From Macrostomum hystrix (Eukaryota > Animalia > Platyhelminthes), in NCBI GenBank assembly GCA_950097015.1, contig CATNEN010000001.1:20460001-20524000 (forward strand): a stretch of DNA of 64,000 nt, read 5' to 3'. The notes under the pieces are model-generated. The model saw only the letters and a program-made list of their open reading frames with translations, made no database searches and was not told the origin of the DNA. Below, piece after piece: positions 1-64,000 of this stretch. Position 1 is the first letter of the stretch, and each line of letters starts with the position of its first letter. The position numbers and the translations under genes are program-made.

Positions 1-3000
1 TGACACTGCCGGCCTTCTTGAAGTTCTTCGCCTGCCTTTGCCCCAGACAGGAGATCGACCAGCTCTGCCAGGAACTGTGAGTCAATGCACTCACTCACTC
101 ACTCACTCACTCACTCACTCACCCACTTATTCACTCACTCACTCACTCACTCACTCACTCACTCACTCACTCACTCACTCACTCACTCACTCACTCACTC
201 ACTCACTCACTCACTCACTCACTCACTCACTCACTCACTCTCTCACTCACTCACTCACTCACTCACTCACTCACTCACTCACTCACTCACTCACTCACTC
301 ACTCACTCACTCACCCACTTATTCACTCACTCACTCACTCACTCACTCACTCACTCACTCACTCACTCACTCACTCACTCACTCACTCACTCACTCACTC
401 ACTCACTCACTCACTCACTCACTCACTCACTCACTCACTCACTCACTCACTCACTCACTCGCTCACTCACTCACTCACTCACTCACTCACTCATTCACTC
501 ACTCACTCACTCACTCACTCACTCACTCACTCACTCACTCACTCACTCTCTCACTCACTCACTCACTCACTCACTCCTTCACTGCTCACTCACTCACTCA
601 CTCACTCACTCACTCACTCACCCACTCCGGCAGCAATCCATCCAGCTCCAAGTCGAAGCAGCCCCAGCTGAGCATTGCTCAATTTGTCCGACTGCTCAAC
701 GAGCGCCAACGTGATCCGCGGCTGAACGAGATTCTCTACCCCTACGCCAACGAGGCCAAGGCCCGCGAGCTCATTCAGAAGTACGAGCCGGATCCCAGTC
801 TGGCAGCCAAAGGTGAGGCAAAACAACAGCCTGACCGGCTGTTTCCAATCGGATTTTATTTCTCCCATCTCCGCCCTGTCTACCCGCAGACCAGTTGAGC
901 AGTGCCGGCCTGGAGGCATTCCTTATGTCCACGGACAACAGCCTGATCCCGTGGGATAAACTAGACATCAGCCAGGACATGGATCAGCCTTTGTCGCATT
1001 ATTTCATTAACTCTTCGCATAACACCTACCTGGCTGGTGAGACTGTCACGGCTGGTTGCTTATAACCACCCACCTGTCCTTCAGGTATCCCTCCACCTGT
1101 CCTTCAGGTATCCCTCCACTTGTCCTTCAGGTATCATTCCACCTGTCCTTCAGGTATCACTCCACCTGTCCTTCAGGTATCCTTCCACCTGTCCTTCAGG
1201 TATCCTTCCACCTGTCCTTCAGGTATCCCTCCACCTGTCCTTCAGGTATCCCTCCACCTGTCCTTCAGGTATCACTCCACCTGTCCTTCAGGTATCACTC
1301 CACCTGTCCTTCAGGTATCCTTCTACCTGTCCTTCAGGTATCACTCCACCTGTCCTTCAGGTATCCTTCTACCTGTCCTTCAGGTATCACTCCACCTGTC
1401 CTTCAGGTATCACTCCACCTGTCCTTCAGGTATCCTTCCACCTGTCCTTCAGTTATAACTCCACCTGTCCTTCAGGTATAACTCCACCTGTCCTTCAGGT
1501 ATGACTCAGAAGTGCCACTCCACCTGTCCTTCAGGTATTCCTCTTCTTCATCATTATTTTCCCCCCCATTCCTCAGGCCATCAGCTCACCGGCAAGAGCT
1601 CAGTGGAGATGTACAGGCAGGTTCTACTAACCGGCTGTCGCTGCGTCGAGTTGGACTGCTGGGACGGCAAAGGCGCTGACGAAGAGCCGACTGTCACGCA
1701 TGGCTTCACGATGTGCTCAGAAGTGTCATTCAGGGTGAGTTCGAAACTATCGACCTAGAAATGTCTATGGATTAGCAAAGGCGTCATCAATTAAGTTAAT
1801 ATTTGATTTCTAGGAAACTATGGAGGCAATCGCGGAGACGGCATTCAAAGTTTCAGATTTTCCGGTCATTCTGTCGTTTGAAAATCACTGCTCGTAAGTG
1901 TGAATCTTTCCAATCCGGAAATCTAATTTGGCGTCAAAATGAACTCAAATGCAAAAACTGAAATCCTCAGACCCAAGCAGCAGGCCAAGATGGTGAAATT
2001 AATCAAGGATTATCTGGGCGACAGGATTCTGGCCCATCCGTTGGATTCGCATCCGGTGAGTTTTCAAACTTTCAATCGAGTTTGAATTGGCGCCAGTTTG
2101 TTATTTCAAAGAAATCAAGTCTCGAATTTCAGTTAAAACCCGGAACTCCGCTGCCAAGTCCGGATCTGCTGAGAGGAAAATTTCTTATTAAAAACAAGAA
2201 GCGTCACTTCAAAAAATCTGGTAAAATAGTGAAAGTGAGATACGATATTTCTGATGCATTTAAACAAAATGTCTTCTTTTTTAAATAATTGACGTATTAC
2301 TAGCCAAGCCAGGAGATGCGATTGCTGAGGAAGAAAACTCACTAGAAACTGACTCTGCGACTGAAGACTTCGTCGCTGGCAAAGGTGAGCTGTGCTCATA
2401 TGAGTAGCTTTTAGAGTGTTAAATATTCAGCTATCTATCAGCTAAGGTGTTAGATATCAGCTAAGGTGTTAGATATCAGCTAAGGTGTTAGATATCAGCT
2501 AAGGTGTTAGATATTCAGCTTTGATGTTAGATATCAGCTAAGGTGTTAGATATCAGCTAAGGTGTTAGATATCAGCTAAGGTGTTAGATATTCAGCTTTG
2601 ATGTTAGATATCAGCTAGGGTGTTAGATATTCAGCTAGGGTGTTAGATATCGGCAAGGGTGTTAGATATCAGCTTGGGTGTTAGATATCAGCTAAGGTGT
2701 TAGATATTCAGCTTTGGTGTTAGATCTCCAGTTCCTGATGTTCAAACAACCACTCGAAGCAGACCCAGAAGACGCAGCCGATGAGGACGCTGATGAGGAG
2801 GATCCGGAGCTGAAGAAGCTACGCGAGAGCGCCGAGAAGGCGGCGGCCACGTCAGCGGCTGCAGCGGCGGCTTCATCAAAGGAGCCCGAGACACTGTCTG
2901 AAATATCAGCCATGGTCAACTACATGGAGCCGGCGCCGTTCTACTCCTTTGAGTATGCCGCCAGTGAGTAAATTGCCCCCCCATATCAAGCCCGGCTCAC

Positions 3001-6000
3001 CAGCTGTCACTGTGCTCAAACTTTTTTAAACATTTTCTGCAAAGAGAAAAATGCCGCCTACGAATGCTGCTCAATTTCTGAGAACAGCGCCACCAACCTG
3101 CTCAAGGAGGCGCCAGAGGACTTTGTCAAGTGAGTGAGGTCTTTAACACTACTCTTGCTACTCATTCTACTCCCTCATTCTACCCCCTCATTCTACCCCT
3201 CATTCTACCCACTCATTCTACCTCCTCATTCTACCCCCTCATTCTACCCCTCATTCTACCCCCTCATTCTACCCCTCATTCTACCCCCTCATTCTACCCC
3301 CTCATTCTACCCCCTCATTCTACACCCTCATTCTACACCCTCATTCTACACCCTCATTCTACCCCCTCATTCTACCCCCTCATTCTACCCCCCTCATTCT
3401 ACCCCTCGCATTCAATCCTCCTCATCCTATCCTATTTATTCTATCCCGTTCATTCTACCCCCTTCTTATTTTACAGCTTCAACAAGAGGCAAATCAGCCG
3501 GATTTACCCCAAGGGCACTAGGGTGGATTCCAGCAACTACATGCCCCAGCTGTTCTGGAACGCCGGTTGTCAACTGGTGGCGCTCAACTTTCAATCTCTG
3601 GGTGAGGCAGACTGGACATAATCCTGTTAGACGCAATAATTTACCTGTTAGACACCTTAATCTACCTTCTGAATACGTTATTCTACCTGGTAGACACACT
3701 AATCAACCGCGTACATACGTTAATCTACGAATTAATAATAATAATAATAATTGCAGGAGGGTTGCGGGCAATGGCACATCATTTGGTGACACTAGACCCG
3801 CAGCCAGCGAGAAGGCAATTCTGCCCATTTCGCTGACTCCTGAGTACACACGAACACAGGTACTGTACACAGGCACACGCTCACACAGGTGTGTACATCT
3901 GCCCTGACTTTCTCATCGTCAGGCAGTGTACACTTTCACTGTGCCTTGGAGGTCGGCCTTGCCTTGCCTCGCCGCGGAATCGAGCTCAGGGACCTTGGTG
4001 CGAGAGGCGAATGAACTAACCGGGCTGCAACTCACCCCCCTGTTAGACACACAAATCTACCTGTTAGATACGTTAATCTACCTGTTAGATACGTTAATCT
4101 ACCTGTCAGACAGTCTCACCAACCGACGTACCAATCCGCAGACCTTGGACTTCAACTGAACCTGGGCATGTTCCACTATCAGCGCCGCTGCGGCTACCTT
4201 CTCAAGCCTGAGTTCATGCGCCGGGCCGATCGCCGGTTCGATCCGTTCTCCGAGTCCACGGTGGACGGCATTGTGGCCAGCAGCGTGTCAGTGCACATCC
4301 TGTCCGGCTACTTCCTGTCCGATCGCCGGGTTGGCACCTACGTCGAGGTTGAAATGTACGGCCTGCCGGCTGACACCGTTAGGAAGCGGTTTCGAACTCG
4401 GGTTGTGCCGGCCAACGGGATTAATCCCAGCTACAATCAGGAGCCTTTTGTGTTCAAGAAGGTTTTGGAATAAAGCTCTAGGCCAAAAGTACACAGTATC
4501 AACTTAAAGTACACAGTATCAACTTAAAGTACACAGTATCAACTTAAAGTACACAGTATCAACTCAAAGTACACTGAATCTAGTTAAAGTACACATTATA
4601 ATGTTAATTTATACAGTGTGATCTTGAAGTACATAGTATTAAGTTAAAGTACGCATGAAAATATTCCTCCTATTTGCACAATCCACCCAGGTGGTGCTGC
4701 CACAACTGGCCACACTGCGAATTGCCGCCCTCGAAGAGTCGGGGCGTCTCATCGGTCAGCGATTCCTACCTGTTGACTCGCTGCGACCCGGCTATCGCCA
4801 CGTGCCCCTGTTCACCGAGCTGATGCAGCCGCTGCCACTGGCCACTCTGTTCGTCTGCCTGTCTGTTAGCGACTACGTGTCAGATGTGTTTGCTGGTCAG
4901 GAGCTGCGCTTTTTATTACTTCTTTTTATCTTCCAAATTTCTACCCAAAATGTACACTCGTCCCTTTAACCAGCCCATAGACCTCATCCACTCGAATGTA
5001 CACTCGTCCCTTCAATCAGCCCATAGGTCTTATCCACTCGAATGTACACTCGTCCCTTCAATCAGCCCATAGACCTCATCCACTCGAATGTACACTCGTC
5101 CCTTTAACCAGCCCATAGGTCTTATCCACTCGAATGTACACTCGTCCCTTCAATCAGCCCATAGACCTCATCCACTCAAATGTACACTCGTCCCTTTAAC
5201 CAGCCCATAGACCTCATCCACTCGAATGTACACTCGTCCCTTCAATCAGCCCATAGGTCTTATCCACTCGAATGTACACTCGTCCCTTTAACCAGCCCAT
5301 AGACCTCATCCACTCGAATGTACACTCGTCCCTTCAATCAGCCCATAGGTCTTATCCACTCGAATGTACACTCGTCCCTTTAACCAGCCCATAGACCTCA
5401 TCCACTCGAATGTACACTCGTCCCTTCAATCAGCCCATAGGTCTTATCCACTCGAATGTACACTCGTCCCTTTAACCAGCCCATAGACCTCATCCACTCG
5501 AATGTACACTCGTCCCTTCAATCAGCCCATAGACCTCATCCACTCGAATGTACACCCGTCCCTTTAACCAGCCCCAAACCTTATCGCCTAACCGGCCGTG
5601 TACACAAACCTGCAGAGTTTGCAGCTGCGCTAGCCAACCCAATTCAATATCTGAGCGAGATGGACAAGCATCAGCAGCAGTTGATGGTGCTAACGGACGA
5701 CTTTGAAGTGACGGTAAGCAAATAATCCGCGTTGTTGAATTAAATAAAGAAACTGAAATTTGTCGATTTGTAATCAAGAATCTTTAACTACATCAATTCA
5801 GGACAAACCTCAGCAGCAGCAGCAGTCAAGCAGGGCTATCACCGCGATCAGCGAATCTGATCAACACAACGACGTCGCAAATGTCACCGTGCCGCCGAAA
5901 ACTGCATCCAATGCTGAGCGAAGTCCTGCGAAACAGCGTAAACTGCTGCGCACCTCCACGCTGGGACCCATGGATGCGCCTCCGTCGCCTCCGTCAGCGG

Positions 6001-9000
6001 CGTCAACTTCAACGGGATCAGCAGGCGGCGCTACTGGTACGACTGAGCTGGCTGGAGCTTCAGGAACTCGCGGAACCGGCGGTGAGAGAAATTGAAAGTA
6101 CTTCGAAGTAGATCTGATTCAATTGTGTCTGTAGATCTGATTCAATTGTGTCTGTAGATCTGATTCAATTGTGTCTGTCGATCTGATTCAATTGTGTCTG
6201 TAGATCTGATTCAATTGTGTCTGCAGATCAGGTTCAATTGTGTCTGTAGATCTGATTCAATTGTGTCTGCAGATCTGATAGAGAACAGAATCATATAACC
6301 CATCGCAGGAATCCGCCGCAAGTTCATGTCGGTTTACACAAAATCTTCGGATTCTCAGCAACAGCAGCAGCAGCAGCAGCATCAGCAGCAGCTCCAGGTT
6401 GATGCTGATTCGTCGGAAAGTTTCGTTGCTCGTTGTCTTCTTTCCGGTAATTGAGTAACGTTATTACGAGTAATTAGCAATCTTGAGATGACTAAATGTC
6501 TGTTAACCAGTTGAAAACTAAAAAATTGCCGCAGATTCAACTTGTGTGCAGAAGCCCAGCCTTGAAGAGGTGAAGAAGGACAAGAAATACCAGAAACTTG
6601 TGCTGAGATGCGACAAAGAGTACCTCGCCATGCTCAAGCGCAATCAGAAGGTTGGTTAGCTGGCATTATAAAAGTACTTTTATTGATGAGTCTAAAAAAG
6701 TTTTAGCAGTAGAAACACCACGCTTTTTTCTCTCTGTGGAAAGTCAACGGGAGTTATTTCAATACGCACTGCCTACTTCACGATAACCGAATAACCGATT
6801 TTCAAGAAATTCAACAATCAGTCCTCCCTCAGGCAAGGAATCGAACTCCTGACCTCTTGGTCAATAGTCCGAGCTCTAACCTCTCTGATAGAGGCTTTCT
6901 GTCAACGGATACAAAAATTATATTAAAAGTCGTACTACTCTACTTGTTAGCCCCGTTAAGTAGTCGTTGAGTAGTATGTATAGCATTTTTTAACAATCCG
7001 AAACCGCCGACTAAAAAAGGAGCTGGTCACAATGCGGGCCAAGCAGCGGCTGATTCTCGCCCGGCTCGACTCGGGAGTCGCAGCCGCTTCGTCGTCATCG
7101 GCCATCGTCAGATTCTTCAGCGGCGGCGGCGGCCGCCGGTTGAACGCCTCTCTGTCGCTGCGGCTGCACGCCTCCCAGGAGGAGGTTCGCAGCGAAGCGG
7201 CCCGCAGCGCATCAGAGAAGGATCTTGGCAGACGGGTGGGGATAACAGAACAGTACTGACATAATCACTGACGGCTGTAACTGCTGTGAGATAGAAATGA
7301 CACCGGTGTTCAGTCATTTGCACAGCCTCAACTAATGAAAAACCACCTGCCCCACTGTTAGACAGACTAATCTAACTGTTAGACAGACTAATCTAACTGT
7401 TAGACAGACTAATCTAACTGTTAGACAGACTAATCTAACTGTTAGACAGACTAGTCAACCTGTTAGACAGACTAATCTAACTGTTAGACAGACTAATCTA
7501 ACTGTTAGACAGACTAATCTAACTGTTAGACAGACTAATCTAAATGTTAGACAGACTAATCTAACTGTTAGACAGACTAATCTATATGTTGGACAGACTA
7601 ATCTATATGTTGGGCAGACTAATCTATATGTTGGACTAATCTACCTGTTAGACAGACTAATCTAACTGTTAGACAGACTAATCTAACTGTTAGACAGACT
7701 AGTCAACCTGTTAGACAGACTAATCTAACTGTTAGACAGACTAATCTAACTGTTAGACAGACTAATCTAACTGTTAGACAGACTAATCTAACTGTTAGAC
7801 AGACTAGTCAACCTGTTAGACAGACTAATCTAACTGTTAGACAGACTAATCTAACTGTTAGACAGACTAATCTAACTGTTAGACAGACTAATCTAAATGT
7901 TAGACAGACTAATCTAACTGTTAGACAGACTAATCTAACTGTTAGGCAGACTAATCAACCTGTTAGGCAGACTAATCAACCTGTTAGACAGACTAATCTA
8001 CCTGTTAGACATCTAAATGTTAGACAGACTAATCTAAATGTTAGACAGACTAATCTAAATGTTAGACAGACTAATCTAACTGTTAGACAGACTAATCTAA
8101 CTGTTAGACAGACTAATCAACCTGTTAGACAGACTAATCTAACTGTTAGACAGACTAATAAACCTGTTAGACAGACTAATCTAACTGTTAGACAGACTAA
8201 TCTAACTGTTAGGCAGACTAATCTAACTGTTAGACAGACTAATCTAACTGTTAGACAGACTAATCTAACTGTTAGACAGACTAATCTAACTGTTAGACAG
8301 ACTAATCTAACTGTTAGACTAATCTACCTGTTAGACAGACTAATCTACCTGTTAGACTAATCTACCTGTTAGACAGACTAATCTACCTTTAGATAGACTA
8401 ATCCACATGTTGGACAGACTAATCTGCCTGTTAGACAGACAAATCTACCTGTTAGACATGTAAATGTTAGACAGACTAATCGACAATCTGCAGCAAATCT
8501 ACAACAATACTACTCGTTTAAATGCATTACAGTCTACTAATGCGAGCATCATTTGGCTAGCAGCCATTTTCATTTTTTAGGCTACGAGCCACATTCTCTC
8601 ACCAAGGACTTCTATATACTAGCATCTAAGTATTTATAGATACCAAATACAGAAGTCCTTGCGCCAAACTTAGTCCAAAATGCTTTGCACCCTCATTGGC
8701 TATTTCGGCCATAGACAATGCCAGCTTCTCCCCACCCCTTCCAGGCCGGGCCCAGTCTGCGGGCGCACCAAGACTCTGAGGCTCGCGATCAGCTGGAGAG
8801 TCACGCCAGGGCCGAGTTTGAACTTCAGCGAGGCCATCTGGCTGCGCAGCGCGAGGAGCTTCTGCGCGCCCTGGAGTCCGCCGGGGCTCAGGGCGAGAAG
8901 AGTCTGAGCGCGCTCTACAGTCAGGAGCACTCGGCCCTGAAGAAGGCCCAGGAGAAGCAGCGGAACAATGAGGCCAGACAGTTGGCCAAGCAGTTCAAGT

Positions 9001-10447
9001 CGACGCGTGGCGACTCAGCGAAGGCGGAGCTGCGTGAAGCCCGGCGGGAGTGCCAGCAGCGCCAGGTGGCGGCGGCAGTCGGCGAGCTGCAAGCTCTGGA
9101 CGGCTTGCACAAGAAGCGACAGCGGGAGCTGCGAGAACACATGGACAGCCTGCGACTGGCGGCCGAGAAGGAGTTCGACCAGGTCTGTGCGGCTCTTTGA
9201 AAATCATTTGGTGACACTGGGCCCGCAGCCAGCGAGGAGGCAATTCTGTCTGTTCCACTGGCTCCTGAGCACACACTCACACAGGTGTGTACATCTGCCC
9301 TGACTTTCTCATCATTTTCAGGCAGTGTACATGTCACTGTGCCTTGGAGGTTGGCCCTCATGGGCGTAAATTGCACGCCAAGCCCCCAAGCCTTCTCTCC
9401 AAATGAATGTGGCTTCGGCCAAGAATCGAACTCAGGGACCTTGGTGCCAGAGGCAAACGAGTTCTGCCACTCACCCTAAGGCTAATATTTTGTATAATAT
9501 GAAACGTAACAATGTTATAATCTGTCGAAGACATGACTATCAATTCTAGTCAGTAGGTTTCTAGGAAATAAATAAAGATGATTGCAATATCTGTTCTAGC
9601 TGTTCAGTTGGTTGCAATCTCTGTACTATTTATTCAGTTGGTTGCAATCTCTGTACTGGCTGTTTAGTTGGTTGCAATCTCTGTAATGGCTTTTCAGTTG
9701 GTTGCAGTCTCTGTACTATTCATTCAGTTGGTTGCAATCTCTGTACTATTTATTCAGTTGGTTGCAATCTCTGTACTAGCTGTTCAGCATGGTTGCAATC
9801 TCTGTACTAGCTGTTCAGTTGGTTGCAATCTCTGTACTAGCTGTTCAGTTGGTTGCAATCTCTGTACTAGCTGTTCAGTTGGTTGCAATCTCTGTACTAC
9901 GAGCGTATGTATTCAGTTGGTTGCAATCTCTGTACTATTCATTCAGTTGGTTGCAATCTCTGTACTATTTATTCAGTTGGTTGCAATCTCTGTACAATTT
10001 ATTCAGTTGGTTGCAATCTCTGTACAATTTATTCAGTTTGTTGCAATCTCTGTACAATTTATTCAGTTGGTTGCAATCTCTGTACTATTCATTCAGTTGG
10101 TTGCAATCTCTGTACTATATATTCAGTTTGTTGCAATCTCTGTACTATTTATTCAGTTGGTTGCAGTCTCTGTACTATTTATTCAGTTGGTTGCAATATC
10201 TGTACTGGCTGTTCAGTTGGTTGCAATCTCTGTACAATTAATTTAGTTGGTTGCAATATCTGTACTGGCTGTTCAGTTGGTTGCAATCTCTGTACTAGCT
10301 GCTCAATTGGTTGCAATCTCTGTAAAATTTTAGGTGACGCGGCAGCTGGACGAAGAGCAGCTCTCCAGACTCGTGGAAATCAGCAAGTCCTCTGTGGCAT
10401 CGGCGGCTCTCGTCAACACTCGAAGCGGTCGACAAGAATTGGCCTAG
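1..10447 (+). CDS. PLCB: Phospholipase C-beta (1-phosphatidylinositol 4,5-bisphosphate phosphodiesterase beta), 5'-truncated, about 20 exons
   Basis: Spliced exons encode the EF-hand region ([17 protein letters not shown]), X box ([44 protein letters not shown]), Y box ([38 protein letters not shown]), C2 domain ([18 protein letters not shown]; [10 protein letters not shown]) and a C-terminal coiled coil typical of the beta class. Approximate exons: <1-77, 634-812, 890-1036, 1577-1734, 1814-1893, 1971-2055, 2133-2220, 2304-2384, 2731-2963, 3043-3130, 3477-3601, 4142-4461, 4691-4896, 5616-5713, 5802-6082, ~6310-6446, 6535-6650, ~7020-7233, 8744-9182, 10334-10447 (TAG). Confidence 0.95.
88..623. 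repeat. (CACT)n microsatellite filling a PLC intron
   Basis: Direct reading. Confidence 0.98.
1069..1537. repeat. 23-bp minisatellite CCACCTGTCCTTCAGGTATCMCT
   Basis: About 20 copies in a PLC intron. Confidence 0.97.
2437..2725. repeat. 19/20-bp minisatellite TATCAGCTAAGGTGTTAGA
   Basis: Direct reading; ends at the acceptor. Confidence 0.95.
3160..3465. repeat. 13-bp minisatellite CTCATTCTACCCC
   Basis: Direct reading. Confidence 0.95.
3733..4040 (-). mobile_element. tRNA-derived SINE family A (internally deleted copy)
   Basis: Same body as the other family A copies, with a (TAA)n tail at the left and a tRNA-like head at the right. Confidence 0.85.
4487..4600. repeat. 20-bp minisatellite AAAGTACACAGTATCAACTT
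   Basis: Direct reading. Confidence 0.9.
4949..5575. repeat. 46-bp minisatellite with two alternating variants
   Basis: AATGTACACTCGTCCCTTYAAYCAGCCCATAGRYCTYATCCACTCG. Confidence 0.97.
6108..6280. repeat. 23-bp minisatellite GTAGATCTGATTCAATTGTGTCT
   Basis: Direct reading. Confidence 0.95.
6760..6890 (-). mobile_element. Degenerate tRNA-derived SINE head
   Basis: Plus-strand GGAATCGAACTCCTGACCTCTTGG...GCTCTAACC is an antisense B and A box. Confidence 0.5.
7355..8480. repeat. 21-bp minisatellite CTGTTAGACAGACTAATCTAA
   Basis: About 50 copies. Confidence 0.97.
9203..9477 (-). mobile_element. tRNA-derived SINE family A (3'-truncated)
   Basis: Shares CATTTGGTGACACT...GCAGCCAGCGAGGAGGCAATTCTG...AATCGAACTCAGGGACCTTGGTG with the other copies. 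Confidence 0.85.
9580..10323. repeat. 30-bp minisatellite GTTGGTTGCAATCTCTGTACTAGCTGTTCA
   Basis: Last PLC intron; ends about 10 nt before the acceptor. Confidence 0.97.
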
Positions 10448-11944
10448 TTTACGATTTTAAACAAAAAAAACAGACCGATAATTTACAGAGATTTAATTTA
10501 AACAGAACCCGATAGAAAAACTATTCGCCGTTGTGTTGTTTTGGTAATTGTTTAATCAGTTTGGCTTATGCCTAAAACATAATAATTAGCATAGCACACT
10601 TTTTTAACGTTCCCTTAATTTTACTACTCCTAGTTCTACATGTAGTAGCATGTCTTGTCTAACAGGGAACATAACCTATTTAGTACGCTGAGTTACACAC
10701 TTGAAATAATTCCACACTATATTTGTGTCGTTCTGGTAGATTGAGAAATTTTAAGTCGCATACTCTCCTCACTACTTAACAACTTGACTACTGACCAGTA
10801 GTAGAGAGAGGAAAATATAATTCCCGTTTTAATCGAAGAAAACTATTTTCCCTTGACAAATTTAGAAACATTATCTTTAGAATCGAATATTTCTTTTCTT
10901 TCGCAACCTCTAGAGTCAGAAGTTTCCCAGTAACTTAAAAGTGAAAAAGACAATTAGGATAATTAATACTTTTTTGTTGATGCAATCTTTTAGCAATGTG
11001 CAGTGTTATAGTAAGCATGTATATTTAGCATAAAGATTACATATATATATATGCATACATAATAGCAAATGAACCTGATACACAACTACACGAAACAAGA
11101 GCAGAGGAGAGCAAAGATTTGGAATCCGGTTTCAATTCCGTTAAATTTCCAGCTCAAAGTAACTGAATCGAATTGCAAACTGAAAGCAAAGGACAGGAAA
11201 TTGATAGGAAATAACTAAAACTTTATCATTATTAAAGAAATAGAAAACAATGTTATCTCTGTTAATTACCATTATTTAATTACGAAAATAAATATTCGCT
11301 TACATGGTAACCTCACCAGCCTACTCACAGTAGTGTAAAATTTTAGCACTTTGAAAAACGAACTAAATTAGTGAAAACCTGGCGAAACAAATATTAAAGT
11401 TAAGGCTTATCTACTTGATTACACGGTAACAAGGCGAAAATATGATATGTATAAGACAGCTGAAATAATAGTTATTAATAAAGTAGGACACAGCCACTCT
11501 GCTAGCTTGTTAGAGCAGAAAAAAATAATTTCATGGCACACAATGAACAAATAATAATATGCAGACATTATATATAAGCCTGGTACAATGAAGGTACATT
11601 GTAGATTTATTAATTAATACATTTTATACCTCTACAAATTTACACTGCCGCACAGGCATAGGGGCTTAGTTAAGCCCAAACGCATAGATTAAACTGAGAT
11701 TAATCCGAAAATAACCAGACGGAAGCGAAGGGGGAATTGAACATGTCGTTTTCGAGTTCGGATCACAAACTAAATCGTAGATCGGATAACAAAACACAAA
11801 AAGAATTGCCAAAACGAAAATATCTATCTAAATGTCCTAAATTTACTAAACCTTATCTAAATAAAAAATCCTAAATTTAAACACATTATTCCTCTATATA
11901 AATCTAGTAATTTCCTATCTAAATCTGTTCATTCCCATTCAAGA

Positions 11945-12575
11945 GCCGTTAATTTGCAAGCTAAACTCCGTTAATTCCCCATCCAAGTCCGTTAATTTTA
12001 TAGAAATCCGTTGATTCCCTATCAGAGTCCGTTATAATTTTATAGAAATCCATAAATTCCCTATCCAAATCCGTTAATTTTATAGATATCCGTTGATTCC
12101 CTATCAGAGTCCGTTATAATTTTATAGAAATCCATAAATTCCCTATCCAAGTCCGTTAATTTTATAGAAATCCGTTAATTCCCTATCCAAATCCGTTAAT
12201 TTTATAGAAATCCGTTAATTCCCTATCCAAATCCGTTAATTTTATAGGACTCCGTTAAGTTCCTATCCGAGTCCGTTAATTTTAAAGAAATCCGTTAATT
12301 CCCTATCCAAATCCGTTAATTTTATAGAAATCCGTTAATTCCCTATCCAAATCCGTTAATTTTATAGAAATCCGTTAAGTCCCTATCCAAGTCCGTTAAT
12401 CTTATAGATATCCGCTAATTCCAAATTTAAATCCGTTAATTCCCTATCCAAATCCGTTAATTTTGTAGAAATCCGTTAATTCCCTAACCGAGTCCGTTAA
12501 TTTTATAGATATCCGCTAATTCCCTATCCGAGTCCGTTAATTTTATAGATATCCGCTAATTCCAAATTTAAATCC
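11945..12575. repeat. ~40-bp dimeric minisatellite (TCCGTTAATT subunits)
   Basis: Lies between the convergent PLC and RapGEF stop codons. Confidence 0.93.
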
Positions 12576-12748
12576 GCTTTTATACTAATTTTAAGCATGA
12601 AATGAAGCTATTTAAGCAAATGAGACACACATGAAAATACATTTATAGTTCTTAACATACAACAAGAAACAGACCAAAAACAGACAGGACATTTAGTTAG
12701 TAGTATATATCGCTAATTTACTCGTTAGCAACAGTTAATTCAGAGAAT

Positions 12749-15700
12749 TTACACAAATGTAATTAACTCCTCATCGATTTTGCATTGCTGCCGAACACTG
12801 CCTGCTGCTGCTTCTGCTGCTTCGATTGGATCAACTGAAATCGATAAACAATAGTTATATTTATAAAAGTGCATCAATGTACAAAGTACTTTATAGCACA
12901 GTTCGAGTTAGTAGCAAGTAATAAGTATTGTATCGCAAGATGCTTGGGTGAAGTCAGGCATATGAAGGAACAAAAAATTTCAAGACGTTACTTTTTAAAA
13001 CCCAACATATACTACTACTTCGGGTCAGTAAATATAAGTAGGATGTAACGCAAGTTAAATACATTTAATAACAACTATTAAACTATATATAAAGGGTTGA
13101 TTTTTAAATAGTTACTACCTACCAGCATTGCTATTATTGTTTGGTTGTTCACTATTCTATAGCCAAGTTGTGAAACCTGTATCGGGTGTGTAACAGAAGG
13201 CAACGCGAGAAATCCTTAAATATGCATTGAAACGCGTCATTGGAAACTAAGTTTTAAGTAAGTGTTCTAATAATACTCGCAGTTTGCTTTGCAGGTTTAA
13301 GAGATAGGCAGACACACACTAATACGGCAGGTAATGAACTGCCAAAATTAAATGTCGGACGTGGTTTAAAGAAGCTTTATAACTACGCAATGAGAGAAAA
13401 GGCAGTGGCATTGTTAAATATAAAAAACCTGATGAAACTTGTAATTACTTATCATATATTGCTTGAAAGGCAACAGGCGGTAAAAAAAGAAAGCGGAAGA
13501 AAGGGGAAGCGGAAATGGAGAAAGGGAAAAAAGACAACGGGAGGAAGGACCGTGGAAGAAAGAAATAGGGAAGAAAGAAATGGGGAGAAATAGGGGAAGA
13601 AAGAAATGGGAAGAAAGAAATGGGAAAGAAAGAAATGGGGAAGAAAGAAATGGGGAAGAAAGAAATGGGAAAGAAAGAAATGGGGAAGAAAGAAATGGGA
13701 AAGAAAGAAATGGGGAAGAAAGAAAGAAATGGGAAGTAACAACGGAAGAAAGAAATGGGAAGAAATAGGGGTAGAAAGAAATGGGGAAGAAAGAAATGGG
13801 AGGAAATAGGGGAAGAAAGAAATGGGAAGAAAGAAATGGGAATAAATAGGGGAAGAAAGAAATGGGGAAGAAAGAAATGGGAAAGAAAGAAATGGGGAAG
13901 AAAGAAATGGGGAAGAAAGAAATGGGAGGAAATAGGGGAAGAAAGAAATGGGAAGAAAGAAATGGGAAGAAAGAAATGGGAATAAATAGGGGAAGAAAGA
14001 AATGGGGAAGAAAGAAATGGGGAAGAAAGAAATGGGGAAGAAAGAAATGGGAAAGAAAGAAATGGGAAAGAAAGAAAGAAATGGGAAGTAACAGCGGAAG
14101 AAAGAAATGGGAAGAAATATGGGTAGAAAGAAATGGGGAAGAAAGAAATAGGGGAAGAAAGAATTGGGAAGAAATAGGGGAAGAAAGAAATGGGGAAGAA
14201 AGAATTGGGAAGAAAGAATTGGGGAAGAAAGAAATGGGAAGAAAGAAATGGAGAACAAAGAAATGGGGAAGAAAGAAAATGGACTGAAGGATCGAAAAAA
14301 ACATGTGGAAGAATGGAAATGGGAAGAGAACAGAGAGGGTATATATATAATTAGTAAGGTACACAAGCCAGAACGAACCAACGCAACCAAATGTTTAAAC
14401 AAGCAATTACACAAAAAATTTTTTCGACATAAACTTTTCAGACAGGTCTCATTGCTTAGTATTAAAATGTAATATCAGGTTTGTGAGAGTACATTATTTT
14501 TGTTAAGTAGTTATGGCACAACAGAAGGCGGCAATTTACCATGTGTTTAGGGAATGACGCATTGCTTATAATAATAGAATTATAAGTACATTGCAGCTGC
14601 CTTCATCCGAGAGATTCTAAAGTCGGGTGGGAATAAGGCGGAGAATGTACAGGACACACGATTCCAGGTTTGATTAACAATCAGCAAAGCTGGGTAGGTT
14701 AATAATTCTTTATAATACAATAGTAATAATAATTTGTTGAATCTGATATCATAGACAACATTGCACCAGTTAAGTTGATTTACTATATCCGCTATGCACA
14801 CAATCACAGTTGAATTTTAGCTATATAATTAACGAAATAGTAAATGCATGATCTAATAAAACTCCAGATGATGGGACACATTGTTGGCTATAATATAGGA
14901 CAGGTGGGGAACAGAACAGGTGGGGAATAGGACAGGTGGGGAAGAGGACAGGTGGGGAAGAGGACAGATGGGGAACAGGACAGGTGGGGAAGAGGACAGG
15001 TGGGGAACAGGACAGGTGGGGAACAGGACAGGTGGGGAACAGAACAGGTGGGGAAGAGGACAAGTGGGGAACAGGACAGGTGGGGAACAGAACAGGTGGG
15101 GAACAGGACAGGTGGGGAACAGGACAGGTGGGGAACAGGACAGGTGGGGAACAGGACAGGTGGGGAAGAGGACAGGTGGGGAAGAGGACAGGTGGGGAAG
15201 AGGACAGGTGGGGAATTAATATTTGGGGAAGAGGAGGGGTAGAGGATAGGGGAAGCCATGATAATTAAACTAAAGTTGGGTAACTTTAAAAGAATTACGA
15301 AAATAAAATCACAAATTAGTAATTGCGGAGACAAAATCGCGGAATCTAAATAGAAGCACACATGGAACTAAAAATAGCAGTTGTAATGACACAGCCGTAC
15401 TGATTATACATACACAAATAAATATGAATAATTCATAACTAACCGTTTAGACAGTTTTAACATATAGATTAGCAACGCTAAATGAAGCTAAGCGACTTAT
15501 TTACCTCGCCTAGCAACAGCCTGGTGATAGGGTGGCGGCGCCGATGGCCGACCCACGGTGGCCACTGTTGTCTCGCTTCGCGGCGGAGGCGGCGGCGGTG
15601 GCGACGCCACGGACCCGGATGCAGACGCAGGAGATCCCTGATGAAGCTGATGCTGACTGCTCATTCTTTGCTGCATCACCTGCGGATTGACAGAAATGAG

Positions 15701-18700
15701 GATATTAGAGGATGATTGACAGACTAACAGAATGCGTACAGGATGCTGTAGGGTAGTGTACAGGATGTCTTATGATACTGTACAGGATGTTGTATGATAC
15801 TGTACAGGATGTCTTATAATGCTGTACAGGATGTCTTAGTATACTGTACAGAATGCTGTAGGATCGTGTACAGAATGCTGTAGGATCGTGTACAGAATGC
15901 TGTAGGATCGTGTACAGAATGCTGTAGGATAGCGTACAGGATACAGACGAGTACAGATAATAAACAGCTTGGTTAGAAATCGACTAGCCTGTAGATAAGG
16001 CGGCGGCAGCGGTGGCCTGGAAGCCGGAGCGGCCACTGATGCGGTTGCCAAGGTAACCGGTGCCCCGGCAACGCCTGCAGCCGGAATGTGCTGATGCCTG
16101 GCCGGCTTCCTGCCGTCGCTAAGCGCCATCAGCTTGTTGAACTGAGCATCGCTGGCCGTGTTGAACTTGGTGCCAGCCGTGGAGGCCACATCCGGGCACT
16201 GGGAGATCGGACCTTCAGCTTCCGCCGACAGTCGCAGTCTGGCCACATAGTCCGCCAGCTTCTTCTCCGCGACGGAATCGTCGTGAAGCTTCTTGGCCAG
16301 GGCGGTCACCGCCGCCGATCGTCGCTTGCCGGAGCCGCCGCCGCCGCCGACGCCGACAGTCAAAGCCGAGCTGCTGCCCGCGCGCCGCAATGGAGGCGCC
16401 ATCGACGAGGAGCTGGCGTGTAGGGTAGCGCTGCCGCCTCCGCTGCCACGCCAGATATGACCTTCGTAGCTGGCCTGGGCGTACTGACAGAACCCGCGCA
16501 CCTGAACAATTTGTAACGCTAGAGAATTACAGATATGACATGGTATGGATGCCTTCAGGGGGGGGGCTATTTCTGAAGCATCGGCGGGGGATAGCGAATG
16601 TGTCCTGAAGGGTAGGCGTTTTTTGAAAGATAGGCAAAGGTTCCCTGAAGGGTAAGTGAAGGCTACCTGAAGGTAATTGGAGGTTCCCTGAAGGTTAAGT
16701 GGAGGTTACCTGAAGGTTAAAAGAAGGTTACTTGAAGGGTAAGTGGAGGTTACCTGAAGGGTAAGTAGAGGTTATCTGAAGGGTAAGTGGAGGTCACCTG
16801 AAGGGTAAGTGGAGGCACCTGAAGGGTAAGAGGAGGTTATCTGAAGGTTAGGCGGCTGTTTCCTGAAGGATGGGAGGGGGAAATGGTGCTTGTTGAAGAT
16901 GAAATCTAGGGCTTTTTAGTCTCCTGAATGAGGCACGCCTCAGAAGAAAACTCACCTCTCTGGCGAGCAGTCTCAGCTTCTCAAAATTAACCAATCCGTC
17001 CTGCATGCGTTCGTTGCACTCGCGAATAGCAGTCAAATCTTTGCAGAGAATGGGCAGATAGGGAATAGCCGGCGCCTGGAATTTATCAGACTTGAACAGC
17101 TGCCGATAGCTGGAGTGATTCATGCGAATGTCTGTCAGCTTCTCTAAGGATTTCCACACGTCCCTGTACTTCTTGGGCAATTTCTCCCAGGCCGGATTGA
17201 GCTGGGAGTTCTGAGTCTTGGCTAGGCCCAAGGTCAGGCTCATGAGGGTGTTGAGATTGTTGAGCTGTCGGCAGTGCTGTGCAACCTTCAGGAAGTGTTT
17301 CAACAGGCGCACCCGCCTGGAGCTGTTCTGTTCGGCTGTGAGCTCGCTCACTGGCCAATTGGATTCCTTCTCTGTCACAACCGACAGTTCGTTGATCTCC
17401 TTTGACGCCTTCTCCTTGCGGTGCCACCAGTCCACCAGGTGGGTTGGCAGGATGCGTTGAAATACGTTGAAATCTTCGGTGGTGATTCGCATGGCAACTT
17501 CTTGCGGATCCAACTGAGCAGGGTTTGAGAAGGGAGGGATGAGCATTTTACATATTTTGAAGCTTAGCACTTAAGAAATATATTAGAAAGTGAATTCTAA
17601 TATTCTTTCGGCCGATACCCACTACCATTGGCCGAGGCCTACTACCAATTGGTCGATACCAACTTTCATTTGGATGATATCAACTATCATTCGGCGTATA
17701 CCAGCAATCATACGAGCGTATGGACGATTACCAAATAAAAACGAATGAATTCAGCTTTGAGATCAGCCTAGTTTGGTATTTTATTCGCGGAAAAGTGGCA
17801 ATAATAAGACGAATCACCCGAACAAAAGTAGAGATAAATGAGAGAAATTAGAGATTTAGAGAAATGACAATTTGCGAAAGGTGTAAATTTTCTGTTAGTA
17901 TCAAAAATGCTTTTCTGAAAAAGCAGAAAAAATACAACACTTGTTAGACACAGATCAAGCAGTATGACGAGACAAAGAAAAAGTTGATGCCGATGCAGAT
18001 TTGTCCTGCCACAAGAACAGTTGTGGCACGATTGTTAGTATAATGGCAAACCTGCAGAAAACTAATAATAGAAAACTTTTACGTGTGCGAAAGCGAGAAA
18101 TCTACTTCACTTTTAAAAGAAGACTTCTTAGAAGTATTCTGGCAACTAAAAGTTCCTTTAAGTGGAAAATGAGCTTTTCAACAGTTAAAAAGCGTCGCAA
18201 TGTGCTTGGGATTTCCGAAAAGTTTTACATCCTTCATTTTAGAGTGAGCACATAGCAAGACCAAGATGGTTAGTCTCACGTGTCTCAGACAGCGCGAGAA
18301 TCACTAACATTAGACCCTCTCTAAATCAAAAACGTCAAATTTCTTTTTTACTTTACTTGTTTTACTATAAAGAGACAAAGTTTTAAGGCGAAGAATTTCG
18401 TGATAAAAATGTATAGAAAATGTGTTGGGAATTCAGGAGAGGACTATTGGCAGAAAGCGTTTTAGAAATGCCTTAACAACGAAGCTATCTTTTGTATTTA
18501 GTCTTAAGGAAAGAATGTAGAATCGAGACAGAGCTTCTTAAGAATGCTGGCAAGAAGTTTCCAGCACAGAACTTCTGTTTCCAGACAACAGAACAATAGA
18601 ATACTTTTTCTCAAATAATAACCTTAATATTTTTTGAAGGCATAAAATGTGGAACAAAAAAGCAAAACGACTATCCAGAAATAGTAAGAACACTGCAAGC

Positions 18701-21700
18701 AACAAAAAACAAGACTGTCTACTCCAGTTATTTCTTTTTAAGACCCATCCTGTAGCAAATAAGGTTTGCTTAAAGTCAGATATTTTTCCAAAACTGCATC
18801 TGAGACATAACTACTTTGGAGAAATGATTAAATTTGCAGCAATTAAAGCACTGATTTTCATGATAGTGTGTCTAAGCACACTGTACTCAAGAATCCATGG
18901 AGTCGAGTACAGCGCGGGAAGCTCATACAAATTTATCAAAAGCAAGTGCCTGAATGAGTCTATGTCCGTGTGGCGCAAGTCAGAAGTCTCCGAATCCCTC
19001 GTCAACTGTTTCGTCTCGAGTCGCGAGTTCCGTCTTAATAGCGTCGCCGTTGTGCAGCGGAACAGACAAGACTCCTCGTGCACGATGTTCCGTTTCAGTC
19101 AGGTGTGCAATCTGCTCAGACTCTTGCAAGGCTCCAGCTCCACGGTGACGACTGCTGGACTGCGAAATCAGGACTGCGAGATCCTTGTGGACTCCGAATA
19201 TGACGCAATTACTGCAAACCAGCACTTCAGCGCTGTGTGGGTTGGAGACAGGGGACCGGCTCTGGAGAATGTGGTGTGCGGCTCCGGTGGTCGAAGGAAT
19301 CCCATGAGATCCAGCGGAGTGATGTGGACAAGCGAAGGCGCTGTGATGGACGGTGTGAAGTCTCGACTGTGGGTGGACGACCCTGTTGGACTTGACTTTG
19401 CAAGTTCTTATACGTGGGTGCTGCATCTGAAGCGTACTCCTGGCAAAAGCTGCTTTATTGAGTTGGCAGCCTGCTCAAACATGAACTCATACAGTGATCA
19501 TTTTTTTGAGTCGTCGATTATGGAAGGAATAAACTGCTCTCTTTACTTGAATCCAGGAGTTCCATCGAGGTACCAAACAAAATCAGTCCTGCCAGTTGAT
19601 CCGGACCAGTTCATTGTTGCTGGGATTGTGTTTGACCGAGTCTCTGCTGGATTACGCTTCTTCGTTAACACTGAATTTGTTCAGGACGGCCAAGTAATGA
19701 GTCTAGGACAGAACAGCGTATTTTCGCAACTGAACAGATGCGTAAAAATAGGATGGCGCAATCCGTCAGCCTACCTACTGAGAGGAGTGATCAGAGCTGT
19801 AGCCGTATCCAATTCAGCAGTGTCTGGCGATGCGATTCGCAACTTGTTTGCCGGCGTCAGCTTAAAACCTTAGTCAACTTAGAACGGATTTTTCTAAGTA
19901 AATGAGTCACTAAGAAATGACAGAATAATCTCGTTTTTCCTTCAGTTTTTCATTTTGTTATAACTGTAGTCTCTCGGCAAAATATCCTGTCACCAATGCA
20001 TTATTCTGGAATCATATTTTGTTATAACTGTAGTCTCTCGGCACAATATCCTGTCACAAATGCATTATTCTGGAATCATATTTTGTTATAACTGTAGTCT
20101 CTCGGCACAATATCCTGTCACCAATGCATTATTCTGGAATCATATTTTGTTATAAATGTAGTCTCTCGGCACAATATCCTGTCACCAAAGCATTATTCTG
20201 GAATCATATTTTGTTATAAATGTAGTCTCTCGGCACAATATCCTGTCACCAATGCATTATTCTGGAATCATATTTTGTTATAAATGTAGTCTCTCGGCGC
20301 AATATTCTGTCACCAAAGCATTATTCTGGAATCATATTTTGTTATAAATGTAGTCTCTCGGCGCAATATCCTGTCACCAAAGCATTATTCTGGAATCATA
20401 TTTTGTTATAAATGTAGTCTCTCGGCGCAATATCCTGTCACTAAAGCATTATTCTGGAATCATATTTTGTTATATAACCGTAGTCTCTCGGCACAATATC
20501 CTGTCACCAATGCATTATTCTGGAATCATATTTTGTTATATAACCGTAGTCTCTCGGCACAATATCCTGTCGCCAAAGCATTATTCTGGAATCATATTTT
20601 GTTATAAATGTAGTCTCTCGGCGGAATATCCTGTTACTAAAGCATTATTCTGGAATCATATTTTGTTATATAACCGTAGTCTCTCGGCACAATATCCTGT
20701 CACCAATGCATTATTCTGGAATCATATTTTGTTATATAACCGTAGTCTCTCGGCACAATATCCTGTCACCAAAGCATTATTCTGGAACCATATTTTGTTA
20801 TAATGTATTCTCTCGGAACAATATCCTGTCACTATTGAAATATTCTGGAATCATATTTTGCTGTAACTGCAGTCTCTCTGCAAAATATCCAGGGCCAATG
20901 TATTATTTTAAAAGAAATCAACGGACGAATGTAGAATGTATTTTTTCTTAAACGATCCTTTTAACAGTTGGTAAAGACATAAGGCGTTACAGAAGCTTTG
21001 GAAATGAAATCGTCAATAACTATTTCACAACATCTGAAGTGGAAACACTTTGTAAGTCGAGTTAAACTGACAATTGAAGGCAGGAAAAACTTTTTAAATG
21101 CCATCTATACAAAATGAAAAGCAGAAAGTGAAAATAATAAGACGAACAGTCAAGCACAAGTTTAACTGTCTGTCTAACCTGAAAAGTAGTACAACCTGAA
21201 TACGCAGTGTTTAATATCCAGTGTACAAGATGGTCAAGAAAATAGATACTGATCAAGTAGTATAACCTGAATATAAAAAAATGATGCTGATTCTCTTAAT
21301 TTTCTTTGTCTCAGCACGATCTACTCGAACAGTACGATTTGAGTTCAACCCCGAAAGCTCACAAATTCTATCAAAAGTAAGTGCCCGAATGAGTCGATGT
21401 CCATATCAAAGCGAAATTGAGTAAATCAGATCTTTGGCAAAGTACGAGTATGTTAAAAAAAGAATGTTAGTATAACCTAATTAATTGGACACAAAGAGTT
21501 ATTAACATTTTTTGTCTTGATATATTATTTTCTTTAAATAGACGGCTGCAGAGAAAATGAATATAAAAAATGTAATGACGACTATTTGCCAAGCTTTCAG
21601 TTTTAGACTTGAAACATTGGACTTGTTGTCAGAAATACAATAACAAGTGACAGGCAACAGAGGGGACAAGCTTTACAGGTTGGCACAATTGTTTGCATTA

Positions 21701-24700
21701 TGACAAACCTGTAGAAAACTACCTTGTGTATAAAAGAAAACTTTTCTACGAGAAAAATTGAGAAATCTACTGCACTTTTGTTAACTAGACTTGTTAAAAG
21801 TATTTTAGCAATTAGCAATTAAAAGTTCCTTTAAAGGAAATAGTTTGTTTATACTGAAGCGAACTCCTGACAAGATCTGCTTTATTGAGTTGTCAGACTG
21901 TTCTTCACGAAATGTATTTAAAGACCACTTTTATGAGACAACAAAAGTAGAAGGCATAAACCGCACATTTAACTTTAATCCCGGAGTCCCGAAAAGGTAC
22001 CAGACAGAACCAGTCCTGCCCGCTGATCCAGAACAATTCGTCATTGTCGGCATCGTGTTCGACCGAGTCTCTGAGAGTTGCGTTTCACCATCAACAACTA
22101 TATTGCTCCTGACCACATGGTTACTACGATTGATAAAAATGGCATATAACTGCCAAATAACTGCTTAAAAATCGGATGGCACGATCCGCCAGCCTACCTA
22201 CTGAAAGGAGTGATCAGAGCTGTAGCCGTATACAATTCAGCATTGTCTGGCGATGCGATTCGCAACTTGTTTGCCGGCGTCAGCTTAAAACATTAGTGAA
22301 TTCACAGGAGAAGAAAACTTAACATCGAGTTAATCACAACTTGCAAACATCTTTACGAACCCACTCGCTTGACACAATATCCGGCTACCATTGCACTCTT
22401 CTAGAATCATATTTTGTTATAAATGTAATCTCTCGACGCAATATCCTGTCACCAATGCATTATTCTGGAATCATATTTTCTTATAACTGTAGTCTCTCGG
22501 CACAATATCCTGTCACCAATGCATTCTTCTGGAATCATATTTTGTTATAAATGTAGTCTCTCGGCACAATATCCTGTCACCAATGCATTCTTCTGGAATC
22601 ATATTTTGTTATAAATGTAGTCTCTCGGCACAATATCCTGTCACCAAAGCATTATTCTGGAATCATATTTTCTTATAACTGTAGTCTCTCGGCACAATAT
22701 CTTGTCACCAATGCATTCTTCTGGAATCATAGTTTGTTATAAATGTAGTCTCTCGGCACAATATCCTGTCACCAATGCATTATTCTGGAATCATAGTTTG
22801 TTATTGTCATGCCGTAGTCTAATAGCACTCACGTATCGCTTTGCCGGTCAATCTAATATGTACATATCACTAACTCTCGCTCACTATGTACATGCCCCCC
22901 ACGCGCACGTTGATCGTCGGTTGCACGTTGAGGCAAATATATAAATACTGTCTCGCCCTACTTGGAGGGCTCACCTTTTTCTTCGCACCTCACACAGCGT
23001 GACTCTTGAGCTATTACATTGGCGTCGCAAGGCCGAACCATGGCCTTCCTACAACTGCCTCCACCAGCCCACTTTAGCATCAGAGACGACCCTCACTCTG
23101 TAAGCAAGCGCTGGCAGGAGTGGTCGACCAACCTTCTGCGGTACCTGGCGGCAACCGGCATCAAAGATGAGACGCAGAAACGCCAGATCCTTCTGTATAC
23201 GGCAGGCAAAGAAGTGAGCGACCTGTACAACGAGATCGCCACCCAGTCGCGTCGACGGCCGAGCAGGGCGAGGTTCGCATCACCCAGGACCTCCGCGAGG
23301 TGAACAAGTACGTCATCCCAGAGAAGCAGCCTATACCCACATTCGAAGAGGTGACGGACGAGATGGCGGGCGCGACGTATTTCTCGGAGCTGGACGTCGC
23401 CAAAGCCTTCCACCAAATTGAAGTCGCCGAGGAGTCTAGAGACCTGCTAACGTTCTCCTCACCCATCGGGCTCCTGCGGCTGCGCCGGCTCTGCATGGGC
23501 TTCACATCCGCCTCCGAGATCCTCCAGCGGGTGATGACCTCCGTCCTGAGTGGCCTCCCCGGCGTCCGCTGGGTGCACGACGACATCCTGGTGTACGCGA
23601 AAAACATTGAAGAGCACAACCAGCGCCTGCGAGACTGCCTGGCCCGGTTGAAGGCTAGCAACATCACGTTGAACCCCAAGAAGTGCCGCTTCGCCCGGCC
23701 AGAGGTCGACTTTCTCGCCATGCGGCTCTCGTCTGTATACGGCAGGCAAAGAAGTGAGCGACCTGTACAACGATACAACGACCTCTCGCCAAAGACCTAT
23801 CCACAACGACCTCTACCACTCGCAAGCGGTCGGCCTTGCCCAAGTCCAGCCAGACGGATCGACGCGTCCGGTGGCATACGCGAGCCGCAGCCTCAGCCCG
23901 ACCGAGCAGCGCTACTCCCAGACGGAGCGAGAGGCCCTCGCGGTGAAGTACGGCGGCCTGAAGTTCTACCACTACCTCAGCGGGGGTGGCAGTTTCAAGG
24001 TCATCACCGACCACAAGCCGCTGATATCCCTGTTCAGCACGGGGTCTCGGCCGCCACCCCGCATTGAGCGCATGGCGCTGCGACTGCAAGACCTTGTCTT
24101 TCGGGTCGTGTACCAGCCCGGCGCCGGCAACCCGTCTGACGTCCTGAGCCGCCAGCCGCTGCCAATGCCACCAAACAACGTCGGCGAGCAGGCGGACGCG
24201 ATCTACGTGGCCACGGCAGTCCAAGCTGCCACTCCGGTGTCCATCAGCCTGGGCACAATCAAGGCGGCCTCCGAACGAGACGGCACGGTACAAGCAGCGC
24301 TACACGCCATCCGCGGCCACCAATGGGACAAGAGTGACACGTGCTTGCAGGGACTCCATGGCGTATCCCACGAACTATCCGAGCTGAACGGCCTGCTGCT
24401 GCGCGGCAGTCAGCTGTACATGCCGACGACTCTGCGATACCGGTGCATGCAGCTGGCCCACCAGGGACACCAGGGCGTCAAAAAAACGCTCGACCGCTTG
24501 CAAGCGAAGGTCTGGTGGCCAGGCATGCGAGCATCCGTGGAGGCGCACGTAGCAGCCTGCACCAGCGAGACCTCGCCGAAAGCCACGCCGCTAAAGCCGA
24601 CCGCTTGCAAGCGAAGGTCTGGTGGCCAGGCATGCGAGCATCCGTGGAGGCGCACGTAGCAGCCTGCACCAGCTGCCTGACCTGCACCAGCGAGACCTCG

Positions 24701-27700
24701 CCGAAAGCCACGCCGCTAAAGCCGACCGAACTGCCGGAGGGCCCCTGGCTCGAGCTGGGGCTCGACTTCCTCGGACCGATAAACGGCAAGTCGCTGCTCG
24801 TCTGTACGGACCACTTCTCCAGGTTCCCGCTCGTGGAGGTCATGGCTAGCACCACCGCCTCCGCCGTCATCAACGTGCTACGCCGGTGGTTTAGCATCTT
24901 CGGGCAGCCGACAAAGGTGACCACAGACAATGGCCCACCCTTCGCATCGGCCGAGTTCAGCAGCTTCCTGATGGATCAGGGCGCACGGCACCATCGGATC
25001 ACGCCTCTCTACCCTCAGGCCAACGGCGCAACGGAGCGGTGCAATCAAGGGCTGAACAAGGCTATCCGCGCAGCGATCGTCGAAGGCAGGGACTGGACAC
25101 TGGCCCTGGACGAGTACCTGGCAGCGTACAGACGCACTCCGCACTGCTCCACGGGCGTCGCGACGGCCAGTCTGTTATTTGGCAGGCAGATCAACGATGT
25201 GATCCCGAGTCTCCGACACTCGCAGCCCGTCGACGCGACTCGAGCGGCCATTGCCGACAGCGACAGACATGCCAAGGAGGCTATGAAGCGGCACGCCGAC
25301 CGACGCTTCAGAGCCACCGACCACGGCATTCGCGCCGGCGACCGCGTCCTCAGGCGCCAGCAGCCCCGGCAAAAGACCGACGCCTTCTACGAGTCGGCGC
25401 CGTGGACCGTGGCCGAGGTGCAAGGCGACTCCCGGCTCATGCAGCGCGACGACGTCGTCTGCCGCAGGCACGCCACGCAGGTCAAGCGGCTGCCCGGGCA
25501 GCCTGAGCAGTCCGATCAGCAGCCGCTCGAACCTCCCGACGCCCCTGAGCTCACGGAGCCAGTCGCAGCCCGGCTCCACCCACGGCGGGCGAAGGACCCA
25601 GAGAGGAACTACAGAGAACCCGACCTGCGCAGAAGCTGAATTGCTTGATTGACAGACTAAAGTTACAAGGACTGTTCTAAAAACAATTATATTGTTGCCT
25701 GCTACTACTTCTTTCATTTTATTCCCTTAATTTTTCATCCACTTGAGGAGGACTGTCATGCCGTATTCTAATAGCACTCACGTATCGCTTTGCCGGTCAA
25801 TCTAATATGTACATATCACTAACTCTCGCTCACTATGTACATGCCCCCCACGCGCATGTTGATCGTCGGTTGCACGTTGAGGCAAATATATAAATACTGT
25901 CTCGCCCTACTTGGAGGGCTCACCTTTTTCTTCGCACCTCACACAGCGTGACTCTTGAGCTATTACAGTTATAACTGTACAATCTCGGCACAATATTCTC
26001 TGACCGATGTATTCATTAGGAATCACATTTTGGCATGATCGTAGCCCCTCGGCACTCGGCATAGTATAGGTCTTTGTAACATGTTATGAGTTTAGTTACA
26101 GCACACTTCTCAGTTGACAGAAATTTTCCAGCAAAATAATATTTAATGCCGATTTCTAATCTGTCTAAAAGCAAATTGGTTTGAAAACAGATTTTTTCCT
26201 AAAATTCTGAATTCTTTATAAGCAAATTATTTTTACACTAGAAGTTTCATCCATCAAGCTATCTAAATACGAGTACATAATGGTACACGACTGAATATGC
26301 TTATAATGCAAGGCTGGAATACAAAACATTTTTACAAGAAAAAAATTTGCCTACGATAAAAATCTAACTAAAAACTTGCACCTCGAATTAACAGCAAGAA
26401 ATTTCCCGCCCCGACAAGGTCATAACCTTGCTAGAAATATTCTAACGAGGTGCATCGAAGGAACTAGCCAAGGCCACAATCAAACGCTGCATTGTAGCTT
26501 AACGTCGAAGGATTCTATCGTAGAGATAGATTTTGGTTGGGTACTACGGACTGACCAAGGCCGTAGGAAAAATGAGCGATCGAGTGAGTGAGTCATCAAG
26601 GATGCGAATTTCCAGCACTAGAAAGCCGAACGGCAGACTGAAGCAACTATGCCATCGGTCAGAGAGAGTGAGAGAGGCAGGGGTTGTGCAAGCAATGACT
26701 AGCCTATACAATGCCATCTCTGGGGCATGATAGAGAGACAGACAGTGAAGCCAAGCTATATAATAGATAACAGAAGAATGAAGGGATATATATATATTTT
26801 CTATAAAGTCCGTTAGCTAGATGCGGCACACATGGTATAAAGAACACGGAATCCCGGACATTGCCATAGAAATAGGCTGCGTTCAACAAATTGACTATCC
26901 ACCATACACAATCTAAATACAGATGGCATACCTAATACGCTTTTCATTCGAATGAAAAAAAAAATTAACCAAGCATTGCCAGATAAATTTATCAATTAGC
27001 ATTTAGAGGGCAAAGCGCACAGGGATTCTAGGAAAGATAGGGATAAATGATTTGGTTATATGTTTAAATAAAATTTAGGCGATAAGTGATTGGTTACGCG
27101 TTTTTAAGAAATGAAGCCGATAAATGAATGGTTAGAGGTTTCTATGAAATATAGGAGATAAATGAATGGTTAGAGGTTTCTATGAAACATAGGAGATAAA
27201 TGAATGGTTAGAGGTTTCTATGAAATATAGGAGATAAATGAATGGTTAGAGGTTTCTATGAAATATAGGAGATAAATGAATGGTTAGAGGTTTCTATGAA
27301 ACATAGGAGATAAATGAATGGTTAGAGGTTTCTATGAAATATAGGAGATAAATGAATGGTTAGAGGTTTCTATGAAATATAGGAGATAAATGAATGGTTA
27401 GAGGTTTCTAGGAAATATAGGAGATAAATGAATGGTTAGAGGTTTCTATGAAATATAGGAGATAAATGAATGGTTAGAGGTTTCTATGAAATATAGGAGA
27501 TAAATGAATGGTTAGAGGTTTCTAGGAAATATAGGAGATAAATGAATGGCTAGAGGTTTCTAGGAAACAAAGGAGATGAATGAATGGCTAGAGGTTTCTA
27601 GGAAATATAGGAGATGAATGAATGGTTAGAGGCTTCTATGAAATATAGGAGATTAATGAATGGTTAGAGGTTTCTATGAAATATAGGAGATAAATGAATG

Positions 27701-30700
27701 GCTAGAGGTTTCTAGGAAACAAAGGAGATGAATGAATGGCTAGAGGTTTCTAGGAAATATAGGAGATGAATGAATGGTTAGAGGTTTCTAGGAAATATTG
27801 GAGATGAATTACCGATTAGGTAATTAGATGAAATAGATAATGAATGAAATAATTAATCAATCAACATATTCTAGGAAAACAAAGAGATTCTAAGAAAATA
27901 ACCGCTAGATTAGTACTGAGGCTCACCTGCAGGAAGTCCACAGCGGCCTCACGAAGCACCTCCTGAGCGTCGGCATCAGACAGGAACTGATCAGCGAGCT
28001 CCTTCTGCTGTTTGATATAGTACCTGGCATTCAGGGCCAGCCTGTTCCCCAGATCCTGCAGACTATCCGGAAGGGTCCGCCTGCGAATCAACGGCCCGAC
28101 ATTGACGCTGACCTCCATGAGTTTGTACTCATTGCTGGGACCGTGCAGGCCAAACTCCTGCACAGCCAGCATCACCACCTCGTGCGCCGAGGTGATGCGA
28201 TTGATGCACAGCAGCTTGAAGGCACCGTCGGGTCGAAATACTCGAATCACGTGATCGGGCAAGTCGCTGGTTGCCAGGCCGCCCACGCCAACGCTGAGAT
28301 CCGGATTCGATGCGGAGCCTTTCAGAGCCTGCCCGCCAGCCGAATGATGCTGCTCAGAGGCGCCGTTGTCGCTGCCAGCCCTGCCAGGGGCATGCTGCCT
28401 GCCCGCTGCGCGACCAAGCGAGCCGCCGCCGGCCACGCTGCCGCCATTGCCCGAATCTGATTGGCTAGCGGAGCTGGGCACGCTAGCCGCGGCCTGCAGT
28501 AGGTGCTGATGAAAGTGCAGAGGGTCCCAGCGTAGGCTGAGCTCCAGCTTGGCCTCCTGCTGCGGCTGCTGTAGTTTGGGAATAAGGAGAGTTCGAGCAC
28601 TTTTAGCTTGAGCACTGTTTTCGATGGAATAACAAATTGCAGGTTTCAGGTTATGTAATTTTACCCAGGAAGCAAAATAAGAGGATCTAAAGCATTGGGA
28701 TAATTTGAATGTGACACAGGGATCTTTAACACAGGATCCCAATCCAACAGGATCCTAAATGGGATCTGAAGAATCCCAGATCCCAGAGCGCACACAAACC
28801 TGGAGTAGCAGAGTCCGCAATTTAGTCACAGGCATCTGATCCACCGGCTGTCCGCCGATGCTGACAACCTGATCAGCAGCTCGGATGCCAGCCGCGGCGG
28901 CCGGACTGCCGTCGGCGACGTCGCGGACGAAACAGACTCCGTCGGCGATGTGAAATCGCACGCCGGCGTTCACCATAGGACAGACGGCTTTGCGCAGTCG
29001 AGACTTTGTCGAGCAGGCGATGCGAAGCAGATTCTGGGCTCCCCTCGTCTCCTCTCGACGTTCCAGTTGTCGTTCGAACTGTTGCAACAGGCGGAACAGG
29101 TCGGCGGAGTCGTCGAAATCGTTGAAATGATTGTTGGTCCACAGAAGGAACACCCGCACGGCCCTGTTGGCCTGCTCGCCGCCGCAGCCGAGGCCTTCAA
29201 TCAGTCGCTTAGCAACGGGCAGGCCGCTTTCTAAGAATGTCCGATAAGTCAGGAGGAAATCGTCGGCGTAGTTGGGATCTGAAGAGGAGCCACTGCGGCA
29301 CTCCAGCAGCTGTTCAATGAGGGCCGTGGGGGTGCCACGGATGACAGTGTGCTGTTTTTTTAGAGTGCCAGACTCCAGGGTTCGAATCTCCTTCACCAGA
29401 TGGACGCTGCCGTCAGATGCGCGAACGTCGACCGTATTCTCCGCCTCGGCTGACAGCACTGTGCAGTATTGCTCCTGTTAATTGGATTTTAGGGGAGAAA
29501 AATAGATCTTCTACGTGAAAGGTTCTTGGGAAATTTGCTGAAAAACCTTGGAATCGAGCTGACGGACCTAGATGTTTCTAAGAAACGTGTTTTTTAAGGC
29601 AAAACTTGAAAAAATACTTCCCGGAAGTTGAGAAAGGTTATAGAAATCTGTATTTATGGTAGTAACAATATTAGATAACAGAAAACAGACACGCACGACC
29701 TACCTGGGTGATGAAAGCGAAGCGACAGTTAGGCACCAGAGACCGCATCACTCCCACGTGAAACTGTCGCTCAGTGGTCGGCTTGACTCCAAAAGCGTCA
29801 CCGCAATGCAACTGCACCGGGGCATTGCCAGGACGTTGAATCTCTACTTCGCCGTCGACAATGACAGACCAGGAGTCGAGTTTCTCGCCGTCGTCCAGCA
29901 CAATTTTGCCGGGTTGTTCAACCACAGCGTAGAGCATGCAGCCGGCGAAATGTCGCTGCGTGGCCCGGGTGAAGTTTGAGAACGCGTGCAGGCGTTGAAA
30001 GGCGTCCAGCAGGCAGTCGATGTCCTCGCTGGTTCTTTCACGTGGCTCCTTCTCAAGGGCCACCAGCAGCGGACTTCGCCTTGGCAGGTCTGGGGTGACT
30101 TGGATGCCCTGTGCTGAGTCGCCGTCAAGCATGCGCATCTGCTGATGAATCTCTTCGTCGCTGTCACAGTTCTGGACGGAGCTATCCAGCTCGCCGCTGC
30201 CCGAGTAGGCGGACGAGGTGTCCGAACTGTGCGACATGCGCTTGGCGCCAGAGGAGTCGCTGAGACGCAGCAGCAGAGACTCCTGTGCGTGCATCGGCTG
30301 AGACGGGTGAGAACAGACAATTAAAAACGAGTCCTAGTCAATTCCCTTTGGTTAGATTCTTGTCCCCTGCTGCGGGCAATGGCACATCATTTGGTGACAC
30401 CAGACCCGCAGCCAGCGAGGAGGCAATTCTGCCCATTTCGCTGACTCCTGAGCACACTCTCACACAGGTGTGTACATCTGCACTGACTTTCTCATCGTCA
30501 GGCAGTGTACACTCTCACTGTGCCTTGGAGGTTGGCCCTTAAGGGTGCAAATTGCACGACAAGCCACCAAAATGAATGTGGCCTCGCCGCGGAATCGAAC
30601 TTAGGGACCTTGGTGCGAGAGGCAAACGCTTTAACCGCCCTGCCACTCACCCACCAACGTACGAGTTAAGGAGGGCTGCGGGCAATGGCACATCATTTGG

Positions 30701-33700
30701 TGACAAAGGACAATGGACCCTTTCATTTTCACTACATCCTCATTGTTTAAAATGTTCACGCCCCTGTTTTCAAATTTTATAAGTTTTTTTACATGAATTA
30801 TTATTATTATGATAAGTACACGAGAAACATTGTTAAATCACCTTATGATGCTGGTGCATCATGACAGCCCTGTCCATGCCGCCGACAGCAGCCGTGGAAC
30901 CATCCGGTGCGACAACACCTACGCCTACTGGGTGGTACATCTGATTCAGGGCCACCACTGGCCTCTGCTCCAGGTCCGGGGTGTCGATCTGAGAATAATG
31001 AGAAAGTTGATTCTGTATTTTAGACGGGGAAACGGTACATTGGTAAACATGAAAATCTCAGTTAAGGTTTAGAAGAACAAACTAAAGCATTATCGATAGA
31101 ATACGCTTGAAACCCATTGGATGAAAAATTAAATTGGATTATTTGCCTTGATGCCTGTGTTAAATCCCATTCCCAACACTGAAAATCCTCATGATTAAAT
31201 GCAATCTTTGCAATTAGGATATAGGATAATGACAGACTAGGAGACACGGGGCAAGCTGGGATATGGGATAATGATGGGCAAGCTGGTATATGGGATAATA
31301 ATGGGCAAGCTGGGATATGGGATAATGATGGGCAAGCTGGGATATGGGATAATTATGGGGCAAGCTGGGATATGGGATAATCATGAGCAAGCTGGGATAT
31401 GGGATAATGATGGGCAAGCTGGGATATGGGATAATGATGGGCCAGCTGAGATATGGGATAATGATGGGCAAGCTGGAATATGGGATAATGATGGGCAAGC
31501 TGGAATATGGGATAATGATGGGCAAGCTGGGATATGGGATAATCATGAGCAAGCTGGGATATGGGATAATGATGGGCAAGCTGGGATATGGGATAATGAT
31601 GGGCAAGCTGGGATATGGGATAATGATGGGCAAGCTGGGATATGGGATAATGATGGGCAAGCTGGGATATGGGATAATCATGAGCAAGCTGGGATATGGG
31701 ATAATGATGGGCAAGCTGGGATATGGGATAATGATGGGCAAGCTGGGATATGGGATAATGATGGGCAAGCTGGGATATGGGATAATGATATCAAGCTGGT
31801 ATATGGGATAATGATGGGCAAGCTGGGATATGGGATAATTATGGGGCAAGCTGGGATATGGGATAATTATGGGGCAAGCTGGGATTTGCAGATAGTGAAC
31901 GACTAGGAAACGAATTAAGATCCCACAGCAGTGTGGTCTTACCACAATGACTGCGCCGTGAACACGAAATCGGAACGATGCCAGAAAGTTATTCATTTAC
32001 AGAACAGAAAATGAACACACTAACTAAGCTAATTTGTATAGCCTATAAACACAGTTATCACACCAGTTTAAATACGGATTTCCCTTAGACAATGGGCTAA
32101 TATAAGCAGATGACTTACTAGTGTAAACACCACCCAAAGCACATTGTCATGCATAGGAATCGTGCAATCGTGCAATTTAAAAGCAGCATCTAGATTCGCA
32201 TCGTTCTATATATAGCTGTTTTAATTCTATCTTCTATCTATCGTCTGATTTGCAGTTAAAAGAAAAACTAATCACTATAGTAACCTATGAGAGACATTCT
32301 AAAAATATCGGAATATAGCAGCTACAATAAATGTAAGTATGGATTCAGATTAGGTCGCATACAATCAAAGTGGTAAATTGACAACATATTTTGATTTCAC
32401 TTTCACTATTTTTATTTTATATTACTCTTTTGACAGCTACGTCTTATTTTGTTCCCGTCAAATTTCTCTATCCCTTCCAACATTCTGATGTTCTATTTTG
32501 CCTTCTTAAAATTTCCTTACCTTCTCATATTCACCTTCCTTCTCATATCCTCTCTCCCTTCTCATATTCTCTCTCCCTTCTCATAGTCTCTCTCCATTCT
32601 CATAGTCTCTCTCGGACTTTTCATATCTTCCCTTCTCCTTTCTGAAATCTACTCTACCTTGTCAAATCCCCTCTACCTTGTCAAATCCTCTCTCCCTTGT
32701 GAAATCCTCTCTCCCTTGTGAAATCCTCTCTCCCTTGTGAAATCCTCTCTCCCTTGTGAAATCCTCTCTCCCTTGTGAAATCCTCTCTCCCTACTGAAAT
32801 CCTCTCTCCCTACTGAAATCCTCTCTCCCTTGTGAAATCCTCTCTCCCTACTAAAATCCCCTCTCCCTTGTGAAATCCTCTCTCCCTTGTGAAATCCTCT
32901 CTCCCTACTGAAATCCTCACTCCCTTGTCAAATCCTCTCTCCCTTGTCAAATCCCGTCTCCCTACTTATGAACTCTCAATTGGCAATGAAGCAACAAGTG
33001 CTGCCAAAACCAGTGTGAGAATGACCCAGACAACAATGCCGCAGCATTAGAGAACTCACCACAAGCAGGTCGCAGGCCTCCAAACAGATGCAGTCTTCAC
33101 GCCGGTAAATATCTCTGCCTATTCGGCGGCCGAAGCTACACAAAAAGAATGATAAAAGAAGGAATTAAGAAATACGAGTATAAATTCTGGCCTGCAATAA
33201 TCGTAAGATAAAAGCTTATCTATATGATGGATATACTAGTTTATATAATTGTATAGAATGCACGTTGAAAGCACACACATAGCTAACTTGTGTGCGAGCA
33301 CACGTGCACATAGGCTAGCAAGCCTGCTAATATACAGCATGGTGTGCAGTCTAGTACCAGACTGTGCTAGGACACCAGGGATATTGGTGTAGGCTCTTAG
33401 CGTTAACAGAGGGGGTGAGGGGGAAAGGCTAAAAGGGTGGCAGGGGCGGGTGGCAGCATTTCACAAATGTCCAATCCATGCGCTGGGATGTGAATCTCTG
33501 TAGGTCACGAGACGGGGGTGTTAGTCGTGTGTGGGTGGGGTCTTATTGTAGGCATGAAGCCTAGCAGCGCGAGTGTGATATTAAGCGAAGCGAATTATGC
33601 ATTATATAATTTACTAATGCTTAATGCTTACTGCAACATGCTTCAATACATAAGCTATGTGGGCTACGTTTCACTAATGGGTAAAATAGTAAATACTATC

Positions 33701-36418
33701 AGATAAGAAATCATTGATTACGATAAAGCATAATACAGTTCTAATACATATCATTTTCATGTTTGCCTCAGTGCAATAAAAATAGGTAATGACCAACAAC
33801 GACACTTATGACAGTATGGGAAATGACCAATCATGACACTTATGACAGTATGGGTAATGACCAACCACGACATAAATGACAGTATGAGTAATGACCAACC
33901 CTGACACAAATGACAGTATGGGTAATGACCAGCTCAAACACTAATGACAGTATGGGTAATGACCAGCTCAAACACTAATAACAGTATGGGTAATGACCAG
34001 CTCAAACACTAATAACAGTATGGGTAATGACCAACCCTGACACAAATGACAGTATGGGAAATGACCAACCCTGACATATATGACAGTATGAGTAATGACC
34101 AACCCTGACATAAATGACAGTATGAGTAATGACCAACCATGACACTAATGACAGTATGGGTAATGACCAACCATGACACTAACGACAGTATGGGTAATGA
34201 CCAAACATGACACTAATGACAGTATGGGTAATGACCAGCTCAAACACTAATGAGAGTATGGGTAATGACCAGCTCAAACACTAATGAGAGTATGGGTAAT
34301 GACCAGCTCAAACACTAATAACAGTATGGGTAATGACCAACCCTGACACAAATGACAGTATGGGTAATGACCAACCCTGACATATATGTCAGTATAGACC
34401 ATATAATGCCAGTATAGGCAATGACCGACATAATAACCTAATAACAGTTGTGATCAATTTATTGATGAGAAAAAAACTGTTTCTAAAAAATGCACACTAA
34501 ACTCACCATGTTGGCGGGAAGAACATTTTGCCGCCAAGGAAAATTGATCCGGATAGCAATATATACCAGCACGTGATACGACTGCCATTGCTGCAAATTT
34601 AAATCAGCATTACAATTATTTTGTGCTACTTACTACTTTCAAGTAGCATGGTAAAATTGTGGCAGGACAATTTAAACAAGAGAGACGTGGGTTGAGACTA
34701 ATCCTGAGGATCTGGAGTGGGTTGAGACTAATCCTGAGGATCTGGTGTGGGTTGAGACTAATCCTGAGGATCTGGAGTGGGTTGAGACTAATCCTGAGGA
34801 TCTGGAGTGGATTGGGACTAATCCTGAGGATCTGGAGTGGATTGGGACTAGTTCTGAGGATCTGGAGTGGGTTGAGACTAATCCTGAGGATCTGGTGTGG
34901 GTTGAGACTAATCCTGAGGATCTGGAGTGGGTTGAGACTAATCCTGAGGATCTGGTGTGGGTTGAGACTAATCCTGAGAATCTGGAGTGGGTTGAGACTA
35001 GTCCTGAGAATCTGGTGTGGGTTGGGACTAGTCCTGAGGATCTGGCGTGGGTTGGGACTAGTCCTGAGGATCTGGCGTGGGTTGGGACTAAGTCCTGGGG
35101 ATCTGGAGTGGGTTGGGACTAATCCTAAGGATCTGGAGTGGGTTGAGACTAATCCTGAGGATCTGGTGTGGGTTGAGACTAATCCTGAGGATCTGGAGTG
35201 GGTTGGGACTAATCCTGAGGATCGGCAGTGTTGGGATGGAACACAGAGATCAGAGGAACGCCAAGAATATAATCGGTGAATGTCACCTGAAGATGACAGT
35301 GTTGGGCACTGGATATTCCTCGTGTCGAATAATCCAAGCGATAGATTTGAGCAGATTCTCTCGATAATGCTTGAGTTCGTCAATGCTGCGCAGAAAAGCG
35401 AACAGAAAGTCGTGCTCCTGTAGCGGTGGAAAATTTGCTAGGAATGAGTTACTGTTTCTTTACATAGCAAGCATTTGAATAATTTCCAATGAAACCAATG
35501 AAAACTGACTTCAACTGACTGGATGCATTTTCAGCCTATGTAAACACAAATTTATTGCCTACCAAATTTAGCCAAGAATGTCGACAAACGATTGTGTAAC
35601 ATTCGAATTTATTCTGTTAAAATGAAATGCATCAGATAGGTATTTACACACGTTTGTAGCTCGCATAATATCATAATGCCTAACTACTGCAGTTCTGGTC
35701 AAGTGGGTGACCGCATCGCATCAACTGTCATCATGTCTATTTTTACCGCCCGTTATATTCTAGCTAATAAAGATTCGCTTGAAAGTTTCTTATCGGATAA
35801 TAATAATAATAATAGTAATAATTGCAGGAGGGCTGCCGGCAATGGCACATCATTTAGTGACACTAGACCCGCAGCCAGCGAGGACTCGAGGAGGCAATTC
35901 TGCCCATTTCGGCGGCTCCTGAGCACACACGCACACAGATACTGTACGCAGGCACACTCTCACACAGGTGTGTACATCTGCCCTGACTTTCTCATCGTCA
36001 GGCAGTGTACACCTCACTGTGCCTTGGAGGTTGGCCCTTAAGGGTGCAAATTGCACGACAAGCCACCAAGCCAAATAAATGTGGCCTCGCCGTGGAATCG
36101 AACTTAGGGACCTTGGTGCGAAAGGCAAACGCGTTAACCGCTCTGCCACCGACCCCCTTATCGGATAATAAGCCTGTCACTCTAGTTTAGACCTTTGAGT
36201 CTGTTTGATAAGATTTTTGTGCAGACCAGAAACCTGTAAGATAGTATTTTAATAACCGATTAAGAGTAAAAGCGGAGAACAGAACATCAGCTACTGAGCA
36301 TGCATAATGAGCTGGGCACACGAAGGCACACAATTTACTTGCTTCTTACCTCGTCAGTTCGCTCATGACTCGGAATGCGCAGAATTTTAATTAGGTCGCT
36401 GTAATCGTTGTTAAACAT
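12749..36418 (-). CDS. RAPGEF2: Rap guanine nucleotide exchange factor 2/6 (PDZ-GEF), complete multi-exon gene
   Basis: Domain order is cNMP-like (WYILLSGSIF), cNMP (LDSWSVIVDGEVEI), REM (VIRGTPTALIEQLL; DDFLLTYRTFL), PDZ (VADGSPAAAAGIRAADQVVSIGG), RA (PDHVIRVFRPDG...LALNARYYIK) and RasGEF (LKHFLKVAQHCRQLNNLN; IPYLPILCKDL; GLVNFEKLR), followed by two PPPY motifs and a C-terminal ITFV*. Approximate exons: 36418-36350, 35417-35287, ~34591-34507, ~33137-33059, ~30988-30842, ~30297-29704, ~29476-28799, ~28569-27927, ~17513-16956, ~16501-15989, ~15679-15504, 12834-12749. RAPGEF2 versus RAPGEF6 cannot be resolved. Confidence 0.93.
13550..14280. repeat. ~15-bp purine-rich minisatellite GGGGAAGAAAGAAAT
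   Basis: Direct reading. Confidence 0.95.
14897..15215. repeat. 16-bp minisatellite GGACAGGTGGGGAASA
   Basis: Direct reading. Confidence 0.95.
15735..15945. repeat. ~22-bp minisatellite TGTACAGAATGCTGTAGGATCG
   Basis: Direct reading. Confidence 0.85.
16640..16850. repeat. ~22-bp minisatellite CCTGAAGGGTAAGTGGAGGTTA
   Basis: Direct reading. Confidence 0.85.
18824..19873 (+). CDS. Nested intronless gene: secreted protein with a Cys-containing N-terminal module and a C-terminal LamG/concanavalin-A-like domain
   Basis: Uninterrupted ORF (track 18647-19873). The likely start is ATG 18824, followed by a hydrophobic signal peptide (MIKFAAIKALIFMIVCLSTLYSRIHG). The C-terminus (FIVAGIVFDRVSAGLRFFVN...KIGW...LRGVIRAVAVSNSAVSGDAIRNLF) resembles the LamG_3/pentraxin fold by eye. 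It lies antisense within RapGEF intron 17514-27926. Confidence 0.65.
   Translation: MIKFAAIKALIFMIVCLSTLYSRIHGVEYSAGSSYKFIKSKCLNESMSVWRKSEVSESLVNCFVSSREFRLNSVAVVQRNRQDSSCTMFRFSQVCNLLRLLQGSSSTVTTAGLRNQDCEILVDSEYDAITANQHFSAVWVGDRGPALENVVCGSGGRRNPMRSSGVMWTSEGAVMDGVKSRLWVDDPVGLDFASSYTWVLHLKRTPGKSCFIELAACSNMNSYSDHFFESSIMEGINCSLYLNPGVPSRYQTKSVLPVDPDQFIVAGIVFDRVSAGLRFFVNTEFVQDGQVMSLGQNSVFSQLNRCVKIGWRNPSAYLLRGVIRAVAVSNSAVSGDAIRNLFAGVSLKP
19952..20890. repeat. 64/66-bp satellite, first array
   Basis: ATATTTTGTTATAAATGTAGTCTCTCGGCACAATATCCTGTCACCAATGCATTATTCTGGAATC. Confidence 0.97.
21281..22297 (+). pseudogene. Degenerate paralog fragments of the nested LamG-like gene
   Basis: 21281-21402 resembles the signal peptide/IKSKC.NESMS region. 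21845-22297 matches the C-terminal half (LKRTPDKICFIELSDCS...PGVPKRYQTEPVLPADPEQFVIVGIVFDRVS...IRAVAVYNSALSGDAIRNLFAGVSLK), with a frameshift near 22075 and the middle of the gene missing. Confidence 0.8.
22400..22804. repeat. 64-bp satellite, second array (resumes at 25968-26060 after the LTR insertion)
   Basis: Same unit as the 19952 array. Confidence 0.95.
22805..25967 (+). mobile_element. Ty3/Gypsy LTR retrotransposon, internally deleted and rearranged
   Basis: 214-bp LTRs TG...CA at 22805-23018 and 25754-25967 with 2 mismatches seen, 5-bp TSD GTTAT, PBS TGGCG at 23020, purine tract GAGGAGGA before the 3' LTR. Contains a gag N-terminal fragment, RT (FSELDVAKAFHQI; WVHDDILV), RNase H (RYSQTEREALAV; VITDHKPL) and integrase (HQGHQG...C; TDNGPPF; NGATER) in RT-RH-IN order. 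Confidence 0.96.
26464..26767 (-). mobile_element. Probable non-autonomous Helitron (about 300 bp)
   Basis: On the minus strand the 5' end is A|TCTATTATATAG... and the 3' end has a hairpin GCTACAAT-N10-ATTGTGGC followed by CTTGG-CTAG|T. It sits between A and T with no TSD, which matches Helitron termini. Confidence 0.5.
27120..27810. repeat. 38-bp minisatellite GATAAATGAATGGTTAGAGGTTTCTATGAAATATAGGA
   Basis: Direct reading. Confidence 0.97.
30367..30705 (-). mobile_element. tRNA-derived SINE family A plus a short second fragment
   Basis: Family A body at 30367-30652 and a repeated 3' piece at 30669-30705. Confidence 0.85.
31250..31885. repeat. 27-bp minisatellite GGGCAAGCTGGGATATGGGATAATGAT
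   Basis: Direct reading. Confidence 0.97.
32640..32965. repeat. 19-bp minisatellite TGAAATCCTCTCTCCCTTG
   Basis: Direct reading. Confidence 0.93.
33785..34395. repeat. 34-bp minisatellite GGTAATGACCAACCCTGACACAAATGACAGTATG
   Basis: Direct reading. Confidence 0.95.
34688..35222. repeat. 30-bp minisatellite GTGGGTTGAGACTAATCCTGAGGATCTGGA
   Basis: Direct reading. Confidence 0.97.
35798..36156 (-). mobile_element. tRNA-derived SINE family A, full length
   Basis: A/B boxes on the minus strand, (ATT)n tail and TSD CTTATCGGATAATAA on both sides. Confidence 0.92.
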
Positions 36419-36684
36419 TTAGAGAAAAACTCCTGCTTATGGATTCTGTAGTGCCAAAATTTGCCTCCTGCTTCTCTTTACAAGCCCTTCCGTTGAGCTA
36501 ACTGATGACTTGTTGACTGTTCAGCTAATAACTAGAGCCTCTGATTCAGTGGCTTTCATTGGGAGCTGAGCTGCTGAATTTCTGAAAACTGTAAATCATA
36601 TGGACATTATTTCAAAACACGCATTTAACAAAATAACAAGAAATCAGTACATGCACTTTTAGTAAGACAGATTGTTGGAATGTG

Positions 36685-36865
36685 CATGACTCTTAAGATT
36701 CATGGCTTAAAGGTCAGGGGTTCGAGTCCTGAATACAATGGTAGAATTTGTATCCGTTAGCGAGAAGCTTCGCTCTGCATGGCCTCACTTCACCCAGCTG
36801 TTAAATGGGAACCAACATTAGCTTGGCTAATTGTGGTTGAGTGTGGCATTCCCACGGGGCATACT
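36685..36865 (+). mobile_element. tRNA-derived SINE family B fragment
   Basis: B box GGTTCGAGTCC followed by the core CACCCAGCTGTTAAATGGG shared with the 54807 and 49470 copies. Confidence 0.7.
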
Positions 36866-37039
36866 AAATTCTATATGCTTCTTTTAAACATACAATTGAG
36901 GTCATAATCATGTTTTAGAAAAAATATTTTCAAGAAAAATGGCTGTCTAGTTAAGGATGTGTTATTTAGGATATAAACTGTGTTTGCAAAGATTAAAGCA
37001 AAAACTGCTAGAATATCTTAGCATAGGCCTACTTGACTT

Positions 37040-37409
37040 AATAATAATAATAATAATAATTGGAGGAGGGCTGTGGGCAATGGCACATCAATTAGTGACA
37101 CTAGACCCACAGCCAGCGAGGAGGCAATTCTGCCCATTTCGCTGACTCCTGAGCACACATGCACACAGATGCTGTATGCAGGCACACGCTCACACGTGTG
37201 TACATCTGCCCTGAATTTCTCATCATCAGACAGTATACACTTCACTGTACCTTGGAGGTTGGCCCTCAAGGGCATGAATTGCACGACAAGCCCACAAGCC
37301 TTCTCTCCATGGCTGCGCCCCAAATAAATGTGACCTTGCCATGGAATTGAACTTAGGGACCATGGTGCAAGAGGCAAACGTGATAACCACTCTGCCACCG
37401 ACCCCCTGT
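37040..37409 (-). mobile_element. tRNA-derived SINE family A, full length
   Basis: (ATT)n tail, tRNA-like head and TSD CTACTTGACTT. Confidence 0.9.
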
Positions 37410-39798
37410 CTACTTGACTTGGGCTTATTTAAGTTTTTAATTTAAGTTTCTAAACTTGGGCTATATACTTCCAGTAATACAATATCAACTACCATATTAA
37501 TCTTATTTTAGGCAACCATGCCTGATGTAGGGAGGCATATAGCTAGCTAGACTAAAATTGACAGGCTTAAATTACATAAACAAAACATACTATGATAGCT
37601 AAGAGTCCTTTCTATTGCCCATGCACCAACTAGACAACAATGCTTACATATATTATTCTTTTTGTTTAAAAAATGTTCCTAAAATTGTTTTACTAAACTG
37701 TGTGTTCTTATACTAGCTATAGTAATGTTCTGCTGCACTTTTTATGGCTTTTGTGATAAAATCTACATGTGTCAAGTTGCCAAGGGTTAGATTTTTTGCA
37801 TAAGCACTAGCATATTTGATACACAAATTAACACTATGCCTCAGTACTACTATGCAAAGCCTTAAAAAATTATTGGAATTTCACCCAAACATACTGAATA
37901 AGCATGAATACAGTGCCTGCATTATTTCCATCTTTGGTTGTCACCTACCTTTATCTAGACAGATTTGCCCAACTTTTACAACCCTGATACAAATTTTCAA
38001 TTTTCACTGCTCAAGCCAAAATATTAGGCATGGCTCAACCACAGCAAACTATTGCCTGGTAACTGTCTCTCAACCAATCAGTTACCATCCAACACTGATA
38101 GCATTCAGGCACTGCCCAAAAATTATAGGGTGGAATTCCATTCACATGGTATCAAAAATAGAAAGCAAAATGGCTTGGTAGTTCAACTATTAATATATTC
38201 AAGCATTTGTTATCATAGGGCCTACTGAAAGACCATTAAACTTTTAAATAGGCTAACTTAAATACAGAAGGGAAAAAGGAATGCTTTATAAAAAATGATT
38301 AGGCAATCCATTAGAGTCTAAAATTATTCGCTTCATGAACCACTTGGTCTTGGGCATACAAAGTTACTGCCATAAAGTTATGAAACATATCAATATAACA
38401 TCACATAATATGCTTATATTACATAAATATGAAAATACAGAAATTAAATTGACCAACCTTTACAACCCAACCAAGCTAGCTATAGTATTGAAAAGAATTA
38501 TCACAAAAACAATACATGGAATAAAACAAAACTATACACTATACTGTCTTGTTGTTAGGCCCAGCAAATAGGTCTAAAACCTGTGGTTTGTAGTTTCAGT
38601 GCAGCTGCAGTGCTAAGCTAGTACCAGTCTACCAGACAGAAGGTGTGGCTTTAAGCTAGGCAAAGCTATCATTTACAAAAAATGAAAAAATAAAATGTAC
38701 AGAACACAAACTTTAAATAGGCCCTACACACAAATGGTCAGTCCATCAACTGAAGCCTCCAATTTAGGCAGTTAGAAAGGCATAGGAGGCTAGGCCTACC
38801 TAAATTTAAGATCAGGACTAGAGTGGTAGGAGACTAAGCTAGCTAGGATAACTAACAAGTAACAATAGCAAGCTATTATTGAGGCAGAACTTTATGACTG
38901 CATTTTTGCATTCAATCTTAATGGAAAATGTATTTTTTTATATTAAAAATAGGGCCTATAGACTTATGGCGGCTTATGCTTATTAGCTTAGGTGCAATCA
39001 AATAAGTTAAGGTCCTTGGCCTAGAGTCCTAGAAATGGTGCTAGAAAATTGAATCCTAATCACAAAAATATCAGATTTTACATTTAGTGGTCGAAAGCTA
39101 TGGTAAAATATATTGATAATTGACAGATGATTAACATTTATATTGTAACATAGCTACATAGGCCTCGCTGCGTCCGTCATGGAGGCTCCCCGCCGCTAAG
39201 TCAAAAGTTTAAGTCAACATAGGCCTACGGAATTAAGTAAAGAAATACGAAAACTGGTAACCGATCAATCATTAGCTTATTGGGTATATGGAAAGCATCA
39301 AACTACTACCTTAGTCAGTGTTTGGACTTTAGAGATAAGCAAAAATTTCGCGTCACTTTGAACTTCAACGAAATTTTGTGTTTTTTTTTAATTCAATGAC
39401 GAAGAAGGATTCTTGTTAAAATGGTTTTAAAGCAGATCTTTCCGGTGCAATTAGTGCCAATAACAAAAACAATTATTTTTTAATTAAGATGACAGCAAAA
39501 CGAATATAATTAATGTTTTTCAACTTTTACTAATTTTGATACATTCGATTCGAGGGATTAAATAATTGCTTTCAGCGGCATCAATAATTCACTTTTTAAA
39601 ACTTTATTTTCCAAAAACATGTTTCCTAACACCCGCTTCATATAAAGTGTGCAATAAAACTTCCTATAGAAACTTGGCTTTTAACTGAGCAACTTATACA
39701 AATAAAAAGCATTAAATGCATATTATTAGCTAAAAGCATTTGCTTTAAGTGATTGTAGTTCTCACTGAAAAAGTCCACTAACTTGGCTCAATAAAAAT

Positions 39799-41159
39799 AT
39801 GCTTGTGACCGCGATAAATAGTTTTATTGAGAGTGCTAGCATTGTTTCCTCTGAGCTACAGAATATATTTAGCGGTGAGTCTTTTTGTTGCACAAAGGCA
39901 TAACACAAAAGTTATTTTCATCGTAATTCAAGTGTAATTACCGAGCAGTTTGTATGCAGAACGTGTATGTATTTACTACATGTTTTTAGATCTGAAGAAT
40001 TTAGGCTGCTATGAAGACTTCGACAAGAAGCTGCATATCTGCGGAAAATTAATTGGTCTCTATGCCGCCATGCTCAGTCAGTAAGTCCTCTCTACGGCTA
40101 TGAATTTCGAAAAAACCTGCCTTTTAATTATGTTAGGGGCTGCTTATCTCCAATGTATTTTAGATGCCAAGCCAGCACATTCAAGGCTTTGGATTCGATG
40201 ATTAAATCGAAATTCGCTCTTGTTGAAGTTCAACAAGCCTTCGAAGACTTTCTTCAATTCGAGGCACGTTGCACTTTATATATTATCCTGCATCAGTAGT
40301 ATTAGCTCCAAGCTTTCACTACAGACAAAATATTTAATTTAAACTTCAGGCATCATGGGACGAATTTCTAGACAAGCTTGACTCGACCGCTCTGCAGCAG
40401 CAGCAACCGCAAGCCGTGCCAACCAGTGGTTCCGTCGTATCCGATGTACTTCAGACTGAGCTAATTCGTGCCTCTGACGGCAGCCAACTGCCCTTGCGCG
40501 AGCTGATTCAGTCAAAGACGCGGTCAGTTCTGTTAGTCTTCCTGCGACACCTGGCCTGACACCCCTGACAGCAGCACGTGGCAGAGTTGCAGTGGCGGCT
40601 TGTGAGATTTTTAAGCTAGCTTTAAATTCTTTTTACATACCATATTCGCAATCAATTCACTGCCATTCCAACTGAATCACAGCCAAGCCTGCACGCAGCA
40701 AACTGCCAGGCGCTGCTGATCAGCTTCGCGTCAGATCCTGCAATAATTCGCGACTGGCTAAAACGCGTCACCGATAAATCTAAAAGTGCCAAGTGCGCTA
40801 CATTTGTTTGTTCACAGCAGCAAGATCCATCATTCGAACTAGAAGCATTCGGCGATCCGCAGCGTCGTTTATATAGACGCTTCGGTTTGACAAGATCGGC
40901 CGCCAAAAGTTGGGGCGCGGCCGCGTTGCGTCACTACGCCGAGCTGGTCGCGTCCGGGGTTCGAGCCGACCGACCGGCTAATCCGGACACGGAGGATCTG
41001 CTGCAGATGGGTGGCGACTTCCTGCTTGAACTGGCTGCTGACAGCGACAGTTGCGCGCTTGTCTATGGCTACGCCGGTGTTTCGTCGACGGATAGGCCAT
41101 CGGTAGAGACTTTGGTTGCCGCTGCCACTGCAGCTTTGCCTCAGCTAGAGCGGCAGTAA
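39799..41159 (+). CDS. SELENOL: Selenoprotein L (thioredoxin-like AhpC/TSA-type fold) with a UxxU motif, 331 aa, 5 exons
   Basis: Exons 39799-39874, 39990-40080, 40164-40263, 40350-40601 and 40683-41159 join in frame (996 nt). In-frame TGA at 40557-40559 and 40566-40568 give VLLVFLRHLA-U-HP-U-QQHVAEL. Upstream FEDFLQFEASWDEFLDKLD and downstream GDPQRRLYRRFGL...EDLLQMGGDFLL...DRPSVETL match SelL motifs as I recall them. A SECIS is present downstream. Confidence 0.92.
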
Positions 41160-41398
41160 AAGCAACTGTGTCAAACAGGTCGCAGTTTGATGTTACTGCA
41201 CACATTCAAGAGATGGACCAGATGTACTTTCAGTGAAGCCGGCGCACTTTAAATGACAGCGTTCAATTTTAAACAACTTTATATTTTGATAACTAACAGT
41301 GCATTGTCACCAGCTTGAGTGCATGTCTTGTAACAGCGTCGATATTTGTCTTCTTGTTATTGTTATGTACTTCGCGAGTTAGACAGAAGTGGCGAAAA

Positions 41399-41491
41399 AT
41401 CCAACGCATCCTTGACGGATCCGATTGGAAAAGCCAGATAACAAAATTGTTGCTTGGCTCAACGGGTCCCGAACATTAAAAGCGTGTGGAT
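41399..41491 (+). promoter_or_regulatory. SECIS element (type II) in the selenoprotein L 3' UTR
   Basis: Helix I ATCCAACGC/GCGTGTGGAT; core TGAC (41413-41416)/CGAA (41470-41473); helix II GGATCCGATTG/CAACGGGTCC; unpaired AAA (41429-41431); apical mini-helix AGCCA/TGGCT. It lies about 240 nt after the stop codon and just before AATAAA. Confidence 0.85.
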
Positions 41492-41505
41492 ATAATAAGT
41501 ATAAC

Positions 41506-41511
41506 AATAAA
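41506..41511 (+). terminator. Polyadenylation signal of the selenoprotein L gene
   Basis: AATAAA 15 nt after the SECIS, followed by a GT-rich tract (TTTCGTTGTTG). Confidence 0.6.
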
Positions 41512-41557
41512 TATTTCGTTGTTGATCTGCTACATAGTCTATTTATTAATTACTATT

Positions 41558-41974
41558 TAGCTTTTGTCAGGCTATCTCAGCGAATGGGCATTCAAACTCA
41601 GCCAGCCCATCTTGTCACTGCGGTTTTTTTACTGAAGCTGCTAATTTTTACCATAGACATGCATTTTAAGATCATGCTATGTATTGCTATGTATATTGCT
41701 ACGCTTGATCTCCGTCCACGCGGAGATCAAGCGTCTTCTATCAACGTTGCTGGTTGCCCTCATTTTGGCGGAACAGCTTCAAATGCTAACAAAACTATAG
41801 ACAGAATAACGTAGAACTTATATGTTGGCTGAGATTGCTCGTCCCAAGCTGAGATAGCATGGTCCTAAAATGCATGTCTATGGCAAAAATTAGCAGCTTC
41901 AAAAAAAACCGCAGTGACAAGATGGGCTGGCTGAGTTTGAATGCCCATAGGCTGAGATAGCCTGACAAAAGCTA
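41558..41974. mobile_element. MITE / non-autonomous DNA transposon with ~130-bp TIRs
   Basis: TAGCTTTTGTCAGGCTATCTCAGC...CATGCTAT is inverted at the right end (...GCTGAGATAGCCTGACAAAAGCTA). Flanked by the 4-bp direct repeat TATT. No coding capacity. Confidence 0.85.
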
Positions 41975-41989
41975 TATTAACTATGAATA

Positions 41990-43244
41990 CACTCAGCAAC
42001 ATTTAAAACGCAACACTCTAACTAGAAGAAAAATCAAATCACCCAGAAGAGTCAAAGCGCATAGTCTATGGTTCAAATCGAGCTTCAGAAACGCGTGTAG
42101 CTTCCTCTCGCAAGTAACAGGGCGATGACTATGGACTGTTTTCAGATAGAGTGATCCAGCTGAGAGAATGGTTCAACAGATGACAGACGCGGAAAGATGG
42201 CGAGCAGTCGGAATGTTGGAAGCAGGTTGTACTCTTCGAACAGTTGCGAACTACTTCGGGAGGTCGCCTTCAACAGTTTTACGTCTGCTACAGAAGAGCA
42301 GAGCCACTGGAAGCGTGGCTCACGCGAGAAAAGGTACGGTGCTTCACCAACTTCGCAGTACAACAGCGAGGGCAGATCGACGCCTGCTGAGAATAGTGCG
42401 TGGAAACCCCACACTGCCTGCCACACTCCTGCGAATGATGTGGGCAGAGAGAAGCCGCAGAGGCAACGTTCTCAGCGCGCAGACGATTCGCCGCAGGATT
42501 CACGCTGCAGGATTGCGGTCAAGAAAAATGCGGAGGAGGTCGCGTTTGAGTCCTGCACATGTCGCTAACAGCTAGGAACTGTGGGCCATGCAGCGGGCGC
42601 ACTGGCGGCAAGGACAGTGGCAGCGCGTTATCTTTACAGACGAGAGTCGGTTTCGTCTTTTTTGCAGTGATGGTCGAATTCGCGTCTGGCGTGAGCCACG
42701 GCAAGAGCTTCTGCAGCAGCACGTGCAAAGCTGCGATGGGCAGGGACCCTCCGTACACGTGTGGGCAGGGATTTCAATGCGAGGCAGGACCCAGCTGGTT
42801 TTCCTAGACGCAAGCGTGAACGGCGATGAGACGCTCGTTTGCTGCAGACGCATCTGCTCCCTTTTGTTAACAACCACTTTGGTGGCGTCGCAAACTGCAA
42901 ACTGCATCTTCGGTGGCCTTCAAGATCCCCTGATATGAACCTAATTGAACATGTCTGGGACTTTATCAAGCGGAGTGTTCAACGGCAGAATCCGCCGCAG
43001 ACAGTCGCTGAACTGCGACGCTGTTGCTAAACGCTGTTGCTAACGCGTGGCAGGAAATTCCCCAGGACTTTTTTCGACGCCTTGTTCTGGGAATGCCACG
43101 TCGAGTCAACGCCCTGTTACTTGCGAGAGGAGGCTACACGCGTTTCTGAAGCTCGATTTGAACCATAGACTATGCGCTTTGACTCTTCTGAGTAAGTTGA
43201 TTTTTCTTCTAGTTAGAGTGTTGCGTTTTAAATGTTGCTGAGTG
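41990..43244 (+). mobile_element. Tc1-like (DD34E-type) DNA transposon, defective
   Basis: TA TSD and ~140-bp TIRs starting CACTCAGCAACATTTAAAACGCAACAC. Transposase remnant from 42168 with HTH, FTDESRF, WPSRSPDMNLIEHVW and RGGYTRF*. It is frameshifted and the second-Asp (QDNA) region is absent. Confidence 0.92.
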
Positions 43245-44335
43245 TATAACAATGTTTCACTATTTGACAGTCCTCAAATAGAATAGTTTGAAGCTCGGCA
43301 GATTTTTAAGGTCGCAGAGTTACCTTAAACTTGTTTTGAGTTTGATTGATGCCTGATAGAATTCAGGCGATAGGAGTTTTATCCCCTCAAACTCCTCCGA
43401 TGGAGGAGTTCCGTGCGTAAATGAACAATTGCACACAACACCTTCAATGTTGACATACAACAACACGTTTTTATTAATATTAAATCTATTCATCTGAATG
43501 CCGATTGCTTCTCCCGACAAGAAGCGAAGTGCAACCATCACCAGGCAACACATATTTGACGTAGATTTAATTGATTACATTAGGCTTATAATGATAAGGT
43601 AAGAAAAACAAAAAACCTGCCCACACTGGTACATGTACCATTGCTCAACGACAGAGCAATGCCAAAAGAAGAATAAGTCAATAATTCAGAGATCTCATTT
43701 CTGGAAGCCACGTGAATCGATATAATAAAGCATACATCTAGCTTATTGACGATAACGTGATGTCATGCGCTAAGGATATGTAAGCATCTAGGAGTGGCAG
43801 CTTTCACCTGAGGATCTGGGAGTTAAATAAAAGACAGTTGCTGAACATGAATAAAGAAAAATAAACTGTTCATAGAACAGAAGGTCACGGGTATAAAAGC
43901 GAAATAAAACATAAAACAAAAGAATTAAATGAAACCAGTGACAACAGCTCGGTGGAAGTAGGAACTAGCAGAAATATTGTGATTTACATATAACTAAATC
44001 TTAGGGGTCGTTAATTTGCAATCGCGCAAACGCCGTCTTCGTAAAAAGCAGTGCTTAAATACAGAAATATGTGCTTATATATGTACACAGGCAGGCAGTA
44101 ATCTCGAAAAAGCAGTATTTTTTAAAATGGGTAAAACTATGAACAAACAATACAAGTGCTGTAGAATGATTCTTAACTTTTCCATGACGTTACATGCTTC
44201 AAAATGTTATTTAATTCTCCGACAGGCAGTTTAGGCGAGTTTTGCACAACATTTAAAAATATTTTCAAGATCTAAGTGCAGATATTTGTATATTTTGACG
44301 AGTCTAATTCCAGACAGGATGGATGGCCGGGCGTA

Positions 44336-45632
44336 CGAGGGTCACTCAGAAAGTCTTTAGCCTGAGTATGATCCACGAGACGCAGAAGCATGAAATTTGT
44401 CTATGGTAAAGACCACCTTTTAAAAGTCTTATAGCTAAATTTTCAAACAGAAGCAGTTACTTTTGAGTCCACTGCAGTGAGCCAAAGTCAGTTCACCCCT
44501 TGCGCCGTTCAATTGCACAATGAAGCTGGAAAATCGTGACTTCAGAGCTATGATGTACTTGCATTTCAAGCAAGGCAAGTCGCCGGCCGATTCATTTCAA
44601 ACTTTACAAGACGTTTTCGCTCATCTGTGTTCGTCAAAAACTGGTTCGCTGAGTTTTGCCGAGGTCGAGAAAGCCTCGAAGATGAGCATCGATCCGGGAG
44701 ACCCTGCAACGCAGTGACCCCAGAAAATATCTGCGCTGTGTCCAGCATGATTGACGCTGACCGGCGAGTGACCTACCAGCAGATCCAGCAGGAGATGGGC
44801 ATTGGATCGGGGAGTGTGCACACCATTCTGCACGAACACCTCGGAGTGCGGAAGCTGGCTTCCCGGTGGATCCCCCATCAGCTGTCGGACGAGCAGAGGG
44901 ACACCCGGGTGGCTTGGTGCCGATTTATGCTGCAGAAATTCGAATCTGGGACCAGCCGGCGTATCTGGGACATCCTCACGGGAGATAAGACCTGGATTTA
45001 TCAATACGACCCCGAAAACAAGCGCCAGTCATCCATGTGGACCTTCAGAGACGAGGACAGCCCAACCAAGTTTCGACGCAACCGGAGTGTCGGCAAGCAG
45101 ATGGTGGCCTGCTTCTTCATGCGCACTGGACATGTGGCTTCCGTTTCACTGGAAGATCGCCGGACAGTCACCGCTGACTGGTACACAACGGTTTGCCTGC
45201 CCAAAGTTTTTTCTGCTTTGAGCCAGAGGCGCCCAAGGTGCGGAATGCGTGGGGTGCTTCTGCACCACGACAATGCCAGTGCGCACACGGCAGCTCAAAC
45301 TCTCGAGTTTCTGGCCGACTGTGGTGTCCAGCTGATGACTCACCCTGCGTACAGTCCAGACCTGGCACCGTGCGACTTTTTTTTATTCCCGAAGTGCAAG
45401 GAGATATTAAAGGGCCAGATTTTTTCTTCGCTGGAAGAAGCTGTGAATGAGTTCAAAGACGTCATCGGGGACCTCCGGGATGAGGATTGGCGGCAGTGCT
45501 TCGACAGCTGGTTCCACAGGATGCAAGCCTGTATCAATGCGGGGGGAGAGTACTTTGAGCAGTTGTAATGGTTTTTTAGTTCATATGTTGCTGTTTTCTT
45601 GTTCAGGCTAAAGACTTTCTGAGTGACCCTCG
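44336..45632 (+). mobile_element. mariner (DD34D) DNA transposon, nearly intact
   Basis: TA TSD and ~28-bp TIRs CGAGGGTCACTCAGAAAGTCTTTAGCCTGA. Transposase from ATG 44520 to 45568 with one frameshift near 44630. Motifs WIPHQL, TGDKTW, HHDNASAH and YSPDLAPCDFFLF. Confidence 0.96.
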
Positions 45633-45725
45633 TAACTGACAGTGATTGGAGGTAGAATCGGATTCTGAAGTTGTAAAGCTTCAGTTTCCCGCTAGTTTTA
45701 AGCTGCTTTAAGAAAGTATGGCCAC

Positions 45726-45950
45726 GTTCTGAAGGTGCTGCTTAATGTGGAGGTTTTGGGACGTTTTGAAGGTGCTGGTTGTTATGGAAGTTTTGGGACG
45801 TTCTGGAGGTGCTGGTTGTTGTGGAAGTTTTGGGACGTTCTGAAGGTGCTGGTTGTTGTGGAAGTTTTGGGACGTTCTGGAGGTGCTGGTTGTTGTGGGA
45901 GTTTTACGACGTTCTGGAGGTGCTGGTTGTTGTGGAATTTCTTAGACGTT
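45726..45950. repeat. 37-bp minisatellite GTTCTGGAGGTGCTGGTTGTTGTGGAAGTTTTGGGAC
   Basis: Direct reading. Confidence 0.9.
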
Positions 45951-46497
45951 TTTGTTACGAATGTTTTCGTTAAAGTATTGAGACTATCTAAAGGCTTTAG
46001 CTGTTGCGTAATTTCTGGGACCTTTTAAGGTTCTGGTTGTCATTTTATGGTTTTGATGTTCGGTTGTTGTTGAAGATTAGGGTATAAAAAATAAGGAATT
46101 GGAAGTAAAACAAAAGTAATAAATGTTGTACGAAGTCCAAGTCGACCACCAACTGATATCTAACAAAAAAATGTTAGCAAAAGTAGTAAAAACGAATTAC
46201 ATGCGACTAAGTACATGCAAGTGTACTTAGAAGGAAGATAAAGCACATGTAGCAACAATATTACAGTTTCAATTGACAGATTATTGGTATTGTGACTATA
46301 ATAATCTGACTAATAATCAATAACTTTAACGGTGAATCCCGTTTATACGTAGCAAAATTCAGTTATTTAAAAAAGAAAAAGAACTAGAAAACTAGGAAAA
46401 ATTAGGGAGAAGATAAGCAACAATAGAAAAGCCAACAGCTCACAGCAATTGCAATGATATGCGCGCATGCGAATTGAAACTAACGGCTGCAGAGCAA

Positions 46498-48355
46498 TCA
46501 AACTAGTGTGGTCCAAAGCCAGATCAGCACATTGCAGACACCCGCGAATGCTAGACAGACGAGCAGCCGTCTGGGCCGAAGCCACGGCGCCAGCATAGCC
46601 GACAATCCGTTCGGCTTGCTGTCTGAACTGTCGAATCCGCCGCCGCTGCCATTGCCGCCACTGCCGTAGCGAGTCACGCGGAGCATAAACACGGCCCTGG
46701 AAATCACTAGGAACAGCGCCAGAGCGGCTAGCACCAGGGCCATGAAGAAGGCCAACGAATGCTGACGATGCCGGGTGTGAGCTTCGCTAAGCTGCTGCTG
46801 CTGCTGCTGCTGATGTTGATGCTCATTGCCCTGACGCTGGCGCAGGTGATGCACGTGATGGGACCCGGCATCGTGTCGGCGGCCGGAGCTTACGTAATCT
46901 TCGTGGTTGGATGCCAGCGCTGGCGGGTCGGATGCTCGCGGCTTGGGTCGACGCCTTGGCAATATCGGCATTTTCTCGAGCGTTTCTTGCTCTTCTTCGG
47001 CGGCCGAGTCGTTACTAAAACGACTAACCCGACAGGAGCCGGGACCGCTCGCGACGCCAACAGAGATGCCGCGGGCCCGCATTCGACAGCGATGCTCTTC
47101 AAGGCGTCGGCCAGCGGCCAGCAGGTCCCTGGTGGACTCTGGCTCGCTCCAGAGCCGCTCGGCCACTGCGGACGCCAAAGGCCTGCGGGAGGATGGAATT
47201 ATGTGTGGTACTCGGCGTGGTATTGTGTGTGGTACTCGGTGTGGTATTGTGACGGCATTCGATGTGGTATTGTGTGTGGTACTCGGTGTGGTATTGTGTG
47301 TGGTACTCGGTGTGGTATTGTGTGTGGTACTCGGTGTGGTATTGTGTGTGGTACTCGGTGTGGTATTGTGACGGCATTCGGTGTGGTATTGTGTGTGGTA
47401 CTCGGTGTGGTATTGTGTGTGGTACTCGGTGTGGTATTGTGTGTGGTACTCGGTGTGGTATTGTGACGGCATTCGGTGTGGTATTGTGTGTGGTACTCGG
47501 TGTGGTATTGTGTGTGGTACTCGGTGTGGTATTGTGACGGCATTCGGTGTGGTATTGTGTGTGGTACTCGGTGTGGTATTGTGTGTGGTACTCGGTGTGG
47601 TATTGTGTGTGGTACTCGGTGTGGTATTGTGACGGCATTCGGTGTGGTATTGTGTGTGGTACTCGGTGTGGTATTGTGTGTGGTACTCGGTGTGGTATTG
47701 TGACGGCATTCGGTGTGGTATTGTGTGTGGTACTCGGTGTGGTATTGTGTGTGGTACTCGGTGTGGTATTGTGTGTGGTACTCGGTGTGGTATTGTGACG
47801 GCATTCGGTGTGGTATTGTGTGTGGTACTCGGTGTGGTATTGTGTGTGGTACTCGGTGTGGTATTGTGACGGCATTCGGTGTGGCATTGTGCGTGGTATT
47901 CTGTGTGACATTGTGTGTGGTACTCGGTGTGGTATTGTGACGGCATTCGGTGTGGCATTGTGCGTGGTATTCTGTGTGACATTGTGTGTGGTACTCGTTG
48001 TGGTATTGTGACGGCATTAGGTGTGGCATTGTGTGCGGTACTCGGTGTGGTATTGTGTGTGGTACTCAGTGTGGCATTGTTTATGGTACTCGGTGTGGCA
48101 TTGTTTGTGGTACTCGGTGTGGCATTGTTTGTGGTACTTAAATTGTTTTTGGTCAACAATTGCTTGTTTGTGGAACAATGCGGTAGGGATATATTTTTTA
48201 GCCAATATAGTGGTCGGAAGCTCACCAGATTCTCTGGAGCACAGTGCCATCGTTCTGGTATTCGTTCCACATGCAGGCCTCACCGCCAAGAACGTTAGAC
48301 ATCCAAGATGGCTTTGACTCTGCAGCTGGAGGCTGCCGTTGCTGCTGCTGCTGCC

Positions 48356-48398
<43 letters not shown>

Positions 48399-51300
48399 AA
48401 AAGCGGCATAATTGCCAATAGGATCGCATTGGTACATCTTGGTCCACTGCGGTCCGTACTCCAGGCGGTCAAGGTACCAGCAGGTGCTGTAGAGAACCCG
48501 ATAGCCGGCCTGGGCCACAGTGGCCACATCCAGCGCCTCGCCCTTCCAGACCTGGACTATGGTGCCCGGCTTCAACTGCGGAAGTGAATGGATAAGGTTA
48601 GTTTAGATATGAATGCTTGTCTTACTATAAACTTTAGCAGATACAATACACAGAACTATACACCGCTGCTATGGGCTTGCATATAAAAACATTTAGCTTT
48701 AAGTTTCTTCGAAATTAGATAGGACATACTCGCATGAGGTAAGAAAACTGCATCGATTATGGATCATCGATTTATTAAGACTATGATTAATTAAATGGAT
48801 TGTGTAAAACACAGTGCGGATGAGAAGGCGAAATATAAGAAAATGACAACATTTCCAGAGATAACGAGAGATAGGGAGATAAGAGGATAGATGGGGAGAG
48901 ATATGAGGAGGAGGAGGGTGGGTAGATGAGGAAAACTAAACTTCTTATTTATAGACTATACGAGACTATCGTGCCACAAAATTTTACCATAGACAAAAGA
49001 GCTACCGATATAACCGCAACCAAGCAGAGGCCGATTAATCACCAGTTATTGCATACCAAGACGAAAATTATCAAGTAAAGTTAGATACTCACAACAGACA
49101 CTGTCAGATACGACAGTCACATTGTAATTAACCAATTTTTATTAAACTGAAATCAATTGTAGAGTTTAGAGCAGCTCAGATACCTCTGATATTAAACTCA
49201 CATGAAGATATGATATTAGTAAAGCCAAGTAAAAAGCTGAATAAAGAATAACTGTGCCCCATAATGCTAGCGCAATTGATTAGTTTAAAAATCACTCACC
49301 ATAACACCATGGTCGTAGGCCTCTTGCCACACAATGAAGCCGCGCTTTTTAGTCGGCACATCAGCCGCTATCGATGTGATGATGTTCTGTAGCCTGCGAT
49401 ATGGCATTTTATAAGAATTGTTCTCTTAATTACAAGCATAATGTTCTCTCGTCAGCCACTAAACTTATATTCCGCTGACTCCTGAGCACATACGCTGACA
49501 CACGTGTACATCTGCACCAACTGATCCAGATGCCTTGCAGTTTGGCCCTTACTGGCGCAAGTTGCGCGAAAAGCCCTTAAGCCTTCTCTCTGCGGCTGCA
49601 CCTCAAATGTCCATGGACATTGTAAAACGATGGTAGCACCCATTTAAGAGCTGGATGAACTGAAGCAATGCCGAGTTAAGCGTCTTGCTAAATGGCACAA
49701 ATTTTGTTTTAGTGTAGTCGGGAATCGAACCTCCGACCTTTAAGTCGTGAGTCCAACGCTCTAACCACTAGGCTACAACCCCCCAGCTGTACATGAACCC
49801 CTTCACTAAAGAGACAACTCACCTTCTGAAATAATAATCAATCAGTTGATCGGTTCTCACGAAGCCGAAGTCGTTTCGCATTTTGGCCACCTGCGGGTTA
49901 CCCTCCCTGCGAATGAAACGGAAATCAAAGCTAGCAATGAAAGCCTTCAGCACAGTGAGAGTTGAACAAAAATATAAAACACCTGTGCCGACATCCTTAC
50001 CAACAAGATGTTCCAACTTCATCTGCGCCCAAATGAATATAATTGTCTTTAAAGACGGAGACTATTTCTGTGTACAATTTTCTAAGAAACTCGTAGGTAG
50101 TATTGAAGGCCGGATTCATGGGACCATAGAAGCCAGTCCATCGACGCGCATAGTTGTAACACTTCGTAAAGATTTCTGGATAGCCTAGTGACCAGCTGTG
50201 CGTGTGACCTGCAGTTTTCATTGCCATCATTTTTAGTCGCTTTTTTACAGTACTACTTACAGTAGGGTGCTGGAGGGATGGTCACAGTAGGGAGTGTACA
50301 TTGGGGGAGCGGGGAGGTCACAGCAGGGAGTGTACATTGGTGGAGGTCACAGCTTGGAGTGTACATTGGGGGAGGTCACAGCAGGGAGTGTACAGTGGGG
50401 GAGGTCACAGCAGGGAGTGTACAGTGGGGGAGGTCACAGCAGGGAGTGTACATTGGTGGAGGTCACTGCAGGGAGTGTACATTGGTGGAGGTCTTAGCAG
50501 GGAGTGTACATTGGGAGAGGTCACAGCATGGAGTGTACATTGGGGGAGGTCACAGTAGGGAGTGTACATTGGGGGAGGTCACAGTAGGGAGTGTACATTG
50601 GGGGAGGTCACAGCAGGGAGTGTACATTGGGGAGGTCACATCAGGGAGTGTACATTGGTGGAAGTCACAGCAGAGAGTGTACACTGGGAGAGGTCACAGT
50701 ATGGAGTGTACATTGGGGGAGGTCACAGCAGGGAGTGTACATTGGGGGAGGTCACAGCAGGGAGTGTACATTGGGGGAGGTCACAGCAGGGAGTGTACAT
50801 TGCTGGCCGGTGCTAATCTACTCAGAGTATGCTCAAACGAAAATGTGAAGCCTACCAGGTGTATCGAACTCAGGAATGACGCGAATGCCTCGAAGTCTGG
50901 CGTACTCAATAATTTCTAGAATATCAGACAATGTGTAGATGCTACTGGAATCGTAGGCACCCTGCGTGAAGAAGAATGGGTACAAAGTGTTATTTTTGAC
51001 CGCTTGGCTTGCAGGTAAACAAAAATCAGTGAAGCTTAAGTCCTAGCATTACCTTCTCCGATAATTTTGGCAGTGCAACACTCTGATAAGGAAATGACTG
51101 ATCGTCCACAATGTGCCAGTGAAAGACATTTAACTTGTTCATCTCCATTGCGTCCTGTGAAATTAATGAATTAATTGATGCAATAGTTAAAAAAATCGCA
51201 TTGTCCTACAAATACTACTATAAACAGTGTTAAAAAAAACACTAACCAGATTCCGTTTCAAAGTGGACAGCCTCAGATAGTGTCTGGACGTGTCCACTAG

Positions 51301-53436
51301 CAGGCCGCGATGCTTAAATCGCGGTTTGTCGTATATTTTAGTGCAGTTAACGTACAACTGTGAATTGATTTGTGAGAAATAGCTATGCATTAAATATCAG
51401 GTTCAAACTATATTAACACAAGACTTGAGATTGAGAGAATAAATTGTAGATTGACAGAAATGACGTGAAATTGAAAGAAGATATGAGAGACTGAGAGAAG
51501 AGATGGGACAATGAGAGAAGAGATGGGACAATGAGGGAAGAGATGGGACAATGAGGGAAGAGATGGGACAATGAGGGAAAAGATGGGAGACAGAGAGACG
51601 AGATGAAAGATTAAGAGAAGAGATGGAAGACTGAGAGAAGAGATGGGAGATTGAGGGAAGAGATGGGAGATTGAGGGAAGAGAAGGGAGATTGAGAGAAG
51701 AGATGGGAGATTGAGGGAAGAGATAGGAGATTGAGGGAAGAGATAGGAGATTGAGGGAAGAGATGGGAGATTGAGGGAAGAGATGGGAGATTGAGGGAAG
51801 AGATAGGAGATTGAGGGAAGAGATAGGAGATTGAGGTAAGAGATAGGAGATTGAGGGAAGAGATAGGAGATTGAGGGAAGAGATGGGAGATTGAGAGAAG
51901 AGATAGGAGATTAAGGGAAAAGATGATAAAATGAGAGAGGAGATTGAGAAAGGAGATGAGAAACTGAGAGAATAGATAGGAGTCTGAGAGAAGAGATGAG
52001 GAGACGAAAGACCATTCCAAAGACTCACGGCGCCATCCTCTGTCTGCCAGACCAGCTGGCTGAATGTCTCGAGGCCCCTGAGCACACCCCAGGGCTCTTG
52101 AGCAGACAGAGAAGACTCGGACACGCCAATGTGGAGACTGTCTGCAAGTGATTCATGTGATTAAAAATTGCTGTTACAACAAGCAAAAATGTGTTGAAAT
52201 GGCCGTTTTTATCAGTATCAGGGAGGGATGTAACTCCCAACCTAGGGGATCTGGGAGGGATTTAATCCCTAGATGGGGATCTGGGAGGGATCGATTACAG
52301 AATATTGGGTATCTGAAAGATGTTTTCCCAACGTGAAGGATTTGAAAGGGATCTGATGCCCAACCTGAGGATCTGAAATGGATATTATTCCCAATTTGAG
52401 GGATCTGAAAGAATCTTATCTCAACCTGAGGATCAAGATCCCACGTCCCGAGTCCCATCGCAGTTCCAGCAGCAGAACTCACAGCTCTCGTCCATATCTA
52501 AGCTAGGCATGAGCGGTGCCTTGTAGTCGGCCTGGCCAGTCGCTGGCCTCGGCAGCCGGATTCTCAGCTGTGTCAGCCTGCCCACAGCTGCCGATATAGG
52601 CGGACGGGCTGCTGACACGCTGACAGCCCGCTTGTCAATAATGACAGTTCGATAGCGCTGAAAGGCGGCAGTTAAAAGCTCAGCAATGGCCTGGTAAGCA
52701 TCAGAATTGGCTGACTTGACCAACTGAAAGCTGAACTCAGCGGGCACAATGCTCAGAAGCTGAGCTTGACTGGCGCCCTGCAGGCTTGGCGTCTGACGCT
52801 TAGGCCGGGGCCAGGCCTGCCCGAGGGTTGGAAACGGAGCGCGCCACACGTGAAACTCCGTGTCCGGCGCGTCCACCAGGGCGAAGTTGCTCTCGCCAGA
52901 CTGTACGACATCGTCTGGCACCGGCAGCTGCGGCGACAGGTCTTGCTGCTGCTGCTGCTTCTGCTGTCTCCAGTTCAGCTGGTCAGAAATGACCGCCTGC
53001 TGCTGTTGCGGTCGAGTCGGATACGGGATCGGCTGCCCAGCAACCTGCCGCAGATTCACAGCCTGCTCCTGCTAGGAACAGTGCCGAGATGCTGCTTTTA
53101 GATGCTATTTTTAACTCGCCTAACCGTTCGGACTGGACATTCACCATTGGCAAACAGAGGAATAACCGATGAATGAGCCACATCAACTTACCCATTTACA
53201 CACTCACTCCTCACTCCCCACTCACTCACTAACTCAATCAGTCACTCATCCTTCCACTCACTCACTCACCCTCATACTTACTCACCCACTCACTCGCTCG
53301 CTCATTCACTCAGTCAGTCAACACTAAAGTCAAAACCAAGCAGAATACAAATAGCTGCACCAACCTGGCTTAACAGGCAGGGCAGGAACACAGCCAGCAG
53401 TACACCTGCAGGCCGCAGCAGTGCCGTGATGGTCAT
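46498..53436 (-). CDS. HEXB: Beta-hexosaminidase (GH20, HEXA/HEXB-like) with a C-terminal hydrophobic extension
   Basis: Exons 53436-53365 (signal peptide [24 protein letters not shown]), 53071-52483, 52141-52029, 51357-51247, 51154-51053, 50961-50856, 50208-50001, 49906-49823, 49393-49300, 48575-48226, 47182-46498. Motifs [73 protein letters not shown] and AVAERLWS. Alpha versus beta subunit cannot be resolved. Confidence 0.93.
47200..48138. repeat. 24/23-bp compound minisatellite GGTGTGGTATTGTG(TGTGGTACTC|ACGGCATTC)
   Basis: Last hexosaminidase intron. Confidence 0.97.
49470..49784 (-). mobile_element. tRNA-derived SINE family B head and core joined to a family A-like 3' body
   Basis: Minus strand reads GGGGTTGTAGCCTAGTGGTTAGAGCG...GGTTCGATTCCC...TTGCTTCAGTTCATCCAGCTCTTAAATGGG, then sequence similar to the family A 3' half. 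Confidence 0.8.
50278..50802. repeat. 29-bp minisatellite GAGGTCACAGCAGGGAGTGTACATTGGGG
   Basis: Direct reading. Confidence 0.95.
51480..51990. repeat. 20-bp minisatellite GAAGAGATRGGAGATTGAGG
   Basis: Direct reading. Confidence 0.93.
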
Positions 53437-53925
53437 TAAACAAGCGTGACGGAAGCTATGCCGGTCGATCCGGCAAAATTTCAGGCTTGTTCAGGCGGAA
53501 TCCAGACCGGCTGAACGGCGGGTTGCAGCTGCTGTTTAGTTGGTCAATTTTTGTTGTTTTAAAGAAGTGAAATTATTTTTCTGCAAAAAACCGCGGACTA
53601 GGTTGGGTTCTAGCGGCACTGAAATGCGTAATTCTTTTATAAATACCTTCTGTATCAGTATAGTAAGTTTTAGGAAAGGAAATTGTAGGAAAGTATTAGT
53701 TTGGGATGGAGTTAAAGAGGATAGAATTTTTCAGAATATGGACAGTTTTTAAGGGCTATTTTGGGAAGTATGAGTTTAACAAGATGGGAAGTTAAGTTGG
53801 GGTTAGTTTGAGAAGGCAGATTTGGGAAGATAGGCATGCTGGGACGATATGGAAGTTTAGGAGAGGTGTTTGTGAAAGGAAAAGTTTGGGGTCGGTTTTC
53901 TTGAGGGGGATTTCGGGATAGGGCA

Positions 53926-54256
53926 GGGTGTGAGTGGCAGAGCGGTCTGAAGCGTTTGCCTCTCGAAACCAAGGTCCCCGAGCTCGATTCCACGGCGAGG
54001 CCACATTCATTTGGGGCGCAGCCGCGGAGAGAAGGCTTGGGGGCTTGTCGTGTAATTTACGCCCTTGAGGGCCAACCTCCAAGGCGCAGTGAGTGTACAC
54101 TGCCTGACGATGAGAAAGTCAGGGCAGGTGTACACACCTGTGTGAGTATGTGCTCAGGATTCAGCGCAATGGGCAGAGTTGCCTCCTCGCTGGCTGCGGG
54201 TCTGGTGTCACCGAACGATGTGCCATTGCTTGCAGCCCTCCTGCAATTATTATTAT
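53926..54256 (+). mobile_element. tRNA-derived SINE family A, full length
   Basis: A box TGGCAGAGCGG, degenerate B box GCTCGATTCC and 3' ATTATTATTAT tail. Confidence 0.9.
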
Positions 54257-54806
54257 CGGGAAGCGGAGGTTTGGGAAGATGGGAAGTTTTGGGAAGGGAA
54301 AGTTAGGCAATCATGGCAAGTTTCGACTTACATTAACAAACTGTGACTGTGGCGTAAATAGTAAAACACCAGGCTCAAGCCAAGTATAAAGCTCTATATT
54401 CATAAAAAGCACGGACGGAAGAACAAACAGTAACAATAGACTTGAATAAATATATTTAAGAAAAATGTTAACTACTACTGATTAAGTTAGTAGGTAGGTC
54501 CGAAAAAGTTACACTACAACTAATGGAAGAATTAAACCAGTCCAAAAGGACACAGGTTAAAAATTAGCACGCAAACAATAGGAATCAATCAAAACTAAAA
54601 ATAGATTTTTAATTCAACAATTTGAGCATTCTAAAATGCAGTTTTATACAGTTTTTTATCTATAAAGAATTTCTCGAGTCGAAACAATTGTGCAAGCAAC
54701 AATTTGTACAACCATGTAACACCTGCAAATAAATTAAGGACACTTGCAAAGTAAAAAAACTGCCTTTTAAAAGTTACTTGAAACATTGGAATTTAAAACA
54801 AACGCC

Positions 54807-55085
54807 AGGAGGAATGTAGCCTAATGGTAAAAGCCTCGAAGTCACTAATTGAAGGTTGGGAGTTCGATTCCCAACTCCAGTGGAACAATTTATAGCCCTT
54901 AGCAGCAAGACACTTGAATCCAAATTGCTTCAGTTCACCCAGCCGTTAAATGGGTACCATGCTGGGGCTAATTGAGGGTGGGTGTTGGCATCTCCCCAGT
55001 CCATGGACTGAACAGCTGTACGCAGTCTTCAGATGCGCCGCGCAATAGCTGCGGCTGTGCTGTCGGCTGCACATCTGGCCCCATT
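54807..55085 (+). mobile_element. tRNA-derived SINE family B (antisense in the MO25 3' UTR region)
   Basis: A box TAGCCTAATGG, B box GTTCGATTCCC and core TTGCTTCAGTTCACCCAGCCGTTAAATGGGTACC. Confidence 0.8.
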
Positions 55086-55190
55086 ATTTAAACAACACGA
55101 AAAAGTAGAAACAAAAACAACCAAGGAAATTTACAGGCACAAATCTAATAGAATAATTTGTTTGAAAAGCTCATCAAAGCAATTCAAGTC

Positions 55191-58100
55191 TCAAATGTCA
55201 GTCCCAGGTGCTGCTGGATGCATAGCCGGGCGCAGTTCTTGAATCTGTCGAATCAGGTACAATTTCTCCTCGTTGAACTGACTGTCCGACTGTCTGTCTG
55301 GTTGGAAGCGTTGCAGAAAATCAACCAGGCGTTCCTGATTTTGCACTAGGATATTGTGAATAGCCAGCGGCTTGTTCGGATTGGCTACAAAAACCTACGG
55401 ACAGAGAGAGCGGATGCCTCGATTATGACTTGCATGACCTTATTACCTATCAATCAAATCATTTTCAGTCTAAATAAATTCAGTAGAACTAGCTGCTCAG
55501 TGCTCAGCGCCAGTCACAATCTGGTTTGAGTAGGACTCAACCGGCTACGACAGCGCTTGATGCGACAGGCCATTGCGTGACTTGACTATCGAGACAGGTC
55601 TGTTTTCCCTCTCTCTCCTCTCTCTCTAGCACCCTGGGCAGAGATCATGGAACAGTGCATCAGGTTCCTTGAATCAATTCTTACCAGAAATTCTTGATGC
55701 CGATTTCTCATATATTTACCATTCTACTCAAGCCACGCACCAAACAGAATTATATTAGGCTTGCTTATCATTTCCTGTCAGCACTAGTTCTCTTGTCTTG
55801 CTTCCTTACTCCCATCTGTCTCCAGTTTCCAACATTATCTCTTATCTCCCCTGTCTTATCCTACATCCTCTCTTATCTCCCCTGCCTTATCCTACATCCT
55901 CTCTTATCTCCCCTGCCTTATCCTACATCCTCTCTTATCTCCCCTGCCTTATCCTACATCCTCTCTTATCTCTCCCCTGCCTTATCCTACATCCTCTCTT
56001 ATCTCCCCTGCCTTATCCTACATCCTCTCTTATCTCTCCCCTGCCTTATCCTACATCCTCTCTTATCTCTCCCCTGCCTTATCCTACATCCTCTCTTATC
56101 TCTCCCCTGCCTTATCCTACATCCTCTCTTATCTCTCCCCTGCCTTATCCTACATCCTCTCTTATCTCTCCCCTGCCTTATCCTACATTATCTCCCCTGC
56201 CTTATCCTACATCCTCTCTTATCTCTCCCCTGCCTTATCCTACATCCTCTCTTATCTCTCCCCTGCCTTATCCTACATTATCTCCCCTGCCTTATCCTAC
56301 AGGGGAGATAGCTTAACTGTGCCCAAGGTAAACAATGCTATATAGAGAGAGCTACACTGACTTGCTTAAATTATGATAAAATTAAAATCTCTATTATCGG
56401 AAGATACAAATTTATTAACACTATAATGAGTCTAATTGTCTATATACCCAATTATACTACCCGGAAACGAAAAAACACAAGTACTTTTTAAGACAGGACT
56501 AAATAGTAAATCTTAAAAGTCCTACAAACAGACAGTGCCAAACATGTTACTTGTTTTATAGCCCTATCTGTTTGAACCGTTAATCCCATAAATTTATTTT
56601 TATTAATTCTAAAACAACAAAGAACAAGGCCCACTACTGTAATAAAAAAATTACTAGTCAACATTAAACCTCATTTAAAAATCTACCTGAAATCTCATTC
56701 GAATCTACCTAAAATCTCATCCGAATCTACCACAATTCTCATTCAAATCTACCTAAAATCTCATTCGAATCTACCACAAATCTCATCCGAATCTACACTA
56801 AACCTAATTCAAATCTACCTAAAATCTCATTCGAATCTACCACAAATCTCATTCGAATCTAACACAAATCTCATTCGAATCTACCACAAATCTCATCCGA
56901 ATCTACACTAAACCTAATTTAAATCGACATAAAATCTCATTCGAATCTACCACAAATCTCATCCGAATCTACACTAAACCTAATTCAAATCTACCTAAAA
57001 TCTCATTCAAATCTACCTAAAATCTCATTCAAATCTACCTAAAATCTCATCCGAATCTACCACAAATCTCATTCGAATCTACCTCAAATCTCATCCGAAT
57101 CTACCAAAAATCTCATCCGAATCTACACTAAACCTAATTCAAATCTACCTAAAATCTCATTCAAATCTACCTAAAATCTCATTCAAATCTACCTAAAATC
57201 TCATCCGAATCTACCACAAATCTCATTCGAATCTACCTCAAATCTCATCCGAATCTACCTCAAATCTCATTCGAATCTACCTCAAATCTCATCCGAATCT
57301 ACCACAAATATTATTCAAATCTACCTAGAATCTCATTGAAATCTACCTTAAATCAAAGTTGAATCTACCTCGAATTTTACTTAAATCTACATCAAATCAT
57401 ATTAAAATCTACCCCAAATCTAATTGAGATATAGCGACCTATAGCTCATTTTCAGAAAAAGATTTAGAAATCGAACCTTAAAACAGTGAAAGGCTTCGAA
57501 AGCGATTTGTCTCTGCCGGCTCTTCAGTGCGTTCATGATTGGCTTGAGATTGTCAGCGCTGCCAATGTACTTGGTCATGACAGTGTAGTTGTGACGGTCC
57601 AACAGGATTTCGCCTAGAAGCTGAAATAAGGACACAAAACTCAACTGCGCATTGGACAGATGATGAGTGAAATGTTTATCTGACATTTGCTAGCTTTACA
57701 TTTGTCTATATGGATATGTGTAAGCAGAAAGCGCAATTTATCATTAGTTTCATTCGGCTATATGCAATGCTTCTCTTCTAAAACAATAGAAACCAAAATC
57801 ATGAAAATGGAATTAAAAATTAAACTGAAGAAAATTATGGGATAAACGCATTATCTTTGCGTTAAAAATCGGGCTGCAGGACTAAGCTAGGGTGACAAGA
57901 TTAATTATAAAGGGATTAACGAATTATGCTGGGATTATAAGATAAACGGATTTTGTGATTTACAAAATATGCAAGGATTACAAGATGAACGGATTGTAGG
58001 ATTAACACACTATGCAAGGATTACAAGATGAACGGATTATAGGATTAACACACTATGCAAGGATTACAAGATGAACGGATTGTAGGATTAACACACTATG

Positions 58101-61100
58101 CAAGGATTACAAGATGAACGGATTATAGGATTAACACACTATGCAAGGATTACAAGATGAACGGATTGTAGGATTAACACACTATGCAAGGATTACAAGA
58201 TGAACGGATTGTAGGATTAACACACTATGCAAGGATTACAAGATGAACGGATTATAGGATTAACACACTATGCAAGGATTACAAGATGAACGGATTGTAG
58301 GATTAGCACACTATGCAAGGATTACAAGATGAACGGATTGTAGGATTAACACACAATGCAAGGATTACAAGATGAACGGATTGTAGGATTAACACACTAT
58401 GCAAGGATTACAAGATGAACGGATTGTAGGATTAACACACAATGCAAGGATTACAAGATGAACGGATTGTAGGATTAACACACAATGCAAGGATTACAAG
58501 ATGAACGGATTGTAGGATTAACACACTATGCAAGGATTACAAGATGAACGGATTGTAGGATTAACACACTATGCAAGGATTACAAGATGAACGGATTGTA
58601 GGATTAACACACTATGCAAGGATTACAAGATGAACGGATTGTAGGATTAACACACTATGCAAGGATTACAAGATGAACGGATTGTAGGATTAACACACTA
58701 TGCAAGGATTACAAGATGAACGGATTGTAGGATTAACACACTATGCAAGGATTACAAGATGAACGGATTGTAGGATTAACACACTATGCAAGGATTACAA
58801 GATGAACGGATTGTAGGATTAACACACTATGCAAGGATTACAAGATGAACGGATTGTAGGATTAACACACTATGCAAGGATTACAAGATGAACGGATTGT
58901 AGGATTAACACACTATGCAAGGATTACAAGATGAACGGATTATAGGATTAACACACTATGCAAGGATTACAAGATGAACGGATTATAGGATTAACACACA
59001 ATGCAAGGATTACAAGATGAACGGATTGTAGGATTAACACACTATGCAAGGATTACAAGATGAACGGATTGTAGGATTAACACACTATGCAAGGATTACA
59101 AGATGAACGGATTGTAGGATTAACACACAATGCAAGGATTACAAGATGAACGGATTGTAGGATTAACACACTATGCAAGGATTACAAGATGAACGGATTA
59201 TAGGATTAACACACTATGCAAGGATTACAAGATGAACGGATTGTAGGATTAACACACTATGCAAGGATTACAAGATGAACGGATTGTAGGATTAACACAC
59301 TATGCAAGGATTACAAGATGAACGGATTGTAGGATTAACACACTATGCAAGGATTACAAGATGAACGGATTGTAGGATTAACACACTATGCAAGGATTAC
59401 AAGATGAACGGATTGTAGGATTAACACACTATGCAAGGATTACAAGATAAGCTAATTAAAGTATATGCTGGATCTAGAATTTATAGAATGAAAGGTACTA
59501 ATTCTCACCTTGAGAGCTTGCCTCTTTGTCACATAGTTCTCCGACTCAATTAGTCGTTTATAATTGTCGAAAAATTCCGAATAATTCTGTTCCAAGAAGC
59601 GAGCAACCATGGCCTTATGCCTAGTTAGCAGATCTTTGAGTGTAGTGAACGCATCCGAGCTCACATCGAAGGCAGTACCGTGGACGTGATCGAATAGCTT
59701 GTAGAAGCCGGCAGGGTCCCGCAGGAAAGCTTCGGCGACGCGTTCGTGACGAAACGTTTCGCGTAGCATGCCGCCGAATGTGATGGCGTGTTCCGGCCTG
59801 TGGTAGCCGTCAACCAGCTTGTAAAGCACCTGCAGTAGGAATCGGGTCGATTTGAGTCAAGGCCTGGGTCGAGCTTGCTTTGAATTAGGGTCAAGGGGTG
59901 GCTGGGTCAAGCTAGATTCTAAGATGTGGGTCAAGGGGTGGCTGGGTCAAGCTAGATTATTCTAAGATGTGGGTCAAGGCGTGGCTGGGTCAAGCTAGAT
60001 TATTCTAAGATGTGGGTCAAGGCGTGGCTGGGTCAAGCTAGATTCTAAGATGTGGGTCAAGGGGTGGCTGGGTCAAGCTAGATTATTCTAAGATGTGGGT
60101 CAAGGCGTGGCTGGGTCAAGCTATATTCTAAGATGTGGGTCAAGGGGTGGCTGGGTCATGCTAGATTCTAAGATGTGGGTCAAGGGGTGGCTGGGTCAAG
60201 CTAGATTATTCTAAAATGTGGGTCAAGGGGTGGCTGGGTCAAGCTAGATTATTCTAAAATGTGGGTCCAGGGGTGGCTGGGTCAAGCTAGATTATTCTAA
60301 AATGTGGGTCAAGGGGTGGCTGGGTCAAGCTAGATTATTCTAAGATGTGGGTCAAGGCGTGGCTGGGTCAAGCTAGATTCTAAGATGTGGGTCAAGGGGT
60401 GGCTGGGTCAAGCTAGATTCTAAGATTTGGGTCAAGGGGTGGCTGGGTCAAGCTAGATTATTCTAAGATGTGGGTCAAGGCGTGGCTGGGTCAAGCTAGA
60501 TTCTAAGATGTGGGTCAAGGGGTGGCTGGGTCATGCTAGATTCTAAGATGTGGGTCAAGGGGTGGCTGGGTCAAGCTAGATTATTCTAAAATGTGGGTCA
60601 AGGGGTGGCTGGGTCAAGCTAGATTATTCTAAAATGTGGGTCCAGGGGTGGCTGGGTCAAGCTAGATTCTAAGATGTGGGTCAAGGGGTGGCTGGGTCAA
60701 GCTAGATTATTCTAAGATGTGGGTCAAGGCGTGGCTGGGTCAAGCTAGATTATTCTAAGATGTGGGTCAAGGCGTGGCTGGGTCAAGCTAGATTCTAAGA
60801 TGTGGGTCAAGGGGTGGCTGGGTCAAGCTAGATTATTCTAAGATGTGGGTCAAGGCGTGGCTGGGTCAAGCTAGATTCTAAGATGTGGGTCAAGGGGTGG
60901 CTTGGTCAAGCTAGATTCTAAGATGTGGGTCAAGGGGTGGCTGGGTCAAGCTAGATTCTTAGATGTGGGTCAAGGGGTGGCTGGGTCATGCTAGATTCTA
61001 AGATGTGGGTCAAGGGGTGGCTGGGTCAAGCTAGATTCTTAGATGTAGGTCAAGGGGTGGCTGGGTCAAGCTAGATTCTTAGATGTGGGTCAAGGGGTGG

Positions 61101-62604
61101 CTGGGTCATGCTAGATTATAAGATGTGGGTCAAGGGGTGTCTGGGTCAAGCTAGATTATTCTAAGATGTGGCTCAAGGGGTGGCTGGGTCAAGCTAGATT
61201 ATTCTAAGATGTGGGTCAAGGCGTGGCTGGGTCAAGCTAGATTCTAAGATGTGGGTCAAGGGGTGGCTGGGTCATGCTAGATTCTAAGATGTGGGTCAAG
61301 GCGTGGCTGGGTCAAGCTAGATTCTAAGATGTGGGTCAAGGGGTGGCTGGGTCAAGCTAGATTATTCTAAAATGTGGGTCAAGGGGTGGCTGGGTCAAGC
61401 TAGATTATTCTAAAATGTGGGTCCAGGGGTGGCTGGGTCAAGCTAGATTATTCTAAGATGTGGGTCAAGGCGTGGCTGGGTCAAGCTAGATTCTAAGATG
61501 TGGGTCAAGGCGTGGCTGGGTCAAGCTAGATTCTAAGATGTGGGTCAAGGGGTGGCTGGGTCAAGCTAGATTATTCTAAGATGTGGGTCAAGGCGTGGCT
61601 GGGTCAAGCTAGATTCTAAGATGTGGGTCAAGGGGTGGCTGGGTTAAGCTAGATTATTCTAAGATGTGGGTCAAGGGGTGGCTGGGTCAAGCTAGATTAT
61701 TCTAAAATGTGGGTCCAGGGGTGGCTGGGTCAAGCTAGATTATTCTAAGATGTGGGTCAAGGCGTGGCTGGGTCAAGCTAGATTCTAAGATGTGGGTCAA
61801 GGCGTGGCTGGGTCAAGCTAGATTCTAAGATGTGGGTCAAGGCGTGGCTGGGTCAAGCTAGATTCTAAGATGTGGGTCAAGGGGTGGCTGGGTCAAGCTA
61901 GATTATTCTAAGATGTGGGTCAAGGCGTGGCTGGGTCAAGCTAGATTCTAAGATGTGGGTCAAGGGGTGGCTGGGTCAAGCTAGATTATTCTAAGATGTG
62001 GGTCAAGGGGTGGCTGGGTCAAGCTAGATTATTCTAAGATGTGGGTCAAGGGGTGGCTGGGTCAAGCTAGATTATTCTAAGATGTGGGTCAAGGGGTGTC
62101 TGGGTCAAGCTAGATTCTCAGATTGCCAAGATTCTAAGGAAAAAAATGAATTGGCTAGAAGCGCACCTGTCTATTCTCCAATATATACTCTACCGCTGGT
62201 ATCCGGCTGCCAACTTGCTTAGAGGTGAGATTAGCAAACAGATGCTCGATAAATTTGGCGCTTTCAAAGTCGACCCGATCGATGCAGTCCAATAGCATTG
62301 GCAGGATTCCGGCACACTCCCTGCTGAATGCCTCCCTGGCGACATCAGTCAGGGCTTCGCCAATACGAGCCTTCTCAGCCAGCGCTTCGTGAGAAATTGT
62401 CTGCGAAGATGAGGAAGCGGATTCCTGACGATCTGTCAGCACCAGCTTCAAAGCTGCCAACGCCTTGGAGACGTCCTCGACGGCGCGTTTGATTTCTCGT
62501 TCAGATCGTAGCTCCGAGCCGCCATGAAGCAGTAGGCTGCGCAGGGAGGCGTGCAACTGCAGCACCAGGTCTCTGGGCGTTTTCTGGCGGCCAAATCTTA
62601 ACAT
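55191..62604 (-). CDS. CAB39: MO25 / calcium-binding protein 39 (LKB1-STRAD and STE20 kinase scaffold)
   Basis: Exons 62604-62167, 59829-59509, 57620-57477 and 55394-55191. Motifs [69 protein letters not shown] and [12 protein letters not shown]. Confidence 0.95.
55838..56300. repeat. 31/33-bp minisatellite TCTTATCTC(TC)CCCTGCCTTATCCTACATCCTC
   Basis: Direct reading. Confidence 0.95.
56680..57420. repeat. ~22-bp minisatellite AAATCTCATTCGAATCTACCTA
   Basis: Direct reading. Confidence 0.93.
57969..59450. repeat. 43-bp minisatellite ATGCAAGGATTACAAGATGAACGGATTGTAGGATTAACACACT
   Basis: About 34 near-identical copies. Confidence 0.98.
59888..62118. repeat. 40/43-bp minisatellite GGGTCAAGGSGTGGCTGGGTCAAGCTAGATT(ATT)CTAAGATGT
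   Basis: Fills about 95% of the first coding intron of MO25. Confidence 0.98.
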
Positions 62605-63652
62605 TATGGAATTGAATTGGTGACTTGACCTGGGGTATCAGCTCCTGAAATTATTTATCACTATACACTTTCAATCATTTGCTAGCTGGTAACTGAATCA
62701 GCAATGTCAAACACATTTCATCTTTTCACTTTCCGGTTAATGGCAAGAATTTAATAGCAAAAAATGTTGACTGACAAAAGGACTACCAACTTATAGATTA
62801 GAGAAAGTGCTCATCATTTAGTGCCTACTTGTATGTATTTGAATTTCTAACAATTTCAAAATTTTATGATGCAAGAAATATTTATTCTAAAAAGGCCTCA
62901 ATAATTTTGGCTAAGAGAAAACCAATAATTATGTGATGCTATTTAGATGTAAAATCATTACAAAACTTTTTGAATTATATATGCTGCCAAGCACTGCGTT
63001 TAAAATATGTCAGAATGCAAAATTCGTAAGTCTTAATAATGTAGTTAGAGCAGGAGCTACATCTAAGATAATTAGTGAATTAATTATTTGTCATTAAACA
63101 ATTGACTTTAGATATAACTAAACTCACTTTGCAGTTAGACTTATTAATTCAATATATATTTTATTAATAGTAGTGGTTAAAAGTAATTTATTAAAAAATT
63201 TCAAGTCAATTATATATATTAAGTAAATTGAAATACTAAATAAGTCAAAAGTTCGAAAAATATAATATAAAAGTATAAGGCAAAGAAATATTACTTTTTT
63301 AAACATATTTTATTTGAAATAGAAACTCAAATTCAGAAAAATGATTCTTTTATTTATGTTCAAATAATTGTTGTAGGGCTCTTATATATGTTTATCCTAC
63401 CCTATAGTGGTTATTTTCTGAATAGACTCCTATTTATTCCTTTTGAATTTGCATAAAAAACTGGACCTTTTTGATTATAAGTCTTTTAACAGTAGCATAT
63501 TATATTCAATATGGTTAGCATTTTATATAATGACTGAGTTTGGATATTTTTTATTTCATATAATTGAATGACTATATATTCTTATTAAGCTGGTTAGGCT
63601 GTTCAATTTATAATCTTACAGTCCACTTACTAGGCGTTACCAATGGTCTAAG

Positions 63653-64000
63653 GCAGGGGTCAGCAAACTCTGGCCCGTGGGCCAGATGCGGCCCTTGAAG
63701 CTCCCAAATCCAGCCTGTTGCCCCTTCTAACATCTACAGTGTCCTGTTTCATCTCTCCTGTGTCTAATCTCTCCTTTGTCTCATCTCTCCCGTGTCTAAT
63801 CTCTCCCATGTCTAATCTCTCCCCTGTCTAATCTCTCCCGTGTCTTATCTCTCCTGTGTCTCATCTCTCTTATGTATAATCTTTCTGTGTCTCATCTCTC
63901 CTGTGTCTAATCTCTCCCATGTCTCATCTCTCCCGTGTCTCATCTCTCCCCTATCTCATATTTATACAGTCAATGCGGCCCACTATCATCTTTTAGGTTT
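63653..64000. mobile_element. hAT-like MITE left end containing a 17-bp minisatellite; runs off the window
   Basis: Begins CAGGGGTCAGCAAACTCTGGCCCGTGGGCCAGATGCGGCCC, typical of hAT/Charlie-type termini. ATGCGGCCC recurs at 63973. Confidence 0.6.

What the first reader, a model, noticed from the sequence alone, without database searches (positions are those of the whole stretch)
39799..41511. Hidden selenoprotein L gene with a double-selenocysteine UxxU motif
Seen: five exons splice into one 331-codon frame broken only by two TGA codons separated by two residues (CTG CGA CAC CTG GCC TGA CAC CCC TGA CAG CAG CAC = LRHLA-U-HP-U-QQH). They sit at the end of a hydrophobic beta strand, where a thioredoxin-fold CxxC would be. 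Coding-like sequence continues for about 170 codons (DPQRRLYRRFGL, QMGGDFLL, DRPSV), and a SECIS and poly(A) signal follow. Established: SelL is the selenoprotein with a UxxU motif that can form an intramolecular diselenide, reported mainly from fish, some aquatic invertebrates and marine bacteria. Inference: this is a functional gene needing two UGA recodings 9 nt apart, and standard annotation would split or truncate it (the ORF track shows only 40887-41159). If the host is a flatworm it may extend the known distribution; I cannot verify that here.
Basis: partly seen in the sequence, partly recalled or inferred. Interest (0 to 1): 0.92.

Follow-up and report, generated by a model that had tools for sequence, protein, structure and literature searches.

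The report
Selenoprotein L gene in a flatworm
This is a real five-exon gene for selenoprotein L, a redox protein with two selenocysteines three residues apart, in the free-living flatworm Macrostomum hystrix; a 2013 survey had inferred that flatworms lost this protein.

Summary
Five exons (39799-41159, +) give 331 codons plus TAA. The frame is broken only by TGA at 40557-40559 and 40566-40568 (LRHLA-U-HP-U-QQH).

Each exon, aligned on its own, maps in order onto full-length relatives. The two TGAs fall on the C-x-x-C pair of the Cys forms. In five clusters they fall on W-x-x-W, which I infer to be TGA read as Trp.

A homologue models confidently as a peroxiredoxin-like fold, with the pair at the strand-to-helix junction. 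The best PDB match is human prostamide/PGF synthase.

A form-2 SECIS-like hairpin lies 240 nt after the stop (41399-41491). It is the best such site in 128 kb and is built like seven control SECIS of this genome. It starts UUGA, not AUGA, and Rfam misses it. AATAAA follows at 41506.

The genome has tRNA-Sec, SepSecS, SPS, and GPx and Sep15-type exons with in-frame TGA.

New member of a known family. The scan had noted other selenoprotein genes in this genome, but not SelL.

Not shown: transcription, the GC-AG intron 3, and Sec insertion.

The parts
39799..39874 (+). Exon 1. ATG at 39799, 25 codons plus 1 base, donor gcg|GTGAGT.
   Evidence: An in-frame TGA at 39766 lies upstream of the ATG. 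This exon aligns to the N-terminus of full-length relatives.
39990..40080 (+). Exon 2 (91 nt). Acceptor ttttag|, donor tca|GTAAGT.
   Evidence: The peptide KKLHICGKLIGLYAAMLS aligns to the KMSIFGKAIGQYSQYL region of relatives.
40164..40263 (+). Exon 3 (100 nt). It ends at a GC donor (gag|GCACGT), so intron 3 is inferred to be GC-AG, 86 nt long.
   Evidence: enumerated all frame-keeping donor and acceptor pairs. Only this one keeps both FEDFLQFE and ASWDEFLD, which align to the conserved E-W-D-x-F-L block.
40350..40601 (+). Exon 4 (252 nt, phase 0 at both ends). It holds the linker, strand beta-1 (SVLLVFL) and the U-x-x-U motif.
40557..40559 (+). First in-frame TGA, read as selenocysteine 1.
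   Evidence: It aligns with the first Cys of C-x-x-C in P0065, P0026 and P0027. It aligns with the first W (TGA) in P0005, P0022, P0046, P0059 and P0149.
40566..40568 (+). Second in-frame TGA, read as selenocysteine 2. It lies 9 nt after the first.
   Evidence: It aligns with the second Cys or W of the same homologues. In the homologue model this position is in the first turn of the helix.
40683..41159 (+). Exon 5 (158 codons plus TAA). It encodes the rest of the peroxiredoxin-like domain.
   Evidence: PF13911, E 3.5e-6. 134 library hits. 55% identity to Macrostomum lignano A0A1I8IZH1 residues 166-319. It is the only PF13911 locus in the genome.
41399..41491 (+). SECIS-like hairpin, form 2. 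Helix I is 41399-41407 paired with 41482-41491. The core is UUGA at 41412-41415 opposite GA at 41471-41472. Helix II has 10 bp. Unpaired AAA is at 41429-41431, followed by a mini-stem and a 4-nt loop.
   Evidence: MFE is -32.4 kcal/mol, z = -3.0, and 0 of 200 shuffles fold as well. It has the same build as 7 control SECIS of this genome, except U for A before UGA.
41506..41511 (+). AATAAA poly(A) signal, 15 nt after the hairpin.
   Evidence: Its use is not verified, because no reads were available.

Best explanation
The locus is the single-copy selenoprotein L (SELENOL) gene of Macrostomum hystrix.

The mRNA joins five exons into a 331-codon frame. The N-terminal ~170 residues form a helical extension shared with other animal SelL-type proteins. 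The C-terminal ~160 residues form a peroxiredoxin-like-2 (PF13911) thioredoxin-fold domain.

The two active-site positions (C-x-x-C in Cys forms) are encoded by UGA codons 9 nt apart. A form-2 SECIS hairpin in the 3'UTR lies about 775 nt downstream of them in the mRNA. It would recruit SBP2, eEFSec and Sec-tRNA(Sec), so both UGAs are read as selenocysteine. The product is a U-H-P-U redox centre that can cycle between a diselenol and an intramolecular diselenide.

Shown here: the gene structure by homology, the motif position, the SECIS-like structure, and the presence of Sec machinery genes. Inferred: splicing (including a GC-AG intron 3), use of the UUGA-core hairpin as the SECIS, Sec insertion at both codons, and the redox function.
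For: (1) The frame is 996 nt with only two internal stops, both TGA, and 169 open codons after them.

(2) Each exon, aligned separately, maps in order onto full-length relatives of 306-363 aa. The TGAs fall on C/C in P0065, P0026 and P0027, and on W/W in five clusters.

(3) W stands for TGA. The gene call P0140 ends at ...LLRHFA, exactly before the first W of its cluster mates P0046 and P0142. P0139 restarts after the motif.

(4) The domain is PF13911, and the atlas hits are all AhpC-TSA_2. The AF2 model of homologue P0149 has pLDDT 90, with strand 54-60, U/W65 just before helix 66-77, and U/W68 in its first turn. The top PDB match is human prostamide/PGF synthase, whose C44S/C47S double-mutant entry names two Cys three residues apart; E 2e-11, TM 0.82.

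(5) The SECIS-like hairpin was the only hit of a strict scan over both strands of the 64-kb window. It was the best of three hits with a descriptor that recovers 6 of 7 control SECIS. z = -3.0.

(6) Sec machinery and other selenoprotein genes are present. tRNA-Sec(TCA) scores 78.5 bits and is confirmed by ARAGORN. SepSecS and SPS/selD are found. Two GPx exons and a Sep15-type exon carry an in-frame TGA.

(7) The M. lignano orthologue keeps exon 5 (55% identity, E 1e-51) and the same downstream neighbour.
Against:
- The SECIS core begins UUGA, whereas all seven control SECIS of this genome begin AUGA.
- Rfam SECIS_1 gives no hit. It also misses 6 of 7 controls, so this weighs little.
- My scanner criteria were set partly after seeing the hit.
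- No orthologous 3'UTR was available to test covariation.
- The UxxU exon of the M. lignano orthologue could not be seen.
Confidence: 0.85

Rival explanations
1. The gene is real, but the UUGA hairpin is not the working SECIS. Either Sec insertion uses another element, or the U weakens it so that most ribosomes stop at the first UGA and nonsense-mediated decay keeps output low.
For: All seven control SECIS in this genome start AUGA. Rfam does not score the hairpin. A weaker AUGA-type candidate exists at 42435-42483.
Against: The 42435 site lies inside a Tc1-type transposase ORF, 1.3 kb past the stop and beyond the AATAAA. It has an AGAC 3' side and no AAA. Nothing else in 128 kb fits the descriptor as well as 41412. 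The hairpin shares arm length, AAA, the CGAA 3' side and the mini-stem with the controls.
Confidence: 0.25
2. It is a decaying pseudogene or a truncated gene. The TGAs are true stops, and only the 191-residue N-terminal part, or nothing, is made.
For: There are two premature stops by the standard code. There is no expression evidence. Intron 3 needs a non-GT donor.
Against: 169 codons after the stops stay open and conserved. Identity is 55% to M. lignano and 45% to a metagenome protein, and DRPS and QMGGDF are kept. The stops are exactly the two active-site codons, and both are TGA. Homologues carry TGA at the same two places. A SECIS-like hairpin follows. The gene is single-copy, with no Cys paralogue to replace it.
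Confidence: 0.07
3. Assembly error: the true codons are TGC or TGT (Cys), and this is a Cys-form peroxiredoxin-like 2 protein.
For: Cys forms of the family exist (P0065, P0026, P0027). No reads could be laid on the region.
Against: It would need two independent errors, both producing TGA, at exactly the two positions where relatives also have TGA. The published assembly is polished, with reported QV 42.8 (PMC10468722).
Confidence: 0.03

Closest known systems
Selenoprotein L (SelL/SELENOL) of fish and aquatic invertebrates
   Same: Both have a peroxiredoxin-like PF13911 domain, two Sec codons forming U-x-x-U at the C-x-x-C site, a long N-terminal extension, a single 3'UTR SECIS, and a length of ~300-335 aa (PMC13134290; PMC3473315).
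   Different: The motif reads U-H-P-U, against U-L-P-U or U-D-P-U in the relatives seen here. Exon 5 has a ~20-residue insertion shared with M. lignano. The SECIS core is UUGA. The host phylum had been reported to lack SelL (PMC3828610).
Human prostamide/prostaglandin F synthase (PRXL2B; PDB 9usa, 9us9)
   Same: It is the best structural match to the modelled homologue (E 2e-11, TM 0.82). The mutant entry's title names Cys44 and Cys47, three residues apart.
   Different: It has Cys, not Sec. It lacks the N-terminal extension. Sequence identity is ~19%, so it is a paralogous family member, not an orthologue.
Short Cys-form Prx-like proteins (P0026, P0027; probably prokaryotic, which is my inference from their length and the atlas taxa)
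   Same: They share the domain and the RH-x-x-C-x-P-C motif, and GDP-x-R-x-LYR, LQ(M/L)GGDF and DRPS are conserved.
   Different: They have Cys at both positions and no N-terminal extension. They are 177-192 aa long.
Peroxiredoxin Q / BCP
   Same: Same overall thioredoxin-like peroxiredoxin fold (ranks 3-9).
   Different: Sequence identity is only 12-18%. I did not compare the active-site motifs here.

Membership tests
Selenoprotein L (SELENOL) | Peroxiredoxin-like 2 / AhpC-TSA_2 (PF13911) thioredoxin-fold domain | tested here: met
   Exon 5 matches PF13911 at E 3.5e-6, 27.8 bits against a cut-off of 27. All top atlas hits carry PF13911. The homologue model and its PDB matches agree.
Selenoprotein L (SELENOL) | Two in-frame UGA codons forming U-x-x-U at the position of the C-x-x-C redox pair | tested here: met
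   TGA at 40557 and 40566. They align to C/C and to W(=TGA)/W in relatives. The position is the strand-to-helix junction.
Selenoprotein L (SELENOL) | N-terminal extension in line with that of other animal SelL-type proteins | tested here: met
   Exons 1-3 and the start of exon 4 align in order to P0005, P0022, P0046, P0059 and P0065, including the E-W-D-x-F-L block.
Selenoprotein L (SELENOL) | Relatedness to records named selenoprotein L | tested here: inconclusive
   Hit P0007 (38% identity, E 1.3e-9) shares a 90% cluster with KAK6997796.1, 'selenoprotein L [Biomphalaria glabrata]'. That record lacks the motif segment. No tree was built against PRXL2A/B/C, because no named sequences of those were on hand.
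Selenoprotein L (SELENOL) | Eukaryotic SECIS element in the 3'UTR | tested here: inconclusive
   A form-2 hairpin at 41399-41491 has a GA quartet, a 10-bp helix II, AAA and a mini-stem. Its core is UUGA, not A/GUGA, and there is no Rfam hit. Rfam also misses 6 of 7 control SECIS.
Selenoprotein L (SELENOL) | Host genome encodes the Sec machinery | tested here: met
   tRNA-Sec(TCA) at C7:11150106-11150191. SepSecS on C26. SPS/selD on C1. GPx and Sep15-type exons with in-frame TGA and nearby SECIS. SBP2 and eEFSec were not searched.
Selenoprotein L (SELENOL) | Transcript with the predicted junctions; Sec inserted at both UGAs; diselenide formed | not testable with these tools
Labelling and mass spectrometry are bench work.

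The most novel reading that the evidence does not exclude
The SelL mRNA of Macrostomum is decoded through a SECIS whose core quartet begins UUGA instead of AUGA or GUGA. That would be a working non-canonical core serving two UGAs 9 nt apart. Other first-stage notes report a SelN gene in this genome, which I did not check. If both genes are real, SelL and SelN were not lost at the root of flatworms. They would have been lost later, after the macrostomid lineage split off.
Probability: 0.45. Interest if true: 0.55.

Novelty: new member of a known kind. Interest (0 to 1): 0.42.

Why it matters
The finding corrects the published picture of flatworm selenoproteomes. The 2013 survey of a planarian, a fluke and a tapeworm concluded that SelL was lost before flatworms diverged (PMC3828610). 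An intact SelL in an early-branching free-living flatworm moves that loss to a later point.

It also shows that public Macrostomum gene models hide this gene. In M. lignano, exon 5 is buried in 993-aa and 3935-aa mis-fused UniProt models.

The genus Macrostomum includes a transgenesis-capable model species (M. lignano). That offers a system to study how one SECIS serves two adjacent UGAs, and whether a U-initial SECIS core works.

It is not a new kind of system. SelL and its UxxU motif have been known since 2007 (date from my own knowledge).

Tried and rejected
- **Rfam.** A search of 39000-42500 and of the 3'UTR alone gave no SECIS. SECIS_1 over the whole genome also gave none. I judged this uninformative after the control, where only 1 of 7 SECIS next to selenoprotein genes was found, at 17 bits.
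- **Covariance model of this genome's SECIS.** R1, built from two SelW SECIS, was too specific. MAFFT could not put the 3' arms of the other seeds in register, so no second model was built.
- **Fetching DNA of UxxU homologues.** So W = TGA rests on the split gene calls P0140 and P0139.
- **SelK and SelO.** Pfam searches of the genome found nothing, which does not show absence.
- **Literature on UUGA cores.** Two searches found nothing.
- **GT donors for intron 3.** I rejected them because each deletes conserved residues.
- The five exons were never joined for a search or a fold. No protein read through a stop was sent to a search or fold tool. Exons were handled one by one by reference, with X at the two TGAs inside my script.

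Full report
**What is in the sequence**

Between 39799 and 41159 on the + strand, five exons give one frame of 996 nt, which is 331 codons plus TAA. The exons are 39799-39874, 39990-40080, 40164-40263, 40350-40601 and 40683-41159.

The introns are 81-115 nt long and 33-37% G+C. The last two exons are 57% G+C.

The frame is broken only by TGA at 40557-40559 and 40566-40568, which reads LRHLA-U-HP-U-QQH. After the second TGA, 169 codons stay open. The mechanical ORF list shows only 40887-41159 here.

It keeps the frame only with a GC donor (gag|GCACGT). I enumerated every GT or GC donor and every AG acceptor that keeps both frames open. Every GT alternative deletes residues that are conserved in relatives.

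**Gene model tested by homology**

Each exon was translated by reference and handled alone. Inside my script the two TGAs were written as X.

- Exon 5 alone matches Pfam PF13911 (AhpC-TSA_2) at E 3.5e-6.
- Its language-model neighbours are all AhpC-TSA_2 clusters.
- A full HMMER pass over 1.8 billion representatives gave 134 hits.
- Added as fragments to an alignment of full-length relatives of 306-363 aa (P0005, P0022, P0046, P0059, P0065), exons 1 to 5 land one after another without overlap.
- The exon 3/exon 4 junction (…FEDFLQFE|ASWDEFLDKLD…) falls on the conserved E-W-D-x-F-L block. This supports the GC-AG intron.

**The two TGAs**

In the same alignment the two X fall on Cys/Cys in P0065 (a tarpon record, FACLLCRIH) and in the short forms P0026 and P0027 (C-L-P-C, C-I-S-C). 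They fall on Trp/Trp in five independent clusters (…LLRHFA-W-LP-W-RDH…).

These W residues are TGA codons read as Trp by a gene caller. In the cluster of P0046, one call (P0140, 156 aa) ends at …LLRHFA, exactly before the first W. A second call (P0139) resumes after the motif.

An AlphaFold2 model of homologue P0149, made with a 20-sequence alignment, reached pLDDT 90. It has strand 54-60 (HLLLILL). The first W/U is at residue 65, just before helix 66-77. The second is at residue 68, in the first helical turn. That is the classic thioredoxin-fold active-site location.

Foldseek's best PDB match is human prostamide/prostaglandin F synthase (9usa, the C44S/C47S mutant; E 2e-11, TM 0.82). Peroxiredoxin Q/BCP proteins follow.

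**SECIS**

Rfam finds no SECIS in the 3'UTR or anywhere in the genome. That negative is uninformative, as the control below shows.

I located seven SECIS beside selenoprotein-family exons of this genome: two GPx, three Rdx/SelW-type and two Sep15/SelM-type. In-frame TGA codons were seen in three of those seven matched exons (both GPx and one Sep15/SelM). Rfam SECIS_1 finds only one of the seven, at 17 bits against a threshold of 35.

A constrained-folding scan of the 3'UTR gave one outstanding candidate. Its layout from 5' to 3' is:
- UUGA-C at 41412-41416;
- a 12-nt arm;
- unpaired AAA at 41429-41431;
- a mini-stem with a 4-nt loop;
- the return arm;
- C-GA-A at 41470-41473.

The inner-stem energy is -22.3 kcal/mol.

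The unconstrained fold of 41385-41500 adds a 9-bp helix I and the usual internal loop. MFE is -32.4 kcal/mol, z = -3.0, and none of 200 shuffles folds as well.

With strict criteria it was the only hit on both strands of the whole 64-kb window. A descriptor tuned on the seven controls recovers six of them. At or below -12 kcal/mol it gave three hits in 128 kb, and this one was the best. The second hit (42435) lies inside a Tc1-type transposase ORF.

All seven controls read ATGA[C/T], then an 11-13-nt arm, then AAA, then [C/T]GA. The SelL hairpin has the same build except for U in place of A before UGA. To my knowledge A (sometimes G) is the rule there; PMC3473315 reports GUGA cores in sponge. 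Two literature searches for U-initial cores found nothing.

I therefore rate the SECIS as structurally convincing but atypical in one conserved base. My criteria were partly set after seeing the hit, and no orthologous 3'UTR could be fetched to test covariation. AATAAA follows at 41506-41511.

**Sec machinery**

- tRNA-Sec with anticodon TCA is at C7:11150106-11150191 (78.5 bits, confirmed by ARAGORN).
- A three-exon SepSecS gene is on C26.
- An SPS/selD gene is on C1.
- Two GPx exons and a Sep15-type exon each carry one in-frame TGA.
- Earlier first-stage notes of this scan list SelN, SelK and SelW genes elsewhere in this genome. I used them only as leads.
- The SelL gene is single-copy and is the only PF13911 locus found.

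**Organism and prior knowledge**

The genome handle has 220,453,370 bases in 42 contigs. These are exactly the figures for the Macrostomum hystrix assembly in Table 1 of Wiberg et al. 2023 (PMC10468722).

The two closest proteins are M. lignano UniProt models A0A1I8IZH1 (993 aa) and A0A1I8FVG9 (3935 aa). In both, the SelL exon 5 is embedded in a mis-fused prediction. Identity to the first is 55% over 160 residues.

The same M. lignano model then continues into a stretch that is 82% identical to window 46907-47371, so the downstream neighbour is conserved. In M. hystrix the neighbour lies about 6 kb away. Transposon remnants lie in between.

The only flatworm selenoproteome study found covers Schmidtea, Schistosoma and Taenia. 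[quoted passage not shown]

SelL is otherwise known from sponge, Trichoplax, Nematostella, Capitella and amphioxus (PMC3473315). It is also known from nearly all vertebrates except tetrapods (PMC13134290).

**How it most likely works**

Shown: the gene anatomy, the motif position, the SECIS-like fold and the machinery genes.

Inferred: the spliced mRNA is translated with both UGAs, 9 nt apart, recoded to Sec through the single 3'UTR SECIS about 775 nt downstream. This would give a ~36-kDa protein whose U-H-P-U pair sits at the N-terminus of helix alpha-1 and cycles between diselenol and diselenide. It would act as a peroxiredoxin-like or thioredoxin-like oxidoreductase whose substrate is unknown.

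**Verdict**

This is a real and correctly read gene. It is a new member of a known family in a phylum thought to lack it. It has two minor oddities, a UUGA SECIS core and a GC-AG intron.

Interest is moderate. It corrects an inferred gene loss and flags mis-annotation, but it adds no new mechanism unless the U-initial SECIS proves functional.

Noticed in passing
window 41555-41977: A MITE-like element lies 44 nt after the SelL poly(A) signal. Its terminal inverted repeats are about 125 nt long (41555-41680 against 41854-41977) and 91-96% complementary.
   Followed up: partly
window 42168-42575 and 44627-45568 (+): There are two transposase remnants. The first is Tc1/Tc3-type, with HTH domains only (PF01498, PF13936). 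The second is a mariner-like 313-aa ORF (PF01359, PF13358). They separate SelL from a neighbour gene that lies much closer in M. lignano.
   Followed up: partly
window 23161-25639: Retrotransposon pol remnants on the + strand: an ORF with reverse-transcriptase-like motifs (by eye, not checked against Pfam), followed by an integrase ORF matching PF00665 and PF17921.
   Followed up: partly
window 16848-17570, 28755-29459, 29671-30294 (-): Exons of a large minus-strand gene carry RasGEF, RasGEF_N and PDZ domains. The 29671-30294 ORF had no Pfam hit. I read the gene as a PDZ-GEF/RapGEF-type exchange factor. Minisatellites that read as long false ORFs lie between these exons.
   Followed up: partly
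window 38-898, 1037-1504, 9668-10515, 13414-14414, 31214-31996, 34616-35383, 46498-48270, 51403-52124, 55694-56316: Many minisatellite arrays produce long repetitive ORFs on both strands (for example the THSL and HTEYHTQY repeats). They dominate the ORF list and are not genes.
   Followed up: no
window 39572-39641 (-): A weak AT-rich SECIS-like hairpin (ATGAA…AAA…TGAA, -11 kcal/mol) lies on the opposite strand just upstream of the SelL start. No minus-strand coding sequence sits in a position to use it, so it is probably chance.
   Followed up: no
loci L023-L027, L031, L032 (G000 C34, C39, C1, C2): Seven SECIS beside GPx, SelW/Rdx-type and Sep15/SelM genes of this genome share ATGA[C/T], a 12-nt arm and AAA. 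Rfam SECIS_1 detects only one of them, and that one below threshold. Rfam-based screens will miss selenoprotein genes in this genome.
   Followed up: yes
proteins P0002, P0003, P0151, P0007: Public models of SelL relatives are faulty. M. lignano A0A1I8IZH1 and A0A1I8FVG9 fuse SelL exon 5 into 993-aa and 3935-aa chimeras. The Biomphalaria glabrata record named 'selenoprotein L' (KAK6997796.1) skips the segment holding the UxxU motif.
   Followed up: partly
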